Shown here: piece by piece, positions 1-64,000 of the stretch
How positions within the stretch are numbered: the stretch's first letter is position 1
Layout: every line of letters begins with the position of its first letter
Assembly: GCA_964016885.1 (NCBI GenBank)
Contig: OZ024741.1
Span: 376,154,001-376,218,000, forward strand
Source of the DNA: Eledone cirrhosa
Taxonomy: Eukaryota
Direction of reading: 5' to 3'
DNA length: 64,000 bases
The notes under the pieces: model-generated
The model's input: only the letters and a program-made list of their open reading frames with translations
The model's database searches: none
What the model was told of the DNA's origin: nothing
Program-made: the position numbers and the translations under genes

Positions 1-285
1 AACATCCAATACGGAATCATCGTTAATTATGTGATGGATGTAAAAACTATATATTACATTTCCTGAATGTGAAAATGGTGGTGGATACGAAAACCATAAC
101 TTTCTTTTGCTTCTCCTTTTTATTTTTATTTTTCTGCACACATACTTTTTTATTATATACAAAAAAATACCTTACCACTACAACCTCCATAATACTCTCA
201 CTTACCCGCTTAAAGTGCTTGTATTACATGTAACACCCTGCCACACAATAATCATATATAAATGAGACACACGTGCATGCCCCAC

Positions 286-441
286 GTGTAACTAACGCAT
301 ACAATAACTACTAGATCTGACTAACAAACTATCCTCTTGCATTATCTATGTTAACTGCCGAATGTGTAACTAACGCATACAATAACTACTAGATCTGACT
401 AACAAACTATCCTCTTGCATTATCTATTTTAACTGCCGAAT
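286..441. repeat. 78-bp tandem duplication
   Basis: gtgtaactaacgcatacaataactactagatctg...ttaactgccgaat occurs at 286 and 364 with one mismatch. Confidence 0.9.
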
Positions 442-868
442 GTATTTTAATTTTGTTTTAAGTTTGTTTTAATTTTAATTTTGATTTTGATTTTGAATTT
501 GAATTGCTATACAGAAATAATATAATATAATATATGTCACTCCACTGTACATCAATATATACATATGTATCTGTATGTTTCTTGCGTTAGAAAGGAAGTC
601 AATTATGTGTACAAACATTGAAAAATGGTCCGAAGACTCCAAGCCTAGGTTTGGATGAGACAATTGTAAGTGAATAAATGCTTTGAACATAGCTTTGATT
701 CTTGTGAATTCTATATAACTGTTCTGTAGAATAACTGATGTTATTACATTGAGCTATTTATCTTACTGGTAATAAGGTAGTAATAAATTACAGACCTTCA
801 CTGTTTAGGGTTTAAAATATATATAACTATAACAAGTTTTAGTATATACATAACCATAAATAGTATCC

Positions 869-941
<73 letters not shown>

Positions 942-946
<5 letters not shown>

Positions 947-3900
947 ATAATAATAAAGTTGAAGACTAAAATCCAAAGAGGGCTCGATAAGGATAAATAT
1001 ATATCAAATATATAAGAACCGTAGAGCAAATATTTATTAAAATAACAGATTAAAGTTTAAGCAAAGAATCGCTGCTAACGGAATCTTCTGAAACTAACAA
1101 AGTCAATCTGTAAACGCAGAACTGGATATTTCAAAAAACGTTGCAACCGGAGGAAGACAGGAAGACGATACTTTGGTTCGTGGAAACGTTCGCTGACAAA
1201 GAACGGGGAAAAACGAATAATACGTCATTAATAGAAGCGGTGAAAAACAATTACGCGCAAAGACAGAACCACGTTTATGGTATAAAAGAGGTCGTAGACT
1301 AATGTTCTCTTAGGTGGTGCATAGAGACGTTCTCTGGCAATGAACGAAAAAACGAAGGTAATACGTCATATGTGGAGCGTGGAGAACAATAGCACGCAAA
1401 GACAAAACCACGTAAATGGTATAGCAGAAGTCGTAGACTAAAATTCTAACTAGGAGACCAAATGAATCTCCGCTACAGAGTTAAAAACAAGTAAATAAGT
1501 ACAATACAGAAGTAATAGAAATAAATAAATACATACACGCAAACAAATACATACATACACAAGCATACGCAAAACCTTACCATAGGTATACAAAACCACG
1601 CACATATAAATATGTTTGTGTGTGTATGCGTGTATACAAATAAATAAATAATTATATAAACGTATATAAATAAATAAATACGTATATAACAAGCGCACAC
1701 ACATACCTACATATAAATACACGAATGTTCGGAGACGTAGGTCAACTAAAACAAGAAGTACACAATACACACACCCACCATACGTACGAACCCGCATACT
1801 CACACAGACGCAAAACTCCCGTATACACATAGCCAAACCCTATGTACCAGAATATATAAAATTATACGCCAAAACAATCAAATATACGTACGAGAAGGTA
1901 TACGTACCTTCACAAAACAAACGGGTAATACATACTTACCTATGCAAATAAGTAAAGGAATAAACAAAACATATACTTTGCTCCCACATCAGGACGTAAA
2001 ATATCCACGTATAGATCGTACTATCCGTTAGGGTATAAAGTGGGGCTGTAATACAGGAAAGTTTTGTGCAATTTATGTTTACAAGCCGAAATTGCCGCAG
2101 ATTTTTTGTTTAAGATGTGGTCTGAGGCGTAGAGTATTTCCAGGGCCTCAGCGGCGCAGAGGTCACATGGTCTTTTATTTCCATTATACGATCTAGCCCT
2201 AGCTAGGATCTCCCAGTGTAACTTATATTGGGTGTGGTTGTCTTTTAGACTCCAGATATAAGCTGAAAGTGACGTCATATTCCTTCTTAGAGGGTAACGA
2301 AAAGAATGGGTATGCATGTAAAGTCGCTGCTTGAAACTATTGGCGGTTAACCCTATGTAGGCCCTACGGGACGTGGGTGTTACAACCTTACATTTGTAGA
2401 CAATGTTACTAGAGAGGCATCTCGGATATGGGGCAATCAGCCCGATTCCTACAATTACAGTTAGTACTAACTACAGGGTTGCACGTGTTCCTACGGCTAG
2501 GTAGTTTAGCTAAATTTGAAGCTGTGATGTTATGTGCAAGGTTAGGAGTCGTAGAGTAAAAAATTTTAATAGTATTTCTATTAAAAACTTTACTATATTT
2601 ATGTGTAGGGGGAAAATGCTTCGTAATAAGGGAAAGAAAGATCTTAGATAATGGTGTGGCCACCTCCATATTATATGGTGGGTTATACCAACAAATGCGA
2701 CGGGATCTATTTCTTCTAGGTCTATTTTCGTACTCAGTATAAGCTACCTTATTGACAAATCCACTTCGAGCAAGAGCTTCATTGTAATAAGTGGAATGGT
2801 CGTTGAAAATACGCTCGTTGGTGGAAAGACGGGAAAGCCTCAACGAAACGTTTCTTACCAGGTTCTTGGTTATGCTAGCAGGATGGTTGGAATGCTTACT
2901 TATGTAATTAAGCGTATCATTCGGCTTTCTATACGGGTAATACAACCCATTCAATGAATTGAGGGTAACGTCGAGGTAATTAACGACCGAGAGATTGGGC
3001 TCAACCTGTATAGAGAGGTTGAAGCCTTTAAAGAAGGCTGTGAGTTCTTTTCTGAACCTGTCGCAAGCACGAGGTCCGCACTTAGTCATGGTCAAAAGAC
3101 CATCGTCACGGTACAAGCCACCGCCCGCGTTGGGGAATTCGTCCTTGATAGAGAAAAGAAAGAAAAGGCCAATAAGATCAGTAACCTCCCCAGAGTCACT
3201 GGCGCCCATACTCACGTCGAATGGGGTACTATTGGATTTTTTAATCCAAATAGAGTCGTCGAAATTAATCACCGACTTTCGGGCATTGAGGATGACATCG
3301 ACTTCGAAATCCTTAACCACTGTGAGTGTTTTAGCGAAATTGATAGCTCTAAGGAGAAGTGGTAAAGTGATGGAGGAGTAGTAATTGTTGATGTCGAATT
3401 GGATAAAACGGCAATGTTCCTTGTTACATATGCCGTTGAACCAATCAATCACCGCGAAACAATTGTTCCACAGTGCAAGAGAGGCCAAACTTCTAATTTG
3501 AGGTATAATTCTATCAAGAATCGTTTTACTAAGTCTACCTAAATCGGACTTCGTAGGGTTAATAATCCGAATAGAGGGGTTTTTTCGGAAAATTGGATTT
3601 GTGATCCTTCAGGGTAAAGTGGGGAGAAATAGGTTCCAAAGGTTCGGTCCGGTCCAGGATGTTGAGATCAGATGTGATTTTAAACCCAGCATCGTTGATT
3701 TCATTGATGACGCACCGATTAGTTTTATGGTAATCCTTAGTTATAGCATTATGTAGTAGTTGATGGTAAGTACTGCGCTCCACTTGATATAGGTTGCCAG
3801 TTTTGTGGGAATGGACGTGCACAGCGTTAGAATCCTTAATAGAACGAATTCTTGCTGGAAGGAATTGCTCCTATTCCGAAATTTGATGCTCCGAATGAGT

Positions 3901-4720
3901 TCCAAGACATCATTTTCGAAGGGTAGCAATGCTGGGTTACACGGAGGGTTATTATAGGTTTTAAATCCAAACTTATCCTGTTTGTTGTCTGCTTTTCGCG
4001 GATTATCGAAATAAAAGGCGCGCCAACGCAACCTTTTAATAAACGCGTCTGTTTTCTGTATCAGGAGTTTTAGGTATGTTTTCCTGCTAGGTATGGGTAT
4101 GTTCTTTGTAGAAATATTCAGATGTTGTTTCTGCATGATGAATATAAGTCAGTAGAGTGCTCAACCGAGGGAGCCAAATAGTAATGATAATAAATTTGAA
4201 GACTAAAATCCAAAGAGGGCTCGATAAGGTTAAATATATATCAAATATATAAGAACCGTAGAGCAAATATTTATTAAAATAACAGATTAAAGTTTAAGCA
4301 AAGAATCGCTGCTTTCACCCTTAACGGGTATACCATTTACGTGGTTTTGTCTTTGCGTGCTATTGTTCTCCACGCTCCACATATGACGTATTATCTTCGT
4401 TTTTTCGTTCATTGCCAGAGAACGTCTCTATGCACCACCTAAGAGAACATTAGTCTACGACCTCTTTTATACCATAAACGTGGTTCTGTCTTTGCGCGTA
4501 ATTGTTTTTCACCGCTCCTATTAATGACGTTTATTCGTTTTTTCCCGTTCTTTGTCAGCGAACGTTTCCACGAACCAAAGTATCGTCTTTCTGTCTTCCT
4601 CCGGTTGCAACGTTTTTTGAAATATCCAGTTCTGCGTTTACAGATTGACTTTGTTAGTTTCAGAAGATTCCGTTAGCAGCGATTCTTTGCTTAAACTTTA
4701 ATCTGTTATTTTAATAAATA
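942..4720 (-). mobile_element. Penelope-like retroelement, family H1 (Hydra-clade-like), near full length, with 3' pLTR, partial direct 5' pLTR and inverted pLTR
   Basis: RT and GIY-YIG ORF remnants. 942-1075 is repeated directly at 4180-4328, 4329-4720 is the reverse complement of about 1029-1421, and both ends abut (TA)n. Confidence 0.93.
2021..4136 (-). pseudogene. Frameshifted PLE reverse transcriptase / GIY-YIG endonuclease ORF
   Basis: Motifs TLKDHK, FIQFDINNYYSSI, FDVSMGASDSGEV, GLYRDDGL, NYLDVTL, SNHP, WYNPPY, CNCRNRADCP linker, CDLC; split over several frames. Confidence 0.92.
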
Positions 4721-4916
4721 TATATATATATATATATATACTTGTAGATACGCTTGCACGTAAGGGTTTCATATATATATTTATTAAATTGTATGTAGTC
4801 GTGTTTAAAGTTTATTATAATAAATTATCGTATTTTGAGCTGATATAAGTATATAAGTTTTTTCGAGTATTTATATTTGAAAACGAATTTCTTTACATAT
4901 ATATAATATGGAAATA

Positions 4917-4996
4917 GCTGTCTGAAGATCTAATTCTTTCCATTGGAAATTCTCTGGATTTCCAATCTTTTGATTAGTGAAACCGTCGGTAACAGC
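4917..4996 (+). ncRNA. Type I hammerhead ribozyme, canonical core
   Basis: Stem I GCTGT/ACAGC; CTGAAGA; stem II CTAATT/GATTAG extended by ATTGGAAAT/ATTTCCAAT; GAAA; stem III ACCGTCGGT; GUA site. Confidence 0.85.
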
Positions 4997-5379
4997 AATA
5001 GAACAGGTGAATATTTAAATCATTTTTTAATTTATTTAAAAGATTGTTTGATAATTGCTTGCTCCGCTCATTTTTATAGTTCTGGTATCTCAAATTAGTA
5101 CCATCGAACCACAACTATTATAAACACCATGTATATTTCTACAGGTACCTAGTGTCTGTTGGAATATCCATACCCTTTTATGATTTTTCTCCTTATGTAG
5201 GGAGCAAAACGTTGTATCGCGCTGCTATTTTTAGTGGCATGATCAACAAGTTTATAATAAGCAGCTTTTACTTGTGGCCTAATTTTGTATGTGCGTCACT
5301 CTAACGGCTTGACCGCAGGCGTCGGGCAGTAAGCGAAATATTGACTTACTATGAGATTTGCACCCTTATGGTATGGAAA

Positions 5380-5423
<44 letters not shown>

Positions 5424-5429
5424 AACACT

Positions 5430-5556
5430 TGTATTGTTTGTACCAGAGTTTTCAAGTCGCTGGCTGAACTAAAAAGTCACACTCGTTCAGCGCATCAGTT
5501 CTCCTACATGGATATAAAGTAGTGGCCGTACTCGAAAACGAGTTGGCAGCCACCAT
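5430..5556 (+). mobile_element. 3' fragment of RTE-derived non-autonomous element
   Basis: Matches the 3' end of 16690-17319 and ends gcagccacc(at)n. Confidence 0.75.
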
Positions 5557-6012
5557 ATGTATATATATATATTTATGTATATGTATGTATGTATATGCAT
5601 ATATATGTATATATGTATGTATGTGTATGTATGTGTATATATATATGTATATGTATATATATATATGTGTGTATGTATATGTATGTGTATGTGTGTATGT
5701 ATATATATGTATATGTATATGTGTATATATATGTATATATATATATGTATATGTATATATATATGTATATATATGTATATATATGTATATGTATGTATAT
5801 GTGTGTATATGTATATGTATGTATATGTATATATATATATATATGTATATATATATGTATATGTATATATATATATCTATATATATATATGTATATGTAT
5901 ATATATATGTATATATATATGTATATGTATATATATATGTATATATATATGTATATGTATATATATATGTATATATATGTATATGTATATATATATGTAT
6001 ATGTATATATAC

Positions 6013-6043
<31 letters not shown>

Positions 6044-6329
6044 TGTATATATATGTATATGTATATGTATATATGTATGTATATGTATATGTATATATGT
6101 ATATGTATATATATGTATATATATATGTATATGTATATATATATGTGTATGTGTATGTATATGTATGTGTATATGTATATGTATATATATCTATGTATGT
6201 ATATGTATATATGTATATATATATATATATGTATATATATACATATGTATATATATATATGTATATGTATGTATATGTATATATATATATATATTTGTAT
6301 GTATATATGTGTATATATATATATATGTG

Positions 6330-6365
<36 letters not shown>

Positions 6366-6611
6366 TGTATATGTATATATGTATGTGTATGTATATGTAT
6401 ATGTATGTATGTGTATGTATATGTATGTGTATATATGTATATGTATATGTGTGTATATATGTATGCATATGTATGAATGTATGTATGTGTATATATATGT
6501 ATACGTATATGTGTATGTGTATATATGTATGTGTGTATATATTTATATGTATATGTATCAGTGTATGTGTATGTATATGTGTATATGTATATATATATAT
6601 GTATATGTGTA

Positions 6612-6674
<63 letters not shown>

Positions 6675-6763
6675 ATGTATATATAAATATGTATATGTAT
6701 GTATATATGTATGTGTATGTATATATGTATATGTATATATATGTATATGTATGTGTATATATG
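5557..6763. repeat. Compound (TA)n/(TATG)n/(TG)n microsatellite
   Basis: Direct inspection. Confidence 0.97.
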
Positions 6764-9408
6764 TAAACACAGAGACACAGAAAACAGGTAATGACAGTAG
6801 CACAGAAATAAGGGAAGGTAATAGGATTGAAAGGAGAAGGGAGACAATGGACAGAGAAAATAACCAAGACGAACACATAGACACACAAAATAGAGTAGAT
6901 AATGACAATGAGCCAGAGGAAAGAGACAGGAGTAATAATGAGAGACTTAGAAACAAACATGAGGCTGTTTGTGGAAATAGAAATAGAAACAACACAACCA
7001 ACAATAACAATAGTACTAGTACACATAATGTAGCAGCCTGGAACTCTACTTTTTATAATCCCTCCGATAAGTCGTCCGACCTGCGACGAGTCCACGCCAC
7101 GACTATAGCTTTTAACAAAGGCTCGCAATTGCTGTCGCAGGTCGATGAACAAACAGAAGCACAATTTAGTATAGCTAGATCTAAACTTAGAAATATTATA
7201 GAACAGTATAGCAAGAAATATAATAGAATGGAGGCCCAGCAACTGGGAGAAAAATCTGCAAATGGCTTGCGTAAGCTCATGCAACGCTCGCGTAATGGAG
7301 AGATAGCATGCTTTCCAACAGACAAGTCTGGCAGAATGTCGGTTGACAGTCTGCCAAACTACATCCAGGCAATGCAACCCTACATCACTAACACAAGAGA
7401 AGTAACAGCACAAGAGCATGACGATAGAGAAAAAGCCCCCAATGCCCATATGATGATGTGGACAAATATAATGCAGCCCAACAAAAGGACTGCCAACAAC
7501 TTCCAGGCCTGGAACAATGACGTGCCAGCGTTGTTTGGGCTTCGAAAAGACCATAAAACGATCAGTGACCCTGTCACAGGACCACCAACACGGCCAGTCT
7601 GTGGAGCTAATATTGCTAGTAACTACAGACTGTCCTACTTCCTCTCCCTGATCATACGCCTCATCATTGAAATGTCCCCAGATGTATGTGACAGCACGGA
7701 GGACCTCCTCAGCAGAATCGGCGAGAGTAACCGATCTAGGGACCTAACAAACTGCATAATAGGTAGTATGGATGGTGTGTCCCTGTATCCATCTATTTAC
7801 GTGGATTTTGCTGTGGAGAAATGCGTAGAAATGATCAGTGAGAGCAATGTTGAATTCCGTGGGATTGATACCAGTGAGCTGGGACTCCTACTTAAACTTA
7901 CCTATAGTAATAATTATCTAGACACATATGACCTTAGCAACCTGTGCCCTACAAGACCAGCAAGAGGCAGACCACCTACCATTACCTCAATGGCCAAGAA
8001 AACCCACACAGATAGATGGAACGGGTGGACCAGAGCCATACGGACCCTCGAAAACCACGATGAACTAAAGAAAGTGATTGCACATGCGGTGGTGCCCAGC
8101 ATAAAATTAACCCTTAAGGAACATATGTTCAAATTGAATGAAAAAACATATGCCCAAGAGGAGGGCGCAGCCATTGGTGTTAGCATTGCAGGCGACATAG
8201 CTAACCTATTCATGGTATGGTGAGACAGTAGAATTAAACGTAAACTTAAAGAACAATTAGAAGACACCTTAACCCTGATAATGTACTCCCGCTACATCGT
8301 AGTTAAAACACCCCCACTAGAGAACAGTCAAGAATTAGAGAAAAACACAATGGAAAGCATCCAGCAAATAGCTAACTCCATCCACCAGAGTATTAGAGTT
8401 ACTATAGACTACCCAATCAAACACCCCAACCATCGATTACCTGTACTAGACACAAAGTTCTGGTTAGATACCATTAATAACAAAACACAAATCCTCCATT
8501 CCCATTATGCCAAACCCATGACTTCCAAATATCTGATCCACCGAAACTCAGCTGTTTCGGACCATACCAAAATCAACATACTGATTGCGGATTTGGTACG
8601 GGTGATGAGAAACGTGTCCCGCATGTGCAACCCCGAAGAACTAGAGAGACACATACAACACTTCATCCACCGTATGCAGTTCTCTGGTTACAATCAGAGA
8701 GATAAAATCAGAGTGTATAGAGGAGCCAGAACCAAATGGTGAAAAAATGGTAAATAATGACACAAATGGGACCTGGCCCTTGTATAGGAGCAAATTTTGG
8801 AATAGAATAGAAAGAACTAGGAACAAGGCTAATAGAATAAACTCATGGTATGATAGCAATAAATATCAGAGTGTAATCTTCATCGATACAACCCCTAGAG
8901 GTGAATTAGCTTACAAATTTAGAAGGGCCCTCGATAAACATAAACTCAATATTAAGATAGTAGAAAGACCAGGTACCTCCATAAAACACTTATTAGGAAG
9001 ACATACCCTTTTCAAAGACCTCCTTGTATCGATAAGAAATGTATAATCTGTAAATTAAGCCTCCATATTAACTGTAAAACTAGAAATGTAGTATATAGTA
9101 TAAGATGTACTGAAGGACAATGTAGAGATCAAAATATAGTGTACATAGGTGAGACAGCTCGTAGTATATGGGAACGGATAAATGAACACTGGCGAGACCT
9201 TCAAGATAGTAAAGAATCATCTGTACTCTACCAACATGCTAAAATAGAACATAAGGGTAAATTAGAGAACATAGAAATAAAAATAGAATCTACACACAGA
9301 AAAGACGCAATGTTTAGACAAATCACAGAGGCAATAAACATAAATGAACTCCAACCAAAATTAAATAGAAAACGTGAGTGGACCAGCAACATCACAACTT
9401 ACAATTAA
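6764..9408 (+). pseudogene. Disrupted PLE RT / GIY-YIG ORF
   Basis: [66 protein letters not shown]...VYIGETARS..ERINEH; contains stops and frameshifts, and the catalytic YxDD is deleted (YSRY-IVV). Confidence 0.88.
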
Positions 9409-9610
9409 GGACAAAATGAAAACACACACACACATAGAACAAACAACCAACCAGTAACATGTAAATAAACAAATAAATAAACGAATATAAACACACACAG
9501 ACACCCGGATGTAACACATGCGCAAACTAAGCACACAACACACACACACAAATAAGATGGCGTAGGACAGAACAAAGGAGATGCACAAAAAACAAAGAAA
9601 ACAATCCCCA

Positions 9611-9653
9611 GTCACTGAAGAGGTTACAGAATGTGTGACGAAAGAACTTTGAC
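9611..9653 (+). ncRNA. Minimal type I hammerhead-like motif in pLTR
   Basis: GTCA/TGAC stem I; CTGAAGA plus an extra G; GTTACA/TGTGAC stem II; GAAA; very short stem III; CUU site. Confidence 0.55.
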
Positions 9654-9861
9654 AATATATAAACAACCATCTGGTTGTGGAACCAACCAACCAACCGGAA
9701 ATTTATAAATTCCTAAATTTATAAATTTATTATAATAAATTGAAGTGAAAGCCAACTGGTACGTGTGTTTCTTATTGGCAACATGACCCTCCCAAAGTAT
9801 AACAATATCGGTTTCAACACACGTTTTCAGATAAAGAATCTTGCTAAACAAATTCAGAAAC

Positions 9862-9918
<57 letters not shown>

Positions 9919-10134
9919 ATATATGTATATGTATATGTGTATGTATATGTATATATATGTGTATATGTATATGTATGTGTGTATATATATATATGTATAT
10001 ATATGTATACATATATGTTTGTATATATGTGTGTATATATATGTATGTATGTATGCATATATGTGTATATGTGTATGTATATGTGTGTATATATATGTGT
10101 ATATGTGTGTATATATATATATGTATATATATCT

Positions 10135-10547
10135 TCCGGGAAGATGACCCCTTAGCCTTTGTCAAGGCAGAATTCCAGGAGAAGGAAAACTCTGATATAA
10201 CACCTGCATCCCTGATGGTATCCAATGATGTTGACTTGTTCTTCTTTTTGGTAAATATCATCTTGGTTAAGAAGAGTGGGACTGGCTTTGTGCAGTGCCT
10301 TTGCTCACTATAAAAGCTTCACGGCACAGGCATTGCTTTATATCTGGAGATCTCTCTGCACTTGTCATCACAGGGTTAAATGGGCCCAGCACTATGTGTC
10401 AGTAATTGTCACAAGTGTAGTGTTTGTACCAGAGTTTTCAAGTCGCTGGCTGGACTAAAAAGTCACACTCGTTCAGCGCATAAGTAGGGGTACTCCTACA
10501 TGGATATAAAGTAGTGGCCGTACTCGAAAACGAGTTGGCAGCCACCA
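10135..10547 (+). mobile_element. 5'-truncated RTE-derived non-autonomous element
   Basis: Colinear with 16907-17319; same 3' terminus in (TA)n. Confidence 0.8.
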
Positions 10548-10561
10548 TATATATATGTATG

Positions 10562-10621
<60 letters not shown>

Positions 10622-10625
<4 letters not shown>

Positions 10626-10852
10626 TATAGAATTCTTTCTGCCTTTGTCACTCTAAATATAATTTAAAGAATTAGCTTTTAATGAATTCCCTTTTCTTTC
10701 ACCCAATGACCTCCACCCATCCCACTCCCCACCCTCTCATACTACCAGAAAAGATATAAATACCACCACATTTATTTGGAAAGTCAGATTCCTGATGATT
10801 TCTCAAGGATGAAACAGTTCTGGTCCTGTATATTTTTATCTATATTAAAATT
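10622..10852 (+). mobile_element. Solo PLE pLTR fragment with a degenerate hammerhead (core CTGATGA at 10792)
   Basis: Similar to 23811-24067; CTGATGA...GAAACAGTTCTGGTCCTGTA, but the 3' arm of stem I is eroded. Confidence 0.7.
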
Positions 10853-10857
10853 GTATG

Positions 10858-10888
<31 letters not shown>

Positions 10889-10889
10889 G

Positions 10890-10998
<109 letters not shown>

Positions 10999-11051
10999 CA
11001 GGAAAGAAGAGTGACATGGTTTGCTATACAAAAAAGGTTTTTAATCTCATT

Positions 11052-11157
11052 GCTGACAATTGTTTCTCTGAACTGGTAGGTCTAGAGATCGCTATCCGCT
11101 TATTTTCGCGTTACTCGATCGCCAATACAAAATTATAACCAGTCAGTTCATCGGAGC
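11052..11157 (-). ncRNA. Hammerhead-like motif, U4C core variant (CCGAUGA)
   Basis: GCT-CCGATGA-long stem II-GAAA-CAATTG-TC-AGC; mirror copy at 14035. Confidence 0.55.
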
Positions 11158-11981
11158 TTGCGAGAATGAAGAGAATATATAGGCATGAAAAGAATATACA
11201 GGCTACTATATGTAGTAGTAATGGCATTCAGTTAGAACAATAACAACAATATCAACAATGCTAGCAATAAATTATTTGAAATAATCACAACATCAATCTA
11301 GGTGGGAAGTATAGTATAACTACGATTTTAGCGTGTAAAACTAGCTGACACGAGGCAGATGTATAAAATTGACATGTAAAGACTGTCGTAGGGTGTATTA
11401 TATCAAGTGTAAAGATAAGCTGGTGTTTTTAAACAATGTAGGTCAGGTGGCCGCAATAGTCGGTTTTTATCTGACGGATGAAGTATTTATCACTGTAGTA
11501 GAAATTGTGTGGTCTATATTAGATGAGAGTTCTGTCTATCCTTTCCATCCTCAATAACATACATGTATAAGACAACACTAACAAAGCTAAGCAATGGGAA
11601 AGTTAATACAGAGGTTATGGAGGTATTATATATATATGTATACACATATATATACACACGCACATGCACACAAACATATACATACATATACACACACACT
11701 CATACAAATACATACATACAAAGAGAAAACATGCTGACTATAATTATAGCAAGATTAAGGTACAGTTCCGTTGTAGTAGTATTTTGAAATGTTCTTGGAT
11801 TTAGGATCAAGTGATGACAGCAGCTGAGAAGAGATAAGTTTATGGGTTGATGAGGTACTTACAGACATTAGTGTGGTATAGAACTAAGAAGGCTAGAATG
11901 TACTTAATGATTATATTTCTGTGGTGATTCGTGCAGAGTAGTGGGTATTCTAGTTGAAGGCTATGTTACGTCGGTTCGATT

Positions 11982-13805
11982 CATGGAGGTTTAAATCTTA
12001 TTAATTTAGTGGCAATTTTGTGTCTGCAGAAGATAGATCTTTCTAACTTGTTGTTAAGTAGCCTTTTTACATTTTTAAGGATATACAGTAGTTCTAGATC
12101 ACATAGCCCACAGTGGGACATACCTGTACTGTAGGTTTTAGCAGCCGACAACCTCGACCAGTTGATACTGTAACTAGTGTTGTTGTCCTTCAGTTCCCAT
12201 ATTTTTTGGCGTGCAATTTTTCATCGAGTGCCTGTGCACATACCATCTTTTTTTAAAAGAACCCGCGGTGGATCCAATGTAATGCCAGGTGGAATTGTGT
12301 GAGTTGACCGTACACATGTACACTATGCTCGAATCGAGACATCTATTCGCCAATGGGTACCTATCCGTTAGGTGACAGTTACAGTTTGAGGTGTTATTTC
12401 GTGCAGCTTCTACACTGCTGTTTAGTACTCTGCTATAAGTGGGTTGTGATTCATGCCCGTTGGGGTATTGCTGTTGCGCGCTTGTATGTGCTTGCGGTTG
12501 TGGTACTGTGATGTGTTTATGCTTATAATTTGGTGCTATGTTGCGCATAGGTGGCGCTGATACCCTAGAGATATTTCTGTGGTTGATCCTGCGTATGTGC
12601 GATTCTATATTTGCTGCCGTAGAGTATGAGAGTTTTATAGTATTTCTATTGAGTATTTTATGATATCTATGTGAAATAGGGAAGTGTTTATCTATTAGTT
12701 TAAAGAATGTAGAAGGCAGTCTGGTTTTTCAGAGGAGTTGAAGATTGGGTTGAACCGTAGGTATTTTCTTTCTCTGATTCTTCTATTGTTTCTAGGGTTT
12801 ACGTTATTAGTGTTTTGACCGTTCACTCTAGGTGCTACGTGCCTAACCCTATGTCTAGTCCAGTTACTTCTATTTTTGTGTAAGCGGCTGGTATAGTTGC
12901 TATTAGGATTGTTTACGTTGTCTTTATTCGCTATATACTGCAGTTTATCTTTATGTCCGGCCCTACGTAATGCTGCGTTATAATAGTTAGCATGTTCGTT
13001 AAAGATTTCTTGGTTTGGGGATAAGCGGGATATTCGAAGGGATATACTACGTGCTATGGATCTGATTATGGATTTGGGGTGGTTTGAGTTATAACTAATG
13101 TAGGCCAGATTTTCATTATTTTTGTGGAAAGGTTCTATTAATCCCGTATTTAGATTTAGAGTCACATCTAGAAATTTTAACCTCTTATGGTTCAGTTCGT
13201 AGGTAATACTTAGGCCTAGTTTTTTGAAGAATGTTCTAATGTTTTTTCTTAAACTTTCCATGCTCTGGTTGTTTAAGTTCTTAGCTATAAGGAGCGTGTC
13301 GTCTCTATAAATCCCTCCTTGGAGGTTACTGAATTCCTTATGTAGGTTGTGTGCTATGAATAGCCCCACGATGTCTGTGATTTGCGCAGAGTCATTTGAT
13401 CCCATTGTTATATCGGAGCTGTTTATCCTATCTCTTCTTACCCAGTAGCTATTTTCAAATTTTATGATAATCCTTCTAGCCGCTATTATTATTTCAATTT
13501 CCTCAGAAGTAAGATCGGAGTTATTTTGGGCAAATATAAGCGCTTTATCTAGAGTCGCTGGGGATATGGATGAATAGTAGTCGTCTATATCAAATTGTAT
13601 GAAGTTACACGTCTCCCTATTTTGTATTTTATTGAACCATTCAATCGCCTCGTTAGTATTACCCCATACATTGATTTCTAGTTTACCCTTTATTTGTGCG
13701 ATTACCCTATCTAGAATGTTCTTGCTAATTTTGACTATGTCTGACTTGGATGGGCATATTAATCTAATGGTAGGGTTTGTTTCAAAACTATTTTTGTGAT
13801 CCTTC
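11982..13805 (-). pseudogene. Truncated PLE RT / GIY-YIG ORF
   Basis: KDHK, FIQFDIDDYYSSI, MGSNDSAQITDIVG, GIYRDD, FLDVTL, SNHP, CNC linker, IVYMC...HYIGST..FKKRW, CGLC. Confidence 0.9.
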
Positions 13806-14034
13806 GACAGTCTTTACATGTCAATTTTATACATCTGCCTCGTATCAGCTAGTTTTATACGGTAAATCGTAGATATACTATACTTCCCACCTAGATTGAT
13901 GTTGTGATTATTTCAAATAATTTATTGCTAGCATTGTTGATATTGTTGTTATTGTTCTAACTGAATGCCATTACTACTACATATAGTAGCCTGTATATTC
14001 TTTTCATGCCTGTATATTCTCTTCATTCTCGCAA

Positions 14035-14149
14035 GCTCCGATGAACTGACTGGTTAGACTGGTAATAATTTTGTATTGGCGATCGAGTAACGCGAAAATA
14101 AGCGGATTGCGATCTCTAGACCTACCAGTTCAGAGAAACAATTGTCAGC
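14035..14149 (+). ncRNA. Hammerhead-like motif, U4C core variant
   Basis: GCT/AGC stem I; CCGATGA; CTGACTGGT/ACCAGTTCAG stem II; GAAA; palindromic ACAATTGT; GUC. Confidence 0.55.
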
Positions 14150-14375
14150 AATTATATTAAAAACCTTTTTTGTATAGCAAACCATGTCACTCTTCTTTCT
14201 TGATTTATTATTACTCCAAGTGTTTACAACATAGGAATTACAGCGTACTCACAGCATCAGTATGGAAACGCCTTGTTGAGTCAAACTTAGCCAAGCGTTG
14301 ATATCATCCACTACCCGGAGTACCATAACTGGACTACACCTAAGTGCACTGCATATAACTATTATTTGTTACCCC

Positions 14376-14423
<48 letters not shown>

Positions 14424-14427
14424 GTAC

Positions 14428-14500
<73 letters not shown>

Positions 14501-14503
<3 letters not shown>

Positions 14504-15141
14504 TATATTATATTTTGAGAATAAGCTCTCAGTCGTTTACAATAAATCAGCTCCAAGAAAGGGGCATTTCCGAGCAGTTAAATACATTAATATATATGAT
14601 AAACACAAAACGTGTTTGCATTGTAACAGACAAAGTTAGCTATTAATGAAATAAACTAATTAAAGTGAATACAATTTATCTGTCTCGATATAAGTCAATA
14701 AAGACAAGCTTATATTGGCAAAGGCCGTGATTCCTGGACAAATCTAAATTTCAAAATCCAAACCCGCTCCGTAGATGAATTTGAACCTCGAAACCTAAAT
14801 ATGTTTCGCAACGATCGTACATGAATTGAAAAATAAAGAGAATCGAAATGGAATTGAAATAAAAAGTGAAATATCCAAATCTTCTGTGCTCATCAACAGG
14901 AACCCAGTAAAATTAGTATATTCCACCATCAAAAGTTTTGCAGGTCTGACTACACGTGTGTAACCAGGCCAAACTAGCCGTCCCGCATTCCCGGTGCTAG
15001 AAATAACAGCCGTTTATGCGGGATTAAAAATCAGCTCTACAGTTAAGGAGCAATATACTATATTATATTTTGAGAATAAACTCTCAGTCGTTTACAATAA
15101 ATCAGCTCCAAGAAAGGGGCATTTCCGAGCAGTTAAATACA

Positions 15142-15150
<9 letters not shown>
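14501..15150 (-). mobile_element. Non-coding 555-bp unit as a partial tandem with a hammerhead-like motif (retrozyme-like)
   Basis: About 95-bp direct repeat at 14501 and 15056; minus-strand CCTG-TTGATGA-GCA...TGC-GAAA-CATATT-TAGG at 14794-14900. Confidence 0.6.
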
Positions 15151-15204
<54 letters not shown>

Positions 15205-15208
<4 letters not shown>

Positions 15209-15566
15209 AGATCAAAAGATGGTTAAAGGAGTTCCATATATTTTATTATGCGCATTTCAAAAACAAACATAATCAAGCAATAATATTTGTGTTTTCATCA
15301 GATAAAACAGGAGAACATGATATGAAGGCTAAAAAACACTTGTTGATAGTGCAGTTTTAAATCAACATATGAAAAGTGGTTTTAGATTGATGTGTGATAT
15401 TGGGAAAAATATTTTATTTAGAGAGGGGGGGGGGGGGGGATATATGGAACTCCTTTAACCATCTTTTGATCTTATATTATGCATACTCCAGTCCCACAAC
15501 CTGTAGAGTGCTTCTTATCCGATATCTGCATTGCTTTATTGTACTACAATAAAACTCACCTCCTAC

Positions 15567-15570
<4 letters not shown>
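15205..15570 (-). mobile_element. PLE pLTR fold-back fragment (same family as 21087-22808)
   Basis: 15205-15430 is near-identical to 21087-21312; its terminus is inverted at 15441-15476 followed by a tail. Confidence 0.8.
15241..15307 (-). ncRNA. Type I hammerhead ribozyme
   Basis: TTTTAT/ATAAAA stem I; CTGATGA; AAAC/GTTT stem II; GAAA; palindromic ATGCGCAT; AUA site. Confidence 0.78.
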
Positions 15571-15637
<67 letters not shown>

Positions 15638-15721
15638 GTATATATATATATAAGGAACTGTTTCTTTGTTTATTCATTATTTTTATTAATTTATATATAT
15701 ATATGTATGTATATATATATG

Positions 15722-15772
<51 letters not shown>

Positions 15773-15963
15773 GTATATATATATGTATATATATATGTAT
15801 ATATATGTCTATATATATATATAAGTATATATATGTCTATGTATATATATATATGTATATATACAGTATTTAAGTATCGAAAGAGAGAAAAAAAGCGGAG
15901 GATTGGTGATACCTATAGTTATTTGCCAAGTAGCGTATGCCAATTATTTATTTGATTAGTTAT

Positions 15964-16003
15964 GCCCTTGAGAAGTCCATGTGGGCGAAACCTACGTAGG
16001 TGC
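15964..16003 (+). ncRNA. Hammerhead-like motif, U3-A8 variant
   Basis: GCCC-TTGAGAA-GTCC(ATGT)GGGC-GAAA-CCTAC-GTA-GG; stem I is weak. Confidence 0.5.
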
Positions 16004-16108
16004 TGTTTTAAATAAACATGTTTTAACGGTCTATTCTCCGATTTCTTACTTTCCCACCTATATGTATATATATATATATATGTATGTATATGTATGTATA
16101 TAGGTATG

Positions 16109-16139
<31 letters not shown>

Positions 16140-16328
16140 GTATATATATATATGTATGTATATGTATGTATGTATATGTATTTATGTATATATATATATG
16201 TATGTATATATGTATATATATGTATGTTTATATATGTATGTATGTATATATATATATATATGTATGTATGTATGTATGTATATATATATATATATATATG
16301 TATGCATGTATGTATGTATGTATATATA

Positions 16329-16668
16329 CCCTGATGGAATCCAATGATGTTGACTTGTTCTTCTATTTGGTAAATATCATCTTGGTTAAGAGAGTGGGAT
16401 TGCCTTTGCTGTGCAGTGCCTTTGCTCACTATAAACGCTTCACGGCACAGGCATTGCTTTATATCTGGAGATCTCTCTGCACTTGTCGTGACATGGTACC
16501 AAGGGCCCAGCACTATGTGTCAATAATTGTCACAAGTGTAGTGTTTGTACCAGAGTTTTCAAGTCGCTGGCTGGACTAAAAAGTCACACTCGTTCAGCGC
16601 ATCGGTAGGGGTTCTCCTACATGGATATAAAGTAGTGGCCCTACTCGAAAACGAGTTGGCAGCCACCA
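16329..16668 (+). mobile_element. 5'-truncated RTE-derived non-autonomous element
   Basis: Colinear with 16982-17319. Confidence 0.8.
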
Positions 16669-16689
16669 TGTTTATATATGTATGTATGT

Positions 16690-17315
16690 ATATATGTATG
16701 TATATATATGTCAGGTCACCAGTTGGTGCTACTGGTAACATGTATCCCAGTACAACCTGTCCCATGGTCGGGTCGTTGGTGACTAAACTCGCAATCCCAT
16801 CAAGGTTTCTAGGTGAGGAGGGTGACTTTGGACATCCTGCAGGACTAAAAACAAAACCTGTCAAAGGGCAAAGGAGCTCTTAAGAGTCAATGGCCATCCA
16901 AAATCACCGGGAGAGATGACCCCTTAGCCTTTGTCAAGGCAGAATTCTAGGAGAAGGAAAACTCTGATATAACACCTGCAACCCTGATGGTATCCAATGA
17001 TGTTGACTTGTTCGTCTTTTTGGTAAATATCATCTTGGTTAAGAGAGTGGGACTGGCTTTGTGCAGTGCCTTTTCTCACTATAACAGCTTCAGGGCACAC
17101 GCATTGCTTTATATCTGGAGATATCTCTGCACTTGTCATCACATGGTACCATGGGCCCAGCACTATGTATCAATAATTGTCACAAGTGTAGTGTTTGTAC
17201 CAGAGTTTTCAAGTCGTTGACTGGACTAAAAAGTCACACTTGTTCAGCGGATCGTAATGGGTTCTCCTACATAGATATAAAGTTGTGGCCGTACTCGAAA
17301 ACGAGTTGGCAGCCA

Positions 17316-17319
<4 letters not shown>
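16690..17319 (+). mobile_element. Longest copy of a ~630-bp RTE-derived (bipartite-like) non-autonomous retroposon
   Basis: The 3' part encodes a C-x2-C-x3-F..GL.SH remnant ([17 protein letters not shown]) like RTE-BovB ORF C-termini; no RT; four copies share the 3' end. Confidence 0.65.
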
Positions 17320-17353
<34 letters not shown>

Positions 17354-17444
17354 CGAAGGAAATGTGGTAAGGAACCAGGTGGACCATAACGCACCAAAGT
17401 ACTCAATACTTGAGGTAGTAGAGTGGGTAATAGGAACCAGTAAG

Positions 17445-17538
17445 ACCCCGACAGCTGAGCTCAAGCCGTTTCGACGGCTAATTCTGGACTAAATGAAAAT
17501 TTATCCTGGTATTTAAATAGCCGATCTTCTCAAGGGGT
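17445..17538 (-). ncRNA. Type I hammerhead, U3-A8 variant
   Basis: Inverted copy of 19302-19395. Confidence 0.78.
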
Positions 17539-17908
17539 AATTCCATATATGGTCAAAGTGATTGTCAAAAATCAGTAGTAATTCTGTGGTTGCAAATTAG
17601 TAGGGGAGATGGTGGCTAAACCTGCCAGTAGGAGAAAGAGGGGAGGGGGTGGAGTAGACCCAATCAAGCGTTGGTAGTGCCAGCTACAGCTGGGCATGAG
17701 GTCAAAGAAGATACAGGGGAGGGGGAGGGGGAGGAAGTCGGAACGGTAGGTAGAACAATGGGGGGTAGAAATAGGAAAGAAAAAATACTGAGAGTGAAGA
17801 AAAGCAAATAAGTGTAAAGAAAAAAGTAAAGTAAATTAAATTCTACGACCTAGGTGTCAGGCTATTGTTAGGCGAGAATAAAATAAAGAAAGAAAGAAGT
17901 AAATAAAT

Positions 17909-18193
17909 ACCTTCCGAAACCCGGCCCGGCGTCACGCCACTACACTTTCGGGCCACATATGGGACCTCAAGGACAACAACATCACCTATGATCTCACTTG
18001 GAGATTACTGTCCAGAGCCAATTCTTACACGGGAGGACGCCGTCCGTGCAATTTATGCTCGGAGGAAACTTTAGAAATGCTGTTTTCGACGGACCAACTC
18101 CTAAACAAGAAAGATGAACTGGTTACTGCATGTAAACATAGATTGCGTAGGACTTACCTCGCCCTCAAACCCCATAATGACCCGGGGGGGTAG
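17909..18193 (+). pseudogene. C-terminal part of PLE GIY-YIG endonuclease
   Basis: Translates TFRNPARRHATTLSGHIWDLKDNNITYDLTWRLLSRANSYTGGRRPCNLCSEE...LLNKK..L...CKH, homologous to the 2021-2317 protein. Confidence 0.85.
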
Positions 18194-18909
18194 ACTAGGG
18201 CTATAACACCCCACTTGCCGATTTTGCAATGGGTAACCCCTGCTCGCCAAGGAAGACGTAAGATCTTCTTTGTATTCTTTTATCGCTTCCTTTATTTCCT
18301 TCCCCCCTCTCTCCTTTGTCCTTCTACCCCAGCTCTTCTCCTTTGTCGGCGTCTTTTCTCGCCCACCCGAGGCTGCCCTTTGGCCCCATGTAGCCTTAGT
18401 ACCCCCACCACCCCCTCCCCTAGTCTATGATAGATTTGGCGGACTCCGCCCTTTATAGCAGTTGGCTTAGACCCCGGATACTTGCCCCCTTTTTCAGACC
18501 GCTCCCACTATTCTCTGTGCCCTCTATATTTCTTAGTGGCACTTATGCCTTATTTTTTCGTTTCAGTATTTCTTGCTTCGCTTTTCTTCTGGGCGGGGTG
18601 GATTCTGAATTTATTTTTCCGTATTCTACCTTTATTTCGTACGAACTTTCATGTAGCTTGTTTTAGATCTTTTAAAGTTAGCATTAGTATATATTTTTCT
18701 CGGGACTCAGAATTATTATCTCGTACAAGTTCACTTTGCTGCACTGGGTCGTTGCTGGCCCGGGATGGAAACCTTTATTGTTTATTTCGTGGTAGTCTCT
18801 TTAGTATTTTGGCCCCTTTTGTTGACCCGTCACCGTATCATTTACGTACTTATACCTCTTAAAAGGGTCCTTGCCTTATCCGTCCCACCTAGTTCTTTTA
18901 CTGATTTCC

Positions 18910-18940
<31 letters not shown>

Positions 18941-19301
18941 CTTCTTTCTTTCTTTATTTTATTCTCGCCTAACAATAGCCTGACACCTAGGTCGTAGAAT
19001 TTAATTTACTTTACTTTTTTCTTTACACTTATTTGCTTTTCTTCACTCTCAGTATTTTTTCTTTCCTATTTCTACCCCCCATTGTTCTACCTACCGTTCC
19101 GACTTCCTCCCCCTCCCCCTCCCCTGTATCTTCTTTGACCTCATGCCCAGCTGTAGCTGGCACTACCAACGCTTGATTGGGTCTACTCCACCCCCTCCCC
19201 TCTTTCTCCTACTGGCAGGTTTAGCCACCATCTCCCCTACTAATTTGCAACCACAGAATTACTACTGATTTTTGACAATCACTTTGACCATATATGGAAT
19301 T

Positions 19302-19395
19302 ACCCCTTGAGAAGATCGGCTATTTAAATACCAGGATAAATTTTCATTTAGTCCAGAATTAGCCGTCGAAACGGCTTGAGCTCAGCTGTCGGGGT
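19302..19395 (+). ncRNA. Type I hammerhead, U3-A8 variant
   Basis: ACCCC/GGGGT stem I; TTGAGAA; GA(T)CGGCTA/TAGCCGTC stem II; GAAA; CGGCT-TGAGCTC-AGCTG stem III; GUC. Confidence 0.8.
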
Positions 19396-19440
19396 CTTAC
19401 TGGTTCCTATATATATATATATATAGTTTTAATATAGATG

Positions 19441-19491
19441 AGGTTCTACAGGACTAGAACTGTTTCATTCTTTAGAAATCATCAGGAATCT
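19441..19491 (-). ncRNA. Type I hammerhead ribozyme
   Basis: Inverted copy of 24000-24050 with one stem I mismatch. Confidence 0.75.
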
Positions 19492-19638
19492 GGGTATCAA
19501 AAAATAAACATGGTATTTATAGGTCTCTACAAGTGGTAGGAGAGGGTGGGGAGTGGGATGGGTGTAGGTCATTGGTTGATAGAAAAGGGAATTCATTAAA
19601 AGCTATAGTTTATTTTTATTAATTTTTGCTTTTAGAGT

Positions 19639-20082
19639 AATTGCCTAAATAAGGAAGCATGCCCACTTGAAAACAAATGCCTCACAAATGATATCGTATA
19701 CAAATGCGATGTCATCTCAGGCACCGAGGATTGCAACAAAACTTATATCGGCATGACCTCCAACAACTTTAAGACCCGTTGGTATGTCCATACCCACTCC
19801 TTCAGAGGACCGGACAAATCAAATCAGACAACACTCGCCTCCTACGTTTGGGACCTCAAAAGGAACTCCACCCCCTTCACGCTTAAATGGAAAATACTCC
19901 AGAAAGCGTGCTCTTACAACGGATGACACAAGGGCTCCGACCTTTGTATTTCAGAGAGCTACGAAATTTTATTCGCCAAGGGCCCGCTACTGAACAAACT
20001 CTATGAACACTGCCCGAACAGCATGCACAAGAACTTTGCAACTTTCAAACACTTTAAGCCAGTGTTAAAGCCCGATGGCTAA
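19639..20082 (+). pseudogene. PLE GIY-YIG endonuclease remnant
   Basis: NCLNKEACPLENKCLTNDIVYKCDV...TYIGMTSNNFKTRWYVH..TTLASYVWDLK; one in-frame stop. Confidence 0.88.
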
Positions 20083-20219
20083 AAACGACCTCCCCCTATT
20101 GGCCCCTATACCTCCTTCCCACCCTATCCCCACCCCTCCTCAACCTGAAATACGGCCACTATGGTTATGTGAGTACCTCTTTCCTATCTACATTTTCTGC
20201 CTGTAGAGGTGTTTTTATG

Positions 20220-21086
<867 letters not shown>

Positions 21087-22808
21087 TATAAGATCAAAAG
21101 ATGGTTAAAGGAGTTCAATATATTTTATTATGCGCATTTCAAAAACAAACATCATCAAACAATAATATTTGTGTTTTCATCAGATAAAACAGGAGAACAT
21201 GATATGAAGGCTAAAAAAACACTTGTTGATAGTGCAGTTTTAAATCAACATATGAAAAGTGGTTTTAGATTGATGTGTGATATTGGGAAAAATATTTTAT
21301 TTAGAGAGGGGGGGAGAGAAAAGGATGAAAAGGGAAGGAGATGAGAGGGAGAGATGGGTGATAGAGAGAAAGAGATAGTTTTTATAACTGAGAGGTGATA
21401 TATTTTATATAGAGGGGTTGAAAACCGTTGGAAGATACTGTATAAATTAAAAATTTTGAAAATTAACGAAGGGAGGATATGTGCGAGGAAAAATATATTA
21501 TATTTAGGGAGGGGGGGGGTGGAAAGGATGAAAAAAAGGGGAGGAGATGAGAGTGAAGGTGGAAAGGGAGAGATGGGTGATAGAGAGAAAGAGATAGTTT
21601 TTATAACTGAGAAAAAGATATAATGTTTTAATATAGAGAGGTTGGGAACCGTTGGAAGATAATGTATAAATTAAAGGAATTTGAAAATTAACGAAGGGAA
21701 ATTATGTATGGAGATAGAGAGAAAAAAATAACGAAGGGAAATTATGTATGGAGATAGAGAGAAAAAAATAATAATTGTGGGTGAATATTCTAACGTCAAA
21801 AGAAGAAATGTAGGAATTTTAAAATTAGCAAAGAGAAAAAGTTTATGTGTAGAAGGATTTGAGAAAAATAATGTGAAGTTAAAGTTTGTATATTGAATTC
21901 ATATGTATTAATAATGAGTTCGTTGATGGGGAGAAAAAAATAATAATAAATTAAGGATGAAATTGAGATTAAAAAGATTTATGATAGAGAGAAAAAATAA
22001 TAATGATTGCGGATGAATACTCAAAATGTCAAAAACAAATGTTATTGTTTTACGAGGAGATAGAATGAGGGTGATGAGTAAACGGGTATTATAGAGTGTA
22101 TAATGCCCTTTAAAGTAAGGTAGATGGGTATATTTTAAAGAATATATGAGTATATATTAAAAAAAATATATAATAATAAATTAAGGATGAAATTGAGATT
22201 AAAAAGATTTATGATAGAGGGAAAAAAAAAAAATAATAATGATTGCGGATGAATATTCAAAATGTCAAAAACAAATGTTATTGTTTTACGAGAAGATAGG
22301 ATGAGGGTAATGAGTAAACGAGTATTATAGAGTGTATAATGCCCTTTAAAGTAAGGTAGATGGGTATATTTTAAAGAGGTGTATGTATATGTGCCTTTGA
22401 GAAAAGATTCTAAATTGATAAAGAATTGAATATTAACTGTATACTTTGTGAAAAGTTCTATGGAATTTATGCAGGCAGATGGAAAACAAATCCGAGCGTC
22501 TATTTATTATGGATTCTAGGTTAGAGATAATGGTAAATTTTTCATTTAGGCAGAGATTACAGATTTTAGATAGAGAGCTGTTCAAGTACGAGGATGCAGA
22601 AGAAATCTTTTTCCAAAAGATGTTATATTTAATGTTTTTGTCTTTTAAGGACCATATGAGTTCTGAGAGAGCAGTGTTAGTTCTTTTAAGTTTGTATTTG
22701 AAAGATGAATGATGATTATAGAGACGAGCTTTAAAAGAGGTGGAAGTGGAGCCAAAATAGGTGAAGGAATTGGTGCTAGTTATAATTTTACATTCATAAA
22801 TTATATAT
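21087..22808 (-). mobile_element. Nested 5'-truncated PLE (EN, 3' UTR, pLTR)
   Basis: Minus strand about 22434-22805 reads [46 protein letters not shown]; internal ~235-bp duplication (about 21940 and 22172). Confidence 0.85.
21123..21189 (-). ncRNA. Type I hammerhead ribozyme
   Basis: Same motif as 15241-15307: CTGATGA, GAAA, palindromic ATGCGCAT, 6-bp stem I. Confidence 0.78.
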
Positions 22809-22899
22809 TCATATATATATATGTGTGTATATATATATATATATGTATATATATGTGTGTATATATGTGTATGTATTTGTGTATATATGTATGTGTGTG

Positions 22900-22969
<70 letters not shown>

Positions 22970-22988
22970 TATATGTATGAATGGTGTA

Positions 22989-23027
<39 letters not shown>

Positions 23028-23130
23028 GTATGGTGCTTTTTCCTTATATATGTGTATATGTGTGTGTGTGTGTATATATATATATGTATGTATGTGTGTG
23101 TGTGTATGTATATGTATATATTTGTTTATG

Positions 23131-23161
<31 letters not shown>

Positions 23162-23214
23162 TTGTGTGTATGTGTGTGTATATGTATATATATATATATG
23201 TGTGTATATATATG

Positions 23215-23250
<36 letters not shown>

Positions 23251-23365
23251 ATATATATATATAAATGTATGTGTATATGTATGTATATGTATACACATGT
23301 ATATTTGTGTGTATGTATGTATGTCTGTGAGTGTATATATATGTGTATATATATGTGTGTGTGTG

Positions 23366-23432
<67 letters not shown>

Positions 23433-23999
23433 ATATATCTGTATATAAATATATTTATATATGTGTGTGTGTTTTTATGTGTGTATATGTGTATGTGTAT
23501 GTGTGTTTATGGTTGCGCGCGAGTGTGTGAGTGAGTGTGTTTTTTGTGAATGTGTCCGTTGATTTTGGCATATACTTGATTAGTTTAAGAGAAGTTCGAA
23601 GATAATTGTAAGATATGCACTCAGTATTTTGAATCTGTCTACAGAATTCTCTAAACAGTTGTCACTTAGTAGAAACTTAATGAATTTAGCTTTTAAAGAA
23701 TCTCCCTTTCCTTTAATTCTATCTACCATGACTGACCACCCACTGATCTCATAGACACCTGTTGGCTTAAGAGAAACTTAATAATAAGGAGTGGCATGCC
23801 ATCCGGAACCTGTTTATAGAATTCTGTCTGCATTTGTTACTCTAAAAGCAAAAATTAATAAAAATAAACTATAGCTTTGTAGAATTAGCTTTTAATGAAT
23901 TCCCTTTTCTATCAACCAATGACCTACACCCATCCCACTCCCCACCCTCTCCTACCACTTGTAGAGACCTATAAATACCATGTTTATTTTTTGATACCC

Positions 24000-24050
24000 A
24001 GATTCCTGATGATTTCTAAAGAATGAAACAGTTCTAGTCCTGTAGAATCT
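24000..24050 (+). ncRNA. Type I hammerhead ribozyme, canonical core
   Basis: AGATTC/GAATCT stem I; CTGATGA; TTC(TAAA)GAA stem II; GAAA; CAG-TTCTAGTC-CTG stem III; GUA. Confidence 0.83.
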
Positions 24051-24132
24051 CATCTATATTAAAACTTTTATACTCTGCAATGTATTGAGTACCTTACTTA
24101 CTGTGGTTACCTCCGATTCAACCCGGAATAAC

Positions 24133-24187
<55 letters not shown>

Positions 24188-24189
<2 letters not shown>

Positions 24190-24400
24190 AAGGCGGGTAA
24201 AATTCCCGAGATCCATGGACGAGTTCTCTCCAGCGGTCTCTGTCCCCCAGTATCGCTGCCATGTCCTGCGTCTCCAACAGACCAGTGTCTGTCCTTAGGG
24301 CATCAACATACGTTAACCTTGGTCTTCCTCTTCTAGTGTGTCCATGTAGTGGCTCCCAAAGGAGCACTGAGTGCAATATCAACTCTGGATGTCGGTGAGC
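24188..24400 (-). mobile_element. RTE/RTE-X LINE 3' fragment
   Basis: Translates [24 protein letters not shown]...DRDRWR, a typical RTE-clade ORF C-terminus. Confidence 0.8.
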
Positions 24401-24441
24401 ATATATATAAATATATATATATATATTCTCCCCATTTTTTC

Positions 24442-24477
<36 letters not shown>

Positions 24478-24502
24478 ATATTTATATATATATGTTCTCC
24501 CC

Positions 24503-24596
<94 letters not shown>

Positions 24597-24740
24597 ATAA
24601 TAATATTTAACTCCGTAATAGCACCACAACTACAAAAACAAAGACGGTTGAACTGCTTTACGTTGAGTACTCTCTATATTATTACATTACGATTGACCAT
24701 ACGGAATAGACCAGCTCTATACAGTGGTGAACCTCAAACC

Positions 24741-24861
<121 letters not shown>

Positions 24862-24863
24862 TT

Positions 24864-24910
<47 letters not shown>

Positions 24911-25670
24911 CGCGCACGTGTGTTTGTGTGTACATGTGTGTGCGTATGCATGCATATATTTATGTATCACCTGTGATAGGGCGAGAAATAATATTCTAAT
25001 TTTAGTTTTAGTTTTCGGCACGGTCAGCCGTAACTCGCTCAGTATGCAAATAAGGCTACTCAGACTATGTGTATTTCAGGAAATACTATATATTTCAACC
25101 GTTCAACAAATATATATATATATGAGTACAGTGAATATTTTAAAATTTACTTTGAAACTTTTTCTTATTTGCTAAACCTTGATTATATATATATATATAT
25201 GAACGGGCTGGACGTTACTGTAAGGATCGTCTAGTTTCCTGAAACCTTTGGTAATGGAATAATTATATTGTGTTGTTTATTCTGTAAAGAAACAGAGCTC
25301 TGTACTATACGTAGAACACTCTTTCCTATATATATATATACATATACGAACACACATACACACACATATATATATATATATAAATATATAATATATATAT
25401 ACACACATATATATATATACACATACGCGTACATACAGAAATACATACACATACATACAGAAATACATACAAACAAACACATATATATACATACGATACA
25501 ATTCTTCAGAATTCGTACACGTTGTTTTCCTTGATCGTTAAAATGATAGAAAGATAAATTACTACTGAAAAGTTGAGGTAAAAAAATAAGAAAATTTCCA
25601 CTTATTTGACTTAGACGAGCCATTCAGAAAGTTCCGCGGGCAAAGGGTTGTCCATGACTGACATAGACAT

Positions 25671-25735
<65 letters not shown>

Positions 25736-25851
25736 TACACATCCATATATACATATAATACATACACACACACACACACACATATATATATACTCACATA
25801 TACATACATATATACATGCACACACATATAACAATACACACATCCACACAT

Positions 25852-25900
<49 letters not shown>

Positions 25901-26423
25901 TATAGAACATATATACATATATAAAACATACACATATCTATACATATACAAATACACATATACATTCGGCTATATATGCATATATACGATATATATATAT
26001 ATATACACCCATATTATATGAGAACATACATATGTACATACATATTTAATTTAATACAAAACCGTACGTACAAAAAAATATATTCACATACATATAAATG
26101 CATATATTATCACAAAGAGATGTAAGTTCATACATAGTAAAAATAATTAAATATATTTGCACTTAGAAATATTCATACATATCTATGAATATGTTAAGTA
26201 TATTTAAAAAAAAAAATGAGTTTTCAATGCTATAATTAGAATCATCAAGGGATGAAGTAAGATTGGATTTAAATCATATGTAAATGTTATAAGTATAATT
26301 AAATGTATATGAATTTAAATATGTGTCAAATATATCATTAGAGTGCAGGAGTGTTCGATGCTTCTTATAGAGTCATCAAATGTAAATACTTACATACGAA
26401 TAGTCCCCCCCCCCAAAAAAAAG

Positions 26424-26467
<44 letters not shown>

Positions 26468-29237
26468 CATGCATTACCATTATTACGCGTGTATAAATCA
26501 GACCTTATTCCTTACGAAAGGAAGATTTATCTGATGGACCTACAAAATCTTAAACAATTTCATTAATATACATGGACGTAGGAAAACGCACACGCACACA
26601 CACACACGCATTTTGCACACGCAGGCTGATACACGCAGGAGCATACGCACATATGCATAAGCACAAGCACATATGCATATATATATGGTTTCACTTTACG
26701 GAACTATTGAGATGAGAGCATGAATCTGAAATTCAAAGTCTCAAAAGGTCCATTGCCTCATTGGGAAGAAGCACAGAGGCTCAAAAGTGAGATGAGGTGT
26801 GTGGTCTATGTGTGTTTTGCGTGATTTCCATCAGTTATAATGTTAATCTGCAATATAGATAAGCTGCCATTTAATATTTTTTCCTCAAAATGATTATGCA
26901 TGTGATAGTGACATATGGGAATTAATATAAAGTATAAGGGAACAAAATTTCCATTTCAAATTTCCCATAATTAGTTCTGCAACGGGCCATAGAAAAGTAG
27001 TTTGCAGGCCGCGTGTTATCTGAGGCAGACTAATATCTGATCGTAGGTATGTTTCCCTCTTTTGCACTTTAGACCATGAAAATAGCTAAGCCTTCAGAAT
27101 GGCTCCTTTTGAGAGCGGGAATATGTGTGTGCTGGTCTAAGACAGCAAAGTATATGTCTCTGTACAAATTGCCTTGTAGTATTTTTTCGGCGACAAATGC
27201 CGTCGAGGTTAGCATTGCTTTTCCTCCCTTTGAGCTTTATATAATTAAATAGCACTCCAGGGAGGTGATTGGGAATATTAGATATTGAATTAACATTTTT
27301 CAACATTGTTGATGGTAGAAGTTTTGACAACACAATTGATTTTTTTGTTATCAAACGCAGGAATATTTTTAAAGATGTAAGTTATATGATTTGTGAAGTG
27401 TATCGTCCATTGATAAAAAAGTCTAATTAAAAGTTAATTAGATATTTTCGTTTTTCAGTGTATAACATTTCGATCAAATCAAATTTTCCGCCCCCTTAAC
27501 CAAGAAACCCTATGCACTCATATATACATTTACATATATATTTTTGTATAAATATATTTGTGTATGTGTGAGTGTGTTTGTGTGTATGTGTATGTGAATG
27601 AAACATACAAAACACACATGTACACGCAACGATACACATAAATAGTGTGACATCAACCGCACATGCAAACACTCCTTGCATTTGTTGAGTATTTGTGCTA
27701 TTAAAATCAAAACAAAATAAAATAAATGATAGAGGCAATGCAAGGTTTTGTTGAAGTCTCTAGGCTTCATATGGATGAAGCATGTTTGCTGCCGATAAAG
27801 GAAGAATGGAGGGCTAAACCTGTGGCACATCAGAGTTAATAGTGAGTCGATCACAGAGACCGAACATAAAGTGGCAAATTCACAGTTGCTAAAGCGTAGG
27901 ACATGTTTCGTCGAATTTGTTTGGACGTTCTGCGTTCAAACCTTTCTTATGTCAAATTTACCTTTCATCCTATCAGGGTCGAACAAATAATGTATCCGTA
28001 CAGAGCGGTGGAATAGTGAAAATGCGGTCGCTGGTGCTAGCATTCGGTTTAGTTCTCCATTTTCAGGATATCTAAACCAAGCTAAGAGGAACTGGAAAAA
28101 TTATGGACATCCCACTTCTCTCATTGACTGTTAAAAATAAATTTCAAGTAATAAAAATTATAAAATTCACTATTCATATAGAATGCATATAATTAGTCTT
28201 TAACTTCAACGCTCTGAATCCAAATCACAACGACATTAATTTATGTTTCATCCATTCGAGGTTGATAAATAAAGAAACTACACCAATACTGCTAACACTC
28301 TTTATGCAGGCTATATCCAGGTTGTTAGCCATATCCACTATTTTACCTACGACTCTTCCTAAAATCCATTATGTTAACCCATAGAATTACATTTCCCCAA
28401 TGGATTTACTCACAAATTTAAACAGGTTTTACTTTACCTGCAAATTTCCCACAAAATTTACCCACCGTTTTTGCCCATAGTTTTGCCCTCAAATTCTTCT
28501 AGTTTATTGCGTAGCCGTTAATGTACCCGCCAATTTACCCAAATTTTACCCACCGTTTTATCTACAATTTATAATTTACTTATGAACTTACACACCATTT
28601 TACCTACAATTATGACCTACCTATAGATTTGCTCACCTTTTTACCTACGATGTATGATTTACATATCGATTTACCTATCTTGTTACCAACTGTATTACGA
28701 AAGCTACAACGTTTCATCTTATTGACTTGGGTATGTATATATACACAAAAGTACACAAGCGTATGTGTATACATACACTCAGAGGCACACACAAACAGAC
28801 AGGCAGACAAACAGACATATACACACACACAGACAAACACACACACAAACACACACACACACACGCACACACATATATATATATATATATATGTATAGGC
28901 AATCTCTGACTTATGAACGGGTTTCGTTCGATCAGGTCAGTTAATATTGATATAACTGAAATAGCTGTACGTATGGAATTGAAATGTTTTATCTACCTTA
29001 CTTACATGTTCTCTACTTCATAAGTAATAAATCTTATATGTATATTTGTTCAGACATCCACTTCTAATATAAGCCTGACTCCACCATATTGAAAATCTCT
29101 CTGTTAAACATCCTTCCACTGTGCTTATGTTATCCAATGTCTCATGAAACCTCTCACTTGCTACTGCATTGTCATTCGTACCCTATGCTATTTGGTTTAT
29201 AGCAAGTTATTTTTCTTTAAGCCATTAAATTATCCAT

Positions 29238-29743
29238 TCGGATTGGCAGTATCGGTAGAGCGTCGGACACTACGCTTTTTGGCATAGAGTTATGGCCCTT
29301 CACATTCTGAATTCAAATCCCACCGACGTTAGTTTTACCTTGTGCCTAAAATATAAACAATTATTACGGGGTCGATAAAATAAAGTACCAGTAATGTACT
29401 GGGATAATTGCTGGCCTTGTGCCAAAAAGTAGAAACAATTATTACGGGGTCGATGAATTGGCAGTATCGGTAGAGGGTTGGACGCCATGCTTTCTAGCAT
29501 AGTTACGTCCCTTTACAGTCTGAGTTCAAATCCCGCCGAGGTTAACTTTGCCTTTCATCCTTACGGGGTCTATAAAATAAAGTACCAGTAATCTACTGGT
29601 TAATTGCTGGCCTTGTGCCTAAAGTAGAAACAATTATCACGGGATCGATAAAATAAAGAACCAGTAATGCACTGGTGTTGATTTAATCGACTTTCCCCAC
29701 TTCCTTAATTGCTGGCCTTGTGCCTATAGTAGAAATGATTATT
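29238..29743 (+). mobile_element. Cluster of tRNA-derived SINEs (MetaSINE/OR-like)
   Basis: A-box-like TGGCAGTATCGG, B-box GAGTTCAAATCC, central gcctttcatccttacggggtcgataaaataaagtaccag, tail ggccttgtgcc...agaaacaattatt. Confidence 0.85.
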
Positions 29744-31563
29744 AGCTTGGAAGATATACTATTCTCCTTTCATTCCTTCAAACTTCGTAAATAATAAGAT
29801 GGAATTGTAAGTAGACTTATGGGTACACGGTATCTTATCCGGTTTTCCACCCGGAAATCAACAATTTCTAAATTTCATTTATAAATCTTTGCCACTTCAT
29901 TATTATCGTTGATTTAGTGGTGGCCGAACATTTTACTGCGTCAAAAAGGTTTTCCTTGTCTTTTATAAGTCTTTAATAATAATAGAGGTCAGTGAATGTG
30001 TCAACGGTAAGTCACATATAATAGTTTTTACTTTTTTCTTTGCTTCATCATGTTGGCTAATTATATTTATATTAATTTACAAATTAAGTGACTTCCCATG
30101 CATCTTGCCTTTCATGGTGTATTGGGAGATAGAAACATTTTTCCAATTATGCGACATCTCTGGTAGTAGTAGTAAATCTTAGAAGCTAGACAAGGAAATT
30201 AGTATATGTTTGTTGAAGTATAAATAATGCCTAGAGAATACGTGATGATGAGACTGTTCCAAGAAACGCATGAGCACGAATGCAGGAATATTGGAAATTA
30301 ACTGCTAAAGTATAACCGATGAAAAGAGAAAATATATATACATACAATTTATTCAATATTTCTAATTCATCTATCTGTTTCTGAGTTATTTGAAATCTTG
30401 ATCTGAAATACTGCGGATTGTTGAATAACATGCTGAGAATCATTACTGTTTATTAGAATTAAAATAAACAAGTTAAACCGATTTCCCTTGATATATTAGT
30501 TGAGCTAAATCAGTAATTATACACTGATAATTTATTTGGAAAATCTTTACCTATATTTAAGCGCTTAATGTGATTTTTAATTTAAGAGTTGAAAAATAAC
30601 TCAGAATCTTAATGAGATTAAGTTCCATTATATATTCCGAGAAATATAATTAAATATGTGGGGAACGGCACATAAAATTCTTCTAAAATTGAAAAGAATT
30701 AGAAGTTTTATGGTTACATTTCATACTTTCGCAAATTGAAAGTACGTTGTAGTATTTCGTCTTTTCACTAAAAACTCGTTTTTTTTGGAAGTATGTATAT
30801 CAATGGCGTATCATATAACCGGCGGTATGGGTATGTATTTATCGTTTTATGTTTTAATGGAAGTGAAGGAATATATTTCTGATTATTAAATGGAACACAA
30901 ATACCTTTTATTCAATAATCGGTGTATATTGGCTAAAACTACTCGACGAAAAAAAACAAAAAAAAAAAAACACTCCGAAACACTATACAACGATTAGCTT
31001 TATCGATCAAAGGTCTATTTAGAAATCATAAAGTGCATTGAAAGAAATATGGAGATAGATCGATATGATTCGATGATTTATTATTATTTTCTTCAATTTA
31101 CCAAACTCATACAAAGTTTAAAGGAGAATGCCAAAAAGCCTACACTAAGCAAATCCTAGTAAAATAGTTAATCTTGGAAGTTCTATGAAATCAAACTAAT
31201 GGAACCCATTCTTTTGCCGAGAGCAAGTCATACGTACAAGTGATTGGATTTCTCACGTTTGAGATTCTTTTCTGTAATTTCTTTTCAAACATTTTTTGTG
31301 AGTAAAAGAAATAAAAGAAATGAAAATATAAAAAGGAAATATCTTAATAATTTCGGACTGAGAAATGACATAAATATATTGAATAAAAACCGAACATATG
31401 TTGAAAGAAAAAAATAATGTGGAATGAAGAATTTTTGAAGGGAACATTTTGTATTTAGCCTAAGTGATGTTATGTAGCAGACGTTTATCATTTATTAAAT
31501 GGATTGTTGTCAAATATTGAAACATAAATCGCAATAGCTTCCAATATAAAAAAAACATATATG

Positions 31564-31614
<51 letters not shown>

Positions 31615-31627
31615 ATATATATATATA

Positions 31628-32261
31628 AAGGAAAATATCGCCCTACATGGCTGAATACAATAAATGTAATCTGAGTTTTTCGAATATTAATAATCGTTTC
31701 TACTTTTGGCACAAGGCCAGCAATTACCCGGTACATTACTGGTACTTTATTTTATCGACCCCGTAAGGATGAAAGGCAAAGTTAACCATGGCGGGATTTG
31801 AACTCAGACCATAAAGGGCTGTAACTCTTTGCTGCAAAGCATGGCGTCCGACCCACTACATTCGATTCGTTTGCAATTTCGATTCGTTTGCAATTATGCA
31901 AACAAGCCTCAATTTTATAACCATGTCATTAGAATGAACACTTCATTCTTGCTCTTGTGTTGGCATGTGAACAGAACTGCAGACACAAATGTTTCTGGGT
32001 ATCACCCTTCATCAGTACAGGTCACTCTTCACCTGCCAAACTGTCAGAGCTAGTGAAAATATATGCTATTTTCAAAAAAAAACACAGTGACTGATCGGCC
32101 TGATTTGCATATTAGCAGGCTGGCTGATCAGCTGTTCATATGCCAACACAAGAGCAAGAATGAAGTGTTCGTTCTAGTGACATGGCTATAAAATTTAGGG
32201 TTGTTTGCATAATTGCAAACGAATCGAATATTATCATTAATATTCGAAAAGCTCAGATTAC

Positions 32262-32265
<4 letters not shown>
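31628..32265. mobile_element. Non-coding fold-back element (family F) with a minus-strand HHR-like motif at 31984-32018, interrupted by a SINE
   Basis: The left arm (about 31655-31975, excluding the SINE) is inverted at 32130-32265; related copies at 34990-35540 and 54775-54960. Confidence 0.7.
31694..31862 (-). mobile_element. tRNA-derived SINE
   Basis: Reverse complement of the SINE at 29455-29640. Confidence 0.85.
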
Positions 32266-32337
<72 letters not shown>

Positions 32338-32339
<2 letters not shown>

Positions 32340-32522
32340 CGAAAGAAATGTGGTAAGGAACCAGGTGGACCATAACGCATCAAAGTACTCAATACTTAGG
32401 GTAGTAGAGTGGGTAATAGGAACAAGTAAGACCCCGACGGCTGAGCTCAAGCCGTTTCGACGGCTGATTCTGGAATTAGCCGTCGAAACGGCTTGAGCTC
32501 AGCCGTCGGGGTCTTACTTGTT

Positions 32523-32526
<4 letters not shown>
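32338..32526. mobile_element. Short fold-back of the 17352-19408 family pLTR end
   Basis: Arms about 32418-32470 and 32474-32526 plus an 80-bp tail; in (TA)n. Confidence 0.85.
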
Positions 32527-32600
<74 letters not shown>

Positions 32601-32601
<1 letters not shown>

Positions 32602-32676
32602 ACTTCTACAGGACTAGAACTGTTTCATTCGGTAGAAATCATCAGGAAAGCCCTGATGATTTCTATCGAATGAAAC
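32601..32676 (-). ncRNA. Hammerhead (32601-32650, minus) folded back on its own core
   Basis: Same family as 24000-24050; 32622-32646 is inverted at 32652-32676. Confidence 0.65.
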
Positions 32677-33235
32677 TCCTAGTAGTAGCAGCATCAGCAG
32701 TGATGGTGTTATATTTTTTCACACAGAACAAAATTGTTTTTAAGGAGAGGGAGATATTCTGTAAATATGTGTGTGTATCTAAATTGTGTTAATGGACAGT
32801 CCATTAACACAATTAAGATACCACCACTGCTGCTGCCGCTACTCCTGTGACTAGACCTTTCTCTATATACACAAGGTTTCATTTTTCCAGTCTCCTTCTC
32901 AACTAGGAAGATGAAAAAACGTGCCTTCAACACTTAATTAATTCTTTTTAATTGTAATATTCAACATTTGATAAGATGGATTTTACTAATACATCGATAT
33001 ACTTTATATACTTTATATACTTTATATACATTATAAAACTTCATTTTTAAAGAATCGTCCCTCTCATTTTTCGATTAATATCACTTCGACGACTCAAAGA
33101 AAAGAAAAACAGATCCTTAAATATATTTTCCGTGCTATTTCCAATTCCACCTTTTCTCTATAACCACTGTTTTGTATAGAACCTTACTTCCCTTTTCAAA
33201 TATATATGTATGTGTATATATATATATATATATAT

Positions 33236-33432
33236 AGGAAACGTTCAAGACGCCGACGGCAGAGCTCAATCCGTTTCGACGGCTATTTCTGAGTCCAGAA
33301 ATAGCCGTCGAAATGGCTTGAGCTCTGCCGCCGGAGTCTTGAACATTTTCCTATTACCCACTCTACTACCCTAAGTATGGAGTACTCTGGTGCGTTATGG
33401 TCCACCTGGTTCCTTACCACACTTCCTTCGTT
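33236..33432. mobile_element. Short fold-back of the 17352-19408 family pLTR end
   Basis: Arms about 33236-33290 and 33297-33353 plus tail. Confidence 0.8.
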
Positions 33433-33637
33433 ATATATATATAATGAATGAGTAATTTGTTTTGTTGATTATACAACAAAGTTAATTTACAACAGATTAG
33501 AAGCACTCAACGGTATATTTTCCGGAGTATCATTAATATCAATAATATTAATAAATGGAAAATATCTTTATAAAAGCATATTTTTTTTATTATACGTATT
33601 TCAGGGTACAAATATTTTAGTACGCTTTCGTCCGTAT

Positions 33638-33694
33638 TTTTATCTGACGAAAGCGTACTAAAATATTAGTACCCTTGAAATACGTATAATAAAA
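33638..33694 (+). ncRNA. Type I hammerhead ribozyme within fold-back 33443-33752
   Basis: TTTTAT/ATAAAA; CTGACGA; AAG..GTACTAA/TTAGTAC..CTT; GAAA; palindromic ATACGTAT; AUA. Confidence 0.83.
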
Positions 33695-34003
33695 TAAATA
33701 TGGTTTTTATAAAGATATTTTCCATTTATTAATATTATTGATATATTATTGATATATATATCGAATTAAAAAAATGGAGTTAAAGACACATTAATCCTCT
33801 ATAATTTAATGAGCTCAATCAATAGATTCTGACCTTTTTAAAAAACAGTATATAGAGAGAAATACACAAAGAGGTATGAGTTTAATAATAGGGGATAGAG
33901 AACCACCAGAGTCAAGAACATATTGTCTACGAAAAGAAAGGAGGGTAAAAATTAATTAAAAGAATAAATTAAAATATACAAACCATTCAATAATAAGCAT
34001 TAC

Positions 34004-34081
34004 ACCTGGACATGCTCTAATTAGAGTAAGTTTCGCTACAAAAAGTGTAGATTCCATATTGTAGAGGGCTCGTCGGCAGGT
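34004..34081 (-). ncRNA. Hammerhead-like motif, U4C variant, in fold-back 33762-34140
   Basis: ACCTG/CAGGT stem I; CCGACGA; GC...GC stem II; GAAA; stem III containing palindrome CTCTAATTAGAG; GUC. Confidence 0.62.
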
Positions 34082-34160
34082 CGACAACCATATAACACAT
34101 CCATTTTTGTGTATTTCTCTCTATATAATGTTTTACTGTTATATATATATATATATATAT

Positions 34161-34741
34161 ATCGTTTCTGAATTTGTTTAGCAAGATTCTTTATCTGAAA
34201 ACGTGCGTTGAAACCGATATTGTTATGCTTTGGGAGGGTCATGTTGCCAATAAGAAACACACGCACCAGTTGCTTTCACTTCAATTTATTATAAATTAAT
34301 TTTATAAATTTAGGAATTTATAAATTTCCGGTTAGTTGGTTGGCTGGTTCCACAACCAGACGATTGTTCATATATTGTCAAAGTTCTTTCGTCACACATT
34401 CTGTGACCTCTTCAATGACGTGGATTCTTTTCTTTGTTTTTGTGCCTCTTCTTTGTTCTGTCCTACACCATCTTGATGGCCTACGCCATCTTGATGGCAT
34501 AGGACAGAACAAAGGAGAGGGACAAAAACAAAGAAACGAATCTCCAGTCACTAAAGAGGTCACAGAATGTGTGACGAAAGAACTTTGACAATATATGAAC
34601 AATCGTCTGGTTGTGGAACCAGCCAACCAACCAACCGGAAATTTATAAATTCATAAATTTATAAATTTAATTTATAATAAATTGAAGTGAAATCAACTGG
34701 TGCGTGTATTTCTTATTGGCAACATGACCCTCCCAAAGCAT

Positions 34742-34748
<7 letters not shown>
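34161..34748. mobile_element. Fold-back of the Neptune-like pLTR (family of 6764-9862)
   Basis: 34161-34480 matches the minus strand of about 9553-9862; 34490-34748 is the plus copy. Confidence 0.85.
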
Positions 34749-34834
<86 letters not shown>

Positions 34835-35308
34835 GGTGTGTCTGTGTATGTGTGTGCGTGTATATATATCTATATATATATATATATTTATATACATATA
34901 CATTTATAAATGTATATATATATACATATATTTATATATATAAAGAGAAAGAACGAGAGGCTATTTTACTGACATTACTTAAAAGAGGCTACTTGCATAA
35001 TTGCAAACTAATCGAATATTATTATTAATATTCGAAAACATCAGATTGCATTTATTGCACTCAGCCATTTACAGCGATAACTATTCGTTAGCTATTTGAA
35101 TATGGCGAAGCCGCCATTAATCGCTCGTATACATGAATCTGACTGGCCTATCAGGTGATATGCAAATCTAGCTGATTAGTGGATCTGCTAATATGTAGAT
35201 CAGACTTATCAGCCAGTCTGTAATATGCAAATCAGGCCGATCAGTCTAACTATATTTTAGAAAATATATATTTTCACTAGCTCTGGCAGCTGGCAGTGAT
35301 CAGTAAAC

Positions 35309-35344
35309 TACACTGATGAAGGGTAATCACCCAGAAACGTTAGT
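35309..35344 (+). ncRNA. Minimal hammerhead-like motif (family F)
   Basis: CTGATGA-A-GGGT(AATC)ACCC-A-GAAACGTT; stem I eroded. Confidence 0.5.
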
Positions 35345-35480
35345 TTCTGCAGTTCTGTTTACATGCCAATACAAAAGCAAGAATGAGGGGCTCATTCTAC
35401 TGATATGGCTTAAAACTGACTGTTTGCATAATTGCAAACGAATGGAATATTATTATTAATCTTCGAAAAGCTCAGATTAC

Positions 35481-35526
<46 letters not shown>

Positions 35527-35536
35527 GTAATCTGAG

Positions 35537-35585
<49 letters not shown>

Positions 35586-35586
35586 A

Positions 35587-35623
<37 letters not shown>

Positions 35624-35690
35624 AATATATATATATATATATATATAAGAAAGTGTTCAAATTTGCTTAAAGCACTTTTAGGAATAATGA

Positions 35691-35766
35691 TATTGGTCGT
35701 TTTGGAAGCCTCAACAATGCAGATGCCTAAATCTCCGGGTAACAGAGAGAGAGAGAGCGAGAGAGA

Positions 35767-35851
<85 letters not shown>

Positions 35852-36353
35852 GTGTAAGAGGAAATGTAGAATGAGACGTTGAGGGTGTAGAGAAACGTAG
35901 GAAAGATGTAAAAATTAATAACAGGAGATAGTATTACCTTGGAAGTGATTTAATTGTCCCTATATTTCGGATTTCGCATCCATCAACTTGGGGCTCCGAG
36001 AGGAAAAAGCTTTTAGTCGACTAAATGCTTATTCCCCTCGCAAAACCCCCTGTTGATGGATGCGAAATCCGAAATATAGGGACAATTAAATCACTTCCAA
36101 GGTAACTCTATCTCGTGTTATTATTTTATCCCGCCGAGGTTGACCTTGCCTTTCATCCTTACGGGGTCGATAAAATAAAGTACCAGTAATGCACTGGGTA
36201 TTGCTGGCCTTGTGCCTAAAGTAGAGACAGTTATTATTTTTACACGTTTCCTACGTCCCTCTGCACACTCTACGTCTCATTCTATATTTCCTATTACACC
36301 CTTCTCTCATCACCACCAGATTTAGTTACCCGGAGGCTTCCAGAACGACCAAT
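35691..36353. mobile_element. Fold-back element with an HHR-like motif (36047-36081, +) and a SINE inserted at 36128-36237
   Basis: 35917-35987 is inverted at 36052-36125 and the outer arms also match; CCC-CTGTTGA-TGGA..TCC-GAAA-TATA-GGG. Confidence 0.7.
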
Positions 36354-37560
36354 TTTATGTATATATATATATTTGATATATTAGTTACACATCAGTGGTT
36401 CACTCCATTACGGCGCCGAGTATATGTGCTGCCATCATTTTTCTCTTGACGTAATTCAGTTGGCTTTCTTCAGTAGGTTATACCACAACTAATTCACTCA
36501 GGAGTTTTATTATTTGAATGAAATTGATGTAGTTATAGTGCGTTCTGTGCATCAACTGATGACATTAACGTGAAAGGTCCTGCTGTCAATGACTCTTAGG
36601 CACCTCTGGGATTAAGGCTCCTAAGAATCAATTTTCAATGAATTAAATGCACTTAAGATAACTAATAATTGTGTAAGAAAAATACAATAACCTTAGAATC
36701 GAATGTAAACTCCTATTCAAATGAATCCATAATTCTATTGGTAAAGGTTTGAACGCCAAATATTTTCTTTCTGTTTCCTGAATTACTCGTTACGTGTCCT
36801 CGACGAAGGCGATAAGAAATCTATTGTAACTTCTCTGAATCGCTATAATAGTCATAGTAAATTAATCCCAGAAACAAATTAGCTGTTTAGAATATAATGG
36901 TATATTATATCGAGGTCTTGCCTGTAACTTTTATAATTGTTACTGCTAATTAAGATTGCTAGTAATTTAATAGAGTAGAGAAACTGATGTACTAATTGCA
37001 GAACAGGCAAAGCTGATATCAGCGAGGTTTGGTACTAGAGAGCAATATAATGAATCTACAGTTATATATTCTCAAGAAAGGCGAAATTATCGGATGGGAA
37101 GTGTATTCGACTAACGATTAATGGATCTTCAATTTGTGTCCCTTTGTGTATGCGAAAAATCCACTTTCACACCTCACCTACCCATCGACACTAGGTAAAA
37201 ATCAAATATTATTATTCACTCACTTAAGACCTGAAATCGAATCTTAGTATTAATCCTTGGAGTGAATCATTGCTTTAAACACGATATTTTATTTTATTAA
37301 ACTGCTCAGTAATTTCTAATGATATTTTAACAATGGAACTAACTAGTTAACAACTAAGCTAAAAAGCTGCTTCCCACCAAATTCCGTTTTTCTAGATTTT
37401 ATACATGCTGCAAAAAATGTAAACAAAGCAGATGTCTAAAGAATTATTGTGAAAATTTGAAACGTATGCGGCTCAACGCAGACGCTTCTATCCAATTGTT
37501 TCCGTCACAAGGAGTACTTTAACGGATCAACTATAATGGCTATTTGCAATGGGTCACACA

Positions 37561-38870
37561 TTCTTCTTCTTCTTCTTCTTCTTCTTCTTCTTCTTCTTCT
37601 TGAGAGGATCGTGTCCTCAAACATTCCTTTCAGCGGGTCCTGTCAGAAGCAACCGTCTTTAACTGAACAGGCTGGATACCCAAGCGAGACCAGTCAAGCT
37701 CTTGGATATTATCCAATCACCTCACTCTGGGTCTACCCCTGGGTTTGCTGCCGGTTGGTTTAGCCTGTAAAATCTGTCCAGTGATTCTTTCCTGAGACGT
37801 TCAGGACGCATGCCCATAGTATAGGAGCTGTGATCTATCAATTCGGAGAAGTAGCGGCTCTACCTGGTGCGGCGCTGCGCTCTGATCTCCGAGCTGCGTA
37901 CTCTAACGAGTAACGTTACGCCAAAGTCCATTCGGAGTAAACACATCCCGGCCGCTTCTATTCTCGATCGTATTCCTTTGGTCAACACCCAAGGTTCATG
38001 ACCTTAGGTAAGGGTTGGCAGCAATACCGAATTGAAGATAGCGAGTTTCGCTTTTACGCCTACCCGCTTCTTCTGATTATTGAATGCTGAAGCTTGCGCA
38101 TTACTGCACCAGCTCCTGCAATTCTCTCACTTAATTCAGCCTCCTGCCCTCCATCACTCGTGAACATGACCCCGAGATACGTAACCCTCTCTTCCTGCTT
38201 CAATGGAACTTCCTTAAGAGGACGAGTGTCGCAGTTTTCGTCGCACTGATTTTCTTTCCAGCTATGTAGCACTCGGCATCAAACCTATCGAGTGCACATT
38301 GGTGGTCACTTCCTATTAAGTTAAGTAATTCCAGCAGACTGATTTTACACTCACCAGTCATGATACCATTTCCAACCCAGCTGTGCATGTCAATCCTGTT
38401 TCTCTAAATAATGGTTTCTTATATAGGCACAAGGCCAGCAATTTTGGGGGTGCGGAAAGTCGATTAAAACGACCCCAGTACATTACTGGTACTTTATTTT
38501 ATCGACCCCGTAAGGATGAAAGGCAAAGTTAACCTCGGAGGGATTTGAACTCAGATCATAAAGGGCCGTAACTCTATGCTGCAAAGATAATGAACAGGAG
38601 AGATGACAGTACGCAGTCGTGGTGGAGTCCGACTCCTACATTGAATGGTTTCGATGTATCACCATTTACCCGAACGCAAATACTTGGGCATTCGTATAGA
38701 GACAATATGGCAGCAAGAAGCTAACCATCGATCCCATAGTCCTGCAGAAACTTCCAAGGCAGATCGCGAGGAACATGGTTATACGCATTTCGTTCTTGGC
38801 AATACTCCTCTGATTTCTCGAAGACCTGTCACAGCGTGAATATTTAGTCGGCTGTGCTGCGTCCGCAGTG
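37561..38870 (-). mobile_element. Degenerate RTE-clade LINE 3' portion with (AAG)n tail, interrupted by a SINE
   Basis: QCALDRF..EC...G.KIS..KT, VTYLGVMFTSDG.Q.AE...RI..A.AVM, LPTLT.GHE.WV motifs. Confidence 0.78.
38408..38585 (-). mobile_element. tRNA-derived SINE
   Basis: Same consensus as 29455. Confidence 0.85.
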
Positions 38871-38928
38871 AAAACCTCATACTTTCATTTTCAAATTTTC
38901 TCATTGCTTCTTAAGTCAACCCATTTAG

Positions 38929-38998
<70 letters not shown>

Positions 38999-39045
38999 AT
39001 ACACACACCCACACACACACACACACACACATACACACACCCACA

Positions 39046-39086
<41 letters not shown>

Positions 39087-39390
39087 ACACACACTCACAT
39101 GTATATATATATATACAATCATGCACAGATGTACACTCAGACCCAATCTGACATATATATATGCGTACAGTCACATACTGTGGTGCAACATACACATGCA
39201 TGCAATCGCAATTACACCCACATATACATTCACATAACTATATAATCATGCAGAGAATGGGAGAAGAAATATTTATGAGTGAGATTCCAAATGTTGAATC
39301 GAATATGGTTAGAATATATATCACATTTTTTAATGCATATCAATGATGAATATTTGCACGCACACATACACTCATGTTAGTACAAACACA

Positions 39391-39431
<41 letters not shown>

Positions 39432-39606
39432 ATATGCATGTGTATATATACATACATACATATATATATATGCATGTGTTTGTACGAATACGAGTGTATG
39501 TGTGTGCGTGCAAGTATTCATCACACAAACACACGCGCATAAGTACACATACGCACTGACACGCACACATATATGAACGCACGAAAACACACACACACAC
39601 ACACAA

Positions 39607-39652
<46 letters not shown>

Positions 39653-42301
39653 TTCACGACGCATATGTGTGAAATGATTAGAGTTAGCCGAGGCATATTA
39701 AAGCTGTTCACCGGGGAGAAAAATGACTTTCTTCAATATGCACATATCTATCGAACATTGAAATAAGTATAATGTATCCATTGGCTTGGAATTACATATT
39801 ACATATTGCATATTTCTAGAAACGAATGAATATATAATGAATGAATGGAGTAAACGGGTTGATATATGGACCGGAAATTATAAGGAGGAATGCACGGTTA
39901 ATTGGCAGAGGATACCTCTGAGAATGAAAATTCTTAATTTTGTCATGTATTACAGAGAATATTATATTAAAAAGGATAAGACCTTCTGAAACGGTGTTTT
40001 ATGAAAATTTGGTACAGAGGATAAAGAGTTTTACAATTTAGCTTCACATACATTTATATAGATATATAAAGTCCTGTGGGAGCCTTGACCGGGCTACGAT
40101 AATATCCGATTTTATAGGTCTAGAATGCGGTGAATATACCGATTCAACGTGTTCATAAAACGAAGAAAAACCACAGACGCTGTCTAGTATCATATCGTTC
40201 CACAGCATTAGTAATGTTTCCGATAATCGATGCAGGATTTTACAAGTGGGAAATATGTAAATTATATTGTTCGGTTTTCATTATTTAGTATAAAACCTAA
40301 TAGGAAGCATTTATATGGTCATTAAATGTGCTAGAAATACCAGGCAGTCAACCTTCAAATAGCAACCAAGCCATTAAAACTTTAGTGCCTTAGAAAATCA
40401 ATCGTGAGGGTGTCACAACAATCACCACCACCCCACCATAAAAAAACTACAAAGAAAATAACAACAGAAAAAGCCGCAACATCAAAAGCAATAACAACAA
40501 AAACAACAAAGATAGCCTACTTCGATGAACAGATTTGTTTTATTTCGTGCTCAGCAGTGATGTATCAGACCCGGGGAATAATTTGTAAAAATATTAAAGA
40601 CTTTATTCCTATATATTGACCTTTACGATCTCGTTTTAAACTCGGTCGAAATTCAGTGGAAGAAGATATATAGGACAATTTAGCAGCTCTATAAATCATT
40701 CTTAAACAAAGGTATTTCAACCAGAAACACCCCATCATTTTTGCACTGTACTTCCTTATCAATTGTGTCAGGTATCATTTTGTTAAATAATGTTGATTAA
40801 TAACTATTTACTTGCTATTTTTATCATATTGAGAGACTTGTTGAAGGCTTCCCTGTTAACCTGTGGGGTTCATCTTGTTTAAACCCAATTGAACCTTGAT
40901 TGAGGTGGACATATTTCCGTCACCATCATCAGTCCATGTTTTTCCTATGTTCATGAAGTCCAGAACCACATTACCCGATATGTTATTTACTAAGACGTTG
41001 GCGTTAGATTTGAGGGAGATGTTTCTGCTATTTCTAACGAGACGAGTCAAGTGACTCTGTTAAAGATGCAACGTTTACTCCCTTGGTTATCGTTATTTTT
41101 GTTGTTGTCATTTTTGTATTTGTTGTTGCAGTTGTTTTATCTCGGGCTAAACGTCAGTAATAAAATCTATTATCGAAAGTGTCCCTTCCTTCACCACATC
41201 ATCGTTTTCCTATGTATATGAAACCCAGGGCAACATTATCCGAAGTATTATTTTCTAAGATGGTGGCGTGCAATTTTATGTAGTTTCTGCTGCTATTTCT
41301 AGTAGAGACTTCCACGTTGACCCAGGACATACTTTTTGTTCTGTGCAGGTCTAGATTTTTCTCTATTCTACTTATTTCCTAAATCCGAGATAAGGGCAGG
41401 AGTAGCATGTGTAGATATCTCTGAACGAACTGACAAAAATAAACAAATATGAGATGTTTTTCTATTTTTTACCGAATAGAATTATCAAAAAACAAAAACC
41501 AAAACGTGAAGAAATTTATACAACTATAAAAAGAATAACTTTAAGTCATCTGAAAGTGTAAAGTTAAAATCTAAAAATAAAACTAAGATAAAACTTTCTA
41601 TTAAATCAGCAGCCATATTTGATGACTGCATACATAATACTATTAGAAGCCTGCTGTAAGGAAAACTAGCTTGGATTATTGAAGTTCATACAATGGCATG
41701 ATATAAATCAATACACTGCAAGTGTTTAGTAGCTGCGCCCTACACTACATATTATTTGAAGAAATCTGTTCATTCATATGCAAACCACATGTGAAGTGAA
41801 TTTGACCATTGGGGTTATACAACAGCTGATAGCATTGCTATATCTTCTGCATATCAAGCACTGTTTAAATTAGTAGAAGGGAATATCAAAGATTAGTCTG
41901 TTTGCTCATTATTTGTATATAGTCCATTTTTTATTGCTTTCGATATCTTTTTCTTCATCTTAGTTTTAGTTCATTGAGATCTTTTGTGACAGGCTATTAC
42001 AATTCAGTTATTTTCATTCTTACTCGGTGTCTTTGTAAGCGTGTTTGTATTTGCCTAAGAATCATACATAAACATAAAACTTCTGAGATACTACAAAGGT
42101 TATTAATGAAAAACAAATCTGTTACAAAGAAGTAATAAATATTCAAGCACAAAGAAACGTGATGATGAAAATATTGCCTTATGTCTCTGAAGATATAGCT
42201 TCACAATGCCATGAAAAAGAGTATCGTATATAAGAATTTATAGAAATACACATTTATACACATTTATACTCATAAACACCCACGACTTACACACGCAACA
42301 C

Positions 42302-42427
<126 letters not shown>

Positions 42428-43210
42428 CATATATACATATATATATAATATAGATACGGTAATATATAATTGTTTCTACTTTAGGCACAAGGCCAGCAAT
42501 CACCCAGAGTGCATATACGCAAGTGTATAACTTAGTAGAAGAATGTATTATAAAACTTTTGTCAGAATAATTAAACTTCAAATATTTGTTTAAATGACAT
42601 TGCAAACATCACACGTACATACACCCCAAAGGGACCGCGCACCACAAACACCTATCATATTGTACTGGAATATACTGGCATATATTTTACAGGTTGTAGA
42701 CATTATCTGATAACAGACCTTATACTCTTGTATAGAGTGATCAGAACTGTTTCATACCCCAAAAGCGACAATTATGAGATAGAAAGATAGACAGATAAAG
42801 ATAGATAAGATATCTATCTATCTCTATCTATATATCTATCTATCTATCTATCTATCTATCTGTATATATATAGAGAGAGAGAGCGGGAGGGTGAGAAAGA
42901 GAGAGAGAGAACCAATATATATGCATGAAGTGTTATATGCATGTGAGAACTCTTTGCACTGGCAAAGCTTGTGGTGAAGGATTTCATTTCGAAAGTTTAA
43001 TCAATAATTTCATTTTACATTCATTAAAATCAATTCCAATAACTTTCTTTTATATTTTCTTTTATCATTATAAAATCTATATCGGGATATTATATATCCC
43101 CAAAAGGATTTTCTACAATGTGACTAGTTGCAGAATATATGAGGAAATTCTTATGAATGTATATGATTGATATAATATTTACACAAAATGCAGAAATATA
43201 TATATATATA

Positions 43211-43951
43211 TACGTAGATACGTATATGTGTACAGGCGTACAGTAGTATGTATATATATACATACATGCACACATATATATATATGTACGTATGGGTTTA
43301 CCGAACATTTATTATAATGTTGGTTTGTTTGTTACAAACAAACGAACATTATAATAAATGTTCGGTAAACACATACGTACACATATATATATATGTGTGC
43401 ATGTATGTATATATATACACATATTACTGTACGTCTGTACACGTATATGTATGTACGTATAAATACTTATATTTAGGTATCAGCCGTACTAAGAGTGAGA
43501 AATGAAATTTCGTTTCATTCTTTTCCATTTATCGTTTTCGGTGCGCCCGGCCGACTAACTCACTGGATATGCAAATTAGGCTGCTCAGCCGTTAATATGC
43601 ATAGGGAAAGTATATACTTTCAAACGTTCAATCATCTGACAGAAAGGTATACGATGCTGACGATAGCTAATAAGCTTGAAACTAGTACATCGTTCCTGTG
43701 TCAGTGTTGAACAAAAGGGCGACGATGGTTGCCGAGCACTGTACGGCGTAATTCGGGCTGTTTGTTTACAAACAATCCGAACATTATAATAAATGTTCGG
43801 TAAACCCATACGTACATATACATATGTGTGTATGTATGTATATATATATACATACTACTGTACGTCTGTACACATATATGTATGTACGTATAAATACTTA
43901 TATTTAGGTATCAGCCGTACTAAGTGTGAGAAATGAAATTTCGTTTCAATC

Positions 43952-43957
<6 letters not shown>
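43211..43957 (+). mobile_element. Retrozyme-like 435-nt unit, ~1.4x tandem with 5' inverted arm
   Basis: gaacattataataaatgttcggtaaac at 43344 and 43779; 43211-43330 is inverted; one HHR. Confidence 0.8.
43651..43693 (+). ncRNA. Minimal type I hammerhead ribozyme, canonical core
   Basis: ACGATG/CATCGT; CTGACGA; AGCT(AATA)AGCT; GAAA; palindromic ACTAGT; GUA. Confidence 0.9.
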
Positions 43958-43999
<42 letters not shown>

Positions 44000-44000
<1 letters not shown>

Positions 44001-45652
44001 AAACGAAAAATAAGTGATGCATCTGAACTCAATTTATTGTGTGTTATAATTGTTTCGCCGGCAGACAGCTCGAGACACGATCATTGTGTGGATCTGTCTG
44101 ATTCTGGATCTGCAGGTTCGTCGGACACTTCTAATAATTTCGTATCAAATTTTCTCACTGGGGTGTTAGCGTAAAAAAACATTCTCTTCGCTCGTCCTGC
44201 TATTGGCTGTTGTTTTTCTACATCATCATAAATTTTGACCAATAGGTTCTGCCACACTGAGCATCAGCTGTCATTCTACCTGCCACACTTCAATGAATCC
44301 CTGCTGGGTTTGGTAGTTCACACGTCCACGCGCGCACTCACACATACATATATACACACACACACTCACACACGCACACAATCATATAAATTACAACATC
44401 CGCACGCATATACTCCCGCTATACATACGCACCCAAAGAGAACCCGTAAAGCTATAGACATACGCGTCTACAGACGCCTACCTACATGCATACATCAACT
44501 CACACACGTTCATACACACACACGCACACACACAGGCACACACACATGCATACGCGTATATCTACTCGTATACACAAACACGTACAGACATATACCTAGA
44601 CACGCACACGCACATACACACACGTGTCCATATATACAGGCACAAAACCAGACTCGCTCGCGAACACACACATATATGTATACATATATATATACATATA
44701 TAAACACACAAACAAGCCCTTACCCTACAGTGGGTGCACGTACACACACACACACTGGCTCATATACACTCTTACAAATATGCGCCTATTACCTACAGGC
44801 CCACGCACATCTACAAAGATACATACATACATATATCTGTCTATACACAAACATGAAATACACACAAAGTCATATAAAGGGTCATCAAGTCATACAATGT
44901 GTCATACGATGGTCATACATGAAAAGATGCATCTTGTTATACACATGCACAAATATAAACAATATAACCATATACGTACATCCATAGATATACATATATA
45001 TATATATAGATATATAAATATATATATACACATGTATATATCTATATACATACACAAATATGTACATACACACACAGACATACACATATATAGAAAAATC
45101 TACAATATACTAAAATCTACAAATAACGTCATACATTAAAGGATGTATCTTGTAGTAAACATGCACATATATAAACAATATAACCATATATACATACATC
45201 CATACACATACACATATATATATATATATATTTATATATACACATATATATATACATATACGGCTAAAGGTATGCGGTGGAGCGCACGCCGACCAGAGCG
45301 GCGAAACTGGTTCAAGGAAACAGACACCATACCCCGGATGACAGTATATGCTGACGTAGAAAAACAACAGCCAATAGCAGGAGAAGAGAATGTTTTTTGA
45401 CCCTAACACCCCAGTGAGAAAATTTGATCCGAAATTATTAGAAGTGTCCGACGAACCTGCAGATCCAGAATCAGACAGATCCACACAATGATCGTGTCTC
45501 GAGCTGTCTGTCCGCGAAACAATTGTAACACACAATAAATTGAGTTCAGATGCATCACTGATTTTTCGTTTTATATTATATCACACTCTACTCTGTAAAA
45601 ACATAGAGTGCTCAACCGGCATACCGCCTATGGAAGCATCTTAGCTACCATC
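44000..45652 (+). mobile_element. PLE 3' region (CA-rich UTR and pLTR) with inverted pLTR
   Basis: 44000-44222 is inverted at about 45356-45572; tail to 45652; no recognisable ORF. Confidence 0.75.
45444..45531 (+). ncRNA. Hammerhead-like motif, U4C variant (mirror copy 44041-44128, minus)
   Basis: GTGT/ACAC; CCGACGA; long stem II with CAGACAG/CTGTCTG; GAAA; palindromic ACAATTGT; GUA. Confidence 0.62.
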
Positions 45653-45686
45653 ACACACACACATATATATATATATATTATATATA

Positions 45687-45950
45687 TTGCTTTTTTCCGT
45701 TTATTGCCAGGGAACGTCTCCAAGAACCAAAGTATCGTCTTCCTGTTTTCCTTCGGTTGTAACGTTTTTCGAAATATTTACTTCTGCGTTCACAGATTGA
45801 CTTTTTTAGTTTCAGAAGATCCCGTTAAGAGTGAAAGCAGCGATTCTTTGCTTAAACTTTAATCCGTTATTTTAATAAATATTTGCTCTACGGTTGTTAT
45901 CTATTTGATATATATTTATCTTTATCGAGCGTCTTCAATTTTATTATTAT

Positions 45951-45955
<5 letters not shown>
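45687..45955 (+). mobile_element. Solo 3' pLTR fragment of family H1 with U4A HHR-like motif (45808-45858)
   Basis: Colinear with 59360-59638. Confidence 0.85.
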
Positions 45956-45987
<32 letters not shown>

Positions 45988-46456
45988 CCTCCATATCAGA
46001 AGAGAGAGTTAGAAATAGAAGATAAACAGAAAGTAGTGATGAAAAGGAGCGGGGAGTAAAAAAGATATACGTGCGTATTCTGTCGGCCATCTCGTGTGTG
46101 TATGTGTGTGTGTGTGTGTGTGTGGTAGATATTTATGTAACTACAGTTACAGGCGGTTCTACAGTTAAATCATTCAATACTGTTAAAAGGTTCCGTCATG
46201 TGTGGGGTTTATATTTACCTGTACGCCAAGGTTAAGGCGGAGTGCAGAATGTAAATACAAGTAAGAAGGAACGAAGTCAAAGTTGAGTCATAAGTTTTGT
46301 TGCATATCACAATTGCTTCGATATTGATCTGCTGAGGGGTCTTATCATAATGGTCGGGTTTCGGCTGAGCACCATCTCATCAGATATTTTTTAAGTCACA
46401 TAGTCACAGAACGCATTCATATATCCATATATGTATATTTACATACATGCGGATAT

Positions 46457-46551
<95 letters not shown>

Positions 46552-46879
46552 CACACACACGTATATATATATATATTGTCATATTTGGGGAGGGTCATAT
46601 TGTTATAATATTGCCAGAAATAATAATAAAACACATTCACTCTGGTTTGGTTTAGTTTTCGCTTCTGTATCATTTATATCTCCATAGTTAATTTATCTGG
46701 CAATCAAAGATATCATTGATTGACCTAAAAATACAGATATAATTATATATATATACAGTATATTAAAGTCCTTTCGTCACACATTTTAGACATCATCAGT
46801 GGTATTGTTATGTTTCCTCTCGTAAATTGTAATGTCTACGTCATTTTTATTTAATGTTTTATTAAATATATATATATAT

Positions 46880-48095
46880 ACAATAATGAGAGGTACACAA
46901 ACAGATATATGTGTATACAGATATATGTGTATACATATACATGCATACATTTTTCACAAGTATGTGAGATTGTGTGTTGTCAACCTTAACCAGTTTTTCT
47001 CTATGACAATGAGAGACAAGATAATCGGAATAATTAAATCAGAGCTATGTAATACGTTATAAAGTAAGAAAAAATATTAGACATAAATAAATACCTATTT
47101 TTTCTCCAAATTCCCGACTGTACAGTTTCGTGGCTACTATGCAAAAATCCTATATCATAGAGATGTAACATGTTTGTGAGGTTTGCCGACATAACAAGTG
47201 AATACCTCATGTAAAAATTTCAAAACAGGTCTGCTTCGCGCGAAAGAATCTCGAGAAAGCGGAGGGAGGCCCTATCACGTGATACAGTGGTCAAGAAATG
47301 GGGCTAAATCCCTTGTAGCAAAGAAAAATATCACAGAAGGCAGAGGGGATATTAATACAATGCAGAGGCTACAGAAGGAGGGGGTGTAAGGAAGACTGGA
47401 AGTGAATATAGTATTAGCTTGAAAGCAGTCACTATACTTCCGTGGTTACTCTACCGTGAGGGAGTTATAGACAATAATGAGAGGTACACAGATATATGTG
47501 TATACATACATATACATGCATATATACACATACATTTTTCACAAGTATATGAGATTGTGAGTTGTCAACCTTAACCAGTGTTGCTCTATAACTATGAGAA
47601 CAAGATAATCGGAATAATTAAATTGACTCCATATCAGAGCTATGCAATGTATTATAAAGAAAGAAGAAATATTAGACATGAATAAATACCCATTTAGAGT
47701 AACCACGGAAGTATAGTGACTGCATTCAAGCTAATACTATATACACTTCCCGTCTTCCTTACCCACCCTTCTGTAGCCTCTGCATTGTATTAATATCCCC
47801 TCCGCCTTCTGTGATATTTTTCATTGCTACAAGGGATTTAGCCTCATTTTTTTACCACTGTATCACGTGATAGGGTCTCCCTCCGCTTTCTCGAGATTCT
47901 TTCACGCGATGCAGACCTGTTTTGAAATTTTTCCATGAGGTATTCTCTTGATAAGTCGGCAAACCTCACAAACATGTTACATCTCTATGATATACGATTT
48001 TTGCATAGTAGGAACGAAACTGTACAGTCGGGAATTTGAAGAAAAAATGGGTATTTATTTATGTCTAATATTTCTTCTTACTTTATAATGTATTA
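46880..48095. mobile_element. Retrozyme-like ~591-nt unit, ~1.4x tandem then inverted
   Basis: acaataatgagaggtacaca at 46880 and 47471; 47696-48095 is the reverse complement of about 47050-47453. Confidence 0.8.
47942..48035 (+). ncRNA. Type I hammerhead, U3-A8 variant (degenerate mirror at 47110-47203)
   Basis: ATTCTC/GGGAAT; TTGATAA; long stem II; GAAA; palindromic ACTGTACAGT; GUC. Confidence 0.72.
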
Positions 48096-48098
48096 TAT

Positions 48099-48160
<62 letters not shown>

Positions 48161-48401
48161 CTACTCCTGCGCTGTTGTTTTTTATATTCATATATATATA
48201 TATATATATATATATCTTTATATATATGAATGCAGACAATTGAGCGCATATTGGACAATACAGTACTTGCCACCTGTAATAGAGATAGCTCTGTCTAAAA
48301 TGAATTTGATAATATCCCAGCTCAATTCAAGCCAACCCGAGGCTAAACAACAAACATTACAGTAGCATCAACAACAATAACAACTGCAGAGCAATTAAAA
48401 G

Positions 48402-48434
<33 letters not shown>

Positions 48435-48501
48435 AGGGCGGTGCCCCAGCATGGCCTCAGCCGGATGGCTGAAACAGGTAAAAGAGTAAAAGAGTAAAAG
48501 A

Positions 48502-48539
<38 letters not shown>

Positions 48540-49236
48540 GAATAAATAACATTTACACAAGCATGCATAAAAATGCATGCCAAATAGAGAGATAAATCGA
48601 TACCTCGAAATAGAAGTTTCGGTAAGGAATGAAAGACATAAAGTGACATTAATATCAGTAGGAGGTAGCGAAGGGTAGAAATAGCAACACACAAGTAACA
48701 AGAATCAGAAAATATACCTGCTTTATTAAAGAAGATATGTGTTAATAATTGTTTGTTCGTTGTGTTGAAATATTTGGTTAAAAGAGATATCACTGAGAAA
48801 CAAAAGAGAAAGAAATAAGATATTTAAATCCATTGAACACATAAAAGTTTGTAAAAATACGACAACGATCATGAACTGTTTATAAAATGAAGAAAACTTC
48901 GAAATAAAGAGGAAACAAATATGTAGATTATCAGGAGTTTAAAACAAAGGTTGAAAGCAAAGAAAATGCATTGTATTCAGACTTTCTGGATAATATTGTA
49001 ATGGATTTTACTTTAGTGTCTTCAAAATGTAAGTAAAAAGCAGAAAATATATCCAAAGCTAAGAAGCAACGAAACAAACAATTTGTCGATTGTTATATTT
49101 GAAAGTAAACACTGCAGCTTTTACTTATGTTACCGTGTTGTTATAGGCGTCGGTAAACAATTGAGAATTGATCTACCATGCTAGTAGTTAGCATACGTTT
49201 ATATTTGTATATATATATATATATATATATATACAG

Positions 49237-49282
<46 letters not shown>

Positions 49283-49290
49283 ACAGACAC

Positions 49291-49339
<49 letters not shown>

Positions 49340-49574
49340 CTAAGCTTATATATATATACTATTTATATACAAATTCACAAACACATGCACACATATATAT
49401 ACGTATAAACATGCTCAAGTAAATTGTAAGAATTAAGTATGTATATGTATATATTCATAGAAAGCTACTGCTTTTACCCGCACCTACTTCTCATGTTCAC
49501 ACACACACACACACATACACACACACACACATACACACACACATATACACTCACACACACACACACACACACAC

Positions 49575-49609
<35 letters not shown>

Positions 49610-49881
49610 GTATGCATGCTTATATGTATGTGTGGCTCACATTTATGCCTACATGACATTTTTTTTTTTGTTACCGAATTATAAACGATTTCCTTCTAGT
49701 TTCCATCACGCGAAAACCCACTCATAAAGCATGGAATATATCTGTATACATATGTATACATGGACGTATTTATATAACATTTATACGCATTCAATCACGA
49801 ATAAAGTTAAATAAATGAAAATTACCAAAAGGATATTGTGAAATGTCAACAGAAGCTCATACACAATCATGAATATATTTA

Positions 49882-49952
<71 letters not shown>

Positions 49953-50099
49953 GTAACTATGTATGTATGTATGTATGTATGCATGTATGTATGTATGGAT
50001 GTATGGATGTATATACATACAGAGTGGTTGGAAACAAATTGTCAATGACTTTAATTATGATTGGTCGATTTTCAAGAAACATGTTTTATTTCGAATATT

Positions 50100-50515
50100 A
50101 TAATGGTTTCTATTATAGGCACACGGCCAGCAACCTTGGGGGAGGGGAAACTCGATTAAATCGACCCCAGTGCATGACTGGTACTTTATTTTATCGACCC
50201 GTAAGGATGAAAGGCAAAGCTAAACTCGGTGGGATTTGAATCCAGATCATAAAGGGCCATAACTCTATGCTGCAAACATGGCGTTCGACACTCTACCAAT
50301 ACTGCCAATCCACCGCCAATTTCGAATATTAAAATTGTTTCTACTTTTGGCCCAAGGCTAGCAATTACCCAGTGTATTACTGGTACTTTATTTTATCGAC
50401 CCTGTAAGGATGAAAGGCAAAGTTAACCTCGGCGGGATTTGAACTCAGATCATAAAGGTAGGTAACTCTATGCTTCAAAGATGGTCTCCGACCTTCTACC
50501 GATGCTGCTAATCCA
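50100..50515 (-). mobile_element. Two tandem tRNA-derived SINEs
   Basis: SINE consensus twice (about 50100-50318 and 50330-50515). Confidence 0.85.
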
Positions 50516-50991
50516 CAATGATAGAGGTACAGTGTTAAGATTTTACATAGGCACCAGTGTCGTCTACCAGTGTTTATAAAGATTTGGGTATATCCTTGAA
50601 TGATTTCATGAGGAATTCAAGCGGTATGCTGGTCACTACATGACAAATGCGTTCCTCTCGTTGAGTTGGTTTTAAATTATAAACTTATTCCTTCACCAAC
50701 CCTAAAGGAAAACATCGAATGGCGTTAATTCTGGGCTTTTCGTTGGCCATTTATGTGTATCTCGACGACCCAGTCAATATCCTGGATAGTGGGCATCAAG
50801 GCACTGGCGCAAGACAGTGCGCGCAAAATGAGGAGGGGACTCATCTTTCATGCATATGAGGTCATTTATTTATGTTGTCCCAAGTGGTGATATTAACAAG
50901 AGTTATAAGTATGTGTTAAGAGGGAGTTTCTTTACACCCACACTCTATGTATGTATATATATATATACACACACATACATACACACAGACA

Positions 50992-51147
<156 letters not shown>

Positions 51148-51322
51148 TATAATAGATGCATTGTTTATAATGCGCCGAAACTTCCGTGACCTGCAGTTAA
51201 CTACTGACGAAGAGAGACTGTCCACCTCTTGTTTGTGTTTCCCTACCTTCTAACAGCCGTTATCAGTAACAACACAGCCCCTCCTCTCATCCATGTTTAT
51301 ATATATACATATATATATATAT

Positions 51323-51954
51323 ATGAAAGACGTAAAATAGGTACTAAGACATAACATATATATTTGCTAGCATGGGTATACATCTGTATACATATGTTGG
51401 TAGATATACTAATTCTCTATATTTATCTCCAAATTATTTGTTGAGAGAAACTTGCCAGAATTTACTGCTATGGTTCATGGTAGTAGTTAGGCTCTTGTCA
51501 TAGTACCACCCCCACTCCTCACTGATTAACCCCAGTGTCACGTGATTGATTCTTTAGAATTTGCCACTGACCAAGTAGGCAGTGAATTTTTTCAGTGCCC
51601 TGGAATTTAGTCCCCGCTAGCTTTATTCCATCCACTGAATTATTATTTTTATATGGGTTCCTAGTGTCCGCGCATTGCCTGGGAACTTAACTGAGAATAG
51701 ACTCCCTGATGACGTAAGGACTTCTCTATAGTTACATTGCGTAACTATATTTATTCCCTTAGAGAAACTAATTAGTTGGAGTGAAAATTTTAGTAAGTAA
51801 GTTGATATTTAATTTTTAAAATTTTCTTATTTTACGTCTTTCATATAATTGTTCTGCATCCCCCTGCATAGAACCACAAAGGTACTAAGACATAACATAT
51901 ATATTTGCTAGCATGGGTATACATCTGTATACATATGTTGGTAGATATACTAAT

Positions 51955-51959
<5 letters not shown>
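51323..51959 (+). mobile_element. Retrozyme-like 541-nt unit, 1.14x tandem with short inverted 5' stub
   Basis: 78-bp direct repeat at 51341 and 51882; 51322-51339 is inverted at 51828-51845. Confidence 0.78.
51701..51782 (+). ncRNA. Type I hammerhead ribozyme, canonical core
   Basis: ACTCC/GGAGT; CTGATGA; TAAGG/CCTTA plus TATAGTTAC/GTAACTATA; GAAA; palindromic ACTAATTAGT; GUU. Confidence 0.83.
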
Positions 51960-51985
<26 letters not shown>

Positions 51986-52043
51986 TTCGTTTCTGAATTT
52001 GGTGCGTGTGTTTCTTATTGGCAACATGATCCACCCAAAGCAT

Positions 52044-52137
<94 letters not shown>

Positions 52138-52332
52138 AAGAAGAGAGATTGTATCATATACATCAGTTTCTTTACACCACCCTAGTGCTTACGACTGTGT
52201 ACACTACAGTTGGTCGATTGCTTGATCAAAACACACACAAAAACGCACACACAAACAGACAAACACACAAATACACACACACATGCAAAACACACACACA
52301 AACTCGCACTCAGACACACACATATATATCAG

Positions 52333-52368
<36 letters not shown>

Positions 52369-52426
52369 CTATATGAACTGCATAGTTTGATTTGCAATCA
52401 TATATTGGAACACATAGCAGCACGTG

Positions 52427-52742
52427 CGGTGGATTGGCAGTACCGGTAGAGAGTCGGACACCATGCTTTGCAGCATAGAGTTACGTCACTTCATAATATG
52501 AGTTCAAACCCCGCCGAGGTTATCTTTGCCTTTCATCCTTAATTATTACGGGGTCGATGAATTGGCAGTATCGGTAGAGGGTTGGACGCCATGCTTTCTA
52601 GCATAGTTACGTCCCGTTACAGTCTGAGTTCAAATCCCGCTGAGGTTAACTTTGCCTTTCATCCTTACGGGGTCGAAAAAATAAAGCACCAGTAATGCAC
52701 TGGGTAATTGCTGACCTTGTGCCAAAAGCAGAAACAATTATA
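52427..52742 (+). mobile_element. tRNA-derived SINE dimer
   Basis: Two SINE heads with the same junction as at 29437-29470. Confidence 0.82.
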
Positions 52743-53056
52743 GCAGCAAGTAAATTATCCCTTGCAGAGTAAGATTGATGGGATAACCAAGTGCCGAGTC
52801 TCCTCGCTAGTACAGTACTATTATAAAATACAGTGGTGTTAGTGTAAGAAATAACAAACGCTAGCTGAAAAAGCAATGCAGGAAGGTGATCGAAGAAACT
52901 CCAAAACCCAGACTTTTTCAAGATACAAATGATTTGAAAGTACCTAAATATTTGAAAAAAGGGCCATATTCTCGAGCCATATTTCTGTAATAGCCCAACG
53001 CCTTGGACATACGGCATGATCGGACATGACAAACAAGTCCTGATTTTTAAGCTAAT

Positions 53057-53125
53057 AGTCCCAGAGGATGGCAGTAAGGAGTTGATAGAAACTCACCTTA
53101 CAGACCAACTGAAACGACATGGACT
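53057..53125 (+). ncRNA. Degenerate hammerhead-like motif (CAGAGGA core)
   Basis: AGTCC/GGACT stem I; TGG/CCA and TAAGG/CCTTA stem II; GAAA; cleavage triplet non-canonical. Confidence 0.4.
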
Positions 53126-53229
53126 CACCGTTGGGATTTTACTAATTAATATACCAGCTAAACATCTATTCAATATTAACCTGATCCTCCTTCATCTTCG
53201 TGGTCATCGCTCAACGCACACTTCGCCTA

Positions 53230-53295
<66 letters not shown>

Positions 53296-54055
53296 TATAT
53301 ATACTCGCTTGTCTGTCATCCTCCTAACTGCTATCTCCTATCTCTCTCGCATCCTTCGCCCTGCCTTCTCCACCGCCTGCCTTGACCCTCTTGACCATTA
53401 CCTATTGCGCACGCACACCACAACTCTCTACTTCCTCCGCATCATTCTACGGATTCTACAGCACTGGTCACACGCTCCAGACATCCACCTTCTTATACTT
53501 GGATTTTTCACCATCCGTCGATATACCCACCGGGAAACATTCACACACAAACACTCACACTATTTTCGCACACATGCAACCATACGTTCCCACGTATACA
53601 CACTACACAAAAACACACACTCGTGCGTATCCTCACATACACATACTCGGCCTCCTCTTCCCCACCCCTCCAACCCCTCTCCATCCACACGCGCACACAC
53701 ACTGACTTAAACCCCACATGTACACACTGGTTTTCCTATTACCCGAGCATGAAACCTTGTTCTTCCTCAAACTCTCACACTCACATCCACACATACACAC
53801 ACACACATACACCTACACACATACACACATACACCAACTTCCGCCCTCCCCGATCGGATCCCCTGTCTTCGTCGCCCCTCTCTCCCCTTGCATCCACCCA
53901 CCACCACCCATACACGCCTCACACCCTTTCACCACTTGTTTCATTTTCATTTTTTTACCCTATTTTAAATTTTTTTCCCTTCCCCTTAACTCCCCCCTTT
54001 AATGTCTTTCCACCACTCCCCCTCACACCCTCGGAACTCCTTTCCTTCCCGCTTT

Positions 54056-54090
54056 TCTCCTGATGAAGGGCATATTCCCGAAACGTCGTC
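54056..54090 (+). ncRNA. Minimal hammerhead-like motif in probable PLE 3' fragment (53300-54176)
   Basis: CTGATGA-A-GGG(CATATT)CCC-GAAACGTC; stem I poor. Confidence 0.45.
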
Positions 54091-54207
54091 CCCCACCCCC
54101 ACTCTCAAGCGTGAACCTAATACTAACACTTTGTACTGCACCCTTCGGTTTTGTTATTGCTTTTTGTTTTAACTTATATATATATCTATACATATATATA
54201 TACATAC

Positions 54208-54250
<43 letters not shown>

Positions 54251-55351
54251 TGTATTTATATGTATTTATATGTATATATAGGGTGTATCAAAGGGAATCA
54301 TCCGAATTTAAAAGGGAATAATTTTGAAAAAAAATTAACTTATCATCTTGTTCAATACATATTTAAATATATAGTTTTATTTACAAATTTTACAAATGTT
54401 CAATATGCCCCCCCCCCCCTGGACATATAGCTTGCATCTACATGATGGTCAAGCTTGTCCCATAATACAGTGAATATGTCTGATGATTATTCTTGATACA
54501 CCTTGTACACACATAAACACACACGCACGCACACACGCACACAGACACACACACGCGCGCACACACACACATATATATATTGATAAGTCTATGAACTGTT
54601 GAAAAAAGGTTTGTCCTATAGGCTTATATTCTTAGCATTCAGTCCAGTAAACCAGCATTGAGGTACCGAGTACTTTAAAATAACAGTGGCCTTTATCTGT
54701 AATATATTTACGGACTGTTTGGTATATTTATATAGCCATGTAGAGCGAACATTTCTTTTATATATATATATAAATGAAAATTTCGCTCTACATGGCTGAA
54801 TACAATAAATGTAATCTGAGTTTTTCGAATATTAATAATAACATGCGATTCGTTTGCAATTATGCAACATAAGAGCAAGAATGAAGTGTTCATTCTACTG
54901 TCATGGCTTGTTTGCATAATTACAAATGAATCGAATGTTATTATTAATATTCGAAAAACTATATATATATATATATATATATGATAATAATGGAGCTGCG
55001 GCGCTGCAAATGGGTTACATATGAAACAGTTTGTCCTCATCAGTGCCCATCCAACCGTCGTAGGCATTTCGTCGCATTAAAGGCCATATACCTCAGGTTG
55101 GTGCGAGCAACGGCTAAAAAAAAGTCGTTGGGACACGTAAATAAAGGGGACGCTAGGGTAAACAAACAAAATGGTTTAAGCAGCAGAAAGTGAGGAAGAA
55201 GGAAACAAGTCCCAGATTTCTATGAATATAAATTCGGTGGAATCGTGAACGAGAGAATAAAGACCATATATATATATATCAGGGAATGAATTCTGTGAGA
55301 GAACATCGTTATTTTTCTCCCTCATATCAAGAATTTGAAGACAATTCATTT

Positions 55352-55425
55352 TCACCTGATGAGATCAGTGATAATAGATCATGGCTTCACAATCAATCTC
55401 TCCCTTATTGAAACATGTGTCATGA
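55352..55425 (+). ncRNA. Hammerhead-like motif in short TA-flanked insert
   Basis: TCAC-CTGATGA-GAT...ATT-GAAA-CATGTG-TC-ATGA. Confidence 0.5.
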
Positions 55426-55466
55426 TTAAATGATTGGAATTTTACCTTGCCTTCGGATTTTTATTT

Positions 55467-55507
<41 letters not shown>

Positions 55508-56069
55508 ATATATATATGTGTGTGTGTGTGTGTGCCTGTGTTTATACATACATGCACACATACAGGCACATACATTTACAAATATAGAATTACACACTCT
55601 AAAATATCTGCAAACATATTCACGTACATGCATATAGTTGCACGCACACACATATGCAGTCATAGTCATATTTCTATAAAAGGCGAACGTCTGACTGTCT
55701 GTCTGTGCCTGGAAACTATGCAGATGTGTGAATTGTTCTTAAATAAGTATTTTTATTTTAATAACTCAATGTTAAAATAGAACAATAGAAGTATCAATTT
55801 TCCTATATTTTTTGCCATAAAATTATGAATTCATCTTCTTCGGAACATTCAAAACACGTATAAAACCAAAATTTATGATGTTGTTTTTTCAGAAAAAAAT
55901 ATATTTACAACCAAAATATCTTAAAACAAAGAACATTCAAAAAGCAAACAATAATCAACTCTATAGGGACACTTTATATACTACACTTGTTTATTCAGTT
56001 TATCTACTGGAATACCAGAAATTGAATTATGGTTTGCTTACGCATTTTCATAGACAAAATAATTGTCTA

Positions 56070-56235
56070 TAATTTTGGGACAAGGCCAGCAATTAACCCA
56101 GTGCATTACTAGCACTTTATTTTATCGACCCCGTAAGGATGAAAGACAAAGTTAACCTCGGCATGAATTGAACCCAGAACATAACTCTATGCTGCGAAGC
56201 ATATTGTCCGACGCTTTACCGATACTGTCAACCAC
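56070..56235 (-). mobile_element. tRNA-derived SINE
   Basis: SINE consensus. Confidence 0.82.
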
Positions 56236-56297
56236 CACCCTTTTATAGACATAATAATGTTGAAGAGGCACCATAATGAAGTGTTTGTACCGATTTC

Positions 56298-59200
56298 AAA
56301 ATTTATTCTGTTATTTTAATAAATATTTGCTCTATGGTTCTTATATATTTGATATATATTTATCCTTATCGAGCCCTCTTTGGATTTTAGTCTTCAAATT
56401 TATTATTATTACTATTTGGCTCCCTCGGTTGAGCATCTATTGACTTATATTCATCATGCAGAAACAACATCTGAATATTTCTACAAAGAACATACCCGTA
56501 CCAAGCAGGAAAACATGCCTAAAACTCCCGATACAGAAAACAGACGCGTTCATTAAAAGGTTGCGTTGGCGTGCCTTTTATTTCGATAATCAGCGAAAAG
56601 CAGACAACAAACAGGATAAATTTGGGTTTAAAACCTATAATAACCCTCCGTGTAACCAAGCATTGCTACCCTTCGAAAATGATGTCTTGCAACTCATACG
56701 GAGTATCACATTTCGGAATAGGAGCAATTCCTTCCAGCAGGACCTGAAGAATAGAATTCGTTATATTAAGGATTCTAATGCCGTGCACGTCCCCTCCGAC
56801 AAAACTGGCAACCTATATCACGTGGAGCACAGTACTTACCATCAACTACTACATACTGCTGTAACTAAGGATTACCGTAAAACTAATCGGTGCGTCATCA
56901 ATGAACTCAACGATGCTGGGTTTAAAATCACCTCTGATCTCAACATCCTGGACCGGACGAACCTCTGGACCCTATTTCTCCCCACTTTACCCTGAAGGAT
57001 CACAAATCCAATTTTCCGAACAACCCCTCTATTCGGCTTATTAACTCTACGACGTCCGATTTAGGTAGACTTAGTAAAAGCATTCTTGATAGAATTATAC
57101 CTGAAATTAGAAGTTTGGCCTCTCTTGCACTGTGGAACAATTCTTTCGCGGTGATTGATTGGTTCAACGGCATATGCAACAAGGAACATTGCCGTTTTAT
57201 CCAATTCGACATCAACAATTACTACTCCTCCATCACTTTACCACTTCTCCTTAGAGCTATCAATTTCGCTAACACACTCACAGTGGTTAAGGATTTCGAA
57301 GTTGATGTCATCCTCAATGCCCGTAAGTCGGTGATTAATTTCGACGACTCTATTTGGATTAAAAAATCTAATAGTCCCCCATTCGACGTGAGTATGGGCG
57401 CCAGCGATTCTGCGGAGGTTACTGATCTTATCGGCCTTTTCCTTCTTTTCTCTACCAAGAACGAATTCCCCAACGTGAGCGGTGGTTTGTACCGTGATGA
57501 TGGTCTTTTGACCATGACTAAGTGCGGCCCACGTGCTTGCGCCAGGTTCAGAAAAGAACTCAAATGGCTTCAACCTCTCTATACAGATTGAGGCCAACCT
57601 CTCCGTCGTTAATTACCTCGACGTTACCCTCAATTTATCGAATGGCTTGTATTACCCGTATAGAAAGCCGAATGATACGCTTAATTACATAAGTAAGCAT
57701 TCCAACCATCCTGCCAGCATAACCAAGAACCTGGTAAGAAACGTTTCTTTGAGGCTTTCCCGTCTATCTACTAACGAGCATATTTTCAACGACCATTCCA
57801 CATATTAAAATGAAGCTCTTGCTCCGAGTGGGTTTGTCGATAAGGTAGCATATACAGAGTACTAGAATAGACCTAGAAGAAATAGATCCCGACGCATTAT
57901 ATGGTATAACCCACCATATAATATGGAGGTGGCCACACCATTAGCTAAGATCTTTCTATCACTTATTACGATGCATTTTCCCCGTACACATAAATATAGT
58001 AACATTTTTAATAGAAATACTATTAAAATTTCTTACTCTACGACTCCTAACCTTGCACATAACATCACAGCTTCTAATTTAGCTAAACTATTTAGCCGTA
58101 GAAACACGTGCAACCCTGTAGTTAGTACTAACTGTAATTGTAGGAATCGGGTTGATTGCCCCATATCCGGGAAATACCTCTCTAGTAACATTGTCTACAA
58201 ATGTCAGGTTGAAACACCTACATAGGGTTAACCGCCAATAGTTTCAAGCAGCGTCTTTACATGCATACCCATTCTTTTCGTTACCCTCTAAGAAGGAATA
58301 TGACGTCACAGCTTATATCTGGAGTCTAAAAGACAACCACACCCAATATAAGTTTCACTGGGAGATCCTAGATAGGGCTAGATCGTATAACGGAAATAAA
58401 AGACCATATGACCTCTGCGCCGCTGAGGCCCTGGAAATACTCTACACCACAGACCCCATATTAAACAAAAAATCTGAGGCAATTTCGGCTTGTAAACATA
58501 CATTGCACAAAACCTTTCTGTATTACAGCCCCACATTATACCCTAACGGATAGTACGATCTATACGCGGATATTTTACGTCTTGATGTAGTAGCTAAGTG
58601 TATGTTATGTTTATACCATTACTTATTTGCACAGGTAAATATATATTACCTGTTTGTTTTGTGAAGGCACGTATACTTTCTCGTACGTATATTTGATTGT
58701 ATGTTATGGCGTATATTTTATATATTCTGGTACATATGCTTTTGGTTATGTGAATGCGGGAGTTTTGCGTCTGTGTGAGTATGGGGGTTCGTACGTATGT
58801 AGGGTGTGTTTACATGTGTACTTCGTGTTTTGGTTGACGTACGACTCCGAACATTTGTGTATTTACATGTAGGTATGTGTGTGCGCTTGTTATATACGTA
58901 TTTATTTATTTATATACGTTTATTTAATTTTTTGTGTACACGTACACACCAACACACATATTTATATGTGCGTGTATTTGCATACCTATGGCGAGTGTTT
59001 TCGCGTATGCTTGTGTATGTACGTATATGGATGTGTGTATGTATTTATTTAATTTCAATTACCTGTGTATTTTATTTACTTTATTCTTAACTCTGAAGCG
59101 GACAATCATTCGGTTTCCTAGTTAGAATTTTAGTCTACCACTTCAATTATACCATTTACGTGGTTTTGTCTTTGCGTGCAATTGTTCTCCACTCTCCACA

Positions 59201-59638
59201 TATGACGTATTATGTTCGTTTTTCCGTTCATTGCCAGAGAACGTCTCTATGAACCACCTAAGAGAATATTAGTCTACGACTTCTTTTATACCATAAACGT
59301 GGTTCTGTCTTTGCGTGTAATTGTTTTTCACCGCTCTAAATAATGACGTATTATATTCGTTTTTTCCCGTTCTTTGCCAGGGAACGTTTCCACGAACCAA
59401 AGTATCGTCTTCCTGTCTTCCTCCGGTTGCAACGTTTTTTTAAATATTCACTTGTGCGTCCACAGATTGACTTTGTTAGTTTCAAAAGATCCCGTTAAGG
59501 GGAAAGCAGCGATTCTTTGCTTAAACTTTAATCTGTTATTTAACAAATATTTGCTCTACGGTTCTTATATATTTGATATATATTTATCCTTATTGAGCCC
59601 TCTTTGGATTTTAGTCTTCAAATTTATTATTATTACTA
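56298..59638 (+). mobile_element. Penelope-like retroelement, family H1, near full length with direct pLTR
   Basis: 56307-56414 is repeated at 59533-59639; colinear with the reverse complement of 942-4328; ends in (TA)n. Confidence 0.93.
56456..58553 (+). pseudogene. Frameshifted PLE RT / GIY-YIG ORF
   Basis: MQKQHLNISTKNIP, RLRWRA, DKTGNLY, FDINNYYSSI, GLYRDDGL, WYNPPY, CNCRNRVDCP, IVYKC. Confidence 0.92.
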
Positions 59639-59698
59639 TATATATATATATACAATGATATTAAATAAATGGAAACTATATTTATAAAACCATATTTA

Positions 59699-59755
59699 TT
59701 CTATTACATATATTTCAAGGGTACCAACATTTTGGTGGGCTTTCATCAGATAAAA
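59699..59755 (-). ncRNA. Type I hammerhead in short insert 59653-59822
   Basis: TTTTAT/ATAGAA; CTGATGA; AAG..ACCAA/TTGGT..CTT; GAAA; TATATG; GUA; related to 33638. Confidence 0.75.
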
Positions 59756-60074
59756 TGCGAAGTGTGTTTTATAAATTTTGACATAACCAAGAAAAATACC
59801 TTAACGTTTCAAGTTTACCTTATATATATATATGAAATACCAATGATGGCTGGCAAATCACTGATGAGAGACTAATTTTATAATATGTAACCCATGTGCA
59901 ACCATGCAGTTTTCCTCTTTCTTCCCATGTTTTATATATATATATATATGTGAATATAGACATAGAATATTCGAAAATACTCTGTATGTTTATAATAAAC
60001 ATTTTGAAGACCTAATCGCTATAGAATAGAATACGTCACGTATTACAATTAGATTCTCGATAAAAGCAAGGGAA

Positions 60075-60117
60075 GTAATCTACGCGTTTCATTCTTATTA
60101 GAAATCTTCAGGACTAC
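60075..60117 (-). ncRNA. Minimal type I hammerhead ribozyme
   Basis: Exact inverted copy of 60570-60612. Confidence 0.9.
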
Positions 60118-60569
60118 ATATCCAGTGCTTTTATCGAGAATGATACAGCTAGAGACTTATAGAATACTTAGCTGTGTACAGGAACTGGTTTGAAAGAGCG
60201 GTTGCCGGTCCGGCAGAAATTAGAAATTGGAATAAATGTTCTGAAATAGCGATATATATGTGAATATAGACATAGAATATTCGAAAATACTCTGTATGTT
60301 TATAATAAACATTTTGAAGACCTAATCGCTATAGAATAGAATACGTCACGTATTACAATTAGATTCTCGATAAAATGTTTATTATAAACATACAGAGTAT
60401 TTTCGAATATTCTATGTCTATATTCACATATATATCGCTATTTCAGAGCATTTATTCCAATTTCTAATTTCTGCCGGACCGGCAACCGCTCTTTCAAACC
60501 AGTTCCTGTACACAGCTAAGTATTCTATAAGTCTCTAGCTGTGTCATTCTCGATAAAAGCACTGGATAT

Positions 60570-60612
60570 GTAGTCCTGAAGATTTCTAATAAGAATGAAA
60601 CGCGTAGATTAC
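60570..60612 (+). ncRNA. Minimal type I hammerhead ribozyme, canonical core
   Basis: GTAGTC/GATTAC; CTGAAGA; TTCT(AATA)AGAA; GAAA; palindromic ACGCGT; GUA. Confidence 0.9.
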
Positions 60613-60765
60613 TTCCCTTGCTTTTATCGAGAATCTAATTGTAATACGTGACGTATTCTATTCTATAGCGATTAGGTCTTCAAAATGTTTATTATAAACA
60701 TACAGAGTATTTTCGAATATTCTATGTCTATATTCACATATATATCGCTATTTCAGAGCATTTAT

Positions 60766-60796
<31 letters not shown>

Positions 60797-60948
60797 ACGA
60801 AGGAAATGTGGTAAGGAACCATGTGGACCATAACGCACCAAAGTACTCAATACTTAGGGTAAGAGTGGTCTTACTTGTTCCTATATATATATATATATTA
60901 TTACTATATATATATATATGGTAATAATAATAAATTTGAAGACTAAAA

Positions 60949-60999
<51 letters not shown>

Positions 61000-61040
61000 A
61001 TATTAAATAAATGGAAACTATATTTATAAAACCATATTTA

Positions 61041-61097
61041 TTCTATTATATATATTTCAAGGGTACCAAAATGTTGGTGCGCTTTCATCAGATAAAA
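61041..61097 (-). ncRNA. Type I hammerhead in short insert 60994-61163
   Basis: Second copy of 59699-59755; palindromic ATATATAT; AUA. Confidence 0.75.
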
Positions 61098-61160
61098 TAC
61101 GAAGTGTGTTTTATAAATTTTGACATAACGAAGAAAAATACCGTAACGTTTCAAGTTTAT

Positions 61161-61201
<41 letters not shown>

Positions 61202-61303
61202 ATATACGAGTTAAAAAGAAATGCAACTTGTCTGTGTTACTAGTATTTACTGACATATGGTTTCCTAAGTGGTTGAAAACTTCTGATGAAATGTAAATAA
61301 GAT

Positions 61304-61378
<75 letters not shown>

Positions 61379-61381
<3 letters not shown>

Positions 61382-61600
61382 ATAATAATAAATTTGAAGA
61401 CTAAAATCCAAAGAGGGCTCAATAAGGATAAATATATATCAAATATATAAAAACCGTAGAGCAAATATTTGTTAAAATAACAGATTTAAGTTTAAGCAAA
61501 GAATCGCTGCTTTTACCCTTACTGGGATCTTCTGAAACTGTTTCAGAAGATCCCGTTATGGGTGAAAGCAGCGATTCTTTGCTTAAACTTTAATCTGTTA

Positions 61601-61607
<7 letters not shown>
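61379..61607. mobile_element. Fold-back of family H1 pLTR end, centred at 61539
   Basis: ...tcttctgaaac-t-gtttcagaaga...; HHR-like motif 61540-61588 (GTTT-CAGAAGA-TCCC..GGGT-GAAA-GCA..TGC-TT-AAAC). Confidence 0.85.
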
Positions 61608-61645
<38 letters not shown>

Positions 61646-61889
61646 GCACACATACATGCATATATATATATATATGTTTGCTTGTTTGTATGTGTGTATG
61701 TGTGTGTGCGTGTGTTTGAGTTCATACTGACAAATATATAGACTTACACGGACAAAATATTACTAAAATAAATCTTTTGATATAACATAACTTGTCAATT
61801 TAGCTATAAGTATCTTGGATATTTGTTGCTGATACACTGAAGAAACACATTCACCGTCTTTGTGTCTGTATGTGTGTGATATATATATA

Positions 61890-62330
61890 TACTAGCAGAG
61901 GTACCCGGCGTTGCTCGGATATTAAATAGAAGTTGTGTATATCATTTATGTCAATACTTCAGTGCTGCTTCGAAATCTATACTTTTACAAAATCATCGGC
62001 TTTTTCCAAAAGTGTGTTCCTGCCCCCAGGGGTCTCCTGCTCAATATGTGCCAATTCTGAGAGTTCACCTTCATCTGTAGGACAAACGTAGCCCATGTGT
62101 CAAGTTTTGTCAAAATCGGTTGCGAACTCCAGAAGTTATGACGTTTAGTTGCATTGCTCTGCAGTGCTTCAGTCGACTCCAAGGAAGTGGTTAAAGGGGT
62201 TAAAGGGGTTATCTGCCGGGAGGCCCTATAATCAATATATGGAAAAATGAAGGTGCCGATGACCATCCGGAGTACATAAGTAACCTAGGTCTTCAATTTG
62301 GTGAAAATACTGTAGAAATGCATAAGGTTT
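61890..62330 (+). mobile_element. Possible non-autonomous Helitron/Helentron-like element
   Basis: Starts tactagc...acccggcgttgctcgg after (TA)n; internal aagttttgtcaaaatcggtt and aatttggtgaaaat motifs recalled from such elements, not verified. Confidence 0.45.
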
Positions 62331-62547
62331 ATACATACGCACGCGCGCGTGTGTGTGTGTGTGTGTGTCTGTGTCTGTGTTTGTGGGTGTGCATGTATTT
62401 GTGTGTGCGTATGTATGTATATGTCAGTCGGGGCATACGTATGTACTGGCCTAAATCTTCACTATTTACTTTCACTATTTTAATAACCTCTGTCATTTTC
62501 GTTTTCAATTTTATTTACATCATTCTTAAACTCCGGGGCTGGAAATC

Positions 62548-62660
62548 ATCGCTTTTTTCCGTTCACTGCCAGGGAACGTCTTCACGAACCAAAATATCGT
62601 CTTCCTGTTTTCCTTCGGTTGCAACGTTTCTCGAAATATTTACTTCTGCGTTCACAGATT
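62548..62660 (+). mobile_element. Family H1 pLTR fragment
   Basis: Matches 59358-59470. Confidence 0.75.
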
Positions 62661-62917
62661 ACTCTCAGTTCAATTTGAATGGGAAATTCCTGTTTCATCG
62701 ATTTTCTCCGTAACCATGGCAGCTTGTATGTTGAATGTCGACTCAACGCCTCCTCGTGTCATTCTGCATAACTGTGTAACTTTTCGCTGCATTCCACCAA
62801 GCCGTTTCGACGTTTATCCGACTGCACCTACATATACAACGTCTGACCACTTCCAATTTATACAGTAGATATATATAGAGAGAGGGAATAAATCAGGTAT
62901 ATAAAGAAATGTGTATG

Positions 62918-62970
<53 letters not shown>

Positions 62971-64000
62971 TTGAATATGTGTCGGTTGCTTAGCGATACT
63001 TCAGAATGCAAGTTGCAGCACTCAACTAAATACGCAGGTAAGTCGACAGATTAAAATTAACTTCATTTATTCATATTCGCTGCTATATATATTTCAGTGA
63101 TAACCATTATTCAACAGTTATGACCTCACCAGGCAGCTAGAACTTGAATAGAAAAAAACCAAGGAAACATAATGTTAATTCGTTGATATGCCAAGATCAG
63201 AAATCTGATGTTGTTAATTAAAAGAACTAAAATGAAAGAACTCGAGCATCAGAAGGGTATACCTTCCTCTCATTGGTCAGAGTATACTTTTCTCTCATTG
63301 TCCTAACAAGTCAGTTGTCTTTGAAGCAGGTGAGCCTGCTAGGGATGATTTTAACAATCAGCTGTACTAACTGCATGTAGGTGTGATTTGTCGTAGTTGA
63401 TCTATTTTTACTATAGTGGCAGTGGTGTAAGCAGGTCTCTCTTTTGCGGTAGTATTGTAGTTGCTATTAAGGAAATCATGCCTGCAACCCGGTATGGCCT
63501 CCCTTGGAAGCGCGAGGGCTATATTCACATCCTGGTAGTAGGAGAAATTAGAATTATAACTGCAGGTGTTAAAACCTCTACGTGTAACAATGTGTAAGTG
63601 CTAAAAAACAATAAGTGTTGAACATTATAATTGATATTTTAAACAGTTAGTACATACCCACAAACAACCATCTGCGTATCCTCACACGTACACAGCCATC
63701 TATATATACATGCCTGCACATACACACTTACATCTATACGGTCACATACATCTATACCTAATCATATCTGTGTACACATCTATACACGCACTCACACAAG
63801 TACATACATACACATACATGCATACATCCATACGTGCACACGCACAGACACACGTGTTCCCTTTGAAGGGGTGGGAGGAGAATTAATAGGTGCTTCCTAT
63901 TTACTTATCACTGTTAGTACTGACTTTTGTGTGCGAAAGGGGTTAGATTTAAGGTAGCTTGTCCTTCGGAGAACCGGATCACTGCCCGGTGGAGGATGGT

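Follow-up and report, generated by a model that had tools for sequence, protein, structure and literature searches.

Metazoan non-LTR retrozymes are described as having monomers of about 170–400 nt, with Penelope-like elements (PLEs) named as their likely mobilisers (PMC7229834). A 2026 survey gives retrozyme sizes of 51–972 bp with a mean of 650 bp in fish, reports dimers cleaving in only one of nine tested, and, chiefly in vertebrates, ties retrozymes to PLEs on the basis of co-occurrence and of pLTR similarity (bioRxiv 10.64898/2026.07.22.740005). PLE insertions themselves carry partial tandems, an adjacent inverted 5'-truncated copy and a tail at one end, with a bias for (TA)n; the role of hammerhead cleavage in their retrotransposition is called unclear (PMC8557442). 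In Schistosoma, U3 covaries with A8 across about 1,300 PLE-related hammerhead motifs, which have a palindromic stem III, act as dimers and occur as opposite-strand pairs 100–700 bp apart; copying of more than one unit from circles has been proposed (PMC4209133). An anole PLE protein cleaves and extends both strands at AT-rich DNA in vitro, where it starts at two internal RNA sites (PMC11167929). The words hammerhead, retrozyme and ribozyme are absent from the main text of PMC13282606, and a search that stopped short of most subscription papers and of unseen supplements returned no report of hammerhead-bearing non-autonomous PLE families in octopus or cephalopods.

Here we describe an insertion built from a 591-nt unit in a TA-rich, apparently invertebrate and perhaps cephalopod genome, found in a single copy in the window (the whole 64-kb stretch of DNA analysed), which is best read as decayed, non-autonomous, PLE-mobilised and retrozyme-like. 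Its RNA sense is taken to be the hammerhead strand, so that the left arm is minus and the right arm plus. The insertion comprises the following features.

46866..46880, no strand: (TA)n tract seen in the sequence, left boundary and likely target
46880..47470, minus: one complete period of 591 nt, whose RNA-sense 3' end, at 46880, lies 236 nt past the predicted cut
47110..47203, minus: hammerhead copy A, core UUGUUAU, palindromic stem III at 47117–47126, predicted cut 47116/47115
47471..47695, minus: 5'-truncated tandem stub, 0.38 period, 5' end at +16 past the cleavage site
47695..47695, no strand: head-to-head inversion junction, 1 nt common to both arms
47695..48099, plus: 405-nt inverted arm, 5'-truncated, running from 335 nt 5' of the cut to +66/+70
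47942..48035, plus: hammerhead copy B, core UUGAUAA at 47948–47954, stem III at 48019–48028, predicted cut after 48029
48100..48148, no strand: short CA run, then (AT)21 tract, right boundary

Self-BLAST of 46850–48120 defines this layout. The left arm (46880–47695, minus) spans 816 nt, or 1.38 periods, and its direct repeat aligns 46875–47100 with 47466–47695 at an offset of 591 (82.7% identity over 237 columns, including 18 gap columns). The right arm, 47695–48099, is the reverse complement of 47046–47453, with 380 of 408 positions identical. These values bear out the preliminary description, which had given a period of about 591, about 1.4 units and a 400-bp inversion. Both RNA-sense 3' ends point outward into TA tracts, the 5' ends meet at 47695, and the inverted arm terminates in TATA-like microhomology with its flank. 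Relative to the predicted cleavage site, the 3' ends fall at +236 in the left arm and at +66 to +70 in the right, some 166–170 nt apart, compared with a published PLE tail of 30–40 bp. The locus presents marks of a PLE-type insertion, namely a microsatellite or AT-rich target and a partial tandem with an adjacent inverted 5'-truncated copy. No further insertion of the unit occurs within the window. Word shares in sequencing runs were 0.30, 0.29, 0.21 and 0.05 in four of the seven listed (one study), with none at half or above and no RNA run among those listed; these shares are given no weight as evidence.

We assign a probability of about three in four to a single retrotransposition of a protein-less element with a 591-nt unit and one PLE-type, type I hammerhead per unit, with a Penelope-like RT/GIY-YIG protein as the mobilising agent in trans. 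The endonuclease would nick both strands of the (TA)n tract. One nick would prime cDNA synthesis at +236 on a multimeric or circular RNA, of which 1.38 units would be copied; the other would prime at about +68, with 405 nt being copied, and the ends of the two cDNAs would then be joined head-to-head. Cutting in the parent family was most probably by a double hammerhead formed through the palindromic stem III, which would release monomers of about 591 nt that may circularise.

The same layout recurs in the neighbourhood, as the preliminary description had noted for other inserts. Three ORF-less hammerhead units, of 310, 431 and 541 nt, share it along with a type I motif and a palindromic stem III. 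The coding element at 961–4703 has this layout too, with a direct repeat (961–1076/4198–4313) followed by an inverted segment (4329–4703 = 1048–1423); here the period is 3237 nt and includes the ORF. The nearest Atlas neighbours of this element's long ORF (399 aa) are animal RT-type clusters, and several frames of the window are RT- and GIY-YIG-like. A Pfam search of five neighbouring proteins returned no family in four, and in the fifth GIY-YIG at 22.2 bits, below the cutoff of 22.6. From domain order, Atlas neighbours and architecture, we read the neighbouring coding elements as Penelope-like.

A U3-A8 hammerhead at 19307–19390 connects motif and protein. Its stem II domain is 54 nt long with a palindromic loop, its MFE structure is a hammerhead fold, and it lies about 1.1 kb downstream, on the same strand, of an endonuclease C-terminal remnant (17909–18193). 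This 94-aa remnant is 50% identical to the EN of the 961 element and has a GIY-YIG-named cluster as Atlas neighbour. The U3-A8 hammerhead type is thereby tied here to a coding PLE-like family. Given this recurrence, we regard a long stem II, a palindromic stem III and U3-A8 as PLE-like family traits in this genome rather than peculiarities of the 591-nt unit.

The unit itself looks non-coding. No coding remnant was found in it, the longest stop-free frame being 72 aa, and it contains no ORF with the RT and GIY-YIG domains of an autonomous PLE. In a blastx comparison with 354 window frames, the best E value among the matches listed was 0.026, to a microsatellite frame, and an RT frame scored 0.5; lacking a credible match among those listed, a coding origin was rejected. 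The preliminary description had considered that the unit might extend into a coding element, and this same comparison leaves no coding trace in the 591 nt visible. A Pol III SINE carrying a hammerhead was likewise rejected, with no ARAGORN match in the unit and no match to A/B box patterns; ARAGORN finds no tRNA gene anywhere in the 64-kb window.

These observations bear on an unlikely alternative, in which an autonomous PLE with a 591-nt duplication inside its long 3' UTR/pLTR left the insertion as its 5'-truncated 3' end. In the window, coding PLE-like elements do have 3' UTRs of 1–1.2 kb; one such UTR contains an internal tandem of about 140 nt (1174–1308/1315–1447), and one contains a hammerhead of the same U3-A8, long-stem-II type as the 591-nt unit. 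Moreover, PLE copies are mostly 5'-truncated in published accounts (PMC8557442; bioRxiv 10.64898/2026.07.22.740005). However, the tandem period starts over at precisely the point where the element has its 3' terminus (46875 = 47466), as in a whole-element tandem, the equivalent period of a coding element is the 3237-nt one that takes in its ORF, and the 591-nt unit lacks any such coding trace.

The hammerhead motif occurs once per arm, on opposite strands. Both copies have U3 and A8, a palindromic stem III and GUC, which indicates that the U3-A8 pair was present in the template of the insertion. Copy B (47948–48029, plus) has the core UUGAUAA, a 6-bp stem I and a stem III that is a perfect palindrome, ACUGUACAGU, over its full 10 nt. 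Copy A (tandem arm, minus) reads UUGUUAU, with A6 and A9 changed; its stem I has a mismatch and its stem II is partly paired at the base. What we call stem II is a weakly folding 61-nt domain, with an energy of −7.8 kcal/mol in copy A and −0.6 kcal/mol in copy B, where the base is broken and the closing pair had to be forced. Neither MFE fold is a hammerhead (z of +1.4 and +1.2). Of the motif first described, U3-A8, the palindrome and GUC hold in both copies and the core UUGAUAA only in the right one; the long stem II is confirmed as a 61-nt domain, not as a stable helix.

Neither copy at this locus looks likely to be active, judging from cores and predicted folds. With one damaged motif on each strand, the locus presumably cannot release a monomer by two cuts. 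The dimer co-fold of copy B nevertheless adopts a double-hammerhead topology at −32.6 kcal/mol, versus −22.8 kcal/mol for two monomers, with an intermolecular stem III, a swapped stem I and a stem II still unclosed. PLE hammerhead variants reportedly cleave as dimers, in the words of one study's title, and that study may describe the U3-A8 variant.

The description of the unit as retrozyme-like survives as a working likeness. The unit has a type I motif once per period (damaged in both copies), a head-to-tail repeat of 1.38 periods, no protein coding in the 591 nt visible and a GC content of 36.9%, below 45–50%. It departs from the canonical type I form, which has C3-G8, a 4-bp helix II and loop-loop contacts (PMC7229834/PMC4209133), and in place of two complete hammerheads in tandem the locus has one per strand, both damaged. 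On these two grounds we class the locus as a PLE-type hammerhead insertion, decayed and non-autonomous.

We assessed the motif against a background of 30 block-wise dinucleotide shuffles, using a descriptor that requires a covarying 3-8 pair. The 64-kb window holds nine matches, compared with a mean of 0.27 in the shuffles (n = 30). Six of the nine, 47948–48029 among them, combine a stem I of at least 6 with a stem III of at least 4, a combination seen in none of the 30 shuffles. A stricter scan missed the 591-nt motif because its stem II has fewer than four contiguous pairs, and a looser scan missed the 431- and 541-nt motifs, which were found by eye and then folded. An Rfam scan of the whole window returned nothing at gathering score, and the 34 weak matches in the 591-nt region were mostly AT-repeat, with no hammerhead. 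The exact hammerhead motifs of the unit gave no matches in metagenome or viral contigs, collections not expected to hold animal repeats. As for self-pairing, the circular fold z was −2.8 for the 591-nt unit (a decayed copy; −1.0 without its low-complexity stretch, −2.4 for the right arm), −3.9 for the 310-nt unit, −11.2 for the 431-nt unit and −6.6 for the 541-nt unit.

It is scarcely credible that the motif matches a hammerhead by chance, or that it had already lost its function in the parent element. Such a reading would draw on the lack of an Rfam match, on MFE folds that are not hammerheads and on a stem II that is weak in both copies. Against it, a motif this strict is absent from the 30 shuffles, U3 and A8 are kept in both copies, and the motif lies near the 3' end, with the strand sense that hammerheads have in the neighbouring families. 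As a dimer it folds into a hammerhead shape, and the monomers of the young 310- and 431-nt units are not hammerhead folds either (gaps of 6.7 and 6.8 kcal/mol).

Sequence comparison of the 591-nt unit with four PLE-like 3' UTR/pLTR regions and the three other units revealed no clear similarity, so no partner element was identified for it. The best scores were to the 541-nt unit (reached by 1 of 100 shuffles) and the 961-element UTR (reached by 2 of 100), both uncorrected for seven tests. Kinship to the 3' UTR of the 19307 element beyond the motif was rejected, with 21 of 100 shuffles scoring equally well. MAFFT left the 591 and 19307 hammerheads out of register, so that their likeness is one seen by eye only.

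The window holds further elements. The 541-nt unit (51324–51960), 3 kb from the 591-nt insertion, spans 1.14 periods on the plus strand with a 15-nt inverted stub and no difference in 77 positions between tandem copies; its hammerhead has the core CUGAUGA, a 51-nt stem II domain, the palindrome ACUAAUUAGU and a predicted cut before 51778. Young and intact-looking, it is a better experimental candidate than the 591-nt unit. The 431-nt unit (43288–43960) has about 1.5 periods on the plus strand, a short inversion and a hammerhead with core CUGACGA, palindrome ACUAGU and a predicted cut before 43688, and each arm of the 310-nt unit (59942–60759) is longer than one period. An element with RT and C-terminal endonuclease occurs as two near-full-length copies, 961–4703 and 56298–59619 (91% identical); another copy, at 45790–45900, carries a motif with the core CAGAAGA (A at position 4), a putative hammerhead that a constrained fold did not recover cleanly. 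The segment 17353–19410 is the 3' end of a coding PLE-like element, with a UTR of about 1.1 kb and a 444-nt perfect inverted arm, and short palindromic copies of it lie at 32338–32516 and 33236–33430, with junctions inside stem II.

Further coding elements and motifs complete this inventory. A coding PLE-like element at 11004–14197 has an inverted pLTR and a putative hammerhead in which the core is CCGAUGA (C at position 4), with a stem II domain of 81–90 nt and the palindrome ACAAUUGU. An RT and GIY-YIG element at 6560–9855 (plus) has a minimal-type hammerhead near 9600–9650, and two of its 3' ends stand head-to-head at 34170–34736. Five more type I motifs with C3-G8 and a palindromic stem III, at 15247–15301, 21129–21183, 33644–33688, 59705–59749 and 61047–61091, fall in two repeat families. 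An abundant repeat family of about 200 nt, often in partial tandems with a period of 126–215 nt, occurs at 29240–29743, 31680–31860, 36128–36240, 38408–38588, 50100–50516, 52427–52741 and 56058–56239; a loose scan of four of its loci found no hammerhead.

The inverted arms of the 591-nt insertion differ by 25 substitutions in 405 aligned nt (6.2%), those of the 310-nt insert by 2 in 359 (0.6%; Fisher p = 1.3e-5). If these differences arose after insertion, the 591-nt insertion is the older, in agreement with the preliminary description, which had called its arms diverged and older than the 310-nt insert. Its apparent greater age may instead be an effect of template RNAs that were already heterogeneous. 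The tandem copies differ at 14 of 150 positions outside the low-complexity stretch, not significantly different from the inverted arms (p = 0.20), which fits one insertion event. The locus is probably a dead fossil that has decayed by about 3% per arm since insertion and retains one damaged hammerhead per strand.

We also considered a DNA-level origin, in which replication template switching near TA tracts would have duplicated a single old PLE remnant locally and inverted it by fold-back, without any RNA multimer or circle taking part. The AT-rich, microsatellite-flanked context, the 1-nt junction microhomology and the single locus would suit such an origin. We judge it very improbable, as polarity and layout recur in unrelated families of the window, some with arms 99–100% identical. 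Moreover, a 55-nt segment present three times in the insertion shows pairwise differences of 8, 4 and 6 nt, so that no pair looks recently copied.

One oddity concerns the 5' ends of the tandem arms. In the 591-nt unit, as in the 310-nt unit, the tandem arm has its 5' end at +16 past the predicted cut, counting junction microhomology of 1 nt and 4 nt, respectively, into the arm. This end lies at about +72 in the 431-nt unit and about +103 in the 541-nt unit, and each of the four long arms stops short of a second hammerhead. A post hoc calculation puts the probability that two or more of four arms end within 20 nt at about 0.055. A strict start of templates at the cleavage site was rejected: the coding element's stub begins 33 nt upstream of its putative site. 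Several short insertions in the window have junctions inside a hammerhead, a pattern that fits RT stalling at the fold equally well. It is a doubtful proposal that insertions of this type preserve, as fossils, the way in which PLE proteins copy hammerhead RNAs. If true, it would contrast with cleavage being dispensable for the anole PLE in vitro (PMC11167929), and it could be counted from sequence alone in a host genome with many families of 300–600 nt.

Taken alone, the 591-nt locus is one dead copy, and its value is comparative. Four ORF-less hammerhead units with a PLE insertion signature lie beside coding elements with the same signature in an apparently invertebrate genome, and this signature argues directly, on structural grounds, for PLE mobilisation. 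Whether hammerhead cleavage plays a part in retrotransposition could be tested cheaply from junction positions.

Compared with non-LTR retrozymes, the insertion is alike in its non-coding, low-GC repeat unit, its type I hammerhead and its co-occurrence with PLE-like elements. The preliminary description had placed its size above a range of a few hundred nt for animal retrozymes; at 591 nt it does exceed expressed monomers of about 170–400 nt (PMC7229834), but it falls within the 51–972 bp given in the 2026 survey (bioRxiv 10.64898/2026.07.22.740005) and has a local counterpart of 541 nt. It differs in a PLE-type hammerhead, with U3-A8 and a 61-nt stem II domain rather than the canonical 4-bp stem II, and in a locus of only 1.38 units.

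With EN+ PLEs it shares the partial tandem and inverted 5'-truncated copy, two alternative 3' ends and a TA-tract target, and with their pLTR hammerheads a palindromic stem III, U3-A8 and opposite-strand pairs (PMC4209133). Unlike them, the unit has no RT/EN ORF, and its 3' ends lie about 170 nt apart rather than 30–40. Its hammerhead has a 61-nt stem II domain in place of the 7–8 bp helix described for theirs, and its stem III is a full 10-nt palindrome. MRC1-like non-autonomous PLEs (Chlamys clade) are likewise ORF-less, with pLTR-like partial tandems and dependence on autonomous PLEs; their 3' ends are similar to those of the partner and most of them have no hammerhead (PMC8557442), whereas no partner was identified for the 591-nt unit. 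The supposedly unusual features of this insertion have all been described before.

Follow-up and report, generated by a model that had tools for sequence, protein, structure and literature searches.

The locus examined here consists of 1.15 copies of a 541-nt non-coding unit and a 20-bp inverted stub, set between (TA)n runs in a 64,000-nt stretch of DNA, which we call the window. The unit (51339-51879, plus strand) is marked out by an 80-bp direct repeat that is exact over its whole length and recurs at a spacing of 541 nt. Copy 1 of this terminal redundancy lies at 51339-51418 (+), with a predicted long hairpin inside it (51359-51407), and copy 2 lies at 51880-51959 (+). The stub (51320-51339, minus strand) is the exact reverse complement of 51828-51847 (+). 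Its outer five letters are shared with the (TA)n microsatellite of the left flank (51298-51324), the target site, and its inner letter is common to the repeat. The right flank (51960-51985) continues with six additional CT units, followed by (AT)7. No target-site duplication (TSD) is readable within the flanking microsatellite. The element shows no LTR and, judged by eye, no PBS or PPT.

This anatomy is far beyond chance. Among 2,000 dinucleotide shuffles of the unit, the longest stub-like match was 15 letters, reached once, against 20 in the real sequence. A sequence-only reading of the locus had described a non-coding unit of 541 nt bracketed by a direct repeat, with an inverted stub at the 5' end that copies sequence about 50 nt downstream of a ribozyme cleavage site. 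These features were borne out by the repeat spacing, by a longest stop-free frame of 61 codons within 51339-51959, and by the source of the stub, 51-70 nt past the predicted cleavage site; the repeat measures 80 bp instead of 78, and the stub 20 bp instead of 18. The same reading attributed the stub to a minimal fold-back. That claim failed: the stub copies 51828-51847 and not the adjacent 51340-51360, which excludes a local fold-back, and it ends at a recurrent terminus of other copies.

The ribozyme is a type I hammerhead (HHR) at 51701-51782 (+), identified by descriptor search and folding. Stem I (51701-05/51778-82) closes three helices around the core motifs CUGAUGA (51706-12) and GAAA (51764-67), in agreement with the type I pattern of CUGANGA, GAAA and U16.1-H17. 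Stem II (51715-19/51757-61) is followed by a 7x7 internal loop and a 9-bp extension (51727-35/51741-49), and stem III (51767-76) is a 10-nt palindrome; both the extended stem II and the palindromic stem III had been noticed before. Self-cleavage is predicted between 51777 and 51778, after GUU, from the hammerhead consensus. The motif was missed by a first motif search, and the descriptor was loosened after the motif had been seen, to at most two mismatches at the stem II base. In this form it matched the motif and one other site in the window, with no matches in 30 shuffled windows or in 2,000 element shuffles.

To call this hammerhead canonical, as the sequence-only reading did, is an overstatement. 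Stem II opens with C.A and G.G mismatches in this copy, the cleavage triplet is GUU, the monomer fold is predicted to be inactive, and none of the 13 Rfam matches to the element, taken at E values as high as 10, is a hammerhead family; Rfam likewise misses other HHR-like motifs in the window. The G.G mismatch involves 51762, which is G here and C in essentially all other copies: at all depth in public sequencing runs X1 (77 contigs) and X4 (14 contigs), and in 163/164 and 190/201 reads of run X9. The majority C restores a pair with G51714, after the C.A mismatch. A G-C pair at the stem II base after one extra nucleotide is described as highly conserved (PMC4209133).

The plus strand of the unit is predicted to be strongly structured. 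Its circular minimum free energy is -144.8, compared with -106.3 ± 5.1 in shuffles, none of 40 being as low, and with -116.7 for the minus strand. The corresponding z scores of the plus strand are -6.2 (linear) and -7.5 (circular). Among 10 control stretches from the window, one scored below the element, a palindromic HHR locus at 33461; of the others, one stood at -3.0 and eight above -1.4.

In the predicted monomer fold, the hammerhead core is paired to the 3' half of stem III at a probability of 0.89, and stem III itself forms at 0.03. The active monomer fold lies 3.8 kcal/mol above the minimum, or 2.5 kcal/mol with the majority letter at 51762. A double hammerhead reaches -45.2 kcal/mol versus -40.8 kcal/mol for two misfolded monomers, and is thus favored by 4.4 kcal/mol (7.0 with the majority letter); the predicted dimer minimum departs from it solely by A14-U17 pairing. 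As these energy models have the monomer misfold and favor the double hammerhead, cleavage is predicted to depend on an HHR dimer. This copy, with one HHR and a broken stem II base pair, would probably be a poor cleaver.

Part of the element occurs in 8 of 11 public runs, with a best share of 0.43. Other copies were compared at 80% likeness in runs X1, X4, X6 and X9, leaving aside X2, X3, X5, X7, X8, X10 and X11, of which X5, X7 and X8 are small-share runs. In X1, 2,949 of 16,285,364 contigs match the element: 566 at 99% identity or more, 922 at 95-99%, 1,140 at 90-95% and 321 lower. X9 contributes 7,775 matching reads out of 12,467,656, X4 (another organism label) 49 matches and X6 (a third organism label) 2. 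The family is therefore multi-copy by these run matches, as non-LTR retrozymes are, and no second copy lies elsewhere in the 64,000-nt window.

Overlapping sequences from other copies cover the unit: 51342-455, 51524-640, 51603-761, 51722-833 and 51809-944 in X1, and 51423-555 in X4. Two of the 18 records listed (X1 51809-51944 and X6 51784-51944) bridge 51879/80 with at least 31 letters on each side. Among the same 18, an X1 record (51342-51455, with 13 differences) bridges 51418/19. Three X4 records cross it too, extending only 21-27 letters beyond. Because these records overlap around the unit and across both repeat junctions, we regard the 541-nt unit as family-wide. The junction 51881/51882, on whose recurrence in other copies the sequence-only reading had staked its mechanism, was seen. 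Its expectation of circular permutation fits the other-copy records, but a full dimer, array or circle appears in no single record, and none of the 18 records listed spans the whole stretch.

Two signals in X9 were rejected as evidence. Five 'go-back' joints of 539-551 nt (28 reads, none at 541) were discarded as a sign of tandem units: the shorter side of such a joint can stop within the repeat, so that the reads may represent indel variants placed on the other repeat copy. X9 molecule ends were discarded as element ends: all six listed fall on AATT words and therefore represent library cuts.

Two recurrent ends are indicated downstream of the hammerhead. Site A, at 51847 (+70 from the predicted cleavage), is the last letter of the stub source, so that the outer end of the stub coincides with the recurrent 3' end of other copies. 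Behind 51847, 22 X1 contigs from other copies continue as (TA)n, and the summed X1 depth, which is not a copy number, falls from 725,175 (51829-51) to 238,498 and then 85,579 in the following bins. Site B corresponds to the end of repeat copy 2 (+182 from cleavage), where this insertion has its own 3' end at 51959, and to the region 51419-26 (= 51960-67). Here one X4 contig continues as (AT)n at 51426, the equivalent of 51967, and X1 depth drops from 154,273 to 21,106 across 51437. Among the loose ends listed, site B as a recurrent end thus comprises one contig, the depth drop and this copy. We consider site A well supported and site B weakly supported. The two sites are 112 nt apart, and each falls in a predicted open stretch directly 3' of a long hairpin. 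Unpaired probabilities are 0.76 for site A, a 13-nt stretch set against 14-nt windows, and 0.60 for site B, whose openness is equalled by 10% of windows; the mean is 0.39.

At 23 of the 40 sites listed for X1, the letter of this copy is the minority one; some of these sites fall within the repeat (51380/51921, 51417, 51893 and 51897). Were its roughly 4% divergence to have arisen after insertion, the probability of identical repeats would be 0.002. Both repeats share the minority letters and are identical, and they therefore stem from one template lineage in a recent event. A circle copied 1.15-fold and a homogeneous linear multimer fit identical repeats equally. We read the locus as a genuine and young copy, with slight damage, of an abundant ribozyme element that is non-autonomous and probably of Penelope-like element (PLE) type.

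We consider it probable that the locus is a copy of a high-copy, non-autonomous PLE of the non-LTR retrozyme kind. Membership among the retrozymes is likely, judging from the non-coding unit, the type I HHR and the high copy number, with 1.15 units at the locus. The element shares with metazoan non-LTR retrozymes (PMC7229834; bioRxiv 10.64898/2026.07.22.740005) a non-coding unit, one type I HHR, a GC content below 50%, a strongly self-paired predicted circle, high copy number and co-occurrence with PLEs, and these retrozymes include dispersed monomeric copies, as here. The unit length is within the 51-972 bp range of the preprint (bioRxiv 10.64898/2026.07.22.740005), although it exceeds the 170-400 nt circles of invertebrate retrozymes and is known here from DNA alone. 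With one HHR, the locus does not qualify as 'active' under the preprint's definition of two consecutive HHR units. An inverted stub and two fixed ends, as indicated for the element, are unmentioned for metazoan retrozymes in the available parts of the preprint and of PMC7229834. Further retrozyme sources were compared (PMC7761336, PMC6765202).

The remaining features resemble the pLTRs of EN+ PLEs (PMC4209133, PMC8557442, PMC11167929): a type I HHR with palindromic helix III, an extra nucleotide after A9, a dimer requirement (predicted here), an inverted 5'-truncated copy, two ends downstream of the HHR (the second weakly supported here) and an AT-rich or microsatellite target. At the element an inverted 5'-truncated copy adjoins the 5' end, and the (TA)n setting matches such a target. 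PLE HHRs have been shown to carry a palindromic helix III and to function as dimers (PMC4209133). In contrast to EN+ PLEs, the element has no RT-EN ORF, and in contrast to the minimal HHRs of PLEs its stem II is much longer and an extra unpaired A precedes G12. An autonomous PLE was rejected as an identity for the element, which holds no RT + GIY-YIG ORF. Non-autonomous Chlamys PLEs such as MRC1 (PMC8557442) are also non-coding PLE derivatives with pLTR-like redundancy, and were once mistaken for LTR elements; they are green-algal, mostly without a canonical HHR, and were compared by description only. Newt and axolotl satellite-2 type repeats (PMC7229834) share the weak palindromic helix III and dimer cleavage (predicted here), and one axolotl family has a mismatch at the helix II base. 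They form tandem arrays of 330-350 nt with demonstrated RNA, whereas the element amounts to 1.15 units known from DNA.

In the mechanism that we propose, the plus strand would be transcribed by read-through from multi-unit loci, and two HHRs would pair via the palindromic stem III and cut after 51777. An autonomous PLE would supply, in trans, an RT/GIY-YIG protein that binds the ligated RNA circle, or an uncut multimer, and cuts both strands of a (TA)n tract. Reverse transcription would then be primed at AU-rich open sites within the RNA. At the first DNA end, a start at site B (51959) would copy 621 nt, once round the unit plus 80 nt. At the second DNA end, a start at site A (51847) would copy 20 nt, and a joint with 1-nt microhomology would leave the stub. 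The PLE 'tail' would have its counterpart in the 112-nt interval from A to B.

Several steps have precedents. PLEs are known for inverted 5'-truncated copies, tails at one end and a microsatellite bias (PMC8557442). A purified PLE protein cuts both strands of AT-rich DNA and begins reverse transcription within the RNA, at two sites that lie 3' of the HHR and whose interval equals the genomic tail (PMC11167929). HHR cleavage was dispensable in vitro in the same system (PMC11167929), which weakens the claim of a required circle. The interval of 112 nt, compared with a published tail of 30-40 nt, is a counterpoint to the comparison with EN+ PLEs. The start sites of purified PLE had no homology to the cut DNA (PMC11167929), unlike this element, which shows short (TA)/AUAU microhomology. 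The window yielded no partner RT: 110 of 111 stop-free frames were scanned for an RT domain and gave none, and Pfam gave no matches on 25 start-codon ORFs. As for shared pLTR sequence, a blastn comparison of the element with the remaining window held only microsatellite-like matches in its best 25 rows.

A more specific version of the proposal is, in our view, conceivable but doubtful. The locus would then be the frozen record of a protein-free ribozyme circle written into DNA by PLE machinery, through rolling-circle reverse transcription of the 541-nt circRNA from a fixed start, a second start 112 nt upstream that yielded the stub, and telomerase-like CT reiteration at the distal start. An unrelated HHR element of the window, at 43198-43957, shares the (CT)n(AT)n end and the arrangement with two sites, which would hint at a general rule. 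If true, it would supply junction-level evidence for who mobilises animal retrozymes.

Among other explanations, we considered that the locus is a truncated autonomous PLE, that is, a partial tandem of 80-bp and 541-bp 3' fragments in which the 'unit' is an accident of insertion. Inserted PLEs frequently form partial tandems that include inverted, truncated copies (PMC8557442), and remnants of a GIY-YIG nuclease occur in the window. In addition, X1 depth is 7,000 at 51461-51506 compared with 100,000-700,000 elsewhere, so that part is missing or different in most relatives. Against this, continuity across 51418/19 is found family-wide (X1 51342-51455 and three X4 records), and an X4 record (51423-51555) bridges the low-depth part. 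There is no frame above 61 codons, and the main X9 loose end before 51520, which matches 51489-51519 at about 19/30 letters by eye, appears to be a diverged relative and not new sequence. We therefore regard a truncated autonomous PLE as unlikely.

We give still less credit to amplification at the DNA level, in which an old HHR repeat had its 80-bp end doubled by slippage or repair with no RNA step. The region is indeed packed with microsatellites and nested repeats, and satellite-style amplification has been discussed for retrozymes (bioRxiv 10.64898/2026.07.22.740005). Such an origin leaves unexplained why the stub starts at a recurrent family terminus, why the plus strand is so structured (z -7.5), why the stem II pair is conserved across copies and why an unrelated element at 43198-43957 has the same layout. 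An LTR-type mini-element (a TRIM or plant-style LTR retrozyme) with 80-bp LTRs would account for two identical direct repeats around a non-coding interior but is scarcely credible, as the repeats lack a TG start and CA end, the HHR is type I and outside them, no TSD is visible, an inverted stub is present and many copies end at 51847 within the interior. Plant LTR retrozymes carry a type III HHR in LTRs of about 350 bp, with a 4-bp TSD, a PBS and a PPT (PMC7761336); the element has no type III HHR in LTRs, short TSD or fixed termini of the plant retrozyme or TRIM kind.

The window itself offers further comparison for the preferred PLE-type reading. The unrelated HHR element (43198-43957, or 43198-43990 overall) has a 433-nt unit, about 200 bp of redundancy (92.6% over 203 bp) and a core at 43657. 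Its large inverted 5' copy starts at the proximal site, about 54 nt short of the sense end, and its sense 3' end is followed by (CT)n(AT)n. In both this element and the 541-nt element the word ATTTATC follows the distal end in the unit, and their distal ends coincide exactly with two of the window's six (CT)5+(AT)3+ runs. An inverted segment was also present in five of the eight other HHR regions checked in the window, in keeping with the earlier view that this anatomy is common to its HHR elements.

GIY-YIG endonuclease remnants of PLE type lie at 8956-9405 (+) and 19636-19923 (+), with Pfam E values of 1.7e-4 and 3.5e-3, both under the curated cut-off, and with Atlas eukaryotic GIY-YIG clusters at 0.95-0.97. 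In the 8956-9405 remnant, a C-x4-C-x2-C motif precedes the nuclease, and little sequence follows the nuclease before the remnant stops; the motif resembles a linker assigned to Neptune-type elements (PMC11167929). Together, the GIY-YIG remnants, the HHR-like motifs, the inverted segments and the two-site layout support PLE activity in this genome. Directly adjoining the 19636-19923 remnant, at 19425-19640, is a member of the 24006 HHR family in inverted orientation.

HHR repeats and PLE pLTRs are widespread and well described, and the family alone is ordinary; its value lies in the junctions. On the grounds of co-occurrence and phylogeny, retrozyme papers suggest that the mobilising partner is a PLE, and they call the mechanism unresolved (bioRxiv 10.64898/2026.07.22.740005, PMC7229834, PMC7761336). 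With its PLE-type stub and two recurrent ends, a dispersed copy of 1.15 units opens the PLE hypothesis to a direct test in an assembled genome, and the family has enough copies for statistics on ends. A literature search, which covered few subscription papers and neither Repbase nor Dfam, returned no description of the element family or of retrozyme twin-priming; the family may already be catalogued in Repbase or Dfam.

Some variants among the other copies deserve mention. One X4 contig skips 74 nt of the low-depth part (51445-51520), which suggests a shorter variant of the unit, of about 467 nt, in another organism. Stem II varies on its 5' strand in loose ends of X4 and X9, and 51758 shows a C-to-A change; the two look compensatory, although they were not observed together on one record. 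Within the unit, splice-like words occur at 51793-51871: GTAAGT begins at 51793 and a second time at 51797, and TAG at 51871 closes a pyrimidine tract. They could frame an intron of 75-79 nt, and AG also stands directly before stem I. PLE pLTRs can contain introns. In AT-rich DNA, such words may arise by chance.

Sequence searches beyond the element gave little. Rfam returned no match at gathering score in the window (13 weak, unrelated ones locally), no tRNA genes were found in it, and a sigma-70 scan, irrelevant here, was below chance. A 14-letter pattern hit 118 stretches of metagenome contigs, all by chance (longest alignments 15-33 letters), and longer patterns gave none in viral contigs or prokaryote genomes. 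Pfam had no match in the open frames of a 3.4-kb inverted-orientation repeat pair (894-4295 and 56298-59686, 91% identity).

The window is AT-rich and animal-like, may be cephalopod-like by the appearance of its SINE-like repeats, and is crowded with (TA)n, (CA)n and dispersed repeats. Additional motifs resembling a type I HHR lie at 4922, 10792, 24006, 33644 and 60576 on the plus strand and at 15301, 21183, 32015, 32645, 59749, 60111 and 61091 on the minus strand. This dozen represents several families; in many, stem III is palindromic and stem II is preceded by a one-by-one mismatch. They end tens of nucleotides downstream in (TA)n, and none reaches the Rfam score. In two families an octamer, ATGCAAAT, precedes the HHR core by about 90 nt (at 43569-43576 in one, and ahead of 32015 on the minus strand in the other); it may resemble the snRNA-type promoters of newt satellite 2. 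An abundant SINE-like repeat family flanks the element on both sides (50088-50516 and 52427-52742), with more copies at 29240-29743, 31678-31859, 38408-38588 and 56058-56239.

Follow-up and report, generated by a model that had tools for sequence, protein, structure and literature searches.

What process could lay down a short ribozyme repeat more than once round in one orientation, and then more than once round again in the other, within a run of (TA)n? The question is raised by an insert in the genome of Eledone cirrhosa, which lies in the window, by which is meant the whole 64,000-nt stretch of DNA analysed here. A sequence-only reading had described a 310-nt non-coding unit that runs about 1.4 times on the minus strand and about 1.3 times on the plus strand, in near-identical copies, and had ascribed it to a circular RNA copied by a PLE enzyme and folded back on integration. 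The geometry was borne out by measurement (Table 1). The period is 310, the arms span 1.40 and 1.29 units and differ from each other at 2 positions, and both outer ends enter (TA)n. The unit, with a GC content of 34%, is also non-coding as claimed, in that no stop-to-stop frame of at least 120 amino acids overlaps the insert, and the hallmark of an autonomous PLE, a frame for RT plus GIY-YIG between terminal repeats, is absent from it.

Table 1. Features of the insert, in window coordinates; position 1 of the unit is 60607, the first base after the predicted cut.
Feature	Coordinates	Strand	Remarks
Left (TA)n target	59933..59950		overlaps the S end
Left arm	59942..60375	-	434 nt, 1.40 units; unit positions 16-310, then 1-139
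Left-arm outer end			S (short) start site, within the unit's own ATATATAT; merges into (TA)n
Second hammerhead	60075..60117	-	identical to the plus-strand one; predicted cut 60081/60080
Head-to-head centre	60372..60375		4-nt microhomology, overlap of both arms
Right arm	60372..60771	+	400 nt, 1.29 units; unit positions 76-310, then 1-165
Helix I extension, 16 bp	60546..60634	+	60546-60561 paired with 60619-60634
Canonical type I hammerhead	60570..60612	+	predicted cut 60606/60607; motif scan, published definitions
Core CUGAAGA	60576-60582	+	GAAA strand follows further on
PLE-type tail	60746..60771	+	26-35 nt separating the S and T start sites; right end only
Right-arm outer end			T (tail) start site; merges into (TA)n
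Right (TA)n target	60770..60796

The ribozyme itself was described as a perfect minimal hammerhead in each unit. The elements and the cut site are as stated, and the motif scan recovers all of the core bases together with three helices, of which helix I has 6 bp, helix II 4 bp over a U·U pair and the palindromic helix III 2 bp; at E<=1 no Rfam hammerhead match was found over 57000-64000. The rest of that description has to be amended. By the definitions in the available text of PMC4209133 the form is canonical metazoan type I rather than minimal, a form in which the palindromic helix III is weak and activity is expected from the dimer. It is not perfect, since helix II has U·U at its base, as does that of the axolotl HHR_Amex2, a ribozyme that cleaves (PMC7229834). 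Nor does each unit carry one, as there are only two complete hammerheads in the insert, because each arm crosses the cut site once. With one hammerhead per arm and no tandem pair in either, the window copy is, to judge from its sequence, a product that would have no capacity to release a monomer and hence would be no source of circles; most family loci do have at least two complete hammerheads in tandem. The predicted circular fold of the unit has a z of -4.3.

The region around the insert is a nest of (TA)n-targeting elements. A different hammerhead repeat flanks it on both sides (59622-59833 and 60964-61175) and is found again at 33633-33772, with cores at 59749 (-), 61091 (-) and 33644 (+). 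Another tandem hammerhead repeat, with a period of ~430 nt, occupies 43451-43950 (core 43657) and has copies in loci L197, L203, L173 and L222, both orientations adjoining. A hammerhead-like motif at 32015 (-), in the middle of an inverted repeat at 31800-32250, also occurs in L159. PLE frames in a state of decay, from two clades or more, lie at 6800-9900 (+), 2021-4148, 12174-13813, 22433-23005 and 56444-57612; the plus-strand element at 6800-9900, of which the genome contains many close copies, bears a minimal hammerhead within its terminal repeat, near 9615.

How large is the family to which the 310-nt unit belongs, and how old? Copies were counted genome-wide by exact sequence patterns, with reversed patterns, which gave 0-3 matches, as controls. 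The window version of a 33-nt core has 2,544 exact matches against 0 for its reversed control, so the motif is not due to chance; a pattern that allows A, C or G at the varying base of the core has 4,055, the core variants forming one family (303/310 identical), and a 30-mer outside the ribozyme has 16,422, which corresponds to at least 16,422 units. Copies at (TA)n, which had been proposed as a check and were looked for by pattern, appear as 997 exact junctions between the T end at position 165 and (TA)n. Dividing the genome-wide unit count by the median of 7.3 units per two-armed locus (arrays reach 28 units) gives an estimate of about two thousand young insertions, and the family makes up ~5 Mb, or 0.17% of the genome. 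Only 108 single-round substitutions were found in 262,217 bases. The repeats of the window are presumably octopus-like, and the rate used for dating rests on that presumption. At 3.6e-9 per year, a rate derived from figures in part of PMC13282606, the mean age of the family is at most about 0.1 million years, and the window copy, with 2 differences in 834, may be somewhat older than this mean. The family is a young, high-copy, non-coding 310-nt hammerhead repeat.

The anatomy of insertions was followed across 110 loci, mostly on contig C1, of which 50 (the window among them) were picked by internal patterns and 60 by an end at position 165. For counting, L039 contributed a single one of its duplicated pair of copies, while an unrelated partial arm (L233) and two short fragments (L285) were excluded; in L039:1940-6252 one two-armed insertion lies on both sides of an N gap, probably through duplication in the assembly. 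Complete two-armed insertions number 82, in a further 11 one end falls beyond the stretch or into a gap, and 17 show a single arm (8 T, 7 S and 2 cut off). All 82 two-armed insertions are head-to-head with the RNA 3' ends outward, and in all 82 one S end (unit ~125-139, its exact base blurred by the unit's own ATATATAT) is paired with one T end (~154-170), such that the tail is present at one end only. Among these, 38 were picked on internal sequence only, and for this end-independent subset the chance expectation is 0.5^38, or 4e-12. Inspection by eye revealed target duplications of ~10-12 bp at the 5 loci whose flanks are informative, the remaining loci lying in (TA)n, which cannot reveal them. 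This is the anatomy reported for PLEs, which have a 30-40 bp extension at one end plus an inverted 5' copy (PMC8557442) and, in rotifers, a head-to-head arrangement with a 31-bp tail and 8-10 bp duplications (PMC3846280). A purified PLE cuts and extends both target strands, and its tail is the stretch that separates the two RT start sites (PMC11167929). The match of the fixed S and T ends and the head-to-head shape to PLE tail anatomy supports PLE-type integration, and across the 110 loci the earlier terms PLE-type integration, retrozyme and recent are all upheld.

Enzymes of the appropriate kind are present in the genome as near-intact PLE frames of 868-1096 aa with RT and GIY-YIG, and a CxxC motif ahead of the C-terminal GIY-YIG makes them appear Neptune- or Nematis-like by the motif given in the available text of PMC8557442. 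The search for a partner covered only a small fraction of all PLEs in the genome. The unit's 3' module was not found at the PLE frames of 60 GIY-YIG loci (30 of 150 scored family matches and 30 of 150 matches to one window protein), nor a matching terminal repeat in 20 long-frame PLE loci, nor, by comparison with shuffles, matching 3' regions in 19 of 28 regions, nor a consistent coding partner across 30 loci each of the older families D and F. Around the other 109 loci, the PLE matches belong to a mixture of families and run in both orientations. The lone match beside a PLE, L150, was considered as a partner's terminal repeat and proved to be a separate family F insertion. A near-identical unit also occurs in runs X4, X5 and X6, of unknown kind and with other organism labels, as one 340-nt contig each, accompanied by little or nothing of the flanking repeats; such a contig represents a closed 310-nt cycle that tandem DNA would equally yield, and from the contigs of four such runs neither strand nor ends nor circularity can be read.

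Is the hammerhead, then, simply carried along, or is it needed for each round of propagation? Substitutions were classed as tolerated or not by hammerhead rules, which place 30% of the possible ribozyme substitutions in the tolerated class. In 72 loci not picked on the ribozyme, with two loci excluded for alignment artefacts and an inherited single-base insertion in helix I of three loci left out of the count, 9/9 distinct locus-fixed ribozyme substitutions are tolerated, against 4/18 single-round ones (Fisher p 1.5e-4), and no locus-fixed change of the hammerhead core was found in the 110 loci. By this pattern of change the ribozyme is apparently selected at each cycle. The older family F, with 2,153 pattern matches and 64-67% identity to the 310-nt unit, has both sides changed at 4/13 aligned pairs of the helix I extension, as read from the L321 alignment, and its insertions end at the same two regions as those of the 310-nt unit; its arrays are short and decayed. 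Families F (L313-L342) and D (L119-L148) have the unit's 3' module and the two end regions in common, which suggests successive waves, all due to the same type of enzyme.

Inherited changes, read on the RNA strand, include 12 A>G against 4 T>C, and single-round changes 11 A>G against 15 T>C, a contrast with p 0.057. The excess was rejected as proof of editing at that p value, and also because the change from A-U to G·U would also be favoured by selection for pairing; the lean would be explicable either through editing or through a preference for G·U pairs, and both imply an RNA step. A>G changes at unit positions 20, 101, 259, 276 and 295 are found repeatedly, in haplotypes that otherwise differ, and several of them lie in U-A contexts inside helices; these recurrent sites are possible editing hot spots or products of recombination between circles. 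The G at position 101 was at one point taken as private to the window locus, an idea abandoned on finding it in L235.

What template was copied? Among 95 loci with nearly all columns called there are 39 haplotypes, 28 of them seen once, and minor alleles agree between the two arms at 116 sites (55 loci) and disagree at 6. Mosaic columns number 14 in 9 loci, and include blocks of adjacent rounds in L258, L232 and L277. Mosaics aside, each insertion is one haplotype through all of its rounds and both of its arms. For a new mutation to occupy every round it must have passed through a single monomer, which points to one template molecule per insertion. Inner ends fall at the cut site in 4/162 cases against 5.7 expected, without the pile-up there that run-off from cleaved linear RNA would produce. 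The earlier suggestion of a single-monomer, likely circular template is in this way supported by the 110 loci.

The reading that we consider probable is that the insertion is a non-LTR retrozyme, likely formed by twin-primed PLE reverse transcription of a predicted monomer circle; for membership among non-LTR retrozymes, judged on the sequence, our confidence is high. The arrays would be transcribed, paired hammerheads would cut the RNA to monomers, and the monomers would be closed to circles. A PLE enzyme with RT and GIY-YIG would then cut (TA)n with a stagger of ~10-12 nt, leaving one nicked strand to prime at T (~165) and its partner to prime at S (~130-139). From there the cDNAs would circle the template, each for a variable number of rounds, and their two 3' ends would finally be joined through microhomology and filled in.

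Part of the published record counts against the circle. In vitro, the one PLE assayed could insert without needing the hammerhead, which itself depended on protein to cut (PMC11167929), and 8/9 frog retrozyme dimers did not cleave in vitro (10.64898/2026.07.22.740005). The 14 mosaic columns, moreover, mean that a circle model needs template switches, while a mixed linear template would yield mosaics naturally. One could therefore envisage, though we think it unlikely, that a PLE with two primers copies linear multimeric RNA, and that short founders are later lengthened by unequal crossover. Such lengthening, with local amplification favoured, is the model of 10.64898/2026.07.22.740005; the lizard PLE acts in vitro chiefly on unprocessed RNA (PMC11167929), and the adjacent variant-round blocks of L258, L232 and L277 are what this route would leave. 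Against it, both arms are multi-round with a common haplotype, and at least two units are present in each arm at 49/81 loci. The 108 single-round substitutions, set beside the 14 multi-round columns, indicate little copying after insertion, run-off at the cut site is not seen, the ribozyme is spared among inherited changes, and an RNA multimer of 7 to 28 units with working hammerheads would presumably not stay whole.

Does the second arm need a primer of its own? In L1 twin priming both target strands prime cDNAs, which are joined by microhomology to leave an inverted 5' part and a target duplication; the second primer there anneals within a linear RNA at positions that vary, and the two arms have hardly any overlap, whereas in the 310-nt insertions both priming sites are fixed and the arms repeat one unit many times. 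The sequence-only reading had instead proposed a fold-back, in which a folded cDNA, or self-primed antisense RNA (PMC3846280), gives rise to a second arm that is a DNA copy, central deletions blurring the symmetry. Haplotypes common to both arms would suit this, as would a weak correlation of arm lengths (rho 0.22, p 0.05) and an excess of near-symmetric centres, 10/81 lying within 7 nt of symmetry against 3.9 expected (p 0.006), an excess that local palindromes can supply and that is also a signature of fold-back or snap-back. The other 71/81 centres, however, are offset by more than 7 nt, and centres are spread all round the unit. The S arm (the ~130 end) is the longer in 33/81 simple loci, the window included, and the shorter in the others, and in the window neither arm contains the whole of the other. 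In L258 the T arm shows A in the outermost four rounds but G in the remaining inner two, and the S arm shows G throughout its seven, so the arms are not mirror images. With arms unequal either way, centres scattered and the L258 variants unmirrored, two separately primed cDNAs fit better, and fold-back is in our view quite improbable. At the 58 insert-free centres an overlap of at least 2 nt is present in 37, against 18% expected, and 6 have long overlaps, several of them at the 16-bp helix. L232, a compound array beside a gap, shares the polarity of L258, and L277 switches within its T arm; together these three hint at a template switch and at priming from the T site first, three loci being too few for certainty.

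A route without any RNA step, in which a DNA circle serves as template (an excised monomer, Helitron-like or as an extrachromosomal rolling circle), could be expected to give the same uniform single-haplotype tandem arrays, but fits poorly with the fixed PLE-type ends and target duplications, with ribozyme selection and compensatory pairs, and with the strand bias of inherited A>G changes, and it seems very improbable. An artefact of long reads or of assembly as the cause of the inversion, which the duplication of L039 around its N gap might invite one to suspect, is extremely improbable in view of the asymmetric S and T ends with different flanks in 82/82 loci, the target duplications, and the other strand-flip unit joints in contigs of run X1, which may itself be the assembled sample.

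Beyond twin-primed copying of a circle, a more ambitious version is tentative and to our minds doubtful. The arrays would in that case record in vivo rolling-circle reverse transcription by a dimeric PLE, T first, with the A>G changes due to germ-line A-to-I editing; each of the two subunits would prime from a different target strand, one at either end of the tail, with a single RNA circle as their common template. If true, it would explain the PLE tail and the inversion in one step.

How does the element compare with those already described? It fits the known non-LTR retrozymes, for which unit length (about 170-400 nt), GC and non-coding tandem arrays are diagnostic. Those of metazoans (coral, mussel and axolotl; PMC7229834 and 10.64898/2026.07.22.740005) are likewise ~300-nt, low-GC, non-coding tandem units with a type I hammerhead per unit and a highly paired predicted circle, and likewise have PLEs in the same genome. 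They differ in that cleavage and circles have been demonstrated for them, the 310-nt family being known here from its DNA, and in that the latter consists mostly of two-armed insertions with fixed ends, unlike the metazoan retrozymes as described in the available texts. With the endonuclease-bearing PLEs Penelope/Poseidon, Neptune, Nematis and Naiad (PMC8557442, PMC3846280, PMC11167929) it shares the head-to-head arrangement and a one-end tail, of 30-40 nt in those elements. With them it also shares two RT start sites 3' of the hammerhead, AT-rich or (TA)n targets and a short target duplication, but the 310-nt insertions have no coding frame and both of their arms are many rounds of a short unit. 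The non-autonomous PLEs of Chlamys, such as MRC1 (PMC8557442), are likewise non-coding, PLE-mobilised, often multicopy head-to-tail and targeted to microsatellites; they differ in that their 3' ends are similar to that of their autonomous partner, and the available text of that paper reports their clade to be without canonical hammerheads, whereas the hammerhead of the 310-nt unit appears to be under selection.

That retrozymes spread through rolling-circle copying by PLEs is stated as a hypothesis in PMC7229834, the vertebrate survey of 10.64898/2026.07.22.740005 argues from co-occurrence and pLTR similarity, and the available text of PMC8557442 calls the origin of inverted, tailed PLE insertions undefined. 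By word search, the main texts of PMC7229834 and 10.64898/2026.07.22.740005 do not describe inverted arrays or target sites, and that of the latter does not describe a tail or haplotypes. No published account of retrozyme insertion anatomy, or of the 310-nt family, was found in a search that covered mainly openly accessible papers. The insertion anatomy gives support, by direct genomic evidence, to the published rolling-circle PLE hypothesis. It ties a retrozyme to the PLE mechanism through the scars of insertion, beyond co-occurrence, and favours two primers over self-priming. With an estimated two thousand or so young insertions the pairing of ends, the haplotype and the centre can all be counted, and the 310-nt unit offers a substrate with two predicted start sites, so that two open mechanistic questions become directly testable. 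For the genome of Eledone cirrhosa itself, this is a family that sows long perfect inverted repeats.
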